DNA of 64,000 nucleotides. Origin: Candidatus Roizmanbacteria bacterium. GTDB lineage: Bacteria > Patescibacteriota > Microgenomatia > UBA1406. This document shows, piece after piece, positions 1-64,000 of the stretch. Under the pieces are notes generated by a model. It ran no database searches and had not been told where the DNA came from. It saw nothing but the letters and a program-made list of their open reading frames with translations. Location: contig JANLHL010000016.1 in the NCBI GenBank assembly GCA_024654535.1, forward strand, positions 288,626 through 352,625, written 5' to 3'. The first letter of the stretch is position 1. Each line of letters starts with the position of its first letter. Position numbers and translations under genes: made by a program.

Positions 1-18
1 ATTAATAAAACTTGTCAA

Positions 19-1743
19 CTAGAAACAATACCAGAATGAATGACGGATTGATTGTGATCTCTCACGATAGTATTCTGTATTCATAAGCGAATATTGATAG
101 TTTTTATTCTTTTGAACCGTACACGATTCTGGCGCAAGTGTTACTAATTTTGACATAGCAATTTCCGACAATTCTTTTTGTTGTAGTACGGAGAGTAATA
201 TAAAATAGTTTACTGCTTCTTGCCTATTTTTTGCTTCTGAGATACGTTGTTCGAAAAATTGCGCTTCTAACTTTCCTCGTATATCTAACACACTTGCATC
301 GGTCATCACGAATATATAGGGATCTAAATAAACTAGCTTCCACGTCTTGTCTTGGAAAATATTACGTATAAATATTTGCGCCCATTCAGTTTGATCTGTG
401 TGAGAAAAGATAACGGTATGAATACCATACCTTGCAAACTCTTTTTTTCTCGTCTTTGCATCAACTTGTATATTCTTATATATATCAAAAAAATGAGCAG
501 GATAGGCTTCGGGCCTATTATCAACAAATACCTTGTAGCGCGGATACAGTGTGTAGATCAAATACCCACCTATATCAAAGTTGTTAAAGATGTTATTGGG
601 AAGATTACTTTTTTCTACAAAAGATATGCTACTCTTGTAGTTATCTTTTTGACCAAATCCTTGTTCAGTACTCTGCAGATACATATTCGAATATGTATTG
701 GATGACAATAGGTATATTGAAAAAACACCTATTACAATCGAAGTAACTGTGAACAACATACTGGTGACAGGAAAAAAAATGCGTATTCTTTTTATGACGC
801 TATTGAGTGCTTGTGGCATAAGAAACAGTGCGCTCAATGCAAAAAATGGCGCATGTCTAATCTGCCAACAGGTAGCAGCAGAAAATAGGAATAAAATGGC
901 ACCCTCCAAAAGTTTTTTTTGGAAAAGAAAATATATTGAGGTAATAAAACCAATTATTAAAAATATAAACACATATCTATAATAAATCCAGTTAGTATAG
1001 TTCATCATAAACCTGATACCTTGATTTTCTGCTATGGTGTATCCGTAGTTACTAAATATCTTAAACGGATACAACATTCCCGAAAGTAGTGATGGATTTA
1101 CTATAAAACTTGCAAATGAGAATAGAAGCACAATGAAATGAATCTTATTTTGCTTCTCTACAAATAAGTGCTTATAGAGCAAAAACATGATAAGTATACC
1201 TTCTAAAGCCATACCAAAAACAAATGTTATGTGCACGTTAACCCATATACTATTTATTGGAATAAGTAAAAATAATGCACGAGTAGAACTTCTTTTAAAG
1301 AAGACTATCCATAAAACAAGCGCAAAGAGCGCGTAACCAAATATTTCTGGCCGCAGCGAAGTTCGAGACCATAGGATAAAAGCCAATGCCCCAAGAACGA
1401 AAGTAACAGCAGCCCAACTTGATTTTTTCTTTGCCATATACCCGAGTAAACCAAGCGTAAAACCGACTACGAAGATTTTCAAAAGAATAAGACCACTATC
1501 GCCTAATGCTGCATGTACACCATAGAAAATGACTTCTGACAACCAGTGATGATTGGTGAACGGAAAACTCGGGTTTGTATATGAGAAAAGGTTAGTTTTA
1601 GGAATTGTATGGGTCTGAACAATGAGCTTACCCAGTGCTAAATGCCTTCCCAAATCCTCACTATAATCGGCATTTTTTGTACATAAAATAGATGCTATAA
1701 GAGAAAAGAAAATAATGAAAAAGAATACTTTTTTTCCTAACAT
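19..1743 (-). CDS. Polytopic membrane protein, putative GT-C-type (ArnT/PMT-like) glycosyltransferase
   Basis: 574-aa ORF with ATG at 1743. Many hydrophobic helices are followed by a soluble C-terminal third, the same architecture as the ORF at 13150-14829. Family call by eye only. Confidence 0.45.
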   Translation of the reverse strand: MLGKKVFFFIIFFSLIASILCTKNADYSEDLGRHLALGKLIVQTHTIPKTNLFSYTNPSFPFTNHHWLSEVIFYGVHAALGDSGLILLKIFVVGFTLGLLGYMAKKKSSWAAVTFVLGALAFILWSRTSLRPEIFGYALFALVLWIVFFKRSSTRALFLLIPINSIWVNVHITFVFGMALEGILIMFLLYKHLFVEKQNKIHFIVLLFSFASFIVNPSLLSGMLYPFKIFSNYGYTIAENQGIRFMMNYTNWIYYRYVFIFLIIGFITSIYFLFQKKLLEGAILFLFSAATCWQIRHAPFFALSALFLMPQALNSVIKRIRIFFPVTSMLFTVTSIVIGVFSIYLLSSNTYSNMYLQSTEQGFGQKDNYKSSISFVEKSNLPNNIFNNFDIGGYLIYTLYPRYKVFVDNRPEAYPAHFFDIYKNIQVDAKTRKKEFARYGIHTVIFSHTDQTEWAQIFIRNIFQDKTWKLVYLDPYIFVMTDASVLDIRGKLEAQFFEQRISEAKNRQEAVNYFILLSVLQQKELSEIAMSKLVTLAPESCTVQKNKNYQYSLMNTEYYRERSQSIRHSFWYCF

Positions 1744-1773
1744 ACAGAGAAAAAGTATAACACGCGTAACCGT

Positions 1774-2268
1774 TTATCGACAGAGATGCTCGATACGAGG
1801 TTGTACAAGAGCTATATAGTCATCCGATTTCATTGCGATTGAATAACTACGATCTCCTGCATTAAAAATTATCATCTCGTTTTTTAAAAGCTGAGGATCT
1901 ACCAACACATCTAAACCGAACAAGTTTCCAAAGGGTGGCACACCGCCTGGTTCGATACCTTTTGTAACATCTGCTACTTCTTCAGTCGTTGCAAAACGTA
2001 TATCTCGCACATTTAATAGTTTTTTTACTTTTTTCCCATCAAAACGACTGTCACCAGATAACACCAACATGACAAAAAACGGCTCAGTCCCTGATTTTTT
2101 AACCCGTACTATGAGCGCTTTCGCCCCTTGATTGAGTGTATAGTGACCTTCCCGAATATGTGCCGCTTCATAGCTTGTACGTACCGGTTCATGCTCAAAT
2201 GTTTCAAACCACAGACTGTGGTTTTTCAGCAACAAAAGTATAGTTTGAACTGTAGGATGATAGGTCAT
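1774..2268 (-). CDS. YbaK/EbsC-type aminoacyl-tRNA editing (deacylase) domain protein
   Basis: GGVPPFG motif and YbaK-like layout. The track start at 2310 is GTG and overlaps the upstream gene, so the first ATG at 2268 (MTYHP...) is preferred. Confidence 0.7.
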   Translation of the reverse strand: MTYHPTVQTILLLLKNHSLWFETFEHEPVRTSYEAAHIREGHYTLNQGAKALIVRVKKSGTEPFFVMLVLSGDSRFDGKKVKKLLNVRDIRFATTEEVADVTKGIEPGGVPPFGNLFGLDVLVDPQLLKNEMIIFNAGDRSYSIAMKSDDYIALVQPRIEHLCR

Positions 2269-2282
2269 TGCTCCGTAAAGTA

Positions 2283-3200
2283 CTATTGAAAATACGGCAC
2301 TCCCCACCACATTGATGGATCTACAAAACGCTTATTTTTATTAAGGCTATATATACTTTTCATCTCTTTTGCAGAAAGTGCAAAATCAAATACCTCGCTA
2401 TTTTCGTCTATACGATTCGTCTTTGTACTTTTCGGTATGGCTATAATTTCTCTTTGAAGAAGCCAACGGATCAAGACTTGTGCAGGGGTCTTTTTATGAG
2501 AATGAGCAATTCTTATGACAGTAGGATCACTTAATGGCTTTTCCGCAATTTTGCCCGTCGAACCCAACGGTGAATAAGCGGTAATCGCAACCTTCATCTT
2601 TTTGCAGTACTCAACTAGCGCCTGTTGACTATTGTAGGGGTGGATCTCTATCTGATTCACTGCTGGCTTGATGCGTGCATAGGTAAAAAGATCAAGCAGC
2701 ATCGGTGCGGTAAAATTGGCCACACCAACAGACTTCACTAGGCCTTTTTTTACTAAATTTTCCATTGCACCCCACGTATCTTGCATGGGAACATTCTCAG
2801 TTTTCGCAAGGCCTAGTACATTTAATGGCTCAGGAAGTAGACCGTGCACAAATGCAATGCCCCAGTGCACTAAGTATAAATCTAGATAGTCAAGACGTAA
2901 ATCTTTCAATGTCTGTTTGCACGCTTTTTCCACATTTTTTGGATTGTGTTCAGTGTTCCATAATTTACTGGTTATAAATATATCGGATCTTTTTATTTTC
3001 CTTTTTGAAAAAACACCATGAAGCGCACTGCCGATTTCCTTTTCATTTTTGTAAATACTCGCACAGTCGATATGCTTGTAGTTTGCCTCCACAAGTGCGT
3101 ATTGAACGGCTCTTCCCACACTACCTTTTGGAGACTGCCATGTACCAAGACCTAGTATAGGCATTATCTTATTGTTGTTGAGTTTGATTGAAGATTTCAT
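2283..3200 (-). CDS. Aldo/keto reductase family oxidoreductase
   Basis: N-terminal MPILGLGTWQ, HIDCASIYKNE, LYLVHWG and IPKS motifs typical of AKRs. The track start at 3218 is TTG, so the ATG at 3200 is preferred. Confidence 0.8.
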   Translation of the reverse strand: MKSSIKLNNNKIMPILGLGTWQSPKGSVGRAVQYALVEANYKHIDCASIYKNEKEIGSALHGVFSKRKIKRSDIFITSKLWNTEHNPKNVEKACKQTLKDLRLDYLDLYLVHWGIAFVHGLLPEPLNVLGLAKTENVPMQDTWGAMENLVKKGLVKSVGVANFTAPMLLDLFTYARIKPAVNQIEIHPYNSQQALVEYCKKMKVAITAYSPLGSTGKIAEKPLSDPTVIRIAHSHKKTPAQVLIRWLLQREIIAIPKSTKTNRIDENSEVFDFALSAKEMKSIYSLNKNKRFVDPSMWWGVPYFQ

Positions 3201-3281
3201 ATAACCAAGTTTAAACAATAAATACCCTTTTTACCACTTAATCGAAACATAAGAGATAGAAGAATACAAGCTTCCCGTTTG

Positions 3282-3962
3282 TTAACGGTTTTCTGCTGCA
3301 CGAGAAGTTAAAGTAACAGTCGAACCGTCTTTATAGAACCAGCGTAGTGCTTGCCTAGCGTTGTCTATTCCAAGCGCTGCTGTATTAATTAGTCCACTTC
3401 CAGGATAAGAATAAGGAGATTCCACTGTAGTTAAAGGTTCTGAGCCATGAAGTACTTTACCCATCTCAACAACTTGATCTAAACCTGACCGTTTATACGC
3501 TTGCTCCCATGGAATCCCTGATTCAGGTTCACTAAACAATCTAAAGTGGCCAAATACACAGTTTGGTCTGTATTGGAATGCACCAATTACCCCATCACCT
3601 CCATCATGAATAGATAAAAGTGAAGCATGTAGTGGATTGACCATGTACGGCAATACATGCGCTTTTGATTCCATTAGAATTTTGGCTAAGACATCTGCTG
3701 TGGGTCTAAAGAGATAATTTTCATAATTTAAATAACCTGATATCCCAGCGCGCACTCCTCCAGGAATGCCAGTCTTTCTATACTCAACTACAAAGAAATT
3801 ATTTCCGCTTGCACCTGTGTATGGTAAAGCAACAAGGCCATGATTTCTAATCTGATCTTCGTTTGGTAAGCAAACTGCTCTATTAAAGCCTGTTGTTAAC
3901 AAACCTTCTTGTTTACTTGAAATTCCAAATTCACCAAACTTAAATACTTCTGACTTACTCAT
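3282..3962 (-). CDS. Hypothetical cytoplasmic protein, outlying member of the local paralog family
   Basis: 226-aa ORF with no signal peptide. GLVALPYTGASGNNFFVVEY aligns with GFALPIGGNPNRGIWPVVKM of the 17444-18088 protein. TATAAT lies 6 nt before the ATG. Confidence 0.6.
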   Translation of the reverse strand: MSKSEVFKFGEFGISSKQEGLLTTGFNRAVCLPNEDQIRNHGLVALPYTGASGNNFFVVEYRKTGIPGGVRAGISGYLNYENYLFRPTADVLAKILMESKAHVLPYMVNPLHASLLSIHDGGDGVIGAFQYRPNCVFGHFRLFSEPESGIPWEQAYKRSGLDQVVEMGKVLHGSEPLTTVESPYSYPGSGLINTAALGIDNARQALRWFYKDGSTVTLTSRAAENR

Positions 3963-4104
3963 TCAAACATTATACTATAAGTCACGTATATATTCAATGA
4001 CGAAACTGAAGTTATTCACGCTAATGATTGATTCTTCCCCTCCCTGCTGGTAATTTCACACCCTTCCGGAGGAAATATTTTCTGATATTCCATTATTTAA
4101 AATT

Positions 4105-4113
4105 TGCTACAGT
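4105..4113 (+). promoter_or_regulatory. Extended -10 box TGCTACAGT, 7 nt before the ATG at 4121 (predicted leaderless mRNA)
   Basis: TGnTAnnnT pattern read directly. No Shine-Dalgarno can fit in the 7-nt gap. Confidence 0.45.
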
Positions 4114-4120
4114 TATTACT

Positions 4121-6175
4121 ATGTACAAACGGTCTTACTTGGCTCTGTTGGTTACTGTATTATTCAGTTTTTTTCTTTTTATACTACCTCCTCGCGTAGG
4201 TGCGCAAATAAACACCACTGAGCGCATTACAGATTTTAAAAGTGTCGTTGATATAGGTCCAGATAGCTCGCTCAATGTAACAGAGTCAATAACGGTATAT
4301 GCGAATGGTGAACAGATAAAGCGTGGGATTTACCGCGATTTTCCTACGCAGTACGGTGGGCTTCTGGGCTCTTCAAAGGGATTTAAGGTTGTATCAGTCA
4401 CAAAAGATGATGTACAAGAACCGTACCGAATCGAAGACCAGATAAATGGTAAGCGCGTATATGTAGGCAATAGTACCATTCTCATTCCTCAAGGTACGTA
4501 TACGTATAAAATAACGTACGAAACAACCAATCAAATCGGATTTTTTAAAGATCATGACGAGTTGTATTGGAACGTAACAGGAAATGGATGGAATTTCCCC
4601 ATTGAACAATCGAGTGCTGAGATACATCTACCAGGTACTGCCCCGGTACAACAAACCATAGGATATATTGGATTTAAAAATTCGAAAGAACAGAGCGTTA
4701 TATTCAATACCTCTCAACAAAACAATCACACCGTTGTCATGGCACAATCCCAAAGACCACTTGCTTCAACCGAAGGAATGACAGTTGTGGTAACCTGGCC
4801 CAAAGGATATGTTACTGAACCGCCGTGGTACACAGCCTTTTTACCGCAAAACCTTGGGCTAGACATTCTTGTAGCGTTGGGGCTTCCTATTACGCTTTTT
4901 ATTTTTTACTATTTTCTTTGGCGAAAAATTGGACGAGATCGAACTACTTCGGGCCCTGCCGTAGTGCAAACACAGCCGCCAGATGGTCTTACACCAGCTG
5001 CTGTGCGCTTTGTGAATAATATGGGAGTCTTCGACAATACCTTCTTGTCTACTACGTTTATACACTTGGCAGTGCAAGGATACATACAAATCAAAAACGA
5101 CAATGGTTCCTATGCAGTCAGTAAAACAACGAAAGACGCGTCCGAGCTTATAAACGAAGAAAGAATACTGTACGATGGTATGTTTGCTATAAAGTCAAAT
5201 TCAAAAGAAGTACTTTCTGAAACGATACCAAAGAACTCCACCACATCGAAGGTTCAAGGTAGTGGATTTTTCGCACAACAAACGGCAAAGGTTGCCAATC
5301 TATTTAGCAGAGAAGAAGATACACCAAACACATTTGTTATTCGGCGCACAAACTGGAGAAAACTACAAAAAATTACATTAAGTACGATGGAGTACTTCAA
5401 TACAATCAGTAAGAAACTTGTTGTCTCAAATCGCGTTAACCTCCTATATGCGCTCATACCTCTTGGTATGTTTGGCGCATACCATGTCGTAACTGCATTT
5501 ACACAACACGCTGAAACAAAATTATTTTTTATGGCATTTGCCACTTTCTGGAACGTTATTGTAAGCTTTTTTGTACTATTATGTATCGCTAACTGGACAA
5601 GCTTTCTTGCAACACGCAATTGGACACTGTTTTTTCCAGCTATCTTTCTTACATTTTTCCTACTCCCCTTCGTTGGAGTAGGTATATTCACCGGAATTAT
5701 GGCATTCGGACTTGCCGGGTATATAGGTATCTTTGCATCTATTGTCATTTTGCTCAGTTTTTATAAAGCCCTTCCACGACGTACTCCACAAGCAGTTGAA
5801 CTACAGAATCGTATAGACGGTTTCAAAGTTTTTCTCAAGTCACAAGAACGATATGTTCAGGGAGTAAAAATGGACCTCCCTACTCGCTTTTCTATGTATG
5901 AACGATACCTACCCTTTGCTATAGCGCTGGGTATTGAGACCCAATGGAGTGCACAGTTTAAGCAAACATTTGCCCAAATGGCAGAGGCTGGCATGCAGAC
6001 AACCCCAATATGGTATAGTGGTTCAGATTCATTTACTACATTCTCTTCTCAGTCATTTAGTTCTTCCCTTACCTCTTCTATTTCATCTGCTTCAGTAAAT
6101 CCAACTTCATCCTCAGGAACTTCTGGAGGCTCTTCTGGTGGCGGAGGTGGTGGTGGCGGAGGTGGTGGGTGGTAA
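4121..6175 (+). CDS. DUF2207-like membrane protein with Gly-rich C-terminal tail
   Basis: Signal/anchor helix (LALLVTVLFSFFLFILP), a large extracytoplasmic domain, a cluster of TM helices, then an S-rich tail ending GGSSGGGGGGGGGGGW. The start is moved from 4028 to the ATG at 4121 behind the -10 box. Confidence 0.6.
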   Translation: MYKRSYLALLVTVLFSFFLFILPPRVGAQINTTERITDFKSVVDIGPDSSLNVTESITVYANGEQIKRGIYRDFPTQYGGLLGSSKGFKVVSVTKDDVQEPYRIEDQINGKRVYVGNSTILIPQGTYTYKITYETTNQIGFFKDHDELYWNVTGNGWNFPIEQSSAEIHLPGTAPVQQTIGYIGFKNSKEQSVIFNTSQQNNHTVVMAQSQRPLASTEGMTVVVTWPKGYVTEPPWYTAFLPQNLGLDILVALGLPITLFIFYYFLWRKIGRDRTTSGPAVVQTQPPDGLTPAAVRFVNNMGVFDNTFLSTTFIHLAVQGYIQIKNDNGSYAVSKTTKDASELINEERILYDGMFAIKSNSKEVLSETIPKNSTTSKVQGSGFFAQQTAKVANLFSREEDTPNTFVIRRTNWRKLQKITLSTMEYFNTISKKLVVSNRVNLLYALIPLGMFGAYHVVTAFTQHAETKLFFMAFATFWNVIVSFFVLLCIANWTSFLATRNWTLFFPAIFLTFFLLPFVGVGIFTGIMAFGLAGYIGIFASIVILLSFYKALPRRTPQAVELQNRIDGFKVFLKSQERYVQGVKMDLPTRFSMYERYLPFAIALGIETQWSAQFKQTFAQMAEAGMQTTPIWYSGSDSFTTFSSQSFSSSLTSSISSASVNPTSSSGTSGGSSGGGGGGGGGGGW

Positions 6176-6185
6176 ACTTGTTCTA

Positions 6186-6194
6186 TGTTACACT
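6186..6194 (+). promoter_or_regulatory. Extended -10 box TGTTACACT, 6 nt before the ATG at 6201
   Basis: TGnTAnnnT pattern read directly. Confidence 0.45.
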
Positions 6195-6200
6195 ACAAAG

Positions 6201-7010
6201 ATGAGCTATTCAGAATTTATTAAGCAAGCTTTAAATGATTCCTCAAAAATCGCTTCTAAGCATTTCAATAACGTCTCATCTGTCGTTATAAAAACTGGCG
6301 ATAACAACCAGGTGCTGACTGAAACAGATATTACAGTCGGTAACTATATAGTCGACGCAGTGCAAAAAGCATATCCCGATCACAATATAGTAGACGAAGA
6401 AGCTGGGATTATCGACAAAAATTCTGATTACACATGGGTTATAGATCCTATAGATGGTACAAGCAATTTTGCAGTAGGCTCTCCTCAATATGGCATTATC
6501 ATAGGACTTTTACATAATAATAAGCCAGTTGTAGGGGGCGTTGCGCTACCCTACTACGACGAGATAATCACCGCTGAAAAAGGTAACGGAGCATTCTGCA
6601 ATGGTAAAAGAATGCAGGTAACTAAAGAACCACGCTTACTGTCAAGTTTAGTAGCGTACGGAATAGATGGCCATCAAGAAAATCCTGCATTAACGTATGA
6701 AGAGTGCGAAGTATTTGCACGTATAGTACTTGGCGTAAGGAATATTCGCGCATCGGGAAATGTGTCAGATGCAACTATGGTAGCAAAGGGCAAGTATGGT
6801 GCGTATCTTAACCGCACCAGCAAGATTTGGGATATTGTGGGTCAGCACATAATTATTGAAGAAGCGGGTGGCATAGTTACCGATTTCTTTGGAAAACCCA
6901 TAGATTACTCAAACCCACTGACAAAAACAAGTACCAACTATACCTTTTGCATTGGGGCTCCCCAACTGCACAAACAGTTGCAGGAAATAATACATCAGAA
7001 GTCAACATAA
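6201..7010 (+). CDS. Inositol monophosphatase family protein (SuhB-like)
   Basis: WVIDPIDGTSNF and DEEAG motifs. The start is moved from 6138, which overlaps the Gly tail of the upstream gene, to MSYSEF at 6201. Confidence 0.8.
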   Translation: MSYSEFIKQALNDSSKIASKHFNNVSSVVIKTGDNNQVLTETDITVGNYIVDAVQKAYPDHNIVDEEAGIIDKNSDYTWVIDPIDGTSNFAVGSPQYGIIIGLLHNNKPVVGGVALPYYDEIITAEKGNGAFCNGKRMQVTKEPRLLSSLVAYGIDGHQENPALTYEECEVFARIVLGVRNIRASGNVSDATMVAKGKYGAYLNRTSKIWDIVGQHIIIEEAGGIVTDFFGKPIDYSNPLTKTSTNYTFCIGAPQLHKQLQEIIHQKST

Positions 7011-7038
7011 CCTAACTCACCATACTCTCTTTCCTATG

Positions 7039-7109
7039 AGCGGGATACGGGAGTCGAACCCGTCTTTCTACCTTGGGAAGGTAGCGTTGAACCGCTCAAC
7101 TAATCCCGC
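7039..7109 (-). tRNA. tRNA-Gly(CCC)
   Basis: Minus-strand reading: GCGGGAT-TA-GTTG-AGCGGTT-CAAC-G-CTACC-TTCCCAA-GGTAG-AAAG-ACGGG-TTCGACT-CCCGT-ATCCCGC-T. Clean cloverleaf, no encoded CCA. Confidence 0.9.
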
Positions 7110-7150
7110 AATTCGGCACTTCACTACTCAGTGTAAACTATTTCTACTTT

Positions 7151-7209
7151 GACTTTGATATTGGATATTTGTCATTTATTTGATATTTGATATTGAGTAT
7201 TGGATATTT
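7151..7209. repeat. Intergenic TTGGATA / TTTGATATT repeat block
   Basis: GACTTTGATATTGGATATTTGTCATTTATTTGATATTTGATATTGAGTATTGGATATTT. Same motif family as 47414-47454, 49221-49310 and 52723-52797. Confidence 0.6.
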
Positions 7210-7213
7210 CTTT

Positions 7214-8203
7214 CTATATTATAAACCCCAATTTTTCTTTCACCCGTCGTACTGTCTGTTCTGCAACAATTGCTGCCTTATGGGCATTTTGTCGCATATA
7301 AATCTCAAGCGTTGTTTTGTCAGCTATATACGTTGTGTACTTCTGTTGCATCGGCTTTATTATTTCTATCAACGCCTCAGCCAATTCACTTTTGAATTCT
7401 TTGTATCCTTTACCAGAAAAATGATTTTCTATCTCTTTTTCGCTTTCTCCGGTAACAGCCTTATAGATTCCCAGCAAGTTGTAGAGCCCCAAGCGTTTTT
7501 TATCAAATTCTATCGACTTCTTCGAATCGGTAACCGCAGACATAATCTTCTTACGAATAACATCTGGTTTATCAGTTAAAAATACCGTTGCATTCAGGTT
7601 AGCATCACTTTTGCTCATCTTATTTTTTGGATCCGAAAGACTCATGATCCGCGCCGTTTCTTTCACAATACGCGCAGTAGGTAATGTAAATACTTCCCCA
7701 TACGCATTGTTGAAACGGTCTGCAATATCACGTGTTAACTCTATATGCTGCACTTGATCCTCACCAACAGGAATGATATTTGTGTGATACAGTAATATAT
7801 CAACCGCCATGAGCACAGGGTAATCATATAATCCTGCAGAGACTATTTTTGTTTGTTTTGCACTCTTTTCTTTAAACTGAGTCATACGATTTAACTCACC
7901 TAAGTGCGTAAAACAATTTAATATCCACGTTAGTTCTGTGTGTTGACGAACATGCGATTGTACAAATATATTGGACATATTTGGGTCTATGCCTATTGCC
8001 AACAACATTGCATACGTTGCATATATTGAGTCATTTAGCTTCTTTTTTTCCTGAGGTACCGTAATTGCGTGTAGATCTACGACGCAGTAGTATGCCTGAT
8101 AGTTTTTCTGCAACTCCACCCACTGTCGAAGCGCACCTAAGTAATTGCCAATATGTGGAGACTGGGCAGATGGTTGTATTCCTGAGAAAATTACTTTCTT
8201 CAT
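7214..8203 (-). CDS. trpS: Tryptophanyl-tRNA synthetase
   Basis: HIGN (HIGH-type) and KMSKS motifs, class Ic length (329 aa). TATAAT lies 6 nt before the ATG. Confidence 0.9.
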   Translation of the reverse strand: MKKVIFSGIQPSAQSPHIGNYLGALRQWVELQKNYQAYYCVVDLHAITVPQEKKKLNDSIYATYAMLLAIGIDPNMSNIFVQSHVRQHTELTWILNCFTHLGELNRMTQFKEKSAKQTKIVSAGLYDYPVLMAVDILLYHTNIIPVGEDQVQHIELTRDIADRFNNAYGEVFTLPTARIVKETARIMSLSDPKNKMSKSDANLNATVFLTDKPDVIRKKIMSAVTDSKKSIEFDKKRLGLYNLLGIYKAVTGESEKEIENHFSGKGYKEFKSELAEALIEIIKPMQQKYTTYIADKTTLEIYMRQNAHKAAIVAEQTVRRVKEKLGFII

Positions 8204-8227
8204 AGTGTTATTATAGCGAAGTTTTTA

Positions 8228-8848
8228 TTAAAACGCTCCTCTGTTATCAAGCGCCTTCCCAAGCGTACCATAATCCGCATACTCTATACTGGCACCCATG
8301 GGCAATCCATACGCCAATCGGCTTATGGTAAAGGTCTGTTTTGTTTTTACTTGCAACTCGCTCAAGATTTTTTTTAAGTACATAGCCGTCGTCTCGCCTT
8401 CCATGTTCGGGTTCGTTGCAATAATAATCTCTCGTATGGGTTTTTCGTGTTTTTCTATACGAGCGACTAGTTGAGGGATAAGTATATCTTCCGGTCCCAT
8501 ACCATTTAAGGGGTCAACACGACCATACAGTATGTGATATAAACCATTATATTTACGCGTTTGTTCTATTCCGATAAGATCGAGCACTTCTTCAACGATA
8601 CAAATAACCTGAGTATCGCGATGTGTGTCTGCGCAAATTGAGCACATATCGTCCTCTGTCAAATTGAAACACTGAGGACATTTTTTCGTCGTTGTCTTTA
8701 ACTCGAGTAGCGCATTGGCAAAACGGCTCAACCTTTCCTGTGGAACGTTTAATAAATAGAATGCTAGTCTCCCTGCAGTTTTCTTTCCTATACCTGGCAA
8801 GGCCTCAAATTGATCAATAAGTTCTTGAAGAGAGCGTGGTAAATGCAT
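8228..8848 (-). CDS. recR: Recombination protein RecR
   Basis: N-terminal HhH (LPGIGKKTAGRLAFYLL), Cys4 zinc finger (CPQCFNLTEDDMCSIC) and a Toprim-like C-terminal half. Confidence 0.9.
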   Translation of the reverse strand: MHLPRSLQELIDQFEALPGIGKKTAGRLAFYLLNVPQERLSRFANALLELKTTTKKCPQCFNLTEDDMCSICADTHRDTQVICIVEEVLDLIGIEQTRKYNGLYHILYGRVDPLNGMGPEDILIPQLVARIEKHEKPIREIIIATNPNMEGETTAMYLKKILSELQVKTKQTFTISRLAYGLPMGASIEYADYGTLGKALDNRGAF

Positions 8849-8853
8849 AAGTT

Positions 8854-9789
8854 TTACAAACTTTCACTTATTATTGAAGATATATCAAGTATTGATATCT
8901 TTGAATATTGTGATAAATCCTCTAGAGTAGATTCGATCGTATTCGTTGTATACCAGTGACTTATGGGTGAATTTTGAATCCGATTTGGTACACCGAGCGC
9001 AAAGTCTGCATGAACGACAGCTGCGATAACATCTTTAGCCCCATGTTCGTAGCACACCTCAGCAGCATGCAACAAAGTACCGCCACTCGTAGCTACGTCA
9101 TCAACCAATATAACCGTTTTGTTTTTTACAGTACCAAAAAGTTCGAGCGGTTTTGACGTATGCACTTTCGTCAATGTACGTTTTTTTTCTATCGTTATTA
9201 CGTCATGTTCCTTTTTCTCACCATACAACGCTTGCGAAAATATCCGTGCACGCTCTATCCCACCTTGGTCTGGCGATCCTACCACAACGGTAGACAAATC
9301 TAGCTTTATATCTTCTCGGATAAGCGTTGCCATAAACGGCAATACCGATATATTCCGAAATGGAATAGTAAATACTCCAGCTGTCGCCTCATCGTGAATA
9401 TCGATCGTTATTACTTTATTACATCCTAAAGCCTCAAGAGCCTTTATAATAACGTTGACCGATATACATTCCCCTGGTAGATGCTGTATATCTTGTCGTG
9501 CATAACCAAAATATGGGATTACCAATGTTACCTTTGTCGCGCCTTCTCTTTTCAGCGCATCTATAGTAAATAATAGTTCTACCAAATTATCGTTGGTAGG
9601 ATTGACTATCGACTGCACCACTATACTATGTACATCTTCTACCTTTTCAAGCACTGTCATTTTGAGTTCTGAGTTTGAAAATACGGTTTTTTCACTTTTT
9701 CCAAGCCTATATCCATTCTTTTGAACAATCGCCCGTGCTACGTTCGGTGAAGCGCTTCCAGCAAACACAATTTTTCTCATAGCATGCAT
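8854..9789 (-). CDS. prs: Ribose-phosphate pyrophosphokinase
   Basis: PRPP synthetase layout with the PRPP-binding loop VILVDDVATSGGTL. An alternative ATG lies 9 nt downstream. Confidence 0.85.
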   Translation of the reverse strand: MHAMRKIVFAGSASPNVARAIVQKNGYRLGKSEKTVFSNSELKMTVLEKVEDVHSIVVQSIVNPTNDNLVELLFTIDALKREGATKVTLVIPYFGYARQDIQHLPGECISVNVIIKALEALGCNKVITIDIHDEATAGVFTIPFRNISVLPFMATLIREDIKLDLSTVVVGSPDQGGIERARIFSQALYGEKKEHDVITIEKKRTLTKVHTSKPLELFGTVKNKTVILVDDVATSGGTLLHAAEVCYEHGAKDVIAAVVHADFALGVPNRIQNSPISHWYTTNTIESTLEDLSQYSKISILDISSIISESL

Positions 9790-9821
9790 TGTATATTAAA
9801 AAGTGAAAACAAACCACCCTT

Positions 9822-9830
9822 TGTTATAAT
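9822..9830 (+). promoter_or_regulatory. Extended -10 box TGTTATAAT, 7 nt before the ATG at 9838
   Basis: TGnTATAAT read directly. Confidence 0.5.
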
Positions 9831-9837
9831 GACATGC

Positions 9838-10425
9838 ATGGCTACTAAAAAAGGGAAAATTCGCATAGGTTTCGACTTTGACGGCGTTTTGTTTTATAAT
9901 CCCATACGTCTCCTACGGCCAGTTTTAGATTTAGTAAAGAAATATATCTTGCACGTACCCTCTACCACGTTTTACGTTGCTAAAACAAAAAATTCATACG
10001 CTATTATGCGATTAGTCCACGCCTCAAGCTTTATGCCGAACGTGGGATTGGGCGATTTTCTGAAACTTTTAAGTGATCCAGAGTATGATGTATTTGTTGT
10101 CACCGCACGCCAGAAGTTTTTGATGCCCGACCTTTATAGGCTCTTATCGCTGTACGGTGTGCACATTCCACACGAAAGAATTTTTTGTAATACACACGAT
10201 GAACAGGCGCACGTATTTAAAGAACGCATGACGAAAGAGCTAAAATTAGATTTTTATGTAGAAGACAATTGGGATATTGTGAATTATTTACGACTCAAGA
10301 CAAAAACACGTGTTGTGTGGCTTTTTAACCGCGTCGATAAACTTTTCATCCACGATACATGCAAAGCGCCCAATGTAAAAGAAGCAATAGAACTGATTTT
10401 AAGATTTGCTAAAAAGACTAAATAG
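9838..10425 (+). CDS. HAD-superfamily-like hydrolase
   Basis: Motif I-like IGFDFDGVLF near the N-terminus. The start is moved from 9784 to the ATG behind the -10 box. Confidence 0.5.
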   Translation: MATKKGKIRIGFDFDGVLFYNPIRLLRPVLDLVKKYILHVPSTTFYVAKTKNSYAIMRLVHASSFMPNVGLGDFLKLLSDPEYDVFVVTARQKFLMPDLYRLLSLYGVHIPHERIFCNTHDEQAHVFKERMTKELKLDFYVEDNWDIVNYLRLKTKTRVVWLFNRVDKLFIHDTCKAPNVKEAIELILRFAKKTK

Positions 10426-10457
10426 CTAAAAAGCAAGTAGGACGATAGAAACAAACC

Positions 10458-11153
10458 TCAATTCTGTGGTTTGTTAAGAAGTGCAGGATACACTATATCT
10501 TCATTACCTGCGGTAACGGAAATATCAGAGTCTATACTTGGTCCGAAGGAGTTACTCCATAAGATATCACCTCTCGTAGAAATTCGACCGCTTCTAACGA
10601 GTAACGAGTACATAAGTCGAACCGTAAAAGGGACCTGTTCAAAAGCCTCTGCATTCATTGGGTATACAATTGAACTCGTGAATTCTGCTTTCAAATCGGT
10701 TTCTGGGTCTACTGCTAATGCAGTACAATCTATCCTCCACAAGCCAGTATCAGGATCTCTCACATACTGCGATCCTACAACATAACCTTGTTCTGATTCG
10801 CCAGCTATTGTCAATACTTGAGCCGCAGGAGCGCGAACATGTTGCCTCTCTCTTTGTTCTACAAATATTGACCTCAATGCGCCAGTTTTATCTTGTCCTT
10901 CAGCTATTTGTAGTCTGCGCTTATCTTTACAAATAGAACCTTCTGGACGTCTATCTGTTTTAGAGCGCCAATTTAAGCCCATATCTAAACCAACTGGCAA
11001 CCTATGACTCTCGCCTAACATAGCACTGCTATAGGCATCCATATCTTGGATCGGAGGGCCAATTAGTAGATTCATTCTAGATTCAAAACCCCCAGAGTGT
11101 AAATCTATACCTGGTGGTTTGACAAAGTTTAAAATAAAGCTATCTGCGCTCAT
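10458..11153 (-). CDS. Hypothetical cytoplasmic protein, MSAD-type N-terminus (paralog family candidate)
   Basis: 231-aa ORF. The first 12 nt, ATGAGCGCAGAT, are identical to those of the gene at 15893-16609. No signal peptide. Confidence 0.6.
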   Translation of the reverse strand: MSADSFILNFVKPPGIDLHSGGFESRMNLLIGPPIQDMDAYSSAMLGESHRLPVGLDMGLNWRSKTDRRPEGSICKDKRRLQIAEGQDKTGALRSIFVEQRERQHVRAPAAQVLTIAGESEQGYVVGSQYVRDPDTGLWRIDCTALAVDPETDLKAEFTSSIVYPMNAEAFEQVPFTVRLMYSLLVRSGRISTRGDILWSNSFGPSIDSDISVTAGNEDIVYPALLNKPQN

Positions 11154-11193
11154 AGGCTTATAGTATAAACCTACAGATCATATTAATCAAGAT

Positions 11194-12030
11194 CTATTCA
11201 CCAATCCACCTATCAACCATATTGAATTGGCGTTGCCAATTGCCTTTATATGTTTCAAGATCTATGAGCTTATTTACCCTCCTTGTTTGGTCAGGATGAT
11301 TGGCTTCTGACCTCAGAAGTAATGCTAAGTACTGAATTTCCATAGCATAATTTGGTACGACTCCCTCTCTCCTTTTCAAACAAATGTTTACCATTCGTTG
11401 ATAAGCTGCAAGCGATGTTAACGAGCCAGGCAAATTTCCCCCTGAGAGCTTCGCTGGGTCTGGCCCCTCATTCATACCAAAACCACTACACACCCATATC
11501 GGTTCTCCGTTCACATCATTGGGTAATACGTGAGGTATATAAAAATCGACTAGTGGCAAACCCAGTGCTGGTCTATGTTGATTTAACTCTTCCATTAACG
11601 CTTGTGTGTGCGTTTTCTGTACTGGAGCGGAAAAATGAACAGTCTCTATATGCTTGCTGTTCGTAACCTCATCACTCGCTAACAATCTACCAAGCTCACT
11701 AAGCTCATCTCCTATGTCATCTAATTTGAAAACATGTCTGAGCATCGGCTGACCACGAAAATGCACAGCCCCACTTGGATCTTTTGCCATGAATACTACA
11801 TTCGGCCGCAACACTTTTACTAAACCTGGTGCTACATCCTCCAAACGCCACCACTGATACATACCGCCAATAAGCGGAACGACAACCGTGGTATCTTCAG
11901 GGCCAAGTTTTATGATAATGTCTGCGACATTACAGCTGAAATCAGCTTGTTTATCTCGAATATCCTTAAAGCCCGAGATTGGCTCGTAGTAAGTATATAA
12001 AGATTCTGTTTCTCGTTGATCTGCTGTCAA
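11194..12030 (-). CDS. Hypothetical cytoplasmic protein, MTADQ N-terminus (paralog family candidate)
   Basis: 278-aa ORF starting TTG-ACAGCAGATCAA, against ATG-ACAGCAGATCAA at 18815. It begins 6 nt after the ybaB stop. ADFSC motif as in the 17444-18088 protein. Confidence 0.55.
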   Translation of the reverse strand: MTADQRETESLYTYYEPISGFKDIRDKQADFSCNVADIIIKLGPEDTTVVVPLIGGMYQWWRLEDVAPGLVKVLRPNVVFMAKDPSGAVHFRGQPMLRHVFKLDDIGDELSELGRLLASDEVTNSKHIETVHFSAPVQKTHTQALMEELNQHRPALGLPLVDFYIPHVLPNDVNGEPIWVCSGFGMNEGPDPAKLSGGNLPGSLTSLAAYQRMVNICLKRREGVVPNYAMEIQYLALLLRSEANHPDQTRRVNKLIDLETYKGNWQRQFNMVDRWIGE

Positions 12031-12036
12031 TAGTGA

Positions 12037-12294
12037 TTATTCGCTTTGCATTTCCAACAGTTTTCGCGCAGCGATTTCTTGTGTTTTCTTTATAGCTTCA
12101 GCAAAAGCTTCGGCAATACGGTTTTCCATAGCACCGTCTACTTCTATGCTTCTCACTTGCTGATCGCCACTCATAACAATACGAACACCGTTCTTTTCTA
12201 TAGTAACCTCTTCTTGTGACAATGCTTGTTGCATAGCCTTTGCTTTTTCTTGAAACGCTTGCATATTTCCGAGGGCCTTAAATGGATTGAACAT
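12037..12294 (-). CDS. ybaB: Nucleoid-associated protein YbaB/EbfC
   Basis: 85 aa with the typical pattern ...MQ..QE.L.....E...G.V.V...G...V..I.ID. Confidence 0.8.
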   Translation of the reverse strand: MFNPFKALGNMQAFQEKAKAMQQALSQEEVTIEKNGVRIVMSGDQQVRSIEVDGAMENRIAEAFAEAIKKTQEIAARKLLEMQSE

Positions 12295-12389
12295 AAAAAT
12301 GTATAAAACTTATGATGGGCTCATTATACGCACAATTCAAAAAAGACGCAAGGAGTGAGTGAAATTACTTAGCGAAGTGAAGCGATAGT

Positions 12390-13040
12390 TTACTGCACCT
12401 TCATCTGGGCATTATCTAATTGTGCCCGCTCTTTTCTTGTTTGATTGGTTTGCATAGCCACTAACGCTGGATTAAGACTACTACCTGCCCTGTTTAATCC
12501 AAGTGTGTCGCTCGCATCAAAACCAGTGCAACTCGCAGGATATCGTACTGAACCACTTACTACAGTACTTGGTCCATTTGCACCATTTAATGCAACTAAG
12601 GAAGCCACAGGAGTGTGAACCTCACTTGCAACTATGCTTAGCGCATTATAGTTACCCGATGTTTCCGCAATAATGCAAAACTGTTCAAGAGCTTGTTTAT
12701 AGTCAACTTTGGAAAAGCAGCGTGTCCCTGACGGTAAAAGGAATTCCTGACCTTCTTTCACTATTACTCCTTTACCACCATTCGCATCTATAAAATCTTG
12801 AGGAGCACTACCACCGACACATGCTTCATAGGCACTACTTAGGCTTCCACCTTTAGGAATTAGTGCTATTGCAGTATAGCTATCTTTTTGTTCAGCTTGC
12901 GATGATTGTGCTGCTTGCGCTACTTGTACTGCTTGAACTGCAGGACTATCTGGTAAAACGCCACAAGCCATAGTTGGAATAGCTAATATTAATAGAACTA
13001 AAGCTACTTTTTTTAGAAATTCTTTGCTTTCGATTCTCAT
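12390..13040 (-). CDS. Secreted or lipid-anchored hypothetical protein
   Basis: N-terminal signal sequence (LVLLILAIPTMAC), a Q/A-rich linker, then a Cys-containing domain. A possible LysM-like segment is not secure. Confidence 0.55.
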   Translation of the reverse strand: MRIESKEFLKKVALVLLILAIPTMACGVLPDSPAVQAVQVAQAAQSSQAEQKDSYTAIALIPKGGSLSSAYEACVGGSAPQDFIDANGGKGVIVKEGQEFLLPSGTRCFSKVDYKQALEQFCIIAETSGNYNALSIVASEVHTPVASLVALNGANGPSTVVSGSVRYPASCTGFDASDTLGLNRAGSSLNPALVAMQTNQTRKERAQLDNAQMKVQ

Positions 13041-13044
13041 ATAT

Positions 13045-13059
13045 ACATATTAAATATGT
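13045..13059. promoter_or_regulatory. 15-nt palindrome ACATATT-A-AATATGT just upstream of the 12390-13040 gene
   Basis: Perfect palindrome. The same 15-mer in reverse-complement form overlaps the start codon of the 37296-39029 gene at 39026-39040. Confidence 0.35.
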
Positions 13060-13149
13060 AATATATTATTATAGGCTATTATTGATGGAATAGCAAGTGT
13101 TCTTTTTGCAGCGTTCTCAATTAATAGATTGAAGTTGTATACTTTGTAC

Positions 13150-14829
13150 ATGCATCTTAAGACTTTACGAGAGAAAATAACCTTCCTTCTAATTCTTGCC
13201 CTTGCTATTGCGCTTCGCATATATGGTCAAAATTGGGATTCTGGCTTTCACTTACACCCTGATGAGCGCATGCTTATTATGGTAACGACACGCATACACT
13301 TTTTTACAAATCTTAATCCCGAATTCTTTAATTATGGATCGTTACCTATTTATATACTTGCAGCACTGGCACAGTTTTTTGAATCGGTCTTTAAAATACC
13401 CATATTCAACTACACTGGCTTGCTGTTTTTAGGTAGAACTTTGTCGACTATATTCGACATTTTTACCTTGTTTGTCGTGTTCAAAATAGCACGACGATTA
13501 TTTAATACAACAGCAGCATTTTTTGCACTATTTGTCTATGCTGTGGCATTTTTTCCTATTCAAAACGCACATTTTTTTGTGGTAGATCCATTTGTTACCT
13601 TCTTACTTGCGACCACTGTATACTCACTTTTGCGCCACATGCAAACGCCAACAAAACGCTCTTTACTATTGACTGCACTTTTCTATGCTATGGCGCTGGC
13701 TACAAAAGCGAGCGCACTCGTTGTATACCCCGTAGTCATTTTAGGGTTGCTCCTGCCCTACTATAGACAGGCTCTTCTCAGAGATAAAAGTAAAAACAGA
13801 GTCCGAATTTTATTTTCAACAACTGTGCAACAATTGGGCAACGTAGCGCTCTTTCACTTTTCACTTTTCTTTTTTCACTTTATATTCATGCCGTACACAT
13901 ACATACATTTGCAACAATTCATTCAAGATATTTCCCTTCAGATGCGTATGAATACAAATGCCTATATATTCCCTTATACACTCCAGTATGTTGGCACTAT
14001 GCCCTATATATATTATTTGAAAAATATATTCTTATGGGGAATGGGGCCAATCTTCAGCCTCTTGACAATCTGGGGATGTATGACTCTGATAAAGTCCAAG
14101 ACAAAAAATGTACTCCCTCTTCTATTATTTCTCGCTTTTTATGTACTCTATTTTCTTGTTCTTGGTAAGTCGGCAGTAAAATTCATGCGCTATATGCTAC
14201 CGCTGTACCCATTTTTTGCCGTTTTTGCAGGTGTCACTCTTTCAAGAATCTTTAATTCTCAATTAGAAATTCTAAATTCTAAATTATTTATGCGTTTTGC
14301 TGCTTTAGCATTATGCTTATTTGGATTCGCCTATACCCTTATGTTCATGCACATATATGCGAAGCCAAATACCCGTTTGCAAGCCACGAGCTGGATAGTA
14401 AAACACATACCGCCACGCTCTACTATAGCCATTGAGCATTGGGATGATCAAGTACCACTAGGTGCACCGCCTGAATACTATAACTTCGTGCTTCTGCCTC
14501 TTTACAATCAGCCAGATGGCGAAGCAAAATGGAAAACGATCAACGATATGCTCAATAGCGCAGATTACATAGTTATAGCGTCTAACCGGCTTTACGTACC
14601 AATAACACACCTCGTTGACTGCGATAGGTATGCCGTGTGCTTCCCTCTTGCATCAAAATACTATACAGACCTCTTTTCTGAAAAACGAGGTTTCGAGAAA
14701 GTTAAAGAATTCAGCGAGAATCCCCAATTCACCATTGGATCACTTAAACTACAACTGAATGATCAAGGTGCAGATGAATCGTTTACCGTATACGATCACC
14801 CAAAAATACTGATTTTTAAGAAGAAATAA
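13150..14829 (+). CDS. GT39-like (ArnT/PMT-type) membrane glycosyltransferase
   Basis: Multi-TM protein with an early-loop HLHPDERM motif typical of GT-C enzymes. The track start at 13129 is TTG, so the ATG at 13150 is preferred. Confidence 0.6.
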   Translation: MHLKTLREKITFLLILALAIALRIYGQNWDSGFHLHPDERMLIMVTTRIHFFTNLNPEFFNYGSLPIYILAALAQFFESVFKIPIFNYTGLLFLGRTLSTIFDIFTLFVVFKIARRLFNTTAAFFALFVYAVAFFPIQNAHFFVVDPFVTFLLATTVYSLLRHMQTPTKRSLLLTALFYAMALATKASALVVYPVVILGLLLPYYRQALLRDKSKNRVRILFSTTVQQLGNVALFHFSLFFFHFIFMPYTYIHLQQFIQDISLQMRMNTNAYIFPYTLQYVGTMPYIYYLKNIFLWGMGPIFSLLTIWGCMTLIKSKTKNVLPLLLFLAFYVLYFLVLGKSAVKFMRYMLPLYPFFAVFAGVTLSRIFNSQLEILNSKLFMRFAALALCLFGFAYTLMFMHIYAKPNTRLQATSWIVKHIPPRSTIAIEHWDDQVPLGAPPEYYNFVLLPLYNQPDGEAKWKTINDMLNSADYIVIASNRLYVPITHLVDCDRYAVCFPLASKYYTDLFSEKRGFEKVKEFSENPQFTIGSLKLQLNDQGADESFTVYDHPKILIFKKK

Positions 14830-14832
14830 CTA

Positions 14833-15873
14833 TCACATAAACCGCTTTACTATACCCAGTGCCCCCTGTTTCCACCCTACAGTATGCGTAAAACCTGCAC
14901 GCTTTGACTTTATGTTTTTATAGTGTTTTAGGTACCAACTATACGAGCGAATAAGTGCCTGTGCATTGGAATATTTTGGTTTCCAGCACAACACTTTTTT
15001 CGCTTTTTCAATAGAAACAAACGAATCTTTGTCTGCTGTATCGTACACCCACCTATACAGTGGAGACAGGTGCAAAGCCTCAAGTATGCGAAGCGGTGTT
15101 TTAACAAATAGAGATGGCACTGGAAATATTTTTGAACCACTTTTGGCATGTGCAAAGAGTGCCTCAAGATCGCTTTTGACGGTCCCATATTCCCCTGCTC
15201 CAATATTGAACTCTGTGTTCATTTTTTTACTTCGAGAGGTGACCGCAGAATAAATTGCAGCTACCAAATCGTCTACCTCTAAGAGTTGATATTTGTTGTT
15301 CCCACTTCCAATAGCGGGTATTTTTTTGCCATCGTGTACCCAATCGAATAGAATCTCAAACACTCCCAAACGCCCCGTGCCTACAAACGTTTTAGGGCGA
15401 ATAATAGTAACGTTTAACCCCTTTTTTATATGCTGACGACACAGCTGTTCGGCTTTGATTTTGCTTTCTCCATATGGCCCAACACCGACAAGTGTATCTG
15501 TTTCATAAATAGGGTGTACTTTTGGTATGCCGTAGACTGCGGTTGATGAAATATAGATCACTCTTTTAACCTTGTTTTTCAATGCAGCTTGTAAGACAAT
15601 TCTAGTACCGTCTACGGTAGTTGTGCGTATTTCCTCGGGTTTTTCCAAAGGAAGTGCCGCTGCTGCATGTATGATAACATCCGTATGCTTTGCTAAAGAA
15701 GATACCAAACGTTTGTCACGAACGTCTCCAATAACAAGATTGTAGTTACCTGGGTATTCTTTCTTATCAAATGAATGCAAATCGAGAAGGGTGAGCGTAT
15801 GACCCTTTTTTTTCAAAAACTGTGCCAAATGATAACCCAAAAACCCTGCACCACCAGTAATAAGAATTTTCAT
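14833..15873 (-). CDS. NAD-dependent epimerase/dehydratase (SDR family)
   Basis: ITGGAGFLGYHL Rossmann motif and YGESK catalytic motif. The start is moved from 15972 to MKILITGG at 15873, which removes the overlap with the upstream gene. Confidence 0.85.
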   Translation of the reverse strand: MKILITGGAGFLGYHLAQFLKKKGHTLTLLDLHSFDKKEYPGNYNLVIGDVRDKRLVSSLAKHTDVIIHAAAALPLEKPEEIRTTTVDGTRIVLQAALKNKVKRVIYISSTAVYGIPKVHPIYETDTLVGVGPYGESKIKAEQLCRQHIKKGLNVTIIRPKTFVGTGRLGVFEILFDWVHDGKKIPAIGSGNNKYQLLEVDDLVAAIYSAVTSRSKKMNTEFNIGAGEYGTVKSDLEALFAHAKSGSKIFPVPSLFVKTPLRILEALHLSPLYRWVYDTADKDSFVSIEKAKKVLCWKPKYSNAQALIRSYSWYLKHYKNIKSKRAGFTHTVGWKQGALGIVKRFM

Positions 15874-15892
15874 AGAGAAAGTATAGCGTATA

Positions 15893-16609
15893 TTATAAAC
15901 TAAAATTGTATTTAGTATTTGGACTGCCAAGAGAAAGTAAGACTTGCTCTTCTTTTTTTGTAAGACAAGCATGTGGATTAAATTCTATAGCTCGTACTGC
16001 ATTTTGCATAGCTGCAAAAGCGTCCATACCATGTCTAAATAAAGAAAAATCTACAAAAACATAACTATTATCACCAAAACCTTGCTGTGCTCTATTTGTA
16101 GCAATAACTACACCAGCGCCTAAGCTCTGTTGTCCATACTCACCTGGAAGCATTGCTGAAAGGCTGCGCGCTGTTAAATTGCTAGCGCCAATAGGAATAA
16201 CGGTTCCATCTTCAGGAATGTCTTGCACCGAACCAAATATCCTAGCAAAAATATTATTTTTTGCTGTAAATCTAAACATTTCGTTGTGGTTAAATCGAAA
16301 AACTGGATGTACAGGCTTTTGCTCTGCGCGCATATCTTTTTCTACTGCACTTCGTACGTCACCTTTTTGATTACGAATCAACCAATCTTGAAATTGGTCG
16401 GCGGCGTAATCACTTTTGCCAACAAATTCTAGACACTGGTAAAGTGTTTTACAAACAAGAAAAAATGGCTTTTCATGATAGTGGCCCCATGTATATGGTT
16501 TATCTGTGGAATACGGAGTAGTGAATAATGCGACTCGCTCTTTTTGTGCTAATACGTTGCTTTTGAAATCAAAGGGGGTATGTATTTGAAATTTTGAATC
16601 TGCGCTCAT
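15893..16609 (-). CDS. Paralog-family protein (MSADS N-terminus)
   Basis: 238 aa with no signal peptide. LPGEYGQQ aligns with LPEEYGRE of the next gene. Starts ATGAGCGCAGAT. Confidence 0.65.
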   Translation of the reverse strand: MSADSKFQIHTPFDFKSNVLAQKERVALFTTPYSTDKPYTWGHYHEKPFFLVCKTLYQCLEFVGKSDYAADQFQDWLIRNQKGDVRSAVEKDMRAEQKPVHPVFRFNHNEMFRFTAKNNIFARIFGSVQDIPEDGTVIPIGASNLTARSLSAMLPGEYGQQSLGAGVVIATNRAQQGFGDNSYVFVDFSLFRHGMDAFAAMQNAVRAIEFNPHACLTKKEEQVLLSLGSPNTKYNFSL

Positions 16610-16615
16610 AGGTGT

Positions 16616-16624
16616 ATTTTATCA
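16616..16624 (-). promoter_or_regulatory. Extended -10 box TGATAAAAT, 6 nt before the ATG at 16609
   Basis: Minus-strand reading is GTGATAAAAT-ACACCT-ATG. Confidence 0.5.
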
Positions 16625-16683
16625 CACTCTATAGGACTAAACAACATATATAATTACAGGCTTGAATTCGATACAAGCGGTTG

Positions 16684-17370
16684 TTACGTTTTTACCAATA
16701 TCTGCTGTATTCTTTCTAATGGTGGTATTTGAATACCTGCAGTTGCTGCTCGTTGCATCGTTTCTCTACTAGTTCTTCCTGAATCAGAGCTGCCTTGCTC
16801 TATTGCTCTCCACAGTTCAAAATCTTCTTGAGTAAGTTGTCTATTCGCATTTACAATCAAAAAACTATTGCCTCCGATATTCAACATAGTAATTCTCTGG
16901 GCGTTTTCTCTACCATACTCTTCCGGCAATATAGGGACAACTGCACCCGATCTAAGTTTGCTACCACCGGTTGTCATATGCTGCACACCATAAGCACCAG
17001 TATCACTAACAGTATACAGACCAATATGTATGAGCTTGTCTGCTCCAAATATAGTGAGATATCTACCATCTTCTGAAGAATGTGAGTAGATGTATGGCTC
17101 TCTAGATTTAGCCATTCCAACAGTGATATCTCTCGTAAGCATACTCGGAAGTGGTGGTACTGAGCCTAAACAAATTGCACTATTGGCGTCCAATTTATAG
17201 ATCGGCAAGACTGGATCGTGGCTATTTACGAGTAGTTCTGTCCTATCTATAAAGTCTAAGGACGTTTTTATTCCATAGTCTGCGAGTGAAGCCGGATGAG
17301 CACGCAATATGTTATGACTTTCTGTATCCCAGTATCTAATACTATTAAATTGCCCATGATCTGCACTCAT
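16684..17370 (-). CDS. Paralog-family protein (MSADH N-terminus)
   Basis: 228 aa. Shares the N-terminal E/R-rich helix followed by H-P/S-A, and the C-terminal GIQIPPLERI motif. Confidence 0.65.
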   Translation of the reverse strand: MSADHGQFNSIRYWDTESHNILRAHPASLADYGIKTSLDFIDRTELLVNSHDPVLPIYKLDANSAICLGSVPPLPSMLTRDITVGMAKSREPYIYSHSSEDGRYLTIFGADKLIHIGLYTVSDTGAYGVQHMTTGGSKLRSGAVVPILPEEYGRENAQRITMLNIGGNSFLIVNANRQLTQEDFELWRAIEQGSSDSGRTSRETMQRAATAGIQIPPLERIQQILVKT

Positions 17371-17376
17371 GTGCGT

Positions 17377-17385
17377 AGCTTATCA
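17377..17385 (-). promoter_or_regulatory. Extended -10 box TGATAAGCT, 6 nt before the ATG at 17370
   Basis: Minus-strand reading is CATGATAAGCT-ACGCAC-ATG. Confidence 0.5.
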
Positions 17386-17443
17386 TGCACTACACGACTA
17401 GACAACTGTTAAATCAGGAACGAAGACATGATAACTGTGTACA

Positions 17444-18088
17444 TTATGCCAAACCCAGTGTATTAAACATTTCCAGGAGTTGCGCGCCTGTTGGAAGATG
17501 GATTTTTCGTTCTAAAAGTGATCCTCTGCTGTATTGAGCTAGTCCATCTTCATCCATCAAGTGCAATTTTGCTAGAGGTAGATTTTGTGCGGTAGGAGCA
17601 TTAATAAATATCATTGTTGAAGACTCATTAGCAACAACCAACATAGGTACAGTACCTCCTATTTCAGATACCCCTGTAGTCAAAGCAAAATCATCGGTAT
17701 GCATAAACGGTGTAATAATTGCCATAGTTGGACTATTTCCTATGGGATATTTTGGGAAAGCAAAGCCTAGCTCGTCTTTATATGTATAGATAACAGGTTT
17801 TAATTCTAATTTTGCAGTTCGTTCTGGTATATATACATGTTTAAACTGCAGATTTGGTGGTACACACCCCACAATACTTGAAGCAAATACATCATTCGGC
17901 CCATGAACCATTTTTACAACTGGCCATATACCTCTGTTTGGATTACCTCCAATGGGTAAAGCAAAACCGAAATTTGCCATCGCAGCACCTGCTGAGTGTC
18001 TTTTCAACCATTGTTTTCTCTCAGCACCGTCTAATTGCAATGGGCATGAAAAATCTGCCTTTATCTTGGAGACTTGCTCTACTGTCAT
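17444..18088 (-). CDS. Paralog-family protein (MTVEQ N-terminus)
   Basis: 214 aa. AERKQWLKRHSAGAAMANFG and a C-terminal IHLPTGAQLLEM motif. Confidence 0.65.
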   Translation of the reverse strand: MTVEQVSKIKADFSCPLQLDGAERKQWLKRHSAGAAMANFGFALPIGGNPNRGIWPVVKMVHGPNDVFASSIVGCVPPNLQFKHVYIPERTAKLELKPVIYTYKDELGFAFPKYPIGNSPTMAIITPFMHTDDFALTTGVSEIGGTVPMLVVANESSTMIFINAPTAQNLPLAKLHLMDEDGLAQYSRGSLLERKIHLPTGAQLLEMFNTLGLA

Positions 18089-18104
18089 TGTTATTTGAAC
18101 TTAC

Positions 18105-18815
18105 TTAATGAGAATTTTTTAATACCAATCCTTGACGATCCAACACTGTAACAATTTCACTTGGCTTTGGCATTTGAATACCTCTCTCTAATGCCAATTG
18201 TCGTGCAGGTTCTAAACAACTCATCGTCTTTGGATCGACTAAAGTTTCAGCTTCGGCCTGCGTTATGCCATACTGATCTCTACATAGCACTACAATCCCT
18301 CCACCTGCACTTGCTACTACTATGAAACCATGGCTTCTCTCATATCCAAACGTTATATTGTTCCCGAAAACAACTTTGGATGCTTCTGCTTGTATACCTT
18401 CTACCTGACCAATATTAATTATTTGTGGCCCTCTTCCATTCTCTGTATAATTTACTAAAACTGAGTATTGATCTTCACCCATTGGAATATTAACTACAAT
18501 GCGACCCCATTGTTTGAATGCATATATTTGTGGTCTATCTTCCCCTCCACTGAAAGTCATAATTCTTTTTCTTGCTGAATCATACTCTGGGACACTCCCT
18601 GCTACCATGCCGCTCCAAGTTTCTCCATCTCTACGCATGCCAACGAGTGGATGAGTAGTGCCAAATGCTTTTGGCTCACCGCCAAAAGTGTATACTGGGA
18701 AACTGTATTTCGGATCTAAAGTCTCAACTGCTGGATTACTTAGTAAAAATGTTCTCCGTTCATTACTATCTAATAAACTAAAATCTACTTTACTTACTCC
18801 TTGATCTGCTGTCAT
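18105..18815 (-). CDS. Paralog-family protein (MTADQ N-terminus)
   Basis: 236 aa. SNERRTFLLSNPAVE and a C-terminal GIQMPKPSEIV motif. Confidence 0.65.
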   Translation of the reverse strand: MTADQGVSKVDFSLLDSNERRTFLLSNPAVETLDPKYSFPVYTFGGEPKAFGTTHPLVGMRRDGETWSGMVAGSVPEYDSARKRIMTFSGGEDRPQIYAFKQWGRIVVNIPMGEDQYSVLVNYTENGRGPQIINIGQVEGIQAEASKVVFGNNITFGYERSHGFIVVASAGGGIVVLCRDQYGITQAEAETLVDPKTMSCLEPARQLALERGIQMPKPSEIVTVLDRQGLVLKNSH

Positions 18816-18941
18816 GATCTATTTATTAAATTCTAACTTCTATGAGGAAATAGTATACTAAAGCCTATAGCATATATCAACATATATAATATATATTTGT
18901 ATTTTGATTATTAGTCATTTGGTGTACCTATATAGGAGATT

Positions 18942-19637
18942 CTAAAGAACTGGGATGTATTGACCTATACCACTTTCTAGCTGTGCAGCGGTTGGGATTT
19001 GCAAATTGTAAGCTTGGCGAAAATAAGTAAAATTTTTATCTGCTATAGCTCTTTCATAACCGGCAATATCGAGTCTTATAAATGGCAACTTTAGACCACC
19101 ACCCACTATCACAGTAGCATCTCTCATAAAAAGCATAAATAGAGCACCTATTTCTGCTCGAGCAAAATCTACATCTTTATGCTTTTTTTCTAATTGCCCT
19201 GCAATATATGCAGGATTCATAGGAGTTCCTCCATACAATATGCCAATAGATCTTTCTTTGTATCCTGACGGGAAAAAGGCAGTTACTGCACCTCGTGCAC
19301 CGCTAGAATATAGTAATGGCAATGATTGCGCTCTTGAGTAAGTATGAGCGCTTTTTATCAGTTGTAAATCCTCAGCAGTACTGATTCCGGGTAATCCTCC
19401 AAGGAGTGCTGTAGTATAGGCTCCTGTATTAGTTATGTCTTTTGTCATAATAAATACCGGGTGTTCAGATGTTATTGGTTGGCTTATAAATTCTCCATTA
19501 ACTTCTGGTATGTGAGGAGTTACGATTCCTAATGCACTCAATGAAGGACCCGCGCTGTGTTGTGCAAGCATTCGTCTTTTTTCATCTTCGCTGAGATGAC
19601 GAAATGTATGTCTACGAATGGCATCAAAATCTATCAT
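18942..19637 (-). CDS. Paralog-family protein
   Basis: 231 aa. EDEKRRMLAQHSAGPSLSALG and a C-terminal LQIPTAAQLES motif. Confidence 0.65.
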   Translation of the reverse strand: MIDFDAIRRHTFRHLSEDEKRRMLAQHSAGPSLSALGIVTPHIPEVNGEFISQPITSEHPVFIMTKDITNTGAYTTALLGGLPGISTAEDLQLIKSAHTYSRAQSLPLLYSSGARGAVTAFFPSGYKERSIGILYGGTPMNPAYIAGQLEKKHKDVDFARAEIGALFMLFMRDATVIVGGGLKLPFIRLDIAGYERAIADKNFTYFRQAYNLQIPTAAQLESGIGQYIPVL

Positions 19638-19668
19638 TCGCTATTGTGCAATGCATATGACTGATGAT

Positions 19669-28530: not shown

Positions 28531-29277
28531 ATGCCTCAATACACAGCAAACACATATAAAAAACATCTAGAACAAGAACATCGTCTGTCGCCATTTTCGA
28601 CGTACTTAAAAGAGATCGTCTATGGAGCAAATGATGGGATTGTCACTACATTCGCTGTTGTTGCAGGCTTCACTGGTGCACAAGCAATGGGTGGTAACAC
28701 GACGCTTCCTTTTTTAACAGTGCTGTTATTCGGTATTGCCAATCTTTTTGCCGATGGTGCATCGATGTCACTGGGAAATTTTTTGTCTGTTCGTGCCGAT
28801 CAAGATGTATTTAGATCTGAAAAAGAAAAAGAGTTATATGAAATAAAAAATTCTACGAAAATGGAAGAGTCTGAAACAATTCATATTTTACAAACAAAAG
28901 GGTTCAGTAAAAAAGATGCCCAAACGATAACCAACCTCTACAAAAAAAATGAACCATATTGGGTCGATTTTATGATGAAGGATGAGTTGGAAATGACAAA
29001 CCCCGAAGGTGAAATACCTCTATATAATGCAGTCGCAACTTTTCTGGCTTTTCTTTCATTTGGCATTATTCCACTTCTTCCCTATTTTTTTTCTCGCTCT
29101 GTCCATACCGCATTCCTTTTTTCAAGCACTGCAACATTACTTGCGCTCATTTTGCTCGGTTTTTTACGTTGGCGTGTTACAAAACGCAATATCATCAATT
29201 CAATCGGCGAAGTAGTGTTGGTAGGTGGTATAGCTGCCTTGATAGCCTATGTAGTAGGAACGTTGATACATATCTAG
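28531..29277 (+). CDS. VIT1/CCC1-family iron/manganese transporter
   Basis: YGANDGIVTTFAVVAGF motif, a central acidic helical segment and C-terminal TM helices. The start is moved from 28411 to 28531. Confidence 0.75.
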   Translation: MPQYTANTYKKHLEQEHRLSPFSTYLKEIVYGANDGIVTTFAVVAGFTGAQAMGGNTTLPFLTVLLFGIANLFADGASMSLGNFLSVRADQDVFRSEKEKELYEIKNSTKMEESETIHILQTKGFSKKDAQTITNLYKKNEPYWVDFMMKDELEMTNPEGEIPLYNAVATFLAFLSFGIIPLLPYFFSRSVHTAFLFSSTATLLALILLGFLRWRVTKRNIINSIGEVVLVGGIAALIAYVVGTLIHI

Positions 29278-29281
29278 CACT

Positions 29282-29746
29282 ATGTTGGGTGAACTATTTA
29301 CACGTTCCATAGATACACTACCCGAACTTTTACATCCAGAAATATATGCAGTTAGAAGACAGATTCATACTTGCCAATGCCGTACACCTCTCTCTACATT
29401 CACCGCAAGTACTCAACCTTATATTGATATAAGCAGTTTACCTTCACTCTCAACAATGCGACTTCTCTACGTTTCAAAAAAAGATACATCTGACAACAAG
29501 ATATTGCCATTCATGTGGATTGTAAAGGGACAAGAACAGTACGGAAAAATCTACACAGCAGTTGACAGCGGAACACGACTTGAAGTGAGACAGTGGGCTT
29601 GCCCACGCATGCTTAACATATCTCATCCACTATACTCATTCGTTGTACCCGACAATCATGAAACGATCTTGGAAATACTAGATACCCCTAAAGCTACTAA
29701 AACTGAAAAACAGGTATATATAGATCCATGGTGTCTAAGAGTTTAA
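29282..29746 (+). CDS. Hypothetical protein
   Basis: 154-aa ORF starting 4 nt after the VIT1 stop. No motif recognised. Confidence 0.45.
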   Translation: MLGELFTRSIDTLPELLHPEIYAVRRQIHTCQCRTPLSTFTASTQPYIDISSLPSLSTMRLLYVSKKDTSDNKILPFMWIVKGQEQYGKIYTAVDSGTRLEVRQWACPRMLNISHPLYSFVVPDNHETILEILDTPKATKTEKQVYIDPWCLRV

Positions 29747-29769
29747 GTCAGATTTAACTAAAATAGTTT

Positions 29770-30828
29770 CTATATTTTCTGTTCACCGTATTCAACAACG
29801 GCTATCATAAGAGGTAAGATATCAATCGGGGAATACTTTGCCATCGCATACGCTTCGAGCAATTTTTTCATGCACAAAGCTAGATCTTTTTGGCTTATGC
29901 TTTTCAATAAGTCAGTATCGGTAAATGTGTTTTCTATACCGCCTTTTGTTAGAACCGCTGCATGTAAACCGTTTAGCAACTCCTCATTAAGATATCGCCC
30001 ATTACCACCCTTGCTCTCAAATTCTCTTAGATATTTCAATGCACCATGAACATCCTTATGCAAAATTAGTGCAAGTAAGGTGACGGGATCATCCTGAGTA
30101 CTTCCCATTAGAAATATTTTTATCGCCTCTAGCGAAAGATCGGTGTTTCGTACAGCCATTTCCAACAATTTTGCTGCATCTCTGAACGATCCACTTGCAG
30201 CATGAGCTATCATTTCAAGCGCATCACTAGAAACAGTTATATTTTCTCCAACAGCGATTCGCTTCAAAGAATGGAGCAATTCATCTTTTTTCGCCTTTTG
30301 AAAGGAAACACGCATACAACGAGAGACGATTGTCTGAGGCAGTTTATCTGCTTCTGTTGTTGCAAGAATAAATACTACATTTTTTGGTGGCTCTTCAAGT
30401 GTTTTCAAGAGGGCATTAAAAGCTTCTTTCGTCAGCATATGTACCTCATCTATAATATAAACTTTGTACTTACCTTCCGAGGGTGCAAACCGAACATTTT
30501 CTCTGAGAGCCCTGATATCATCAACTCCCCTATTCGAAGCTGCATCAAGCTCATGCACATCTAAATAGCGTCCTGCGGTAATAGCCCGACAGGTCTCACA
30601 CTCATTACATGGCTCAATCCCTTTCTTTCCTCCAAAAACAGTATTCTCACAGTTAATTATTTTTGCAAGAATTCGAGCACTTGACGTTTTGCCTGTTCCA
30701 CGAGGCCCTACAAACAAAAATGCGTGTGGTAAATGCAAAGGATTTTCCAGTATATCTTGAAATAATTTTCTCCTCTCTTGGTTATCTATATCTGCTATAG
30801 TTTGCGGACGATATGTGCGGTAATACAT
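29770..30828 (-). CDS. dnaX: DNA polymerase III subunit gamma/tau (short form)
   Basis: Walker A GPRGTGKTS, DEVHML, Cys module CNECETCRAI and SRC. Confidence 0.9.
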   Translation of the reverse strand: MYYRTYRPQTIADIDNQERRKLFQDILENPLHLPHAFLFVGPRGTGKTSSARILAKIINCENTVFGGKKGIEPCNECETCRAITAGRYLDVHELDAASNRGVDDIRALRENVRFAPSEGKYKVYIIDEVHMLTKEAFNALLKTLEEPPKNVVFILATTEADKLPQTIVSRCMRVSFQKAKKDELLHSLKRIAVGENITVSSDALEMIAHAASGSFRDAAKLLEMAVRNTDLSLEAIKIFLMGSTQDDPVTLLALILHKDVHGALKYLREFESKGGNGRYLNEELLNGLHAAVLTKGGIENTFTDTDLLKSISQKDLALCMKKLLEAYAMAKYSPIDILPLMIAVVEYGEQKI

Positions 30829-31202
30829 TATGTATTTATTGTACGAAATTCATTGGAAAATATGGTGATTGCGTGATCAAGAAACTGCCTGATGACTTTA
30901 TCTATCTCTTTGTCTTGATCTGCAGCATACAAAACTACTTGTGGAAAACAGAGTACTATTTCACCGACGACATCTGTTTCATGTGGAAACCTACTCACAA
31001 ACGGGAATGTTAATACAGGATGAGGAGCATCATCTTTAAGATACTGTTTGGAAAGCGATTGGGCCTTTCGAGAGCCTACAAACGCAATGTCAAGTTTTCC
31101 TTCTGGGAGTTCTCGCTCTTTCCATTGAGCACTGACATACTCACGCACCATACCACGATCCACCTTATATCGTGAATCGCTGTGTATATCTATACTTAAC
31201 AT
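30828..31202 (-). CDS. YbeY-like protein lacking the His-triad metal site
   Basis: HPVLTFPF and GEIVLCFPQVV align with the YbeY segments NVLSFPF and GDLVICRQVV. Where YbeY has HGxLHLxGYDH this protein has FLDHAITIFSNEF. Confidence 0.5.
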   Translation of the reverse strand: MLSIDIHSDSRYKVDRGMVREYVSAQWKERELPEGKLDIAFVGSRKAQSLSKQYLKDDAPHPVLTFPFVSRFPHETDVVGEIVLCFPQVVLYAADQDKEIDKVIRQFLDHAITIFSNEFRTINT

Positions 31203-31215
31203 GCATTATGTAAAC

Positions 31216-31407
31216 TCAGTCTCTATTTCTGCGCTTTCTTTTTTGTAACTCTTTAGTTTTCTCTTTCTTTATTTCAGATGGTGGTTTATACGTCGTTTTA
31301 TTTTTTAGAAGATCAATATAGCCCTCATCATTCACGAGTCTCGTAAAACGACGAAGTAAACTGTCTTTATTTTGTCCTTTTGTTTTTATTACTGATACCA
31401 CAAACAA
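31216..31407 (-). CDS. rpsU: 30S ribosomal protein S21
   Basis: 63 aa, highly basic, with an LRRF..... pattern and a KR-rich tail. Confidence 0.65.
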   Translation of the reverse strand: MFVVSVIKTKGQNKDSLLRRFTRLVNDEGYIDLLKNKTTYKPPSEIKKEKTKELQKRKRRNRD

Positions 31408-31474
31408 GCATCTCCTATCTATTAAAATAGACTGTTAAATATAATGGACAGTATACCATGAATTAGTATAGAAT

Positions 31475-32323
31475 TCACTGCTCTTCAAGACTCAAAGACG
31501 TCAGTTGAATGAGTTCTTGTAATGTCAAGCTTGTTGGCTTACTATCGGGATTTTTACTCGAGCCGTTCAATACCATTTTCCCCGACTTATGGAAAAACCA
31601 GTAGCCAACTCTATCTTTTTTACTTATCGCATCATAGACTTTTTCTAATGTTAGTGATACATCTGGTCGGACTTTTATGCGCGCCCTTTGCGTTTTTGGA
31701 TCTTTGCGTATAACAAGTGCAAAACCCTGTTTTTGAGCAAGCGTAACCGCTTCTTCATTGCGTGTAAGCAAACCCAAACACGAAAATTTACCAATGGTAA
31801 AGTCTACTCCTTCCGCAATATCCGTTTCTGCACGAACCTTATGTTTTAGAATCGTAAAGAAACTTTCTAGACCGTCAAAAGCATATACCATCACCTTTTC
31901 GTCTTCCTTCTGTGACGCTTTATATCCTTCAATAAGCTGGTGTAGAGCACAATCATAAAAATCTGCAGTAGGATTCGGATATGAAGATTCCTCAAAATTA
32001 TCGATAGCCGTTACCACTTCTACCAATCGCTCCAGTACTTTTTCTGCGAGCGGCGAGAGTGTTCGTTTCGTTTTAAGATACTCAAAAATTCTTAAAGCAG
32101 CGCTCGATCGTTCTTTGAATTGATGATGATCAAATCTGCCAAATCCAGTATCGACATGAATGACGTTGGGCTTACTATCTACCTCTTCTCCATTTAGTGT
32201 TTTTCCAACTGGGACAAATGCAATGTCTGCTTGAGAAAATCCAGGATAAAATCTCTTTATGAGCCATGATGCAGTACAAGCATCAAGATCTGGACGCATA
32301 TGGCTAACAATCGTTGTTGACAT
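31475..32323 (-). CDS. DHH-family phosphoesterase-like protein
   Basis: SHMRPDLDAC (motif I/II-like) and FDHHQ (DHH motif). The ATG at 32323 sits 5 nt after TGGTATACT. Confidence 0.55.
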   Translation of the reverse strand: MSTTIVSHMRPDLDACTASWLIKRFYPGFSQADIAFVPVGKTLNGEEVDSKPNVIHVDTGFGRFDHHQFKERSSAALRIFEYLKTKRTLSPLAEKVLERLVEVVTAIDNFEESSYPNPTADFYDCALHQLIEGYKASQKEDEKVMVYAFDGLESFFTILKHKVRAETDIAEGVDFTIGKFSCLGLLTRNEEAVTLAQKQGFALVIRKDPKTQRARIKVRPDVSLTLEKVYDAISKKDRVGYWFFHKSGKMVLNGSSKNPDSKPTSLTLQELIQLTSLSLEEQ

Positions 32324-32571
32324 ACAAAAGTATACCATGATAATACATGGCGCACGAATTCAGATTGCGTTCAATCGAAAATTCAATCTACTATGTATAG
32401 TATAAAAACTTCCATAGTAAATTCGACAATACTTTTTATATTTTAATACGAAAAGACATACCTGTGTTTATTATGATAAAGGTAAATATTAGATATTATG
32501 TACATTAATTGTGTACATATTTAATTATGCAAGTTGGTAAACTATAGGGTATATAAAATTGGTCTGCTTAC

Positions 32572-33642
32572 CTAGAATAATCCTTGAATATCACGCACTG
32601 TCACCAGAAGAATCAGGCCTATGAGGATCGCGAAACCAACTGTATTGATGCGCGCACGAAGTATGGGTGAAATTTTTCTCCGTGTTATTGCCTCAAGGAT
32701 AATCATAAATAATTGTCCTCCGTCGAGAGCTGGAAAAGGTAGAATATTAATCAGCGCAAGGTTTAAAGATAAAAGCGACACAAACAGTGCGAGGGTTTGC
32801 ACTCCACTCCTCGCTGCCTCACCACTTATTTTGGCTATACCTACAGGCCCAGCAACTGCCATATGCGGATTCTGGAAGTGAGCAAGTTTTGAAAACGCGC
32901 CAAACAACTCGCCATAGAACTCTTTACTCATAACAAGCGCTGTACTCAAACCTTCAAGAGGTGCCCTATACCACACTGCTTTCTTGTATTCATATTGTGA
33001 AATGACGATACCCATAGATCCTTGACCTTTCGGTGGGTTACTACGAGGAGTTATGGTGAACGTACGAATACTACTATTTCTATTCACCACCAACACGATT
33101 TCTTTTCCTACAAATTTCTTCGAAAGCGAAATGACATCGTTTGATGAATTCACTGCATATGATTTTCCTTTGTAACGTACTTCTTTAATCACATCATTCG
33201 ACTTCAGACCAACTATTGCGGCGGGAGACTGTTTAGCTACCTCTACCACATGTATCGTTGTTGCGGGTAAATATACTCCCTTTATAAAAAGGGTAGATAA
33301 AATAACAACGGCAAGTACAAAGTTCATTATGGGGCCGGCCAATATAACTAGCGCACGCTGCAATGGACTTTTTGAAAAAAAAGCATGCGATTTTTCCGCT
33401 TCACTTATAGAAGTTCCCACAATCTCTTCTTCTTCTCCGAAGAGCCGTACAAAGCCTCCAAATGGCAATGCATTTAAAGAATACAGTGTCTCGCCCTTTT
33501 TTATACCAAATATTCGTGGAGGTAAACCCAAACCAAACTCTTCAACTTTGACACCACTTCTTTTTGCAACCCAAAAATGCCCAAATTCATGAATGATCAC
33601 GAGGAAAGATAATATGAGAATAAAAACAATGACAGTAAACAT
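32572..33642 (-). CDS. rseP: Site-2 (M50) intramembrane metalloprotease RseP
   Basis: HEFGH zinc motif in TM1, a central PDZ-like segment and a C-terminal LPFPALDGG motif. Confidence 0.9.
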   Translation of the reverse strand: MFTVIVFILILSFLVIIHEFGHFWVAKRSGVKVEEFGLGLPPRIFGIKKGETLYSLNALPFGGFVRLFGEEEEIVGTSISEAEKSHAFFSKSPLQRALVILAGPIMNFVLAVVILSTLFIKGVYLPATTIHVVEVAKQSPAAIVGLKSNDVIKEVRYKGKSYAVNSSNDVISLSKKFVGKEIVLVVNRNSSIRTFTITPRSNPPKGQGSMGIVISQYEYKKAVWYRAPLEGLSTALVMSKEFYGELFGAFSKLAHFQNPHMAVAGPVGIAKISGEAARSGVQTLALFVSLLSLNLALINILPFPALDGGQLFMIILEAITRRKISPILRARINTVGFAILIGLILLVTVRDIQGLF

Positions 33643-33648
33643 ATACTA

Positions 33649-34206
33649 TTAGACTGTCATAACTTCTTTTTCTTTTGCAGATTTTAGATCTTCTATTTTT
33701 TGAGTATACTCACGACTTACCTTATCTATCATTTCTTCTTCCCTAAATTTTTCATCTTCACCTATAGCCTTACTTTCAAATTGCATCTTTACCTGCTTAC
33801 GAACATCATCTCTTAACTTCCTGACTTTCTCTCTACTCTCTTCTGCGAGCTTAGATACAAGTTTTACATATTTTTCTCGCTGCTCTTGTGTTAATGGCGG
33901 CGTTTTTACATGAATTTGAGTACCCTGCGTTACGACACTAAACCCCATTTGTGAATTGCGAATAGCTGTTTCAATATCTTGCAGTACCGTGTGATCAAAT
34001 GGAACAACCAGCAAATCCTGTGGACCCTCATTTGCGATGGTCGCAAGTTCCAACACTCGTAAAACTGCTTGGCCACCGTAGGTCGTGACACTTATATTCT
34101 CAATTAATGCAGGTGAGGCTCGACCGGTACGAATTGCGCCTAAACTTTCACGCGCTTCTTCTACTACAGTGGATAGTTTCTGCTTTAGTAAAACGTCTGC
34201 TGCCAT
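33649..34206 (-). CDS. frr: Ribosome recycling factor
   Basis: 185 aa with the typical RRF pattern (IRTGRASPALIE..., VTTYG..., REEEM). Confidence 0.9.
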   Translation of the reverse strand: MAADVLLKQKLSTVVEEARESLGAIRTGRASPALIENISVTTYGGQAVLRVLELATIANEGPQDLLVVPFDHTVLQDIETAIRNSQMGFSVVTQGTQIHVKTPPLTQEQREKYVKLVSKLAEESREKVRKLRDDVRKQVKMQFESKAIGEDEKFREEEMIDKVSREYTQKIEDLKSAKEKEVMTV

Positions 34207-34237
34207 GTGATTTATTATACACTATAATTAAGATTAT

Positions 34238-35164
34238 ATGAAAACAGTAACTGCCCGCCGTTTGTCATTTGCACGAGTGTTATTTATAAGTTCAATTATG
34301 CTTTTATTTGGCAGTATCAGCATTTGGATGGCTATACATTTCTTTAACAAAATAATGCCACCGCCGAAACTCAACACACCCTATTATAAAAAGACTGATC
34401 TTGTTGTTCCATACGATATTGCAAAACAGAACAAAAAAATGATGGTATACCAACCGTCATACACTATTCCCATCATAATGTATCACTATGTCGAATATGT
34501 CAAAGACCAGAATGATACTATTCGAAAAAGTCTTAGTATTACGCCAAATGTATTTGATTCTCAACTTTCAACACTCTTAGTACATGGCTATACGACATAT
34601 TTTGTCTCAGATGTACCAAAGATACTCAATGGAACCATTCCCTATACTGCAAAAAATATCGTACTGACATTTGATGACGGGTATGAAGATTTCTACACCG
34701 ACGCTTTTCCCATTTTAAAAAAAAATAACGTTAAAGCAACAGTATATGTAATTACAAACTACATCGGCCGCAAAGGTTTTTTGTCGAGTGCACAAATACA
34801 AGAGCTCGCTCAAAGCCCATTGGTTGAAATTGGCTCACACACGCTGAACCATATGTATCTCAAGGGAGGACGAGACGAGCTTGTGAATACAGAAATTGTT
34901 GAGAGTAAAAAAGTGCTCGAAAACCTTACGGGCGTTTCGGTAAAAACATTTGCATACCCCTATGGTGCGTTCGACGGCCAAGCCTTAGCAGATACACAGG
35001 AAGCAACATATTCTGCTGCAGTCTCGGTGATACCAGGAAATCAGCAGTCACTTATGAATGAATATTATCTTTCTCGAATACGAGCAGGTTCGCTTGGTAG
35101 TGGCAAATATATGATACATTTTTTAACCTCGTATTCCATAACCCCCACTCCACAAAGCTTGTGA
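34238..35164 (+). CDS. Polysaccharide deacetylase (NodB homology domain), membrane anchored
   Basis: N-terminal TM helix plus TFDDGYEDFYT and GSHT..H motifs. Confidence 0.8.
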   Translation: MKTVTARRLSFARVLFISSIMLLFGSISIWMAIHFFNKIMPPPKLNTPYYKKTDLVVPYDIAKQNKKMMVYQPSYTIPIIMYHYVEYVKDQNDTIRKSLSITPNVFDSQLSTLLVHGYTTYFVSDVPKILNGTIPYTAKNIVLTFDDGYEDFYTDAFPILKKNNVKATVYVITNYIGRKGFLSSAQIQELAQSPLVEIGSHTLNHMYLKGGRDELVNTEIVESKKVLENLTGVSVKTFAYPYGAFDGQALADTQEATYSAAVSVIPGNQQSLMNEYYLSRIRAGSLGSGKYMIHFLTSYSITPTPQSL

Positions 35165-35174
35165 TTTAATGACA

Positions 35175-35183
35175 TGATATGCT
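35175..35183 (+). promoter_or_regulatory. Extended -10 box TGATATGCT, 6 nt before the ATG at 35190
   Basis: TGnTAnnnT read directly. Confidence 0.45.
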
Positions 35184-35189
35184 AGTAGT

Positions 35190-36401
35190 ATGTACTACTT
35201 AAATCATGTATTCTCTCATGTCCGCCATTACAAAACGAAACATTCTCTACTGTACACATTAGTAACGATGATATTCTTTTGGTCAATATTTGACGCAGTA
35301 CTCAGCTATTTCATTCCAATTTTAATTATTCAGCATTCATATTCAAAAACTCAAATGGGTTTACTTATCGGTAGTTCGTCATTTTTTGGCGCTGTATTCG
35401 ATATTTTTTTTAGTAAATTTGTTAAAACCCCGCGTTTTCGTTCACTGTATATCGCGATGTTTGTACTATCAACCGCATTTTTGGTGGTTCTTTACACAGC
35501 TCATTCTATTTGGTTCTTTATTTTAGCAATGCTTTTGTGGGGAATATACTGGGATTTGTTTCATTTTGCAAATTTTGATTTTATGAGTACGATAGTCACA
35601 GAATACGAACGGCCATCTTCATTTGGGTTACTTGTAGTACTTCAGTCACTCGGGATTACTATCGCGCCACTTCTTGCAGGTTTAGTAATAGGGTCACTTA
35701 TGGGAACTGGTCCATTTGTACTGTCGCTAGGGATGTTGACGATAAGCTTTATGTTTTTTCTCAACCTATTGGCAAGTACAAGGATTGCGCATGTGGTTGT
35801 TCCAGTTGAATCTGAACGAAAAAATAATTGGCTCACAGAATTTCACTTATGGAAAAAAATTAGTCGTCGCCTTATACCCCTTCTAGTCCTCACTTTCTTT
35901 CTTTATGTTGTCGATGCTTTTTTTTGGACACTTGGTCCGCTTTTGGCACTTCAAGATAAATTTGGATCGTTCGGAGGATTTATCCTTGTTGCATACACTG
36001 TTCCATTCCTCTTTGGTGGTTTATTTTTAAAACATATTACCGTTCGCTATGAACATAGGCACATTGCATTTATCTGTTTTTCCATTGCTTCCGTACTTAT
36101 AGTACTCCTATCGACAATTGCAGCTCCGTTGTTGGTTATGGCGCTTATTTTTGCGGCTGCATTCTTTCTATCGCTCTCTCTACCGACAGTGAATGCACTC
36201 TATAGTAACTATATTGCAGATGAAAGAATGTACGAAAAAGAAATTGAGGGTCTTGCTGATTTTTTCTACAATTTGGGATGGATGATCGGACCAATTGCCG
36301 CTGGTTTATTAAGTGATGCAATCGGCATAAGTAGCAGCTTTACGGTCTTGGGTGTTATTGGTTGTATCGTTGGAATAGTACTTTTTAGAATAACGAAATA
36401 G
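35190..36401 (+). CDS. MFS-type transporter
   Basis: 403 aa with about 12 hydrophobic helices in a 6+6 arrangement around a central basic loop. Confidence 0.65.
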   Translation: MYYLNHVFSHVRHYKTKHSLLYTLVTMIFFWSIFDAVLSYFIPILIIQHSYSKTQMGLLIGSSSFFGAVFDIFFSKFVKTPRFRSLYIAMFVLSTAFLVVLYTAHSIWFFILAMLLWGIYWDLFHFANFDFMSTIVTEYERPSSFGLLVVLQSLGITIAPLLAGLVIGSLMGTGPFVLSLGMLTISFMFFLNLLASTRIAHVVVPVESERKNNWLTEFHLWKKISRRLIPLLVLTFFLYVVDAFFWTLGPLLALQDKFGSFGGFILVAYTVPFLFGGLFLKHITVRYEHRHIAFICFSIASVLIVLLSTIAAPLLVMALIFAAAFFLSLSLPTVNALYSNYIADERMYEKEIEGLADFFYNLGWMIGPIAAGLLSDAIGISSSFTVLGVIGCIVGIVLFRITK

Positions 36402-36431
36402 CCCTGTGTTCATGATATAATGACAAAACAT

Positions 36432-36503
36432 GCGACTGTAGTTCAATGGATAGAATGGAGGTTTGCGGAACCTTTGATCCCAGTTCGACTCTGGGCAGTC
36501 GCA
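36432..36503 (+). tRNA. tRNA-Arg(GCG)
   Basis: GCGACTG-TA-GTTC-AATGGATA-GAAT-G-GAGGT-TTGCGGA-ACCTT-TGAT-CCCAG-TTCGACT-CTGGG-CAGTCGC-A. No encoded CCA. Confidence 0.85.
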
Positions 36504-36514
36504 CAAAAAAACCG
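36479..36514 (+). repeat. Direct repeat copy 1 (tRNA-Arg T-arm, acceptor 3' strand and 11-nt trailer)
   Basis: CCCAGTTCGACTCTGGGCAGTCGCACAAAAAAACCG, identical to 37257-37292. Confidence 0.9.
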
Positions 36515-37256
36515 AAAAATGAATTCTGAACGAATTGCTACACCACCTGTACCTGATCTCCGTTTTGAACAGATGTCATTTGGAGATAACCAAGTTAATC
36601 TTCTGGTGTTACCAAATTCTGCCGTTCTAACGACAAGTGGTCAGAACCAGTTAAGCAATATGAATTTTGGAGCAATCGATGCACTTGTATTCCCACACAC
36701 ACCCCCTCAAGCACACAGTAAAAGTGGAACTTTATACCCAAGTTTAGCACAAATGACCTATATTACTGATCGTCCATGGATAGTGGTTGATCCTCAAGCA
36801 TCAGATGATAGTTTTTTATTATATTCTGATGGACCATTTGTTGCAGCAGCAAGTGCAACTGTTAGCAAGGTAGGTATATCAATAAAAAAAGGACATATGG
36901 GACGCAGAGATTTTCTTGGACTCAGTGCATTCTTGACGGCTAGCCTTCTTACAGCACAATGGAATTCCGGACTTATTTCTCTTCCTCCTAACGTACAAGA
37001 TTTACGGCATACAGCCATCGCATGCGGACTTAAACAACTCTATGAGCAAAATGAAAACAACCTACTCGTAGTTGTTGAGGAAGCTGATGTGAACGGCATT
37101 CAGAAGTGCTTAACGACTGAAATTCCCGATACATTAGCAAAATTTTATGCCAGATTTAATTTACATATAAAGCAGTTCAACCGTATCGTATCCCAAGATA
37201 ATAGATGGCATCTGACATCCTCTTCTCCTTTGCTTTTATCTTGAAATTTAACTTTT
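36515..37256 (+). mobile_element. 742-bp single-gene insert bracketed by the 36-bp tRNA-3'-end repeats (att-like; integrated-element remnant or cassette)
   Basis: Perfect 36-bp direct repeats, one of them within the tRNA-Arg gene. No integrase in the window. Confidence 0.4.
36519..37244 (+). CDS. Hypothetical protein carried on the tRNA-Arg-associated insert
   Basis: The first 33 codons of the track ORF 36420-37244 are a read-through of the tRNA, so the first plausible ATG is 36519 (MNSERIA). An internal MGRRDFLGLSAFLTASLL segment occurs at codon 160 of the track ORF. Confidence 0.5.
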   Translation: MNSERIATPPVPDLRFEQMSFGDNQVNLLVLPNSAVLTTSGQNQLSNMNFGAIDALVFPHTPPQAHSKSGTLYPSLAQMTYITDRPWIVVDPQASDDSFLLYSDGPFVAAASATVSKVGISIKKGHMGRRDFLGLSAFLTASLLTAQWNSGLISLPPNVQDLRHTAIACGLKQLYEQNENNLLVVVEEADVNGIQKCLTTEIPDTLAKFYARFNLHIKQFNRIVSQDNRWHLTSSSPLLLS

Positions 37257-37292
37257 CCCAGTTCGACTCTGGGCAGTCGCACAAAAAAACCG
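37257..37292 (+). repeat. Direct repeat copy 2 (orphan tRNA-Arg 3' fragment)
   Basis: Identical 36-mer to 36479-36514. It lacks the 5' two thirds of a tRNA. Confidence 0.9.
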
Positions 37293-37295
37293 CTA

Positions 37296-39029
37296 CTACC
37301 GGCACGTTCCCCCACCCGTAGCAGGAAGATACACCTTATTCGTGAGATTCCTTAAGTCTCGTGTTGGACCAGGAGTAACTTTAACACAAGTTGGCACGGG
37401 CGTTGGGGTTTCTGTGCTCGTAGCAGTAACAGTTGGAGTAGCTGAAGGTAAAGGTGTTGGCGTATACATTGTAAGATTACCTGTACATTCGTCAAATTGG
37501 TCATCTACCCCAGTAATATCGCCCTGATTACCAGAAAATGCTAAATCTATAGTATACGGCCCATTTCCAAGCGATATTTGGTCTATGTTTAGCGGAAATG
37601 CATACGGATTCCATCCTTCTTGGTCATCGTATGGGTGTATCTGTTCGAAAACCATTTTTTTATACACATCGTACACTCGTACCACAAGGGATCTATTTGA
37701 GGGGTAGTTATCACCATTTATGAATCCAAAACGACCAAATAAATAGTACTGTTTACCTGGATACAAATACATACCTTCTATAGTAATAGAGCCATCTCCG
37801 TGTTCTGTCGGTGAGTAAAAACCAAATTGGGTTTCAGGATTTCCAGCAAGAGACCATTGGACATTCCCTTTAGAAGTAATTGGGCCAAGATTCATAGCTT
37901 TACAGCTGCTCTGGTCGTATCCAGGAACGGGTGTTACCGTAGGAACTCCGGCTGTTGATGTTGGCCGTGGCGTAGCTGTTGATGGTATTTGGGTAGGCGT
38001 ACTTATTGGTATTTCTGGTGTCACCGTTGTAGTAGGTGTTCTCGTGGGGGTATACTGGCTCGTTGGCGTTCTTGTTGGAATAACAGTTGGAGTCCTCGGA
38101 GTCGCTGTAGCGGCAGTTTGTGTAGGCGTTCTTGAAGGAGTTATAGTACTTGTAAACGTTGGAGATTGCGTTGCTGTCGCAGTAGGAGTCGGTACTAGCT
38201 GCGGTGCATCAATAACAAGATTTTGTAGTTTCCATTCAGCACCCGTATTGTGAGTGCTAATTGTAACCATAATTGCCGAAACAGCATCTGGTCCTGGGAC
38301 TATGCCAACTGACTTTAAATCGGCCAAAAGAGATTGCGTCATAGTAGCTATATCAATAGTTTCATGCCCTGTCTCTAAAGGAACAGAGGCCCAGTATGAT
38401 GTATCTTCTTCTGGGGTTGCACCGGGAACTGCGACAACTATTCCAAATTCCAAATATCCCGAGTTTGTATCGTTAACCGTATCGGTCTGTACAGTAAATG
38501 GTTTCATACTAAAAATATCTGTTGCGTTAATTGGGTCACTAAAAAACCCAGAAACAAACGAATAAATTATGGATGGATCTGGATTTTTTCTCATTTGTAC
38601 CGAAACTTCTTGTGTACAATTTGGATTATCGTTAATAGATACAGAATAATCGACTCCATCTGGTGCATTTGAAGACTCACCATTTTCTGAAACGTGGTAA
38701 TTAGTAAGTAAATGGTATATATCACCTTGTGCCGAATGTATCCGTTTATCTATGAGCATACTACTGTCGGGTCTTCTTACTCCTGTGTCTTCATACTGAT
38801 CCATTTCTATAAATTCATGACCAAGCATTACTCCGCTACAGGCTGGTGTTTCAGGTTGAGTAGATTGCATATCATTTGCAGCATAGGCGACCAAATTCCC
38901 TGTAGTAAGTGCCATGAGCAAAGCTGCAGCTGCGCCATACCGAGTAACGCCGGTACGAAGACTATCCGGCAACCAACGCGGTAATAGTGATCCCTTCACC
39001 CTTGACCCACATTGTCCTTCTTTATACAT
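37296..39029 (-). CDS. Secreted surface protein with long Pro/Thr-rich linkers
   Basis: N-terminal signal/anchor (AAAALLMALTTGNLVAYA), two globular regions separated by TPT/PTx linkers, and an ending ...VYLPATGGGTCR. Confidence 0.6.
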   Translation of the reverse strand: MYKEGQCGSRVKGSLLPRWLPDSLRTGVTRYGAAAALLMALTTGNLVAYAANDMQSTQPETPACSGVMLGHEFIEMDQYEDTGVRRPDSSMLIDKRIHSAQGDIYHLLTNYHVSENGESSNAPDGVDYSVSINDNPNCTQEVSVQMRKNPDPSIIYSFVSGFFSDPINATDIFSMKPFTVQTDTVNDTNSGYLEFGIVVAVPGATPEEDTSYWASVPLETGHETIDIATMTQSLLADLKSVGIVPGPDAVSAIMVTISTHNTGAEWKLQNLVIDAPQLVPTPTATATQSPTFTSTITPSRTPTQTAATATPRTPTVIPTRTPTSQYTPTRTPTTTVTPEIPISTPTQIPSTATPRPTSTAGVPTVTPVPGYDQSSCKAMNLGPITSKGNVQWSLAGNPETQFGFYSPTEHGDGSITIEGMYLYPGKQYYLFGRFGFINGDNYPSNRSLVVRVYDVYKKMVFEQIHPYDDQEGWNPYAFPLNIDQISLGNGPYTIDLAFSGNQGDITGVDDQFDECTGNLTMYTPTPLPSATPTVTATSTETPTPVPTCVKVTPGPTRDLRNLTNKVYLPATGGGTCR

Positions 39030-39040
39030 ATTTAATATGT
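39026..39040. promoter_or_regulatory. 15-nt palindrome ACATATT-T-AATATGT overlapping the start codon of the 37296-39029 gene
   Basis: Reverse complement of the 15-mer at 13045-13059. TGGTATAAT lies just upstream on the minus strand. Confidence 0.35.
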
Positions 39041-39103
39041 ATATTATACCACTTTGAGTCAGCTCATATCTGTGATACGGTGAAGCATGTATTATTATGT
39101 AAG

Positions 39104-39970
39104 TTACAAAAGTGCTTCAGGAATGTGTGAAACGTACAAATCACCCAGTACCTGCTCTGGATTATTTCTTGTGCTTGATTTCATATTTCTTTGAAATAGT
39201 GAAGATAGCATGACCATGATTTTCGCTTCTTGCAGATGATAATCAACGAAATTGAGAAATTGTACTATATCTGCTTCACTTCTATTACGTTGCTGGGCTC
39301 CATCAAAATTTCCAACTACATGGGCAACAAGCCCCTGATACTCTTGGTACTGTAGATTTTGCATTCTGCTACCAGAATTGCATTCTTTAGCTTTTTGTGC
39401 AAGCATTTTTCTTATATTATTTTCTATAGAATGTGCAGCAAAAAAACCAACCGCAGTATCGTCCATACCGACGAGTCCACGCACCCTCTCTTTTTTTATG
39501 ATCTGTAATGTTCCGTCTATAAATCCATCCATCACCCCTAAAGTATTCTCTTGTTCACGTAATCCTAACACTGTTGATGATCTATCAGAAATATCTTCAA
39601 CAAGATGCTGCACTACTGATCTATGCAACTGAGTTGTAAATGTGCGACTTACTGTATGCCTCTTTGGAACAGTTCGCCTATCCAAAACTACAGACTCGCT
39701 CAATCGAAGTGCGGTCAATAGTGTATCACTATTAGCTTTCGACCAATCCACGCTGAAATAACTGGGAGGTTCTCCAAAAGCAGGGCTATAGCCCGATATG
39801 CATCTTGCTCCAGGTGCCGTGTCTGCCTGTGCTGCTAAATATCGCCGTAGCTCTGGCGTTTCATTTACCAGTGCTGGGAATCCAACACAACCTAGAACTG
39901 CCATTGAAAATTCCTGATCTGACAGGTAATGCGGTTTAAGAGGTTCAATTTCAGGTCTATACATACTCAT
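39104..39970 (-). CDS. Hypothetical protein
   Basis: The track start at 39979 is TTG and abuts the -10 box. The ATG at 39970 (MSMYRPE) lies 8 nt after TGATATAAT. No domain recognised. Confidence 0.5.
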   Translation of the reverse strand: MSMYRPEIEPLKPHYLSDQEFSMAVLGCVGFPALVNETPELRRYLAAQADTAPGARCISGYSPAFGEPPSYFSVDWSKANSDTLLTALRLSESVVLDRRTVPKRHTVSRTFTTQLHRSVVQHLVEDISDRSSTVLGLREQENTLGVMDGFIDGTLQIIKKERVRGLVGMDDTAVGFFAAHSIENNIRKMLAQKAKECNSGSRMQNLQYQEYQGLVAHVVGNFDGAQQRNRSEADIVQFLNFVDYHLQEAKIMVMLSSLFQRNMKSSTRNNPEQVLGDLYVSHIPEALL

Positions 39971-40046
39971 TACGTGCAATTATATCAATATTATAGGCTA
40001 TTCTCAATCAGAATATACTCTTAATAATGTCACTATAGTTCGATAT

Positions 40047-40553
40047 TTAAAACGACTTTTCTATTGTGTAATAGGAGAACGAGACAGTGCTTTCTTTCCC
40101 TTCCTCTACATGAGTGACTTTCAAGAATTGGCTATAGTCTGGGAAATAGACATCTGCTTCGGCCGTTGCATTTACTATTGTTAAGTATAATCTATCGAGA
40201 ATCGGCATCGCCTTTGCGAAAATTGCTGCTCCGCCAATTATGAAAATTTCTTTTTTTTCATCTAAAGTCGCCTCCTCTAAGGCTTCCTCGAGTGAGTGAA
40301 CCACGACTACTCCTGTTGGGTGATACTCTGCATTTCGGGTAATGACTATATTTTTGCGCCCAGGTAGCGGTTTTCCTATGGATTCATATGTTTTTCTACC
40401 CATGATTATGGGGTGACCCATGGTGATTTCTTTAAAACGTTTCAAATCAGAAGATATACGCCAGATAAGTTGATTATTCTTCCCCAGTTCCCTATTTTTA
40501 CCTATGGCGGCGACTGCGCTTATCGTTGGTTTCATAATGTTATTCTTGGACAT
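40047..40553 (-). CDS. folA: Dihydrofolate reductase
   Basis: ISAVAAIGKNRELG, GRKTYESIG and IIGGAAIF motifs. Directly downstream of thyA. Confidence 0.9.
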   Translation of the reverse strand: MSKNNIMKPTISAVAAIGKNRELGKNNQLIWRISSDLKRFKEITMGHPIIMGRKTYESIGKPLPGRKNIVITRNAEYHPTGVVVVHSLEEALEEATLDEKKEIFIIGGAAIFAKAMPILDRLYLTIVNATAEADVYFPDYSQFLKVTHVEEGKESTVSFSYYTIEKSF

Positions 40554-40594
40554 TTAATCTTTGATGTTTAATGGATATTTGTAACTTCTAGTTA

Positions 40595-41551
40595 TTATTC
40601 CTTTTTGTAATAGCCACCTGCTACTGTAAGTTTTGCTTTAATGGGCGGGTACGGGTTATATCCTTCAACGACTATATCTTCCGGCTTGATAGTATCTATT
40701 GTCTTTGCTGTGCCTGTTATGGAAAGTTTTGGAAATGCGCGTGGTTTTCGTGCAATCTGCTTTTTTACTTGCTCTATATGATTCTCATATACATGTACAT
40801 CACCGAACGTATGCACAAACTCTCCCACTTCATACCCGGTTACATAGGCAATTAGGTGAGTTAACAGTGCATAGCTTGCTATATTAAACGGTACACCTAG
40901 AAATAAATCTGCGCTGCGCTGATAGAGCTGTAAACACACCTTACCATTCATCACGTTCAGCTGGAACATATTGTGGCAAATGGGAAAGTACGAAGTGTCT
41001 TCTTGGCGGGCCATTGTATATAAATACTCCGGATTCCATGAATTCACAATAGCGTTATGCGCATTTGGGTCTTCTACTATTTCGTTTATAGCCCATGAAA
41101 GCTGGTCTATTGTCTTGCCATGTTTCGTTGGCCAGTGTCTCCATAACTCTCCATAAATCCTGGGCAATTCTCCCCATTTTTCAGCAAAAGCATCATCTGT
41201 TCGTATTTTCTCGACAAACTCTTCTTTGGATATTGGATATTGGTTATTGGGTATTTGTTGATATATCTTATAGGGATAATCGTCCCAAATGTGTACATCG
41301 TGGTCGACAAGATATTTGATATTTGAATATCCTTTCATAAACCAAAAAAGCTCATACAACACACCCTTCCAATACACTTTTTTTGTGGTGAGCAATGGAA
41401 ATCCCTGCGATAAATCAAAGCGGATTTGACGACCAAACAAGCTATATGAAGCAACCCCTGTGCCACGATCCACTTTGCGAATACCTGTATCGAGCGCTTC
41501 TTGTAAAAGATTTAAATACTGCCGCTCTGGATGAAAAACCATAGTATACAT
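40595..41551 (-). CDS. thyA: Thymidylate synthase (ThyA, long form)
   Basis: Catalytic Cys context FPICHNMFQ, DLFLGVPFNIASY, and a Lactobacillus-type long insert (DDAFAEKWGELP). Confidence 0.9.
   Translation of the reverse strand: MYTMVFHPERQYLNLLQEALDTGIRKVDRGTGVASYSLFGRQIRFDLSQGFPLLTTKKVYWKGVLYELFWFMKGYSNIKYLVDHDVHIWDDYPYKIYQQIPNNQYPISKEEFVEKIRTDDAFAEKWGELPRIYGELWRHWPTKHGKTIDQLSWAINEIVEDPNAHNAIVNSWNPEYLYTMARQEDTSYFPICHNMFQLNVMNGKVCLQLYQRSADLFLGVPFNIASYALLTHLIAYVTGYEVGEFVHTFGDVHVYENHIEQVKKQIARKPRAFPKLSITGTAKTIDTIKPEDIVVEGYNPYPPIKAKLTVAGGYYKKE
41226..41253. repeat. TTGGATA-type heptamer array inside the thyA coding sequence
   Basis: TTGGATA-TTGGATA-TTGGTTA-TTGGGTA on the plus strand, antisense to thyA codons for IPNNQYPIS. 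Confidence 0.6.
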
Positions 41552-41570
41552 AGGTATGAATTTATAATTC

Positions 41571-42113
41571 TCAGACTTGTTTCTCTCTTTTTTCTGTCGT
41601 TACTCTACCACCTTGCCACTGCCCACGGTACATACTCCCTCCACCATCTACCCAATAAAACTGCGCATGAATAATACGCGCGCCCATTTCAATAGTCACT
41701 GGCAATGGACCCTCGTTTTTCACCGCAAACGTTAGCTTGCCACAGTATCCAGGGGCAACATTACCTGATCGCACTACCAAACCACTTCTAAACGTTGTCG
41801 TGCGTGGTTTAAAATTCACCGTAATATCTTGGGGGACATTTACTGTCTCTATGGTGGTCATGAGCAAATACTTGCCTGGTTCAATAATGTAGGCAGTCTT
41901 TTTGCCCTTGCGATATTCGATTATTTTTTTTATGTCGGGTGTCTCACGCTCTACTTCACCCAAAAATGCTGTGCCACCGGAAATTTCGTATAACTCACCC
42001 ACCCGCAGATCAAAACCAGCACCCTCTGGGTTGGTTAATTCGCGCTCGCTCAAACCATCAACAAGCTTAATTTCCTTCACCAGTTCAAGTAGTCTTTTTG
42101 GTCCGATAATCAT
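41571..42113 (-). CDS. dCTP deaminase/dUTPase-superfamily protein (divergent second copy)
   Basis: From MIIGPKR: GAGFDLRVG and a VRSGNVAPGY-type beta-barrel pattern. The start is moved from 42233 to the ATG at 42113. Confidence 0.6.
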   Translation of the reverse strand: MIIGPKRLLELVKEIKLVDGLSERELTNPEGAGFDLRVGELYEISGGTAFLGEVERETPDIKKIIEYRKGKKTAYIIEPGKYLLMTTIETVNVPQDITVNFKPRTTTFRSGLVVRSGNVAPGYCGKLTFAVKNEGPLPVTIEMGARIIHAQFYWVDGGGSMYRGQWQGGRVTTEKREKQV

Positions 42114-42130
42114 ATGCGCAGTGTAGCGAA

Positions 42131-42766
42131 TTATTCTAGAAGTTTCAACATTTGAATGTATGGTAAAAAATACTCCGGATAAAGATCGTCTCTTTGTTCT
42201 TGAATGAGATATCCCATATTTTCTATCCCACAATCTCTACTTATGTTCTCAGTCATAATTGACACAGCATTGCCAAGATTCTGTACTCCAAGTAACGCAT
42301 GGGGGAATAGAACCCCAATACCTAGTTCTCCAGATGTTCTATAAGCCCCTCTTAATGAACAATGAGCATGTGCTGTTTCTGGAGGATGCATAAAATCAGT
42401 TGGCAAAAATAAATCATGTCGCAAAGCTGTATTTAACCACTGAGTAGCTTGTGAAGCCCTACCCCATATTTCTTGTAATTCGCCATGTCTCTGCATATAC
42501 CATTCCATTATTAGGATCATTGCGGTCAGTTGATCACCTTGTCTAGTAAATGTATCTACAATTTTTTCTCCTTGAAAGTTATTTACTGTTGATTTCTGAG
42601 GTGTGTTTGTTCCCACTCTTTGTCGTAGTAATTCAAGTTCTCTGTTTAATATATCTCCCTCTAATCCCAGCTTATATTGTAAATATATCGCTTGGAATTC
42701 ATTACTTGTTCGTAATAAGTGAGCTAAAATTGCATCAGGGGTAGGGAAACAACTTTCCGCTGTCAT
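42131..42766 (-). CDS. Hypothetical protein (MTAES N-terminus)
   Basis: The track start at 42862 is TTG. The first ATG gives MTAESCFPTPD (ATGACAGCGGAA), resembling the MTADQ starts. Confidence 0.5.
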   Translation of the reverse strand: MTAESCFPTPDAILAHLLRTSNEFQAIYLQYKLGLEGDILNRELELLRQRVGTNTPQKSTVNNFQGEKIVDTFTRQGDQLTAMILIMEWYMQRHGELQEIWGRASQATQWLNTALRHDLFLPTDFMHPPETAHAHCSLRGAYRTSGELGIGVLFPHALLGVQNLGNAVSIMTENISRDCGIENMGYLIQEQRDDLYPEYFLPYIQMLKLLE

Positions 42767-42922
42767 AATACTGTTTTCATTACTTTTAAAAATATCAACC
42801 AGTTCTCTTCTTCTGTTCCCTCGCGGAAACAAGCATGCAAATAGAAATTTCTTTGATAACAACCGGATAAATGCATCACAAACCTATTTTATGCGCATTT
42901 TTTCACATGTCAAGCAATCCGC

Positions 42923-44179
42923 TCACTTTTTTGTTGCCACCACTGTAAGCCAGTCGTGTTTGTGAATATCAAACGGCTGATCAAAAAGTGGTTCTCCGTG
43001 ATTTGAACCGAAATGCTTAATGCTGGTCAATCCAATCGAATTAAGTAGAGCAGTTATGCTCTCTTTGGTAATGTATGCAATTGGCGTACTATTTATACTA
43101 GACTGCATCCATCTGCGCCCATTGGTCTTTAACACCGCCATGTTTAAGGTAAGTAGATTCTTGTTTGTACGAGAGGGATCATAAAATTCTATAAATAAAT
43201 ACTCTCTATTTTTCGAAAAACGTGAACCAGTGATATTAAAGTCCTGAAGTCGCCTCTGTGTTGTAAGCACTTTTTCAAAATTTACTAACTGCAAGATAAC
43301 CTTACCGCCCACATCAAGTGCTTTTGCAGCGTACTTCAAGTTTTCCTTGTAATTCTCAGGGTTGTGTGCAAGTGCATTTCCTAAAAATATTACAGCATTA
43401 AAAAGTCCTTTTTGCTCAACTAACATTGTCTTATAAGTACTACCCTTTATAAGGGTAAGCTTATCTTTGCGCAATTGGCTCAGCTTATTCCATTTTTGGA
43501 TGCTCTCTTTGTGCATTCGCAAACTTTTGTCTAACCCAACCACAGTGTATCCTTTTTCTACTAACGCAATATCATGTCCACCCGTGCCACAGCCAATATC
43601 GAGAATACGAGTTTTTTTTTCTAAACCGATCAATTTTGCTATACTTTCAGACTCAATTGAATATTTTTTTCGCTTATTCTGAACAAGGTCGAAATGATAG
43701 GCAAGCCAGTCATGATATTCCTCCTCATTATCATAGGGAATCTCACTACCTACCAAAGCTCTAAATATATCTCCTTTAGAAATGACACCCACTATCTCGT
43801 TACTATCGTTCACTACGGGAAGATGGCTAAATCTATTGACCAACATTAGGGATTGAGCTCGCATTAAAGGCATATTTTCAGATATAGACTTCACAGATGT
43901 TTCTACGTACTTTTCTATTTGTTGACCGAGTAACTCTTGCAAGTTCTCTGAAAAAATATCAGCTCTCGATGAACTGACAAAACTTTCTACGAAATCTTGT
44001 ATCGAAGGAAACATATTTTGCAGTATGTCTTGTTCAGTTAAAATACCGTACAGCTTTTTATCTTTTTCTACGAGGACAGAGGAAATACCGAGATTATAGA
44101 ATAAACGAACTGCTTCTCTCACCGTACTTTCCGGTTTGAGTGCCACCGGATCTTTTTGCATAAATTCATGAACCTTCAT
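42923..44179 (-). CDS. CBS-pair domain fused to a class I SAM-dependent methyltransferase
   Basis: Two CBS-like repeats in the N-terminal third, then ILDIGCGTGGH (SAM motif I). Confidence 0.75.
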   Translation of the reverse strand: MKVHEFMQKDPVALKPESTVREAVRLFYNLGISSVLVEKDKKLYGILTEQDILQNMFPSIQDFVESFVSSSRADIFSENLQELLGQQIEKYVETSVKSISENMPLMRAQSLMLVNRFSHLPVVNDSNEIVGVISKGDIFRALVGSEIPYDNEEEYHDWLAYHFDLVQNKRKKYSIESESIAKLIGLEKKTRILDIGCGTGGHDIALVEKGYTVVGLDKSLRMHKESIQKWNKLSQLRKDKLTLIKGSTYKTMLVEQKGLFNAVIFLGNALAHNPENYKENLKYAAKALDVGGKVILQLVNFEKVLTTQRRLQDFNITGSRFSKNREYLFIEFYDPSRTNKNLLTLNMAVLKTNGRRWMQSSINSTPIAYITKESITALLNSIGLTSIKHFGSNHGEPLFDQPFDIHKHDWLTVVATKK

Positions 44180-44224
44180 GTTTTCGTTTAGTATACCATC
44201 TAAATGGTGGCATGCAACATTTTA

Positions 44225-45001
44225 TCAATGCCCATTACCATTACCTGTCCCTAGATTCCAACCTCTCGCAGCAAGTTTATCCTTTAGAGTATCTGCTATC
44301 CCCCATCTTTCTAAATCCGGATAAAATCCCGTAACCGTATTAAGTGCCCACTCTTTTGCCGTTATCATACGTCTCTGAGTAGCAAATCTACGCTTCATTT
44401 CAGGTTGCCAGTTAACTATCAAATCAGCTAAATCTTCATAATGCGCTTGTTCGCCCATTCCTCCACCCAATTCCCATGTATAGTTAAACCCCATTTTTTG
44501 TGCTAATGCAAGCATTGCAGCATGACCTTCATTTAGCGTCACTCCAATATATAGCCTTTCCCTAAACCTTCCGTCATATGCCCTGGTCATGAAAGCCCTA
44601 CTTTGAGCCATTGCCATAAGTTGTTCACCTACACCCATTCTTCTAAGCTCGTCATCTGTAACAAAATACCCTAGCCAATGTTCGTGCTCACTCCCTTTGC
44701 CGTCAGTAATAGAAGCTGCTGCAATGACCTCTCCGGTGGTTGGGTGAGTTGCTGTAACTACTTGTATCTTGTCAGTTGTTGCAATTCGTACCATATCTTC
44801 ATCACTTTCTGGAGGATTTGCAAATCTGTGGACACTACTTGGGTGAGTTAATAAACGGGTTACACCTCTAATTTGATGCATATCGGGTTGTTGGTGATCT
44901 ATAACATGAAAATCAGTCAAAGATAATGGGAGCTTATGTTCCGGGACAAGTAATCTATTTGGGTTAGGCAAAAGCACCTGAGCGCTGTCATCTACAGTCA
45001 T
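44225..45001 (-). CDS. GNAT-family N-acetyltransferase with an N-terminal extension
   Basis: RRMGVGEQLMAMAQ is the GNAT motif A (R/Q-x-x-G-x-G/A). N-terminus is MTVDD. Confidence 0.6.
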   Translation of the reverse strand: MTVDDSAQVLLPNPNRLLVPEHKLPLSLTDFHVIDHQQPDMHQIRGVTRLLTHPSSVHRFANPPESDEDMVRIATTDKIQVVTATHPTTGEVIAAASITDGKGSEHEHWLGYFVTDDELRRMGVGEQLMAMAQSRAFMTRAYDGRFRERLYIGVTLNEGHAAMLALAQKMGFNYTWELGGGMGEQAHYEDLADLIVNWQPEMKRRFATQRRMITAKEWALNTVTGFYPDLERWGIADTLKDKLAARGWNLGTGNGNGH

Positions 45002-45135
45002 TTCATATAATGTTAAACTATATAATTAGTACTCCACTCTTTTATCATACATTACCATATGATGAAAACGTTTGGGTATTATACCACAGACTGCCCTCTA
45101 AGCCAAAATTAGATAAATATATACTGGCGTATCTT

Positions 45136-47289
45136 TTACAATAAGGTCTTTGCAGCTTTTGTAGACGCATATTCATGTACAGCTCGTACCACTTCCCGCG
45201 CACCGTACTTAGGGTGAAACGCTTTCTTCACAATACTCTCCAATTCCTCGTCTGAAATTGAAACATCTACATGAGAGGATTTTTTATACTGTTTCACAAT
45301 CTCAACAAGCGCTTGCTTCCCGATAACATAAGCAGACTCACGTGTGAGAGGTGTAAAAACCAAAACCTTATCAAACCTATTTAAAAATTCAGATGTAAAT
45401 ATACTCTGTTCTATTAGATAGTCACGCATTTTGTCAGATATGTCATGTTCATTCGCCCACTCTAGGGCTTTGGAAGAGCCTGCATTTGACGTAGCTATAA
45501 CAATACAGTTCTTACAATCGACACGTTTTCCATACCCATCGACCACATATCCTTCATCAAGTAACGTGAGCAACACGTTTTGTATTTGTGTGTGTGCTTT
45601 TTCTATCTCATCTATCAAAAGTACCGCGTACGGCTTCTCTCGAATAGCTTGTGCAAATAGGCCAACGGTACGACTCTCAGAAGAACCAATAAGCTCACCC
45701 ACTGCTTCTTGTGTCTGATAAAATGACATGTCAAACCGGGTCATATTGGTGCGCTTCTCAAAAAAAACACTGGCAAGCGCTTTTGCTGTTTCTGTCTTAC
45801 CAACACCTGTTGAACCTAAGAATAAAAAGCTGGCCTTTGGCTTCGTTCTATTCGTATCAATAAACGCCCTTTGCATACCCAGTGTTATCTGGTGAATGGC
45901 CTGACTTTGCCCCACGATCTGACTATTCAAAATATCTTCCACGTGCGTCAATTTTTGTTTAAAAGCGTTGCTTAGCGTACCGACAGGCATATGGGTTTGC
46001 TTTGTTAGGAGCATGTCAATATCTTCAGGAACTACTACCACTTTTTTCAAATCCTTTGCTGTGATAACGGCGTCATGCAGCAAACTTATAGCTTTTTCTG
46101 GAAAAGGTATTGTGGTAATATAGTATGCTGCTTGCTCTAGAATGCGTTCCAATGCCTCATACGTTACTCGTATATGATACATTGACTCAAGTAGCAGAGT
46201 TTTTTCTTCAAGTATTACGAGTGCTTTATCGCGCGCTACCTCTGCAACGGCAATTTTTTGGAACAAAGGCACAATTTTATCTTTTCGAACTATTACTTCC
46301 TCGTAATAATAGGGCGTCGTTACACCTAAAAATTTCACGACTGGCAGCTTGCCAAATTCCACCCATACACTAGAAAAATCTCCATCGAGATGACTCGAAC
46401 AATACCTATGAAAATCATCAATAACGAGAATAATATTCTTCGCACGTGCCGCTTCTGCTAAAAGTGAAGCTAAAAGTTCTGATCGAACTATCTGATCCTC
46501 GCTTTGAGAAAGTATTTTTTCCATATGAAGGTTCAAAATACGCATGTTTTGGAGTGGCGGAATAGTAGTGCCTTCATACAAACCACGAGCAAATCCATCG
46601 ACAATGGTATGTTTACCAACTCCCTCTTCACCTACCAATATGCAGTTTGCCTCATACGATCGAGCCAGTTCACGACTTACATCCGTAATTTCATTTTGTC
46701 TATCTATGAGTTGTCTATTATATGCACGTGCAGTCGCAAGTTCTGTCGTATACTTATCAAGTTGAGGAGTGAATCCATATGCCCAATCTCGACCTATCGG
46801 AGGAATACACAAAAGCGCGTGGAGTGAAAATGGATCACTTTGTTCAAGTACCGCTCTTCTGCGATCCCACCACTCACCAACTTCAGAAACAAACTCTTCG
46901 GAAAGAGTATGGGCATGGATAAAAAGCTCCTTTTCTTTGCTTTTTTGCTGTGAGATTGGAAATAATAGTCTGTATAAACCTGCTAATGGTGAAAACAAAA
47001 TGATTATAAGAACCCAAACAGGAGTGACTACTACGAATAGTAGCAATAGAAAAATACAAAGCACAAGCACACTACTCCGCATTGCCATACCTATGCATCG
47101 GGACGCCATATTGGTAATACCACGTTCAAACCACTCCGAAAGTGAAAATCCTGTTGTTTGTTTGCTAAACACTATTCGCTTCCACGGTGAAAAAAAGGTT
47201 TTTAAGAGATTCGAAACATTACAATAGTATGGAATAAAGATAAATAGGTTAGCTAAGATGATAAGTTGTCTCCTCAGATAGGCACGCAT
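45136..47289 (-). CDS. ClpA/ClpB-like double AAA+ ATPase with an N-terminal transmembrane region
   Basis: D1 has GEEGVGKH plus VIDDFH and D2 has GSTGVGKT plus LLIDEIEKAH. Hydrophobic helices occupy the first ~110 aa. The ATG at 47289 lies 6 nt after TATACT, and the track start at 47313 is GTG. Confidence 0.75.
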   Translation of the reverse strand: MRAYLRRQLIILANLFIFIPYYCNVSNLLKTFFSPWKRIVFSKQTTGFSLSEWFERGITNMASRCIGMAMRSSVLVLCIFLLLLFVVVTPVWVLIIILFSPLAGLYRLLFPISQQKSKEKELFIHAHTLSEEFVSEVGEWWDRRRAVLEQSDPFSLHALLCIPPIGRDWAYGFTPQLDKYTTELATARAYNRQLIDRQNEITDVSRELARSYEANCILVGEEGVGKHTIVDGFARGLYEGTTIPPLQNMRILNLHMEKILSQSEDQIVRSELLASLLAEAARAKNIILVIDDFHRYCSSHLDGDFSSVWVEFGKLPVVKFLGVTTPYYYEEVIVRKDKIVPLFQKIAVAEVARDKALVILEEKTLLLESMYHIRVTYEALERILEQAAYYITTIPFPEKAISLLHDAVITAKDLKKVVVVPEDIDMLLTKQTHMPVGTLSNAFKQKLTHVEDILNSQIVGQSQAIHQITLGMQRAFIDTNRTKPKASFLFLGSTGVGKTETAKALASVFFEKRTNMTRFDMSFYQTQEAVGELIGSSESRTVGLFAQAIREKPYAVLLIDEIEKAHTQIQNVLLTLLDEGYVVDGYGKRVDCKNCIVIATSNAGSSKALEWANEHDISDKMRDYLIEQSIFTSEFLNRFDKVLVFTPLTRESAYVIGKQALVEIVKQYKKSSHVDVSISDEELESIVKKAFHPKYGAREVVRAVHEYASTKAAKTLL

Positions 47290-47413
47290 AAAATAAGTAT
47301 ACAGCACGTGCACTTTTTAAAGCGAGCTTATACAAGAAAGTGTGCGGGGAAATCCTAATATCAAATAAGGTTCCAGAGCCCTATGACAAATTTCAAAGTT
47401 GGGCATTTGAATT

Positions 47414-47454
47414 TTGACATTTATTTGACATTGGATATTGGATATTGGATATTT
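47414..47454 (+). repeat. TTGACAT-TTATTTGACA followed by TTGGATA x3 heptamer array
   Basis: TTGACATTTATTTGACATTGGATATTGGATATTGGATATTT read directly. Confidence 0.7.
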
Positions 47455-47459
47455 TTTAA

Positions 47460-47468
47460 TGGTATACT
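47460..47468 (+). promoter_or_regulatory. Extended -10 box TGGTATACT, 6 nt before the ATG at 47475
   Basis: TGnTATACT read directly. Confidence 0.5.
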
Positions 47469-47474
47469 ATCTAT

Positions 47475-48041
47475 ATGCTCCTCTCAGACATAGATATAGA
47501 ACGAGCCCTCAATGACAAAAGTATTGTCATAAAGCCCACGCCCAATCTTTCCCACGCACTCTCTGCATGCGCACTTGATTTACGGCTGAATAATATTTTT
47601 GAGGTTTTTGAATATTCAAAAATGCCCTACTTTGATCCTAAGAATGCTGAACAGGAATTAGCTATGAAAAGAATCACCATTTCTAAAGATGATTTCTTTG
47701 TATTACAACCAGGAGAGTTTGCGCTTGCCTCAACGTTAGAGTGGGTCGAACTCCCTTATAATATTGCGGCACGATTAGAAGGTAGATCTTCTTTAGGCAG
47801 GCTTGGTATAGTAGTTCACTCCACTGCTGCACTTATACATCCGGGAATGAGAGGTAACATCGTACTTGAATTAGGTAATCATTCTCGTATGCCTGTTGCA
47901 CTGTACCCCGGGATGCGCGTATGTTCGCTTTCATTCGAACAACTGACGCAACCTGCTCAAAGACCATATCATCTTCAAAAAAATGCAAAGTATGCTCAGC
48001 AAAAAGGCGTTGAAAAAAGTAGAATACAGGACGAAGACTAG
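47475..48041 (+). CDS. dcd: dCTP deaminase
   Basis: 188 aa. MLLSDIDI start, LDLRLNN, and a GRSSLGRLGI-type motif typical of Dcd. Confidence 0.85.
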   Translation: MLLSDIDIERALNDKSIVIKPTPNLSHALSACALDLRLNNIFEVFEYSKMPYFDPKNAEQELAMKRITISKDDFFVLQPGEFALASTLEWVELPYNIAARLEGRSSLGRLGIVVHSTAALIHPGMRGNIVLELGNHSRMPVALYPGMRVCSLSFEQLTQPAQRPYHLQKNAKYAQQKGVEKSRIQDED

Positions 48042-48042
48042 G

Positions 48043-49101
48043 TTAGCGTATTAGTTTTATCACCTCAGCGACTATTCCCACTATGAACAACAGTTGCAGC
48101 ATGTCTAGATATATATGTATCTCATGTGGAAAACGCTTTTTATACATTTTGACGATTAAATAACCAATCCCGCCCAAGAATATACCCCCGGTTACAGCAA
48201 TGATTTGTGCAAAGTTTGCACTTCCAATCAATAATAATAACAATGGGACTAGTAAGGTCATAAGTCGAGCACTGGTACTTGAGAAGCCCAAATCCTTTGT
48301 GTACATGTCATACGCAACCCAAGAGAATAGCAAGTACGGTGTGTATACTGCAAAAAGCCCTGCGCCATCGAGTAATCGTCCCAACAAGCCTGTAAATACA
48401 AATTCACCAGTTTGGCTTATATTTCCTGCGAAACCAAACGAAAAAAGTGCATATAACACCACCATCACTACTTGGCTGTACGCAAAAACGTGTATGCTTT
48501 TCGTGGGCATTTTTTTTAGTTCAGGGACGATAGAAAATCCAGCGAGAGCAAATAGTATCGCTCCATACGCTATCGATATATCTCTTGTTATAGCTGGCAC
48601 GACCATATGTGAAGGTCTATGTATAATAAGTGATATGGCTGCGATTGAAAGAGCTGCGAATAGAGCCATCTTTATTATTGTGACAATATGATCCCAAAGC
48701 TCCAGCTGACCGCGTAGAAATAAAAAAGGCACGGTAACTAACACATAAAACCATGCCAATCCATAACCATCAGACACTTGAAACAACTGTGCAAAAAAAT
48801 GTCCACCAAGATTAAGATATGCTAATAATGCCCCATATGTCGATCCCAATATAAGCAATAGTGACAAAAGCCAGTATCGCTTACCTAGTATGCGCAGTAC
48901 ATAACCTGGAAATTGGTGCGATTTTTTTATTGAAACCACGATTCTGTAATAAAAATAGTTTACCGCTCCCATTGCACTACCCAAAACGACAAGTAATACA
49001 AAAACGCTAACATAACCTGAGCGAACCACTACGTACGGCAGAGAAAAAATACCTGCACCGATTGTAGCTCCTAATATAAGAAGCAAATTGCGCAATACCA
49101 T
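48043..49101 (-). CDS. Amino-acid-permease-like transporter
   Basis: About 11 TM helices and an N-terminal ILGATIGAGIFSLPYVV motif. The track start at 49152 is TTG, and the ATG at 49101 lies 6 nt after TGGTATTCT. Confidence 0.55.
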   Translation of the reverse strand: MVLRNLLLILGATIGAGIFSLPYVVVRSGYVSVFVLLVVLGSAMGAVNYFYYRIVVSIKKSHQFPGYVLRILGKRYWLLSLLLILGSTYGALLAYLNLGGHFFAQLFQVSDGYGLAWFYVLVTVPFLFLRGQLELWDHIVTIIKMALFAALSIAAISLIIHRPSHMVVPAITRDISIAYGAILFALAGFSIVPELKKMPTKSIHVFAYSQVVMVVLYALFSFGFAGNISQTGEFVFTGLLGRLLDGAGLFAVYTPYLLFSWVAYDMYTKDLGFSSTSARLMTLLVPLLLLLIGSANFAQIIAVTGGIFLGGIGYLIVKMYKKRFPHEIHIYLDMLQLLFIVGIVAEVIKLIR

Positions 49102-49220
49102 GATATTAGAATACCAAATAAACTCAAATAACCAATATCCAATAAATGCCAAAGTTCAAAGGACAAATGTCAATTGAAGTTCCAAATCCAAATGCCAAAA
49201 TAAGACAGGATTTTATCTTT

Positions 49221-49310
49221 TGTCATTGGGATTTTGACATATATTTGACACTGTATATTGGAACTTTGACATTTCATTCTAGTTGGATATTGGATATTTG
49301 ACATTGGATA
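49221..49310. repeat. Intergenic block of TTTGACA and TTGGATA repeats
   Basis: TTTTGACATATATTTGACACTG...CTTTGACATTTC...TTGGATATTGGATATTTGACATTGGATATTTG. Reverse-oriented degenerate copies occur at 49160-49200. Confidence 0.65.
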
Positions 49311-49329
49311 TTTGTTTATACTATACCCC

Positions 49330-51102
49330 ATGACTTCCTTCTCCAACCAAGCTATCGCAGATGTTCTCAATAAAGTTGCAATTGTCTACCAACTTCAAAA
49401 TGAGAACAGGTTTAAAATTATCGCCTACCAACAAGCCGCAGAGGTCGTAAACACGTGCACGCAATCTATATACGACGTATGGAAAGAAGGAAATATACAA
49501 CAGATAAACGGCATTGGAACAACAATTGCAAATCATTTGCAAGACTACTTTACGAATAACCAATCAAACTATTTTATGCAAACTATTGCACAAGTCTCCC
49601 CATCTATATTTATTCTTGTCAATATACCGGGGGTTGGCCCAAAACGAGCATATAAGCTAGTCACGAACCTACATCTTGATAACCCAACAACAGCTCTTGC
49701 AGATCTTAAGACGGCCATTGAAAACGACGAGATGTCCCACATGGATGGATTTGGAACAAAATCTCAACAACAATTATTGGAAAACCTTGAACTTTACACA
49801 AAACAAAGCTCTGTGGAAAAACGTATGCTTTTACCATTTGCGCAAAAAGTGGCACATCAATTACTTCAATACCTAACACTCAACCTGCATGTCATACGGT
49901 GCGAACCGTTGGGATCATTGCGTCGCCACGTAGAAACAATCGGAGATATAGATATCGCTCTTGTTGCTGAAGAGAAATATTTCAGTACTATTATTGAATA
50001 TATTGCTCAGTATCCATCTTGCCTGAGGGTCGATAACAAAGGAAGTAAAAAAATATCTATCATTGTGGCGCCTCACATTCGTGTAGATGTACGCTTAACG
50101 ACGGCAAAAACGTTTGGAACTATGCTCCAATATTTTACGGGAAGTAAAATGCACAATATTCGCCTTCGCGAGTACGCGCAAAAAAATGATCTATCGTTAT
50201 CAGAATACAGTGTTACCAATAAAAAAACTGGAGAACAGCACACATTTGAAACAGAAAAAGAGTTGTATTCTTTTTTAAAGCTCGACTATATTTCCCCACT
50301 GTTCCGAGAAGGAACAGATGAAATAACCCATGCCCAAACACACACGCTTCCCACGTCGGTATCATTGAAAGATATACAGGGAGATCTGCATATACACTCG
50401 AATTTCCCTATTCAAACATCTCATGATATTGGTGCACATTCATTCACCACGCTTTTAAACAAAGCAAAACAACTTGGATATACCTATATCGGATTTACAG
50501 AGCACAATCCACGCAGTAAAGAATCGCCACTTCAAGTTGTATCTCTATTGCAAAAACGACGTTTACAAGCACAAAAAGAACTTACCAATATACCTATTAC
50601 CTATTTTTTGGGATTAGAAGTTGACATCCGACCAGACGGAACACTCGCTCTTTGCGACGAAGGCATAGAGCAACTTGATTACATTATAGTATCGATACAC
50701 AGCTCATTTCGTATGGATCAAAAAACGGCAACCGCACGAGTGTTGAAAGCTTTATCGTACCCAAAGGTGCGTATATTTGGCCATCCAACAGGCAGAAAGC
50801 TTGAAGAACGCAATGGATTAATGCTCGATTGGAAGCAGATATTTCATGCGTGTAGACAGCGAGATATTGCACTAGAAATTAATTCTTGGCCACAACGTCT
50901 CGATTTACCCTATACATTAGTTCGCCAAGCTATCGAGGCAGGTGTACGATGTATAATCAACACAGACGCGCACGCGCGTGACGACATGGACAATATGCAT
51001 TGTGGCATTACTGTTGCACAGCGCGGATGGTGTGAAAAAAAGAATATTGCAAACACATTACCGCAAGAAGAGTTTAAAAAATGGCTCTTAAAACAAGACT
51101 GA
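49330..51102 (+). CDS. polX: Family X DNA polymerase with C-terminal PHP domain (PolX)
   Basis: HhH motifs (INGIGTTIANHL, IPGVGPKRAYKL), a GSLRR..E..GDIDI nucleotidyltransferase motif and PHP histidines (GDLHIHSNF). The start is set at MTSFSNQ. Confidence 0.85.
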   Translation: MTSFSNQAIADVLNKVAIVYQLQNENRFKIIAYQQAAEVVNTCTQSIYDVWKEGNIQQINGIGTTIANHLQDYFTNNQSNYFMQTIAQVSPSIFILVNIPGVGPKRAYKLVTNLHLDNPTTALADLKTAIENDEMSHMDGFGTKSQQQLLENLELYTKQSSVEKRMLLPFAQKVAHQLLQYLTLNLHVIRCEPLGSLRRHVETIGDIDIALVAEEKYFSTIIEYIAQYPSCLRVDNKGSKKISIIVAPHIRVDVRLTTAKTFGTMLQYFTGSKMHNIRLREYAQKNDLSLSEYSVTNKKTGEQHTFETEKELYSFLKLDYISPLFREGTDEITHAQTHTLPTSVSLKDIQGDLHIHSNFPIQTSHDIGAHSFTTLLNKAKQLGYTYIGFTEHNPRSKESPLQVVSLLQKRRLQAQKELTNIPITYFLGLEVDIRPDGTLALCDEGIEQLDYIIVSIHSSFRMDQKTATARVLKALSYPKVRIFGHPTGRKLEERNGLMLDWKQIFHACRQRDIALEINSWPQRLDLPYTLVRQAIEAGVRCIINTDAHARDDMDNMHCGITVAQRGWCEKKNIANTLPQEEFKKWLLKQD

Positions 51103-51165
51103 TTTTGTGTAAACATAACTGTGTCAAACTTGTCTTATAAGTCATATAATTGCGAAGCCAATTTC

Positions 51166-51174
51166 ATGTTATAA
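51166..51174 (+). promoter_or_regulatory. Extended -10 box TGTTATAAT, 16 nt upstream of tRNA-Ile
   Basis: TGnTATAAT read directly. Confidence 0.5.
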
Positions 51175-51190
51175 TTCTTGACACGCAAAC

Positions 51191-51264
51191 GCGCGGGTAG
51201 CTCAGTTGGTTAGAGCACCGTCCTGATAAGACGGGGGTCGATGGTTCGAGTCCATCCTCGCGCA
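51191..51264 (+). tRNA. tRNA-Ile(GAT)
   Basis: GCGCGGG-TA-GCTC-AGTTGGTTA-GAGC-A-CCGTC-CTGATAA-GACGG-GGGTC-GATGG-TTCGAGT-CCATC-CTCGCGC-A. Confidence 0.9.
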
Positions 51265-51738
51265 CTATACTTCTTCGACAATACCGACTTCACCCACTTC
51301 TCTATTGTGCATGTAAACGCTCGTGGCAACATATACACATACAAAAATAATAAGCGCTGCTTTTGAAATATGTATAGACAACAAAGAATAAAAACCTACA
51401 GAATAAAGTACCGCGTAGACAAATAGGAATAATGGACTTCTCACATTAAATCGTAAACCATACAGTTCGTACACTATCACAAACATTCCATAGAGCAGAC
51501 TGCCCGTTCCAAAAGGTAGAACCCAAAATATATCGGCTATTACGCCAATCACTATACCTATGCAAATTGCTATGAAAACCCTGTGCTTTATCCCACTCCC
51601 CAGTAGTGCGGCAAGAAAAAATAGAGCAAGAAAAAAATACTGGTCAACTAAAATCGAAAGTATAATGGCCGCCACCCCCAGTACATATAACATGCTATAA
51701 AGCCACATATAATAAATGAGAAGGTACTGTAGAAGCAA
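51265..51738 (-). CDS. mreD: Rod shape-determining protein MreD (putative)
   Basis: Small polytopic membrane protein immediately after mreC. Alternative ATGs at 51708 and 51693 would remove the overlap with mreC. Confidence 0.45.
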   Translation of the reverse strand: MLLQYLLIYYMWLYSMLYVLGVAAIILSILVDQYFFLALFFLAALLGSGIKHRVFIAICIGIVIGVIADIFWVLPFGTGSLLYGMFVIVYELYGLRFNVRSPLFLFVYAVLYSVGFYSLLSIHISKAALIIFVCVYVATSVYMHNREVGEVGIVEEV

Positions 51739-52399
51739 AATATGTTATACGTGCAGACTGAGTCGGAAGATTTTTTGTAGCATCAACAGCCTGTACAGTA
51801 CCTACTAAAAAACGCCAACCCTTTTTCTCATCTATAGCAAATAGACGATCCCCTTTCGTAATAATAGTATCAACTGGCGCTTCAAATACTACCTCCTGTC
51901 CAAAACCTCCTTTTATTGTGCCTTTCACTCCCCTATCAGTAACTCCTTTATGTTCAAATGATGCATCACTTACCTGTTGAAAAACCGCCACTTCCCCACT
52001 TGCTCTCAATATGGTACCGACTAATATATCCTTATAAATAACCGGGACACCAACAATGCTATATGTATTTTTCTTAGGAAGATCAAACGTTATCGTGTAG
52101 TGTGTTCCGTTTGACCACAACACTCGTACAGGCATAAGATTCGCTTTTTCAGGTATAAATCCGAGCTGAACTTTCAGTTGCGCATTTTCTTTTATAAGAG
52201 TTCTAATCTTCTCTTTATTTGCAAGCTCTGATAGACTTTTTTCTTCAGAAAGTTGCTTTTGAGGATTTACGTAGTTAAAAAATGTCACCAGTACCGTCTT
52301 TTCTAAAAAGCTCCTGTTTCTTTGCAGTAATAGGCCACATATAAGTATTATAACACCAATACCTATCCAGAGAATCACTTTAGGAATTTGCATGTACAT
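51695..52399 (-). CDS. mreC: Rod shape-determining protein MreC
   Basis: N-terminal TM helix, a coiled-coil segment (IKENAQLKVQL), then a beta-rich domain ending GDRLF....G.. as in MreC. Confidence 0.6.
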   Translation of the reverse strand: MYMQIPKVILWIGIGVIILICGLLLQRNRSFLEKTVLVTFFNYVNPQKQLSEEKSLSELANKEKIRTLIKENAQLKVQLGFIPEKANLMPVRVLWSNGTHYTITFDLPKKNTYSIVGVPVIYKDILVGTILRASGEVAVFQQVSDASFEHKGVTDRGVKGTIKGGFGQEVVFEAPVDTIITKGDRLFAIDEKKGWRFLVGTVQAVDATKNLPTQSARITYFASTVPSHLLYVAL

Positions 52400-52464
52400 G
52401 AATTGTATATCAGATTGCGTTCTTTTTGCAAAGAAGTCACCACGTTCGCGTCATTCGACGAATG

Positions 52465-52692
52465 TGGACCCGAGGAGATTCGAACTCCCCACCCCTGCTA
52501 CCCGCCTTCACTATGAGTGGACTCGAGGGGAATCGAACCCCTAACCTCCGCAATGCGAATGCGGCGCTCTACCATTTGAGCTACGAGCCCAAGCTACGGC
52601 GGGCGCGGTGCGAATGCTTGCCCCGCCATAGTTTGGCATCTTCAGATGCAAAACGACGGAGGGCAGTGCTCTACCAAATGAGCTACGGGCCC
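52465..52692 (-). tRNA. Interrupted (outer) Ala-type tRNA gene: 36-nt 5' part, ~155-nt insertion, 37-nt 3' part
   Basis: Minus-strand 5' part is GGGCCCG-TA-GCTC-ATTTGGTA-GAGC-A-CTGCC-CTCCG. The 3' part is GT-AGCAG-GGGTG-GGGAG-TTCGAAT-CTCCT-CGGGTCC-A. The acceptor stem pairs with G3:U70. The anticodon cannot be assigned by eye. Confidence 0.6.
52518..52590 (-). tRNA. tRNA-Ala(CGC), complete, inside the insertion of the outer Ala-type tRNA
   Basis: GGGCTCG-TA-GCTC-AAATGGTA-GAGC-G-CCGCA-TTCGCAT-TGCGG-AGGTT-AGGGG-TTCGATT-CCCCT-CGAGTCC-A, with G3:U70. Confidence 0.9.
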
Positions 52693-52704
52693 GTATCATT
52701 GGGT

Positions 52705-52710
52705 ATTATA
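52705..52710 (-). promoter_or_regulatory. TATAAT -10 box, 12 nt upstream of the nested tRNA-Ala locus
   Basis: Minus-strand reading is ...TTGACATTTGAACTTGGATATTTCTAATTTAG-TATAAT-ACCCAATGATAC-GGGCCCG. Confidence 0.4.
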
Positions 52711-52722
52711 CTAAATTAGAAA

Positions 52723-52797
52723 TATCCAAGTTCAAATGTCAAATAGCAGAATTGGACATTGGAATTTTGATATTCATTGGATATTGGATATTGGATA
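52723..52797. repeat. TTGACA/TTGGATA repeat block with both orientations present
   Basis: The left part carries reverse-oriented TATCCAA and TGTCAA. The right part is TTGGACATTGGAATTTTGATATTCA-TTGGATA x3. Confidence 0.65.
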
Positions 52798-52800
52798 TTT

Positions 52801-53391
52801 CTACAGTACCAAAACCCCTATGACTCCTAGTGCAATAAGGCTGAACGCTACAATACCAAATGTCCATTGACCCCCAAAGCCTGTTTGTACAATTGCTGTC
52901 GGGGTAGGAGTATTGGTAACTACTGCAGGCGGAGTAGTCGGCACCGGAGTAGCGGTCGCAACGGGAGGTGTAGGCGTTGGTGTAGTTACCGGTGCAACAG
53001 TACAAAGCTCAGTAGAACCTGGTCCTGAGGCAATCAGTTTGAATTTAACTTTTGCAAACGTACCAGTGCCCGATTTTGCTGAAAGGTTCGTACCCGTGAG
53101 TGTCACAACCGTAGCGCTTGGACTTGCCGAAACACTGTTGAAAAAATCTCCAGGTGTCGTCGATACGTACTGCAAATACTGAGTATCAAATGTCACCGCA
53201 GCAGCCCCATCGGTAAGCGCCTGTCCCTGTGTATCGACTGTAATTGTCCATTCATACTCCTGCCCATTCACCACCTGCCCAGACGGGCCTGTGATACCGT
53301 AATACACAGCCTGTGCAGAAGTGCAAAAAAATACGAGCGAAATCGCTATAAACAAACCAAATATACATAAACTCCGTCTGATATATTCCAT
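52801..53391 (-). CDS. Cohesin-domain-like secreted protein with a PT linker and C-terminal TM anchor
   Basis: Signal peptide (LCIFGLFIAISLVFFCTSAQA) and a cohesin-like beta-domain pattern (AAAVTFDTQYLQYVSTTPGDFF...GTGTFAKVKFKLIASG). The TPTPTPP linker precedes the hydrophobic C-terminus. Confidence 0.55.
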   Translation of the reverse strand: MEYIRRSLCIFGLFIAISLVFFCTSAQAVYYGITGPSGQVVNGQEYEWTITVDTQGQALTDGAAAVTFDTQYLQYVSTTPGDFFNSVSASPSATVVTLTGTNLSAKSGTGTFAKVKFKLIASGPGSTELCTVAPVTTPTPTPPVATATPVPTTPPAVVTNTPTPTAIVQTGFGGQWTFGIVAFSLIALGVIGVLVL

Positions 53392-53501
53392 ACTGTTTAT
53401 CATTATGCACTGAAAATAAAATTTATACAAGATACGCTATTAAACTTTCACAAACAATGTACAATATTGTATAAATAACTGTAAAGAGTTACTATAAATA
53501 T

Positions 53502-55889
53502 ATGAGGAAATTTATTCTACATGTTTTGTTGGTATTCAGTATTTTTTATGTTGCTTCTCTCAGTGTATCTCCAGTATTTGCGGATGATACGTGTTCAATA
53601 AACTTTATAACCGGAATATCCGCAACTCGATGGATGGATAACAATAATTTACTAGTGGATATAGCATCAGCGGGACACTCTGGGGAAGAAGCAAACACGA
53701 TTGAGCTTAAATACGGCAATAACAACTGGATCAGCGTAGCAAGCAAAAGTCTATGCAACAGTGATACAAATAAAAGTGAAATTCCATACAATAACGATGT
53801 TTGCATAGATAAAGTCGCACCTGGCCATTTCCAATATAAAATAGTTGCAGATCCACAAACGGCAACGTACACGCCTGTATATACTATAACTCTTAAAAAC
53901 AATTGCGATGCAAGTAAAACTCTAGACATACCTCCACCAGCCCCTACCCCAACGACCCAGCCACAAGCGGCACCAACTCCTCTTCCAGCAGGCATTACAC
54001 AATACGTCACGAGCGTGTGTTTGGAACCATATACCATACACGAGCCTGTTGCAGGCTGCCCAGCAGATCATAGAATTGTCAATAATTGGCAGGAAGACGG
54101 CATACAAGCACAATGCTACGATTGGAATTATGGCAATGTAACCTATTCACATACTCTTCAATTGCGATCAAAAATTGCATTAAACAAAACGTTCCCAGTA
54201 GAATTATTCCGAAGAACGACACTGCGATTTGAAGGCGATAATGACGTGAATCATACCGCCACATATTGTGCGGCAGACAGTGCCGGTAATCCCGCGTGTA
54301 TCTTAAACCAGGCCGCTGCAGGCACACGCTTTGTTCCGGATAGCTATAAAGTAATTGATCTACAGTACCCACAAGTTAATGCATCACTTGCAAATTCAGC
54401 AGACGGCTTTTTAGCGCTTTCGCACGTCAGAAGTTTCACTGGCGAATGGGGTATTGATGACTCGCATTACTTTTTTGCGATGCAGCGGATTAACCAGGCT
54501 ACACCACAACCGACAGTTACCGGTGGTCCAACAACAGGTCAAACAGATGATCCTGCTTTACGTTTGGCATCATTCACCCCCACTCCGACACCCGCACCAA
54601 CCCAAGCTGCATCTGGCGACTCAACAAATTGTGTCAGTATTTATTGGGACCCTATGGGAAAAGTCGCAGATACTCAATACTTGGAGCCAATTGAAAAAGC
54701 TTCTGTAACGCTAAAAAATAAAAATGCACTTGGTAATGTAGCACAATTTACGTTACCGAATAACGCATTATTCAAAAATCCATTTACTACTGGCGTAGAT
54801 GGTTCATATAGTTTCTTTGTACCTGCCGGGACGTACTATCTCAGTGCTCAGAAACAGAATTTTACCTTTCCAATAACTGCCCAATCATTACTTGATGCTA
54901 AGCAAAAACTCCTCTCTCAAGATCCAGCAGGAGAATACATAGATACTTCAAAACTGTACAACGATTCTTCTGAGCCTATTGTAGAAAAGGAGGGTGTCAC
55001 AGAAGTGAGAAATATGCTTATGGAACCCCCGCAGGGTTACCAAGGCACTAAACCTACCGTAGTTAGCTATAACCAATTATTAGACCAGGATTCACGCCAA
55101 ATAATCTATGGCGTTGTATCTCATCCAAAAGCAGTAGTTGGCGCATTTGTGAACAATGGGCTCATCGCACAAACTCAAGCCGCACCGAACGGACAATTCA
55201 AGCTTGTACTCGAAGGTGCAAGTATCCCTCAAGACGCAAAGAATATCCAACTACGAGTAGAAAAAGTGGCGATAGGTCAACTACCAGTGCCCGCGTCGAC
55301 ACAATTTTCAAAAATGTACACTATTGAGCTTCTCCCATCGTACGTCGCTGGATTTGCATTTAGCTCTGACTATTCAGTTGCACCAGGAGCTCTCGTTGAA
55401 GTTATTGTGCCCGAGCTGAATGATCTTGTCTACGTTTCCACGCACGCAGATCAGAATGGTTTCGCACGCATTCCAAATGCAAACATGCCACCGTTCCCAT
55501 ACACTATACGTGTCCGAAATCCTCAAACATTCGCAACTCTTAGCGTACAAAAACCTGCAGAATTTGTTGCACTCAGCAAAGCATACTATACAAATGAACA
55601 AGCAAATCCATACGACGAAAAAGAAACTATGACAACACCATCTGCACAAACACTGAGCCAGATTCAAAAAGAAAGTAAAAAGAATAAAGAGCTTGTACTG
55701 CAAGGAAAGATCGATCCCCTACTTAAGGCTTCGATACAACCCACCATGCCAACTGATGTATCAACTCAATCCAAATCATCTTCGCAAAGCGCTGGTCGAC
55801 TCGCTGCTTTACTTATTATCGTTTTACTTTTGCCAATCGGTGTTGGTTTCATCATTATGAAATCACGAAATAGAACAACAGAACTATAA
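53502..55889 (+). CDS. Large secreted surface protein, C-terminally anchored
   Basis: Signal peptide. It shares a domain with the next gene (CVSIYWDPMGKV...SYSFFVPAGTYYLSAQKQNFTFP, carboxypeptidase-regulatory/Cna-B-like). Its C-terminus is a TM helix plus basic tail. Confidence 0.65.
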   Translation: MRKFILHVLLVFSIFYVASLSVSPVFADDTCSINFITGISATRWMDNNNLLVDIASAGHSGEEANTIELKYGNNNWISVASKSLCNSDTNKSEIPYNNDVCIDKVAPGHFQYKIVADPQTATYTPVYTITLKNNCDASKTLDIPPPAPTPTTQPQAAPTPLPAGITQYVTSVCLEPYTIHEPVAGCPADHRIVNNWQEDGIQAQCYDWNYGNVTYSHTLQLRSKIALNKTFPVELFRRTTLRFEGDNDVNHTATYCAADSAGNPACILNQAAAGTRFVPDSYKVIDLQYPQVNASLANSADGFLALSHVRSFTGEWGIDDSHYFFAMQRINQATPQPTVTGGPTTGQTDDPALRLASFTPTPTPAPTQAASGDSTNCVSIYWDPMGKVADTQYLEPIEKASVTLKNKNALGNVAQFTLPNNALFKNPFTTGVDGSYSFFVPAGTYYLSAQKQNFTFPITAQSLLDAKQKLLSQDPAGEYIDTSKLYNDSSEPIVEKEGVTEVRNMLMEPPQGYQGTKPTVVSYNQLLDQDSRQIIYGVVSHPKAVVGAFVNNGLIAQTQAAPNGQFKLVLEGASIPQDAKNIQLRVEKVAIGQLPVPASTQFSKMYTIELLPSYVAGFAFSSDYSVAPGALVEVIVPELNDLVYVSTHADQNGFARIPNANMPPFPYTIRVRNPQTFATLSVQKPAEFVALSKAYYTNEQANPYDEKETMTTPSAQTLSQIQKESKKNKELVLQGKIDPLLKASIQPTMPTDVSTQSKSSSQSAGRLAALLIIVLLLPIGVGFIIMKSRNRTTEL

Positions 55890-55891
55890 TT

Positions 55892-57586
55892 ATGAAATAT
55901 CTTTGGCTCTCACTACTTACTGCTTGTTCAACGCTTTTATTTGCGCTGCCGGTACACGCACAACTATCTCAAGCTGTTACGGTAAGTTGTATGAACTGGA
56001 CGGTTACCGATGCAGGAGCACACGAAGTAACGCTCGAAGCAACAGGATTGCAACCCAATAAGCCGTTCGAGCTGTGGCGCGAAGTAGATAATAAATATGA
56101 ATGCGCCGTCGACAAAACAGGTTCGGTCGTTTGCGATGGAGCACCAACATCCAGCCCACCAACAAGCTTTCAGCTAAAAAATACTACGAAAGACCAACTC
56201 ATCACAGACGGTGGAGGTCGCACAGTTATTACACAAGTCACGAGCCACACGGTACAAGAGGTGAATCATTTTTTTTATGCTGTACAAGGAATGAGCTCAC
56301 AAGATGTTGTCGGTAATGGCGATAATGAAGCCCTAAAATTATCAACATTCGTACCAAAAACGAGTGGCAACAATTGCACATCTATTTATTGGGATCCAGA
56401 AGGAATTGTCTTTGATGCAGTCAGCCTAGAACCAATAGTAAATTCCTCAGTAACTCTACTTGATGATGTAAAAAATACTGTTCCGACAAGCCCAGGAATC
56501 ATCAATCCATTCGTCACAAAAGATTCTGGTCATTTTTCTTTCTATGTACCTGATGGCACGTACTTTCTTTCTGCCCAAAAAAGCGGATATCGCTTTCCAC
56601 TTACCATAACGGAAAAAAATGAACTTAGCTCGCGCGTACCGAACGATCTATATTCTAATCTCTACACCGGAGATCCAATAATACAAATAAACGGCATTGT
56701 TGAACATAGAGACATTCCCCTGTTCCCAGAAAATGGCCAATCTCCCGCTTCTTTTCTTCCTAAAATTACCGACGTAAGCATCCATCGTATCAGTAGTGAT
56801 CGGGGTAGCAACCAACTTATTACTGGGTTAGTATCTCATCCACTTTCTCGCGTATATGTCTACTCAGGACTTAAACAAATAGCTGATACTACTGCAAATA
56901 AATATGGACAATTTTCCGTATCCCTCAATCCTCAACTGTTCGATCAAGATAGACCACTTGAACTCATTGCTGAAAAAATAGATTTCTCTGCTTCGAAAGA
57001 TATGAATATACTCGATAAAATTATGGCAAAAAAACAAAACCTACGCAGTACCCCAGTTCAAATTTATCCTATTCCCGATTTTATCGAAGGGTACGCCATG
57101 CAAAGCAGTACTCCCGCACCATTTGCAAAGGTACGTATTTCAATTCCGGGAATGAATCACACGCTCTTTACCGTACAGTCGGATGAAACAGGGTTTGTGA
57201 AAATCCCCTCCATCCTACTACCACCAGTGCCATTCGATATCACAACAAGCGATAAAACAGGCAAACTGACTACCACGCTCACCACGGCTACATTTATCCA
57301 GCAAAATAGTGACTATCTGAAAAGCAATAAGGTCAATGTTTTTGACAAAAGTACGTCTTCAGAATCAAAACCTGACTCACCAGTCGTGAGCAGTAATCTG
57401 AAAACATCTCCCCCGTTTGCAAAACCTCAGTATCAAGAAACTCCTAATGCAAAAGCAGCAGATCAAAATGGTACCCGTTCTCTGCTCATAACGCTTGTAT
57501 TATTGCTTGGTGTCGCTTCAATTTTAGGGGCTATAACATACATAAAAAAACGATCAACACAGAGCGAACCTTTAGACACCGTTTAA
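55892..57586 (+). CDS. Large secreted surface protein, paralogous core to the upstream gene, C-terminally anchored
   Basis: Starts 2 nt after the upstream stop. Signal peptide, CTSIYWDPEGIV...HFSFYVPDGTYFLSAQKSGYRFP, and a C-terminal TM helix plus KKRS tail. Confidence 0.65.
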   Translation: MKYLWLSLLTACSTLLFALPVHAQLSQAVTVSCMNWTVTDAGAHEVTLEATGLQPNKPFELWREVDNKYECAVDKTGSVVCDGAPTSSPPTSFQLKNTTKDQLITDGGGRTVITQVTSHTVQEVNHFFYAVQGMSSQDVVGNGDNEALKLSTFVPKTSGNNCTSIYWDPEGIVFDAVSLEPIVNSSVTLLDDVKNTVPTSPGIINPFVTKDSGHFSFYVPDGTYFLSAQKSGYRFPLTITEKNELSSRVPNDLYSNLYTGDPIIQINGIVEHRDIPLFPENGQSPASFLPKITDVSIHRISSDRGSNQLITGLVSHPLSRVYVYSGLKQIADTTANKYGQFSVSLNPQLFDQDRPLELIAEKIDFSASKDMNILDKIMAKKQNLRSTPVQIYPIPDFIEGYAMQSSTPAPFAKVRISIPGMNHTLFTVQSDETGFVKIPSILLPPVPFDITTSDKTGKLTTTLTTATFIQQNSDYLKSNKVNVFDKSTSSESKPDSPVVSSNLKTSPPFAKPQYQETPNAKAADQNGTRSLLITLVLLLGVASILGAITYIKKRSTQSEPLDTV

Positions 57587-57652
57587 TTTCACTTGAGATA
57601 TAAAAAAGAATGTGTTACTGTTGTTTCTTCTGTTATTAACATTAAATAAATA

Positions 57653-58465
57653 ATGAAAAATTGTATCTTGATCGCAGACTATTGTATTGATCCCCTTACC
57701 CCTCAAGAACTTAAGAGCGCACTTCTTGGCCACTTGAGTGGTAAGACAAATGCAAGTATTTCATTCGTCCATTCCACTCCTAACACTATTCATACCACTT
57801 TTTTACTGAAACAAATTCTCCTCACAGAAGAGCGATTGGGAGACGCAAATAACACCGTTATTTTTGTAAATACCGATGCACGTATTCAAACGTCGCAAGG
57901 AGTTGAGAAGGCAAAAGGCGCAGAATTCATAGTGCTACGTATGAAAAGTGGCGCATTTATCTGCGGACCCAATGCGGGGTACTCTTTCTCGCTTGTACGC
58001 AATAATATCGAATACGTCTACCATTACAAAGGGCTCGACAAAGGCACGCAGTTTCGCTCACGAGAGCTGTATATGCGTGTTTGTGCACTTCTCATGGAGG
58101 GCAAAGAAGATGAAATGGATCTGGACGAAATACGAAATAATGATATTCCAGAACTCGAAGGGTTCCACGTAGGACATGTCGACAACTACGGTAACATAAA
58201 AACAACAATCCCCCACTCATATATGAAAGGTAAACACACGTTTGGTGATGAAGTGAGTATAACTATCGGCAATAAAACACAAAAAGCCGTGTATACGCAC
58301 AACATGTTTGGATATAAACCAGACGCGCTTGTCATAACTCCAGGATCGTCAGGTATGCCAGACGATCCCTATTTAGAAGCGGTGGTATGGCAACACCTAC
58401 CCCTAAAAAGCGGAAAACTCTTTTTCCCCGACGTCGTCCCTGGTGACGTGGTCGTTATTAAGTAG
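57653..58465 (+). CDS. Divergent DUF62-like (SAM hydroxide adenosyltransferase family) protein
   Basis: GPNAGYSFSL resembles the family motif GPDNGLL, and GHVDNYGNIKTTI resembles the C-terminal iD.FGN..TNi motif. The N-terminal DFG motif is not conserved. Confidence 0.4.
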   Translation: MKNCILIADYCIDPLTPQELKSALLGHLSGKTNASISFVHSTPNTIHTTFLLKQILLTEERLGDANNTVIFVNTDARIQTSQGVEKAKGAEFIVLRMKSGAFICGPNAGYSFSLVRNNIEYVYHYKGLDKGTQFRSRELYMRVCALLMEGKEDEMDLDEIRNNDIPELEGFHVGHVDNYGNIKTTIPHSYMKGKHTFGDEVSITIGNKTQKAVYTHNMFGYKPDALVITPGSSGMPDDPYLEAVVWQHLPLKSGKLFFPDVVPGDVVVIK

Positions 58466-58487
58466 CCTCCTTTAAAAGGAGCCTACT
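58461..58487 (+). terminator. Stem-loop overlapping the stop codon (terminator candidate, no T-run)
   Basis: AGTAGCCTCCTTT/AAAGGAGCCTACT form 13 pairs with one mismatch. Confidence 0.3.
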
Positions 58488-58606
58488 TCTATGAATACGC
58501 CCTCTGGATTGTTGGAACAACACGTTTAGTGTATAAAATACTATATTTGACTCTATAGTGTATTAGTGATATACTATAGGATTATAGTTAAATTAATATA
58601 GTAAAT

Positions 58607-59398
58607 ATGTCACCAGATAAAGAAAAACCAGGAATATTTGGCTTTGCTAAACTTATAGCACAAGCGCTTATTGGCGTTCCATTAACAAAAGACCAAAAAG
58701 CTTCCCTAAAACAAAAGCGAACCGATGAAAAGTTGAAAACATGGTATGCGGTTGGTTCGGAAATAGGATATCATGCTGTTGGCTCAGCTGTGAGAGATGA
58801 AATTGAAGCAAGTGGAGGTTCCCAACTTGTGCTAGGAGCTATCAATGGAGTTGAAACCCGATTAGCAGATGAAGATACTCGTGCCGAAATAGTGCAAGCA
58901 GTCACCCCTCATATTAAGCCAGCAGTAACCCAGGCACTGAAAGATGTACGCGAACAAATAGCAGCCAACTCACAAGATATTATAGGAGATTTGTCGAGAA
59001 CTGTTGATCCTCGCCAATCTGCTGCAACGAGTACAAGTATATCTGATTTACGAAATAGAATAGTATCAGATGAAGATGGACTCTTTACCCGCGTACTCAA
59101 AGGCGCAGGAGCAGTGGCCATAAAGGCTACCGGTGAAGGAATCGCTTGGATTGGTGCGTTTCTTAACACACAAACGAAAACTCATGCAGATGATACTGCC
59201 AGAGCAGATTTCCAATCTAACAGATATACAGAATACAGAAACATACTCTTTTCAGGAGTTAGAAAACTCTTTGGCCTACAAGACAGTACACTATCTGAAC
59301 AAGAACTAAAAAATAGAAAGGCTTCGAGGTCGTCACTTGCAACAAAACTATTCCCTACCGCATGGGTTGCTGACCCACCTGTTCCTGCAACTCCGTAA
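58607..59398 (+). CDS. Hypothetical protein
   Basis: 263 aa, amphipathic and helical-looking. Contains a short hydrophobic N-terminal segment (IFGFAKLIAQALIGVPL). Confidence 0.5.
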   Translation: MSPDKEKPGIFGFAKLIAQALIGVPLTKDQKASLKQKRTDEKLKTWYAVGSEIGYHAVGSAVRDEIEASGGSQLVLGAINGVETRLADEDTRAEIVQAVTPHIKPAVTQALKDVREQIAANSQDIIGDLSRTVDPRQSAATSTSISDLRNRIVSDEDGLFTRVLKGAGAVAIKATGEGIAWIGAFLNTQTKTHADDTARADFQSNRYTEYRNILFSGVRKLFGLQDSTLSEQELKNRKASRSSLATKLFPTAWVADPPVPATP

Positions 59399-59422
59399 AC
59401 TTCCAGTGTCATACGGAATTGA

Positions 59423-60925
59423 TTAAATATATCCAGCCTCACCTGCCATAGCAGCGCCTCCAAGGGCAGTACTTCCTAGAGCAGCTGCACCGAGACCAAC
59501 CGGAGTCATTGCTATTCCACCTATTGCAAGAATTGTCATAAGCGCAATGAGCATAAGTCTTTTCTTTTTCGGCATCATTTGGCCTCTCTGTTCAACCTTT
59601 TTCAATAGTGCACGTGCCTGAGGATTATTCTGGACAATTTTTTCAGTTACGGTCGAGAAATACTCTGCGTTCTGTTCCCATTCTTTGTCTGAAAAATGCA
59701 AATCCCTACCCAAGAGTTTAAATCTATCCCTAAAGCCAATGTTCTTCGACAAATTTACCCATAAGTCTGCTTTTATCTGCTCACCATGTGTTTTATATAC
59801 CCCCTCTATCTGGGCTCTCGATTTATCATCGAGCGCATCGTACGCGTCTTGAGAGTTTATTGCATTTATACCTGGTATACCGAGCGATCTTCCTATTACT
59901 ACACGCAAGCCCAAGTCTCCTTCTCTCATGTCTGTCGCAGTACGAACATCCAAGCTCAAATTCTCTCGCACAGCATCACTGTCAAGGGTCTCTGTTTCTC
60001 TCCAACGCTTATTTACTGTTTCTCTTCCAGCATTTTCTGTTTTTGCAAGCTCACGCGCCATGCCATTATCTGCCGACTTCAAATGTGTATCAAGAACCCT
60101 ATACAGCCCATTGTTACCCACATGATAGGCGCCATCATTTAAACCACCAAGTTTCACTTGATCCAATATCATTGGATATACACCAGACGCATTAGCAGTC
60201 GATGATTTTACCTCCAGATTTATTGTGCTTAAAAGTATGCTATCCGTTTGCTGATGTATAGATTCGCGGAAGGAAGGATCACGCATAAGGCTCTCAAGTA
60301 CGGCATCGGTCACATCCTGATCACCGTCATATTCATTGAGCAGTAACTGCCCTATCCCACTTGCACGTAGGTTCGACATACCACCATCTGCAAGCGCCAT
60401 AATATCTTTTTTTATATCTGCATCAGGTCTTGCAGTACCACCTGCTACTACTTCTATGCCAACATATCCTGCAATCTTTTTTATCTCTACTTGTCCTGCG
60501 GGTGTTGTTTCATCCAAATTGCCGTCTGGTGGCATCATACGATATATTTCAGCAGATTTCATGAGCGTTACATTACCATCAAGTCTACTTTTTGCCTCTG
60601 CCGCTGTTGTATCGGGAGGTGATTTAGTAGCATATGTCTCCAACGTCTTAGATACTGAATCAAACCTTTTAATCTTACCCTGAAACTCCTGTGCAGATTC
60701 TGGAACAGGTGCGTGAGCTGCTTGTTCAAGTCGCTGCCTCATTGTGAGTTTTTGTTTGCCAAGGTTTTGTAAACGGTCAGCTTCTGCAATGGCTTTACCT
60801 CTATCCGAAGTAGGAGCAAATACTGCGTCAACTCTTGCCCTCAGAGGAGCTTCGGCAACCCGAGTTACGGCCAAATCACCTATATTTACTTGTGGCACTG
60901 GTATGTCTGTCGCGTTTATTGCCAT
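59423..60925 (-). CDS. Large tail-anchored hypothetical protein (module 2)
   Basis: 500 aa. A long polar N-terminal region, then KKKR, one TM helix (LMLIALMTILAIGGIAM) and a Gly/Ala-rich tail. Confidence 0.6.
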   Translation of the reverse strand: MAINATDIPVPQVNIGDLAVTRVAEAPLRARVDAVFAPTSDRGKAIAEADRLQNLGKQKLTMRQRLEQAAHAPVPESAQEFQGKIKRFDSVSKTLETYATKSPPDTTAAEAKSRLDGNVTLMKSAEIYRMMPPDGNLDETTPAGQVEIKKIAGYVGIEVVAGGTARPDADIKKDIMALADGGMSNLRASGIGQLLLNEYDGDQDVTDAVLESLMRDPSFRESIHQQTDSILLSTINLEVKSSTANASGVYPMILDQVKLGGLNDGAYHVGNNGLYRVLDTHLKSADNGMARELAKTENAGRETVNKRWRETETLDSDAVRENLSLDVRTATDMREGDLGLRVVIGRSLGIPGINAINSQDAYDALDDKSRAQIEGVYKTHGEQIKADLWVNLSKNIGFRDRFKLLGRDLHFSDKEWEQNAEYFSTVTEKIVQNNPQARALLKKVEQRGQMMPKKKRLMLIALMTILAIGGIAMTPVGLGAAALGSTALGGAAMAGEAGYI

Positions 60926-60929
60926 TGTT

Positions 60930-61229
60930 TTATAGGAACTTCTGTAACTTTTGTTGTACTTGCTTTATTTGGTCGGTGTCTTCTGATTGTATTTGTTTAC
61001 CTTTTTCTTCTAAAAGGACACTTTCATACACTTTCCAGCGAGTGGAAAGTTCCTGAAGCAGTGCCAATAACTCTTGAGATGTTCCAACAGAATCTATTTT
61101 CGACAAAACAAACTGCGCCGAGGCCCTCGATTCATCAACCTTGAGCGTTCCATCTCGTAAAGCCTTTATCATGCAGCCGAGTATTTTCTCTTGGACTATA
61201 TCTTTTTGCTCTTCAAATTGTGTGTTCAT
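60930..61229 (-). CDS. Small acidic helical protein (module 2, chaperone-like partner)
   Basis: 99 aa. Its stop lies 4 nt before the start of the 500-aa gene. LLALLQELSTRWKV aligns with LEFLVELHTDWNI of the 118-aa protein. Confidence 0.55.
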   Translation of the reverse strand: MNTQFEEQKDIVQEKILGCMIKALRDGTLKVDESRASAQFVLSKIDSVGTSQELLALLQELSTRWKVYESVLLEEKGKQIQSEDTDQIKQVQQKLQKFL

Positions 61230-61245
61230 TTTCTATCCTATTAAC

Positions 61246-62994
61246 TTAATGAGGTCTGCCTGTTTGAATTGTACTAATAATACCCTGCGCCTTTTGAAGT
61301 AATCCAGGATTGGCGGGCGTACCTAAAACATAGTCGCGTGTTGCAGCAGCTGTATTTTCAATAGCTCCTGGAGTATGCACTGACCCAAAGGGAATCGTTG
61401 TAGTTGTGCCAAATAGTGTCTTCCCTGCCGCATCTATTGAAGTCCCTGCGCTCGTAGCCATTGCACCCACCGACGTACTCGCTGTGCCATACCCTGTAGC
61501 AATCGCACCACCTGCAGCAGATAACGCATGCGTTATTGGATACCACCAATACCACACGCCACCCGCTATACCCAAAGCCGAAGCAAGAAGTACAAGGCCT
61601 TTTTTCGTGGTAAAGAGTTTTTTAAATTTATCGGGTAGTTTCAGTTTTGAGAGCGGTGTCTTCTTCATGTAATCAACCATGTCTTCCATACCAAGCTCCT
61701 GAGCCAACATTGCAGTCTGAGGATTTCTCACGTTGTTTACTGCCATATACAGAACTTGTGTTTTGAGTGGGTCGGTTGAATTCATTATTTTCCTTATTGC
61801 TCGCTTCTTTAGTTTACCGCCATATCCTTTAACCATCTCTGTGCCCACGTGCTGTCCTGCGACTGGCCGTAAATAATCGGCTAAAAAGAGGGCCTCTGTT
61901 TCTACAACAAGCTTCTGGTATTCATCTGGGCTGGATGCTTTAAAGTCGGCTAGGCGCTGAAGATCGGCACTACTCCTGTCGAGCATAGCTTCAAGTAAAC
62001 CATCGCTACCTCGTTTCGTATATGCTCTCACCAGTTTTGTCATTATTTTCTGATCTACAATTTTTTCTCTTACGCCAGACTCTGGGTTCACTATTTCACG
62101 TCGCCAAATAGTGGAAAGCTTTCCCATATCCGAACGAGCTCCAGCTTCTATGGCGGTAAGTGCTGCCGTAGTTTCTGTAGTGATTGTTGTGTTGACGCCA
62201 TCAATGTTATCACTGATAAACTCGAGGATCGCTTCACGCGGCGCGCCAATGAGTGCATTGCTCACTCTGCCGGGTAACGTATCACGTGCAGATAGTTTGT
62301 TGTTCAATTCTGTATCGAGGTCATTTACCTCAATTTGCTTTGCAGCTTTTGCTGCAGCATCAGCTGCTGGTATTGCTATAAGCTCTGCTTGTGCCTTAGT
62401 AAGTGCAACCTGCACCGCCTTTGCCTCATGATCTAACGATTGCACGCTTCCCGGTGGCACCGCAGCTAATTTTGCTTTTAATTTATCCAAATATTGAGAT
62501 GAATTAAAAAACTTTTCGAATACTTGCCTCTTTGCTGCTTGGGAAAGCCCACTTAACATATCTGAATAGTAAGGTAAACCATCAAACGTGGTAACGATAG
62601 AGTCGAGTACCTGTGTTTTTAAAGGTGCGTCTGCATCGAATGCCCGCTGACCACCCATGACAACTTGCGTAAGGTATGATCCCCATACCTCAGCCTGCTG
62701 TTTTTTTGCAAATAGTACCGTGCCAGGCGTAGGATCTTCGTATGTGGTTGGTGCACCCATATGTGGGGTTATCACTTTAAATGCGTCACCAACCGTTCTA
62801 TATTTCGTCTCAAGTGCTTGAAGATCTGGAGTAGGATGTGTTGCAAGCTTGAGCGCTTCCAAAGGAGTTCTCTGCTTATACAACACTTCTTCCATGTGTG
62901 TAACAAGCCTATCTCGAGCTATAGTCGTTGGGTCTATATCCCGAGGACGCACAATTAGTTTTGCAATATTTTCTGCCGTATTAAATTCTGTCAT
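61246..62994 (-). CDS. Large tail-anchored hypothetical protein (module 1)
   Basis: 582 aa. A long polar and coiled N-terminal region, then KFKKLFTTKKG, one TM helix (LVLLASALGIAGGVWYWWY) and a Gly/Ala/Thr-rich tail. Confidence 0.6.
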   Translation of the reverse strand: MTEFNTAENIAKLIVRPRDIDPTTIARDRLVTHMEEVLYKQRTPLEALKLATHPTPDLQALETKYRTVGDAFKVITPHMGAPTTYEDPTPGTVLFAKKQQAEVWGSYLTQVVMGGQRAFDADAPLKTQVLDSIVTTFDGLPYYSDMLSGLSQAAKRQVFEKFFNSSQYLDKLKAKLAAVPPGSVQSLDHEAKAVQVALTKAQAELIAIPAADAAAKAAKQIEVNDLDTELNNKLSARDTLPGRVSNALIGAPREAILEFISDNIDGVNTTITTETTAALTAIEAGARSDMGKLSTIWRREIVNPESGVREKIVDQKIMTKLVRAYTKRGSDGLLEAMLDRSSADLQRLADFKASSPDEYQKLVVETEALFLADYLRPVAGQHVGTEMVKGYGGKLKKRAIRKIMNSTDPLKTQVLYMAVNNVRNPQTAMLAQELGMEDMVDYMKKTPLSKLKLPDKFKKLFTTKKGLVLLASALGIAGGVWYWWYPITHALSAAGGAIATGYGTASTSVGAMATSAGTSIDAAGKTLFGTTTTIPFGSVHTPGAIENTAAATRDYVLGTPANPGLLQKAQGIISTIQTGRPH

Positions 62995-62996
62995 AA

Positions 62997-63353
62997 TTAT
63001 TGAGCTCTATATGCCAATTTATTTTTAATAACATCGAGCTTATCTTCTACCTGTGGCACCGAGGCTGGTTCTTCTGAATGTACCTGCGCATACACCATTT
63101 GAACATTGTTCACGTATTTTTTTAAAAGCACGCTCAATTTTTCTGTCGAAATGTTCCAGTCGGTGTGTAATTCAACCAAAAATTCAAGTGCATCCACGTG
63201 TGTATCAAGAAAGTCGAGTGTATCTAAGATATATTCCGATAATTCATGCGTCGTATCAAGATCAAGCTGATTGTTTTTGAGCGCATCAACGACTAGTTCT
63301 GCCAGGTCGAATTTAAGTTGCTCTTTTTGTTTTTCGTCCATTAATGGATCCAT
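62997..63353 (-). CDS. Small acidic helical protein (module 1, chaperone-like partner)
   Basis: 118 aa, rich in D/E. Its stop lies 2 nt before the start of the 582-aa gene. Confidence 0.55.
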   Translation of the reverse strand: MDPLMDEKQKEQLKFDLAELVVDALKNNQLDLDTTHELSEYILDTLDFLDTHVDALEFLVELHTDWNISTEKLSVLLKKYVNNVQMVYAQVHSEEPASVPQVEDKLDVIKNKLAYRAQ

Positions 63354-63401
63354 ACATACATAATTTCACATTATTCGTGAGCTGTCAATAGCACGAATAT
63401 A

Positions 63402-64000: not shown

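Follow-up and report, generated by a model that had tools for sequence, protein, structure and literature searches.

A 778-bp unit consisting of one gene, ORF241, and one copy of a 37-bp repeat lies directly behind a tRNA-Arg gene in Candidatus Roizmanbacteria, and since sister species carry the same site without ORF241, sequence comparison proves that a genuine insertion or deletion has taken place, at a slot beside the tRNA whose content varies. The reading we favour, with about even confidence, is that of an integrase-less, att-flanked one-gene unit that was made by reciprocal recombination at the T-loop site of the tRNA gene and was moved in trans. As a category, the integrase-less att-flanked unit or remnant at a tRNA hotspot is already known; the less common traits of the ORF241 unit would be its minimal, one-gene size and its dependence on the promoter of the tRNA. 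The window, by which we mean the whole 64-kb stretch of DNA that was analysed, carries the following features at this locus.

36413..36421, plus strand: extended -10 box TGATATAAT, the presumed tRNA-Arg promoter, ending 10 nt before the tRNA
36432..36504, plus strand: tRNA-Arg (anticodon GCG), found by ARAGORN and Rfam RF00005
36478..36514, plus strand: repeat copy 1, attL-like, comprising T-arm, acceptor 3' strand, discriminator, and trailer CAAAAAAACCG
36519..37244, plus strand: ORF241 (MCR4329453.1, NUV65_02820), 241 codons plus stop
37256..37292, plus strand: repeat copy 2, attR-like, with the 3' part of tRNA-Arg but no 5' half
37296..39029, minus strand: ORF577, convergent, Pro/Thr-rich, with a hydrophobic N-terminal segment and its stop 3 nt from copy 2
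39104..39979, minus strand: ORF291, an orphan restricted to the slot as it occurs in the window
40047..40553, minus strand: DHFR (folA), which forms the slot's conserved right border and is followed by thyA

The first-pass annotation had described a perfect 36-bp duplication of the tRNA-Arg 3' end bracketing a single gene. Both copies of this 36-mer are exact (36479-36514 and 37257-37292, 0 mismatches), and none of 100 dinucleotide-preserving shuffles yielded a match; only the length needed correction, since identity runs one base further to the left and the repeat is 37 bp long (36478-36514 and 37256-37292, 100% identical). Outside the 37-bp copies the flanks share no significant similarity, and a third, degenerate copy is absent throughout the 64-kb window. 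Copy 1 is followed by AAAAATGAATTC, copy 2 is preceded by AAATTTAACTTT, and copy 2 is followed by CTACTACCGG.

The tRNA-Arg(GCG) gene itself is intact (36432-36503/4), with ARAGORN and Rfam RF00005 (63.8 bits) in agreement. Its CCA is not gene encoded, and the gene is near-identical in the related loci L009-L013 and L015-L017, with the layout of a TATAAT box followed by the tRNA recurring in L013, L009, and L015. The same two programs bear out the earlier assignment of copy 1 to the T-arm, acceptor 3' strand, and 11-nt trailer of this tRNA: the copy opens with the last base of the variable loop (1 nt), continues through the T-arm CCCAG-TTCGACT-CTGGG and the acceptor 3' strand CAGTCGC, and closes with the discriminator A and the 11-nt trailer. 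As 9 of the 11 trailer bases are conserved genus-wide and only 2 are not, the right boundary of the repeat says little. An intact tRNA-Arg at the left end of the insert and a partial copy at its right end support the attL/attR-type geometry at a tRNA 3' end that had been proposed, and an attL/attR interpretation of the repeats is reasonable.

The finding of a single 241-codon ORF between the repeats was likewise upheld, with 4 nt ahead of it and 11 to 12 nt behind. The source genome of ORF241 (MCR4329453.1) is a Candidatus Roizmanbacteria metagenome-assembled genome. ORF241 has no match in Pfam, PHROG, NCBIfam, or PADLOC, and nothing matched it in the PDB (by sequence profile), in a tblastn search of phages, or among viral contigs. 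A word-indexed search of 5.8 billion proteins returned ORF241 itself only, while a HMMER scan of 1.84 billion representative proteins gave two homologs, P0002 (245 amino acids, 38 to 39% identical over the full length) and P0003 (261 amino acids, 27% identical), to which a profile search for further relatives added none. The alignment of the three proteins has 36 invariant columns, from which we conclude that ORF241 is a real gene and a member of a very rare family; the alternative of a spurious ORF was rejected in view of these columns and of two homologs that are full length or nearly so.

Conserved in all three proteins are RRD-x-L, followed by a hydrophobic helix that ends in QW, and a D-[LM]-R motif. 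The central segment of ORF241 (RRDFLxL...QW) looks like a single hydrophobic helix. A weak TAT_signal match (E = 0.19) covers this internal RRDFL and the hydrophobic stretch, which is no signal peptide, and the match was rejected. An AlphaFold2 model built from the three-sequence alignment reached a pLDDT of 42 and was unusable. Measured against the host, ORF241 has a z-score of -0.02 in codon-choice likelihood, of -1.1 in GC3, and of -0.2 in GC; ORF577 and ORF291 are likewise host-like, none of the three genes exceeding a |z| of about 1.3 in GC, GC3, or codon choice. Foreign origin on grounds of composition was rejected for ORF241, since its codon usage and GC are those of the host. The idea that ORF241 is foreign cargo also sits poorly with one of its only two known homologs, which stands behind the same tRNA in L013 without a repeat.

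Expression of ORF241 is probably tied to the tRNA. Shine-Dalgarno sequences are nearly absent from the source genome (1 of the 42 genes checked), and many of these genes have a TATAAT box no more than about 15 nt from the start codon, which suggests leaderless or short-leader mRNAs. Upstream of ORF241 there is neither a TATAAT before the ATG nor a Shine-Dalgarno sequence, and the 14 nt ahead of the ATG consist of the tRNA trailer plus AAAA. The nearest promoter-like element upstream is TGATATAAT before the tRNA; no other was found, and no terminator-like site lies between this element and ORF241. Given that ORF241 has no promoter of its own and none nearer than that of the tRNA, we infer that it is transcribed by read-through from the tRNA promoter, on one transcript with the tRNA; the 5' end of its mRNA, with a 14-nt leader, would then be set by processing of the tRNA 3' end. 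L013 shares the layout of promoter, tRNA, and gene, and the leaders from trailer to ATG are homologous between the window and L013; the homolog in L014, a tRNA-free locus, carries a TATAAT of its own.

Syntenic loci were found by scanning metagenome contigs for a 25-mer from the tRNA 3' end and by looking up relatives of the DHFR. The contents of the interval between tRNA-Arg and DHFR differ among these relatives, which makes the interval, on comparison of the contigs, a small hypervariable slot of 0 to 3.5 kb. In the window it holds ORF241, repeat copy 2, ORF577, and ORF291, about 3.5 kb in all. The slot of L009 is empty, with MFS and tRNA-Arg followed directly by the convergent DHFR; L009 is 80 to 86% identical to the window at the nucleotide level and syntenic with it over 34370-36512, resuming at 40140, so that 3.5 kb of the window are absent from it. 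L015, L016, and L017, three independent assemblies of Roizmanbacteria CG10_big_fil_rev_8_21_14_0_10_39 (identity to the window of 89% for ThyA, 85% for MFS, and 80% for DHFR), carry ORF558 alone, a 49% ortholog of ORF577. In the more distant relative L013 (ThyA 83%, DHFR 56%), the slot holds ORF245 (P0002) alone; this gene is separated from the tRNA by 17 nt, and no repeat of the tRNA follows it. Two further distant relatives show an empty slot, with tRNA-Arg and then DHFR (L010), and an RHH-PIN gene pair (L012). The neighbour that DHFR directly adjoins is thus the tRNA in L009 and L010, and ORF245 in L013. The third family member, P0003 in L014, has no tRNA nearby; two of the three ORF241-family members adjoin the tRNA.

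The other occupants of the slot differ in their distribution. Orthologs of ORF577 (49% identical) stand flush to tRNA-Arg in L015-L024, and by this placement ORF577, a presumed secreted protein judging from its sequence, is the older resident of the slot. ORF291 is absent from the slots of L009, L013, and L015-L024 and has no protein family, phage, or viral-contig match. The left border of the slot is sharp: from about 9 nt beyond the end of the tRNA, the downstream sequences of the two window copies, L009, L013, and L015 all differ. A decayed att copy was sought in the ORF577/ORF291 and ORF291/DHFR spacers, where the best candidate was the 7-mer AGTTCGA at about 40036-40042 (p of about 0.08), and behind the occupants of L013 and L012, where the best was the 7-mer GTTCAAC in L013 (p of about 0.12); neither of these T-loop matches is significant. 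The more distant DHFR contexts of P0007, P0013, P0017, and P0023 differ in synteny and gave no information, and a look at MFS synteny among GTDB genomes returned only relatives at 48% identity or less, with tRNA-Arg elsewhere.

An empty site in related genomes, with tRNA-Arg running straight into the right flank, had been named as the thing to look for, and it is present in L015, L016, and L017. In these assemblies the tRNA trailer CAAAAAATGA leads directly into the stop codon of ORF558, and in alignment the L015 locus equals the left side of the window's attL joined to the right side of its attR, with the C terminus of ORF577 (...GGGTCR*) colinear within 4 nt with that of L015 ORF558 (...GGGSCQ*). 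The arrangement is variable and the repeats are identical, the reverse of the universally conserved arrangement with diverged repeats that had been held out as the contrary case. Protein identities give a rough tree of ((window, L009), L015), L013, and conserved proteins differ by 8 to 27% between sister species. Copy 2 has no tRNA 5' half and so is unable to act as a tRNA; that such a nonfunctional copy is still identical at 37 of 37 positions, against this protein divergence, makes the duplication appear a recent event, much younger than the sister-species splits, and not an ancient conserved arrangement.

The insert had been reported to hold no integrase or other mobility gene, which we can confirm and extend: neither the insert nor the remainder of the 64 kb has an ORF that resembles an integrase, a transposase, or another recombinase. 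For this search, which covered 64 kb of the 356,648-bp contig, all ORFs of at least 150 amino acids were read and 20 without obvious function were scanned against Pfam, with no hit to a recombinase family. Nor does the insert contain a decayed mobility gene, its 15 noncoding bases leaving no room for one. The scan with the tRNA 25-mer hit no viral contig and 4 metagenome contigs, all of which have one copy of the 25-mer and lack ORF241; scans of viral and metagenome contigs gave no circular junction and no second copy of the unit, and searches of phage, viral, and metagenome sequences gave no related mobile element. Exact-sequence look-ups with ORF241, DHFR, and MFS found no other assembly of the same strain on record.

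In the reading we favour, the unit comprises 778 bp, that is, ORF241 and one 37-bp repeat. A putative circular copy carrying the same 37-mer would have undergone one reciprocal crossover with the 3' end of the chromosomal tRNA-Arg(GCG). The crossover site would probably be the T-arm, with its 5-bp inverted arms CCCAG and CTGGG around the 7-nt T-loop. Inverted arms of 5 bp around a 7-nt spacer are the classic core layout of tRNA-integrating tyrosine recombinases, and an identity block running from the T-stem past the tRNA end is usual for integrases that use the T-loop sublocation. Such a crossover would have restored an intact tRNA at the left (attL-like) and shifted ORF577, together with the original T-arm, acceptor strand, and trailer attached to it, to the right by 778 bp (attR-like). 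A recombinase acting in trans would be encoded elsewhere in the genome or by a related element, or would be a tyrosine recombinase of the host; RecA, using the 37 bp of identity, is another possibility. Having no recombinase, the unit would function like a cis-mobilizable element (CIME) or like a cargo-only island remnant. This reading draws support from a repeat that starts at the T-stem and extends past the tRNA end, from the empty site in three assemblies, from the apparent recency of the event, from the sharp left border of the slot, from the lack of a promoter before ORF241, and from the ORF241 homolog of L013, which directly follows the same tRNA but has another gene on its right; CIMEs and remnants flanked by partial tRNAs are, moreover, on record (PMC5704250; bioRxiv 10.1101/2020.12.28.424599). 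Counting against it are the lack of a recombinase in 64 kb and of any decayed gene such as CIMEs usually carry, the host-like composition, the failure of the contig scans to show a circular junction or a second copy of the unit, and the L013 homolog, which has no repeat (a 7-mer only, p of about 0.12) and whose 38% identity would fit vertical inheritance of a rapidly evolving gene that was always linked to the tRNA.

This last point leads to the main rival, possible but on balance unlikely, in which an allele was displaced without any site-specific recombinase, by homology-facilitated illegitimate recombination (HFIR). The family represented by ORF241 and ORF245 would be a native tRNA-linked gene, and may be an old one because it is host-like and has a repeat-less homolog at the same place in L013. 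Conspecific DNA with the order tRNA-Arg-ORF241 would have entered a strain with the order tRNA-Arg-ORF577-ORF291, with MFS and the tRNA as the homology anchor and an illegitimate joint between a point 11 nt past the ORF241 stop and the recipient T-arm, and the old allele would have been pushed downstream together with a fragment of the anchor. The host-like codon usage of ORF241, the divergence of the L013 homolog in the same slot, which fits vertical descent, the homologous leaders from trailer to ATG in the window and L013, the lack of an integrase in 64 kb, and the status of ORF577 as the older resident all agree with such a course, and copy 2, lying between ORF241 and ORF577, is what a duplicated 3' fragment of the anchor between the new and the displaced module would look like. 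Both HFIR and displacement arrays are documented (PMC3240628, PMC5361080). The joint itself is harder to accommodate: it offers only 1 nt of microhomology (T at 37256 / 36478) between dissimilar flanks, its exact position, at the base that directly precedes the T-stem, would have to be a coincidence, and the sharp left border common to five genomes better fits a defined recombination site.

The remaining alternatives receive less weight. If the arrangement were ancient and vertically inherited, the repeat would be functional, e.g., as a processing or stability element of two convergent transcripts, its identity would be kept by selection or gene conversion, and L015 and L009 would be deletion derivatives. 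A gene of this family does adjoin tRNA-Arg in two lineages, and recombination between the repeats would give exactly the state of L015. We nevertheless consider this scenario improbable: the repeat occurs in no relative examined, L013 included, there is no complementary 5' acceptor strand near copy 2 and no terminator-like feature in the region, and 37 bp of identity that include the 2 nonconserved trailer bases are more simply explained by a recent event. An assembly artefact, with strain variants merged or a free 778-bp circle threaded into an empty site at the 37-mer, is highly improbable. The record is a single contig of a metagenome-assembled genome with no second assembly of the strain, and related species do co-occur (L009 and L019 in JGI 3300025150, L012 and L018 in JGI 3300004210). 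Yet the junction between the end of ORF241 and the T-arm must exist in real reads for an assembler to re-enter the 37-mer, and the circle variant would still imply a real mobile unit sharing the att sequence. Also against an artefact, a repeat of 37 bp is shorter than the common larger k-mers and than reads and is normally spanned. Finally, it is barely credible that ORF241 forms a self-mobile one-gene element, itself encoding a minimal recombinase of a new sort that would target the T-arm of tRNA-Arg. ORF241 is the sole gene between the repeats, family members adjoin a tRNA in two of three cases, and the stretch D-[LM]-R-H-T-x-[IV]-A-x-G-L bears what we take to be a superficial resemblance to box II of tyrosine recombinases. 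Against this stand the lack of a match to any recombinase family or solved structure, a spacing of the conserved arginines (R130 to R163) that is far too short for the tyrosine-recombinase fold, a central hydrophobic helix suggestive of a membrane protein, a third homolog (L014) without a tRNA nearby, and an AlphaFold2 model (pLDDT 42) that is uninformative.

The first-pass annotation had also raised the prospect of a new kind of tRNA-targeted gene cassette. The data stop short of this; homologous plus illegitimate recombination, an integrase-free route, explains the same footprint. A general form of the idea would be an integron-like swapping of single promoterless genes at the tRNA-Arg 3' end in Roizmanbacteria, and perhaps in other bacteria of the Candidate Phyla Radiation (CPR), in which a recombinase encoded on the chromosome would insert and remove, in trans, one-gene circles with a T-arm/trailer site. 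Short-leader mRNA would result from the tRNA promoter and 3' processing, and the slot contents would be the output; we regard this as a doubtful proposition with little probability. CPR bacteria have tiny genomes, and to our knowledge few of their mobile elements have been characterised. The locus offers a clean, dated example of the turnover of a single accessory gene beside a tRNA, with occupied, empty, and alternatively occupied sites in sister species. Should a recombinase acting in trans be the cause, the locus would represent a minimal route of cassette exchange in CPR and also a protein-coding gene whose sole expression is by co-transcription with a tRNA; should HFIR be the cause, the locus would document a transformation-type allele displacement anchored on a tRNA.

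Several known systems resemble the ORF241 unit in part. Like a tRNA-integrated island or prophage, it has tRNA 3' repeats and an unoccupied attB in relatives (L015-L017), whereas it contains no integrase gene and its composition does not deviate from that of the host. CIMEs keep attL and attR without genes for integration or transfer and are mobilised only by the recombinase of another element (PMC5704250). The CIMEs of streptococcal ICE/IME tandems are alike in having att sites at the target gene's 3' end, the target being in many cases a tRNA gene, and in lacking integration and transfer genes; they are, however, decayed ICEs or IMEs of several kilobases, usually with gene remnants, whereas the ORF241 unit has 778 bp, one intact host-like gene, no remnants, and no known cognate ICE or IME, and its host is a CPR bacterium. 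In the tycheposon islands of Prochlorococcus, partial tRNAs separate the occupants and newer arrivals displace older ones from the tRNA (bioRxiv 10.1101/2020.12.28.424599). The slot described here is likewise a variable island beside a tRNA with a partial tRNA between successive occupants, but tycheposon populations contain tyrosine-recombinase elements, none of which was seen for this slot, and the slot is tiny at 0 to 3.5 kb.

Integron cassettes share with the ORF241 unit a promoterless single ORF that fills the unit, one recombination site, and the use of an external promoter, as would apply here; the ORF241 unit differs in having no attC imperfect palindrome, no intI/attI/Pc platform, and no array, and its repeat is a tRNA 3' end present with one unit. 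IMEX, which use XerCD at dif, similarly encode no recombinase and are flanked by a functional site and its copy; reliance on a host tyrosine recombinase is an IMEX feature, and IMEX target dif whereas the target of the ORF241 unit is the T-arm and trailer of a tRNA. In the orphan immunity arrays of T6SS, a new allele is placed beside a conserved anchor and the old one is shifted downstream behind a duplicated 3' fragment of that anchor (PMC5361080). The anchor at our locus is a tRNA and not a protein-coding gene, and the joint has 1 nt of microhomology; the likeness to these displacement arrays lies in the old module, which in both cases sits behind a 3' fragment of the anchor.

Contents of the interval between tRNA-Arg(GCG) and the DHFR gene (folA), here called the slot, were compared with those in relatives, and short motifs and genes beside it were catalogued:

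L012 9750-10470, minus strand: ribbon-helix-helix and PIN toxin-antitoxin pair, occupying the slot
Window 40036-40042: 7-mer AGTTCGA, adjoining the DHFR stop codon
L013 ~1301-1307: 7-mer GTTCAAC, adjoining the DHFR stop codon
Window 42131-42862: ORF243, near the slot
Window 44225-45001: ORF258, GNAT-family, near the slot

When a tRNA repeat was looked for at the slot of L012, a locus from a more distant relative, none was found. Both 7-mers match the T-loop variant of their own genome, L013 being the relative whose slot holds a homolog of the repeat-bracketed gene ORF241. Each match is non-significant alone (p ~0.08 in the window and ~0.12 in L013); as a pair, they may be weak remnants of earlier att copies. 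Judged by sequence comparison, ORF243 and ORF258 are two further fast-evolving or variable genes close to the slot. ORF243 has 51% identity in the sister-species locus L015 and is missing from the aligned part of L009, the sister locus with an empty slot, while identity of ORF258 is only 45-57% in sister species with ThyA ~90% identical.

A different tRNA gene in the window shows a nested arrangement, and tandem genes and a dispersed repeat were also present:

Window 21907-22097: tRNA-Pro(CGG) within another tRNA-Pro(CGG)
Window 21966-22042: inner tRNA-Pro(CGG), complete, within a 115-nt insertion
Window 21908-21944 and 22060-22097: outer tRNA-Pro(CGG) halves
Window 10458-19637, minus strand: six tandem genes, each ~215-240 aa (10458-11153, 15893-16609, 16684-17370, 17444-18088, 18105-18815, and 18942-19637)
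Window 7138-7216, 41226-41263, 47383-47475, 49203-49320, and 52736-52807, both orientations: TTGGATATTGGATATT-type repeat motif

The insertion, whose ends are able to pair (GCCTGCC/GGCAGGC), interrupts the outer tRNA-Pro in the anticodon loop. Once joined, the outer halves form a perfect cloverleaf. Their acceptor stem is a compensating one of their own, CGGGATG/CATCCCG, where the inner gene has CGGGGAT/ATCCCCG. Recombination in the anticodon loop could have left this arrangement as its footprint; alternatively, it could be a pseudogene that has been disrupted or an intron of an unusual kind.

The tandem genes may be paralogs. Four of them encode proteins that begin with MSAD or MTAD/MTVE, GC3 is low in most, and a Pfam scan of three (10458-11153, 15893-16609, and 18942-19637) gave no match. 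The dispersed repeat, which has a unit of ~7-8 nt and comprises families D1, D2, and I1-I5, may be regulatory or replication-related; a similar motif lies in the DHFR-thyA interval of L009.

Across the whole window, a Shine-Dalgarno-like motif was seen at only 1 of 42 gene starts. Many of these 42 genes have a TATAAT box no more than ~15 nt from the start codon, a proximity which suggests, from sequence, that leaderless or short-leader mRNAs are widespread in this Roizmanbacteria genome.

Follow-up and report, generated by a model that had tools for sequence, protein, structure and literature searches.

Structure of the nested Ala locus

A tRNA gene lies inside another tRNA gene on the minus strand of the window, which is the whole 64-kb stretch of DNA analysed here and comes from a MAG of Candidatus Roizmanbacteria, a CPR bacterium and not an archaeon (it encodes MreC and PolX). 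The 228 nt concerned are a predicted transcription unit in which two insertions interrupt a resident tRNA-Ala(CGC) gene, and this nested tRNA-in-tRNA architecture is real, having been assembled independently in other metagenomes.

The outer gene persists as three pieces. Piece 1 (nt 1-29 of the tRNA, 52664..52692) supplies the 5' strand of the acceptor stem and the D arm, and stops 3 nt into the anticodon stem. It is followed by insertion 1 (52617..52663), a 47-nt GC-rich hairpin (CCCTCCGTCG...CTATGGCGGGGCAAG) with a computed folding energy of -20 kcal/mol and no cargo, whose boundary is uncertain by ±1 nt because of shared GC. This hairpin (52663-52617) divides the outer anticodon stem on its 5' side, where the strand reads CTG|CA across the split. 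Piece 2 (nt 30-37, CATTCGCA, 52609..52616) contains the end of that strand and the anticodon loop through A37, including the anticodon CGC, and piece 3 (nt 38-73, 52465..52500) provides the 3' strand of the anticodon stem, the variable loop, the T arm, the 3' strand of the acceptor stem and A73.

Pieces 2 and 3 are separated by insertion 2 (108 nt, 52608-52501), which splits the loop TTCGCAT at position 37/38. Its left end (52591..52608) consists of a degenerate arm, CCGCGCCCGCC, and the spacer GTAGCTT, and its right end (52501..52517) of the spacer CTCATAGTGAA and the degenerate arm GGCGGG. GCCCGCC of the left arm pairs with GGCGGG at 52501-52506, and the left arm is similar to CCTGCCCGCCG, a terminus of the element family described below. 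The inner tRNA-Ala(CGC) (52518..52590) occupies 73 nt between these ends, leaving a non-tRNA portion of only 35 nt, and forms a complete cloverleaf with G3:U70 and A73 and with no encoded CCA. The idea that the Ala spacer GCCCGCCGTAGCT was the leftover of a third tRNA layer was dropped after the family termini became known.

Much of this layout had been recognised in the initial annotation, which was made from the sequence alone. The minus-strand strings that it quoted for 52692-52657 and 52501-52465 are present there, the acceptor strands GGGCCCG and CGGGTCC pair with G3:U70, and the intact 73-nt tRNA-Ala(CGC) that it placed between the flanks was detected by ARAGORN (52517-52590) and as an Rfam tRNA (52518-52590, 70.4 bits).

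The outer gene and its relatives

An uninterrupted tRNA-Ala(CGC) gene occupies the same locus in L001 and L261-263, and the outer pieces, when joined, are identical to it at 72/73 positions. Piece 1 matches it throughout nt 1-29, piece 2 agrees with L001 over nt 30-37, and piece 3 is 1 nt off L001, carrying U39A, which produces an A31·A39 mispair. Removing 52501-52608 in silico joins A37 to U38, as in L001, and removing both insertions yields a 73-nt sequence that ARAGORN calls tRNA-Ala(CGC). Judged by these sequence comparisons, the outer gene is an ordinary tRNA-Ala(CGC) with two insertions and the same anticodon as the inner copy, and the cargo of insertion 2 is a tRNA-Ala(CGC) of a different allele, sharing 81% identity with the outer copy but 92% with the tRNA-Ala(CGC) that the L004 lineage has in plain form.

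The nested Ala locus was also found in the independent assemblies L002 and L084 and, partially, in L259. The last is the closest extra relative, but its contig ends inside the Ala locus. L002 and L084, which come from independent samples and assemblers, are identical across the unit. Insertion 1 is present in both and absent from L001 by sequence comparison, and a shorter homologue lies at the same place in L112. The initial annotation had held that relatives with only the inner tRNA conserved, between unrelated flanks, would refute an interrupted outer gene. Here the outcome is mixed, as L004-006 keep only the inner type and L001 and L261-263 keep only the outer type.

All stem pairs of the inner tRNA-Ala(CGC) are intact (21/21). 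Between the window and L002, the two differences in the inner tRNA preserve its structure (one in the D loop and one G-C to G-U), whereas both exon changes break pairs, namely U39A in the window and a different change, G51A, in piece 3 of L002. With its cloverleaf, identity elements and structure-preserving evolution, the inner tRNA-Ala(CGC) is presumed to be a working gene. A functional tRNA would be expected to be continuous or spliceable and to have intact stems, and the outer copy has two insertions, one of them within the anticodon stem; we know of no bacterial route for removing such insertions.

A -10-like box, TATAAT (52705..52710, minus strand), was read from the sequence 12 nt upstream of the outer 5' end, and L001, L002 and L004 likewise have a TATAAT 9-12 nt before the tRNA begins. 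A consensus scan found no promoter-like site inside the insertions, and the promoter and terminator scans gave nothing informative besides the mreC promoter. The box is presumed to be the promoter of the entire unit.

A sibling Pro locus in the same window

The same nested layout had been reported at 21908-22096, and we confirmed it. On the plus strand, the 5' piece (nt 1-36, 21908..21944) and the 3' piece (22060..22096) of an outer tRNA-Pro(CGG) flank a canonical element (21945..22059) composed of CCTGCCCGCCG, a spacer, an inner tRNA-Pro(CGG) (21966-22042, CCA encoded), a second spacer and GGCAGGCGGG, with termini that match the family exactly. Exact deletion of 21945..22059 gives a perfect tRNA-Pro(CGG) cloverleaf, and the inner and outer Pro copies are 95% identical. 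Within the window, the family ends occur at the two nested loci only. In L253, an orthologue of the Pro locus, the counterpart of the window's inner tRNA is itself interrupted, and the outermost 3' piece is without its T loop.

A family of tRNA-carrying elements in CPR bacteria

Both loci belong to a family bounded by 5'-CCTGCCCGCC…GGCAGGCGGG-3', of which insertion 2 of the Ala locus is a degenerate member. At least about 40 further nested loci were found in low-GC CPR DNA (at least 27 in a metagenome scan and at least 13 in a genome scan); these counts are lower bounds, a few of the loci are repeat assemblies of one locus, and the matches listed are mostly GC-rich chance hits. In viral contigs, the first pattern gave five matches, all of them chance occurrences in GC-rich phages. 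The nested tRNA types among the matches listed are Arg, Val, Thr, Ile, Gly, Gln, Pro, Cys, Trp and Ala, and the MAGs named among them include Shapiro-, Ames-, Woyke-, Portnoy- and Saccharibacteria. The earlier proposals of an interrupted Ala-type gene and of an origin other than a one-off rearrangement are both supported, the second by this widespread family of nested loci.

The elements measure 102-122 nt in the 32 tRNA-carrying loci tabulated. Their ends, CCTGCCCGCC and GGCAGGCGGG, pair over 10 bp plus 3 further pairs with covariation. Written as 5'-CCUGCCCGCC…GGCAGGCGGG-3', they pair end to end, and the first nucleotide of the insertion pairs with the last, which places the two junctions together at the foot of a single helix. 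The termini do not vary among distant CPR lineages, in which even a C·A mismatch and a G·U pair are conserved, and occur in both orientations relative to the tRNA. Element boundaries are exact and no target-site duplication was found, a result that fits element types without duplication and picks out no particular one. Insertions lie in the D loop (nt 21-24), the anticodon loop (nt 31-37, many at 35/36) and the T loop (nt 54). Exact deletion of the element restored an ARAGORN-recognised outer tRNA with the inner anticodon in 15/33 loci; outer and inner anticodons are therefore the same in all of the loci that could be rebuilt (15/15), and in 3 of the 15 the zero-shift deletion was the sole working shift.

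In addition, the same ends flank non-tRNA repeats that are AT-rich, about 100 nt long and present in several copies per MAG, and at least four copies of the element were counted in each of two MAGs (L142/L195/L227/L251 and L206/L215/L223/L247). An Rfam scan of the non-tRNA elements returned no intron or ribozyme family. Like MITEs and REPINs, the elements are short and non-coding with terminal inverted repeats (degenerate in the Ala copy, GCCCGCC/GGCGGG) and occur as multiple dispersed copies per genome. No autonomous copy or transposase was seen, and in the fetched loci an ORF is never enclosed by a pair of the ends. The features of a tRNA-targeting integrative element are likewise absent, in that there is no ORF and the flanks are two complementary gene halves and not a direct repeat. 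We found no earlier description of such an element in the literature covered, which was incomplete.

Damage in the outer copies

Outer genes have 12 unpaired stem positions and inner genes 2, each of 315 pairs (Fisher p=0.012). More than one excision would be required in 16/31 outer genes, and lesions were found in 16/31 outer genes as against 0/78 stand-alone genes (p=5e-11). The damage takes several forms: the outer 5' half is lost in L112, the outer anticodon is mutated to CCA in L122, and in L047 the inner sequence overwrote the outer T-stem. L083 is a triple nest. Nevertheless, many outer genes, including that of the window Pro locus, are still perfect cloverleaves, and the outer stems of L078 and L082 differ by a compensatory C28G/G42C change.

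Every interrupted tRNA in 505 kb, which held 113 intact tRNAs, contains an inner tRNA, with an N-gap as the single exception. No cargo-less insertion was detected in a stand-alone tRNA gene by a T-arm/acceptor screen of about 0.5 Mb, which required an intact T arm and acceptor stem. This screen took the place of a hairpin-deletion screen of every GC-rich perfect-stem hairpin in 505 kb, which had returned only inner/outer chimeras and class II variable arms.

Origin of the nested loci

We consider it reasonably probable (about 0.62) that the nested loci result from a mini-element that disrupts a tRNA gene and replaces it, leaving a working tRNA inside and, around it, outer halves that decay as a relic. 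The excess of damage in the outer copies, the serial nesting in L083 and L253, the restriction of interrupted genes in the 505 kb to those that contain a replacement, and the TATAAT upstream of the outer 5' end with no promoter-like site in the insertion speak for this reading. Such elements would insert exactly, without target duplication, into the loops of tRNA genes. Since an insertion ruins the tRNA gene, the copies that survive in tRNA genes would be those with same-anticodon cargo. The old promoter would then drive the inner tRNA, with the transcript passing through the outer 5' piece, and RNase P together with 3' processing would release it. The outer pieces would be left as a non-functional leader and trailer that slowly decay. 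Homologous recombination, perhaps with the conserved tRNA halves serving as arms, has probably carried nested alleles from one relative to another, and fresh elements may invade the current inner copy to give multi-layer nests.

One observation is left unexplained by the relic model, and that is the strong conservation of the whole unit between two relatives. The window and L002 differ at only 7/228 nt of the Ala unit, including the hairpin, spacers and outer pieces, against a background in which third codon positions of mreC are 33% different and the upstream 60 nt about 46%. Outside the inner tRNA, the unit has 5/155 differences versus 33% (p=2e-20) and is about tenfold more conserved than neutral sites, and unpaired spacer positions are as strongly conserved as paired ones. 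Similarly, the elements of L078 and L082 are 94% identical and the flanking genes 71-74%. A vertically inherited relic should be far more diverged than the Ala unit was found to be, and the relic model needs either a putative recent allele exchange or a putative constraint on the whole precursor.

Such a constraint is the basis of an alternative that we regard as unlikely, in which the outer gene makes no tRNA but its halves and the helices are selected as a folding or processing scaffold, or as insulation that keeps the leader from pairing wrongly with the inner tRNA. Processing stems are known to flank rRNAs. The tenfold conservation of the non-tRNA parts would be in keeping with a scaffold, as would a predicted fold of the Ala unit in which the outer halves and the element arms are paired and the inner cloverleaf is free (z=-4.6). 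However, L112 and L253 have lost or badly damaged their outer halves and retain the inner copy, and the L001 and L004 lineages appear, from their sequences, to have the tRNA without any such scaffold. In addition, since spacers are as conserved as paired sites, recent common ancestry fits better than structural selection.

Somewhat less probable still is that the insertions are a new class of bacterial tRNA intervening sequence. The CCUGCCCGCC/GGCAGGCGGG helix would be cut at the base, possibly aided by RNase P and RNase Z as they release the embedded tRNA, ligation would join the exons, and the inner tRNA would be produced from the excised piece. One CPR transcript could then give two tRNAs with one anticodon, the first exonic and the second intronic. 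The nucleotide-exact boundaries with clean restoration of the tRNA, the confinement of insertions to RNA loops, the termini that do not vary across distant CPR lineages even at the C·A mismatch and G·U pair, the many perfect outer genes, the compensatory change in L078/L082 and the strong conservation of the whole unit all speak for splicing. Group I introns at 35/36 are, moreover, already known to be frequent in tRNA genes of Patescibacteria (PMC13011429).

On the other hand, cargo-less copies with the same ends lie, among tRNA genes of the screened DNA, only inside outer genes and never in stand-alone ones, and outer genes exceed inner genes in mispairs, truncations, anticodon changes and further insertions. 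The hairpin in the anticodon stem of the Ala outer gene has different ends, and a second splicing signal would be needed for it. The ends are shared with intergenic repeats, in which there is no role for splicing, and are found in both orientations relative to the tRNA. Parsing by hand in several registers at Ala 37/38 and Pro 36/37 produced no bulge-helix-bulge geometry that fits, and at the Ala locus the GGCG just upstream of the 3' site is unable to pair with loop nt 32-35 (UUCG). A Group I intron or other ribozyme was also sought; Rfam lists none in the window at the gathering threshold or at E≤10, and the last nucleotide of the 5' exon is A at the Ala locus and G at the Pro locus, not the U expected of Group I, the final G being present but uninformative. 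The reading implied earlier, that the outer gene contains an intron and gives a mature tRNA, is not supported: the host is bacterial, no intron features fit, and the comparative evidence points to a decaying relic.

It is very improbable that the loci arose by local rearrangement with no mobile element, for example tRNA duplication followed by deletions or gene conversion. The 95% identity of the inner and outer Pro copies would suit this origin, but the Ala copies are different alleles (81% identical), many lineages show the architecture, with at least 10 amino-acid types represented, and the shared conserved termini, common to at least about 40 other loci and to non-tRNA repeats, contradict it. 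We give almost no credence to the recoding raised as a speculation in the initial annotation, in which the stem CTGCC/AGCAG and the loop CTCCGGT would give an Ala-identity tRNA (G3:U70) with the Arg anticodon CCG that inserts Ala at CGG: it follows from naive joining of 52657 to 52501 alone and is refuted by the comparison with L001. CTCCG is the start of the 47-nt hairpin that is absent in L001, the uninterrupted gene of L001 has the loop TTCGCAT, and the outer gene read without its insertions is tRNA-Ala(CGC) for ARAGORN.

Equally negligible is an assembly artefact, for example strain variants fused into a chimera at a tRNA gene. The window does stem from a metagenome-assembled genome, and mis-assembly had been named as a possible refutation, but the nested Ala locus was recovered by different assemblers from independent samples (the unit is identical in L002 and L084 and partial in L259), dozens of analogous loci come from unrelated projects, and assemblers would not generate the element ends, which are unique sequence. 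ARAGORN in intron mode found the outer Ala span and called it tRNA-Gln(CTG) with a 148-nt intron; this call is a mis-parse, and at a lower threshold the same mode gave many spurious calls on the window.

Implications

If the disrupt-and-replace reading is true, a passenger of about 100 nt is tolerated in an essential single-copy gene by carrying a spare copy of that gene, and the host could not lose the element except by precise excision; for selfish DNA this would be a new strategy. Such elements would also account for turnover of tRNA alleles in CPR bacteria, both their horizontal replacement and the Russian-doll nests. Because insertion is exact, confined to loops and free of duplication, these bacteria may have a novel activity for inserting or excising such DNA. 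Should the splicing reading prove true instead, the loci would reveal a new bacterial RNA-processing pathway.

These loci are, in addition, a hazard for annotation. Intron-aware finders mis-call the outer genes, as when ARAGORN turns Ala into tRNA-Gln(CTG), naive joining suggests recoding, and in reduced genomes the number of tRNA genes could come out too high or otherwise distorted if pseudo-tRNA halves are counted.

Comparison with known systems

MITEs, REPINs, the Rickettsia palindromic elements and the GC clusters of yeast mitochondria resemble the present element in being about 100 nt long, non-coding and GC-rich in an AT-rich genome. Elements of the MITE/REPIN type also share with it inverted ends, a variable interior, several copies per genome and an ability to sit inside genes. 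However, the element described here carries a whole tRNA gene whose anticodon matches that of the target tRNA gene, inserts exactly into tRNA loops without target-site duplication, and has no transposase in the fetched loci.

Phages, ICEs and islands that integrate at tRNA genes likewise target a tRNA gene and bring sequence that keeps the tRNA available, in their case a copy of the displaced 3' part that leaves the gene intact. In contrast, the present element is only about 110 nt long, has no integrase and brings a whole tRNA and not a fragment, and both halves of the old gene flank it in a nested arrangement with no direct att repeat. A classical integration footprint is found elsewhere in the window, at a tRNA-Arg gene, where 36479-36514 is repeated at 37257-37292.

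Group I introns at 35/36 in Patescibacteria (PMC13011429) share the host group and the preferred region. They differ from the two insertions carrying tRNAs in this window, which are 108-115 nt long; as 73-77 nt of this is tRNA, there is no room for a P3-P9 core, Group I introns usually having 200 nt or more. The absence of an Rfam intron match and of a 5' exon ending in U also sets these insertions apart.

Introns of archaeal tRNA genes, and split or tri-split tRNAs, which have a bulge-helix-bulge cut by EndA, likewise fall in D, anticodon and T loops, with several per gene, and position 37/38 is shared by the Ala element. The host here, however, is bacterial, the two junctions face one another where a plain helix begins and not in two 3-nt bulges 4 bp apart, it is the helix sequence and not the geometry that is conserved, and the interrupted gene is more probably non-functional. 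The archaeal tRNA-Trp intron houses a C/D box sRNA, and twintrons place one intron within another. In each case, as at the loci described here, like lies within like or a functional RNA gene lies within an insertion in a tRNA gene; the difference from the tRNA-Trp intron is that the RNA housed here is a tRNA whose anticodon is that of the host gene, which is itself probably dead.

Anatomy of the tRNA-Ala locus

The minus-strand strings quoted for the Ala locus (52692-52465) in the initial annotation match the window sequence exactly, and the intact inner tRNA-Ala(CGC) that it claimed, at 52518-52590, is complete by both ARAGORN and Rfam (70.4 bits). This gene is flanked by the 5' part of another tRNA, comprising the acceptor strand GGGCCCG and the D arm, and by a 3' part comprising the T arm, the acceptor strand CGGGTCC and A73; the outer acceptor strands do pair, with G3:U70 present. 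A TATAAT at 52705-52710 is the presumed resident promoter of the unit. Directly upstream of it, at 52716-52804, we also found an AT-rich inverted repeat of 13-14 nt (TTAGAAATATCCAAG … TTGGATATTTCTAC) surrounding three tandem ATATCCA units; its weak Rfam matches to miRNA families are spurious.

Orthologous Ala loci were retrieved from relatives with MreC and PolX as anchors. In the relatives L001 and L261-263 (MreC 75% and PolX 83% identical to the window), an uninterrupted tRNA-Ala(CGC) gene, GGGCCCGTAGCTCATTTGGTAGAGCACTGCATTCGCATTGCAGGGGTGGGGAGTTCGAATCTCCTCGGGTCCA, occupies the same position, with the same TATAAT ahead of it and the same downstream hairpin behind. Aligned to the L001 gene, the outer gene falls into three minus-strand pieces: nt 1-29 (52692-52664), nt 30-37 (52616-52609) and nt 38-73 (52500-52465). 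Insertion 1 (52663-52617), a 47-nt hairpin, separates the first two within the anticodon stem; its ends differ from those of the tRNA-bearing element. Insertion 2, 108 nt at position 37/38 (52608-52501), separates the second and third pieces and holds the inner tRNA. Joined in silico, the three pieces are one base off the L001 gene, the single difference being U39A, which produces an A31·A39 mispair, and ARAGORN reads the product as tRNA-Ala(CGC). By this comparison the Arg anticodon CCG earlier suggested for the outer gene is an artefact, "CTGCC-CTCCG" being the junction between stem and hairpin insertion, and the proposed insertion of Ala at CGG codons is refuted, since the outer gene is a tRNA-Ala(CGC).

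The double insertion of the window recurs in L002 and L084, two independent samples identical over the unit, and its 3' part is present in L259. Other relatives (L004-006; MreC 68% identical) carry a plain tRNA gene of the inner type. The window inner tRNA is 92% identical to this plain gene and 81% to the outer gene; judged by these identities it is therefore a separate allele, with a local duplicate ruled out. In L259, the closest additional relative (10440-10556, minus strand), a compensatory C28G/G42C change is seen in the inner Ala tRNA, whose 5' third gives way to AT-rich sequence where the contig ends; the outer gene has an extra CCA at its 3' end. These oddities are due to either another insertion or an artefact of the contig end.

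MreC, an MreD-like protein and a PHP-domain PolX are encoded next to the Ala locus, all of them bacterial genes, and NCBI assigns the identical MreC protein to a Candidatus Roizmanbacteria MAG. The host is a CPR bacterium of about 40% GC and an archaeon is ruled out; the default expectation of protein-catalysed tRNA splicing therefore falls away.

Elsewhere in the window, a tRNA-Arg at 36432-36504 (plus strand) has a GCG anticodon, as in relatives (L261-263, ~848-921), instead of the ACG (inosine) type that is usual in bacteria. Its 3' end and 10 nt downstream (36 nt, 36479-36514) recur as an exact copy at 37257-37292, and the ~742 bp between the repeats hold one 241-aa ORF (36519-37244) with no Pfam match. 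The region 36432-37292 looks like an att-type footprint of a small element integrated at the tRNA-Arg 3' end.

A family of GC-rich-ended elements

As previously noted, the Pro locus (21908-22096, plus strand) is arranged alike; its inner gene is a tRNA-Pro(CGG) at 21966-22042. GC-rich ends are common to the Ala and Pro insertions, the left one reading CCnGCCCGCCG and the right one AGGCGGG. Using patterns derived from these ends, we found a complete tRNA exactly between them in low-GC DNA at no fewer than 27 loci by metagenome scan and at least 13 by genome scan; the other matches among those listed were GC-rich and due to chance. The expectation that the nests were no one-off rearrangement is thus borne out by an element family in many CPR loci. 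The observation at the Ala locus is real, and the interest of the family exceeds that of this single locus. Among the matches listed, the cargo tRNAs include Arg (TCG, CCT, CCG, TCT), Val (CAC, TAC), Thr (GGT, CGT, TGT), Ile (TAT), Gly (CCC, TCC), Gln, Pro (TGG), Cys, Trp and Ala, and the named sources include Shapiro-, Ames-, Woyke-, Portnoy- and Saccharibacteria and unclassified Patescibacteria. Seven low-GC contigs with CPR-type elements (L154, L157, L189, L206, L215, L223 and L247) are titled Gammaproteobacteria or Desulfotomaculum MAGs, labels that may reflect mis-binning or mislabelling.

Canonical ends, 5'-CCTGCCCGCC(G)…GGCAGGCGGG-3', were found at 23 loci and flipped ends, 5'-CCCGCCTGCC…(C)GGCGGGCAGG-3', at nine, with the relative orientation of cargo and outer gene unchanged. 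The ends pair from first to last nucleotide over 10 bp, including invariant C·A and G·U pairs, and three further pairs beyond this helix covary. Intergenic elements of ~100 nt have identical ends, a variable AT-rich interior and several copies per MAG; Rfam matched no family to these non-tRNA elements. In addition, a cargo-less 20-nt palindrome, CCTGCCTGCCGGCAGGCAGG, lies within two outer genes (L082 and L157). Such features characterise a small, non-autonomous repeat element that has a tRNA as one of its sorts of cargo; the Pro insertion of the window is a perfect member and the Ala insertion a degenerate one.

Small GC-rich hairpins of the type tCCGCC-aga-GGCGGAt or CCCGCC-aaa-GGCGGG also recur in outer relics (L034, L040, L041, L085, L086, L111, L212) and in CPR intergenic DNA (L171, L222), and may be a related cargo-less repeat family. 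In L157 (1571-2013, plus strand), a tRNA-Pro(TGG) is nested in an outer Pro relic through a different, longer insertion bounded by AT-rich inverted repeats (GCATTTCTAAGTTTTTT / AAAAAACAAGAAATGC); nesting thus extends beyond the GC-rich family.

Junctions lie after outer nt 21-24 (the D loop or its edge), 31-37 (the anticodon loop, often 35/36) or 54 (the T loop). Exact deletion from first C to last G restored an outer tRNA with the anticodon of the cargo at 15/33 loci (ARAGORN), a same-anticodon rule, and at three of these only zero shift succeeded, nothing else within ±4 nt working. Insertion therefore entails neither target duplication nor loss of target bases. The outer genes of the remaining 18 loci have additional lesions.

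State of the outer genes

Across the 15 reconstructable pairs, unpaired stem positions numbered 12 in outer and two in inner copies (Fisher p=0.012), and G·U pairs and deviant T loops were commoner in the outer copies. Extra hairpins, palindromes or other lesions affect 16/31 outer genes vs 0/78 stand-alone genes (p=5e-11). A screen for interrupted genes with an intact T arm and matching acceptor stem covered 66 low-GC loci, together 505 kb with 113 intact tRNAs. All 18 interrupted genes hold an inner tRNA, the one apparent exception being an assembly gap, and no cargo-less interruption was seen in stand-alone tRNA genes of this kind. Between the window and L002, both outer-piece substitutions break pairs, whereas both inner-tRNA substitutions keep the structure. 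The outer Ala gene also bears the differently ended hairpin of insertion 1 within a stem.

Individual loci show decay of the outer gene. The distant Ala nest of L112, which has the homologous hairpin and element, lacks the outer 5' half, and in L047 inner sequence has overwritten the outer T-stem strand, with loss of pairing. Around the element at 1863-1972 (plus strand) of L122, an outer Arg-type body has the anticodon CCA (Trp) and a 1-72 mispair, and its expression as a tRNA would be deleterious. In triple nests the older layers are chimeric, re-interrupted or partly deleted: L083 (minus strand, around the element at 2705-2811) is a three-layer tRNA-Arg(TCG) nest whose middle-layer halves fit badly, and in L253 (1-240), a triple tRNA-Pro(CGG) nest orthologous to the window Pro locus, the counterpart of the window inner tRNA-Pro has been interrupted in turn, and the T loop is missing from the outermost 3' piece. 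These independent lines suggest that the outer gene is non-functional.

Proposed mechanism and alternatives

The most likely explanation, at a probability of about 0.6, is a mini-element that disrupts a tRNA gene and replaces it, leaving the outer gene dead. A promoter scan found no promoter-like site inside the Ala insertions. Starting at the resident promoter, transcription would cross the first outer piece, the hairpin, the second piece and the left arm; the inner tRNA would then be freed by RNase P and 3' processing, and the outer pieces thrown away as leader and trailer. CCA would be added post-transcriptionally for Ala, and is encoded for Pro. An element in an essential gene would be tolerated only through the replacement it carries, on which the host would afterwards depend.

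Some conservation fits poorly with such a relic. The nested Ala unit differs between the window and L002 at 7/228 positions (3%), compared with 77/232 mreC third positions (33%) and ~46% of the 60 nt upstream. In another pair of loci, L078 and L082, the element is 94% identical and the flanking genes 71-74%, and the outer stems show a compensatory pair difference. A relic passed down vertically would be expected to have drifted. These observations would be reconciled most simply if nested alleles arose after the hosts split and spread among relatives by homologous recombination, for which the strongly conserved tRNA halves (at the Ala locus, 29 and 36 identical nt) could serve as arms. Such spread would also account for a given cargo at one site in different hosts and for chimeric middle layers. 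Selection on the whole precursor is a rival that would likewise yield conservation of the nested unit. A genuine new bacterial tRNA splicing system, which would be a major finding and would give the same conservation, is improbable, since ends acting as splice signals should be tolerated as cargo-less copies in ordinary tRNA genes but the 505-kb screen found these absent from stand-alone genes.

Comparison with known systems

Group I introns occur in tRNA genes of Patescibacteria (PMC13011429), and insertions within CPR rRNA genes have been reported (PMC11270868). In the literature searched we found no account of a tRNA gene lying inside its cognate tRNA gene, though an earlier description is possible. 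The Ala and Pro junctions fit none of the bulge-helix-bulge registers written out, Rfam gives no match to an intron or ribozyme family, whether at gathering threshold or at E≤10, and the non-tRNA part of the 108-nt insertion is only 35 nt. The element lies outside both the bulge-helix-bulge and group I intron families, whose defining features it lacks. It resembles MITE/REPIN-like palindromic mini-repeats (cf. Rickettsia palindromic elements and yeast mitochondrial GC clusters), although classical MITEs duplicate their target and the CPR element does not. In its proposed working the CPR element is most like a cross between such a palindromic mini-repeat and a target-restoring, tRNA-targeting integrative element.
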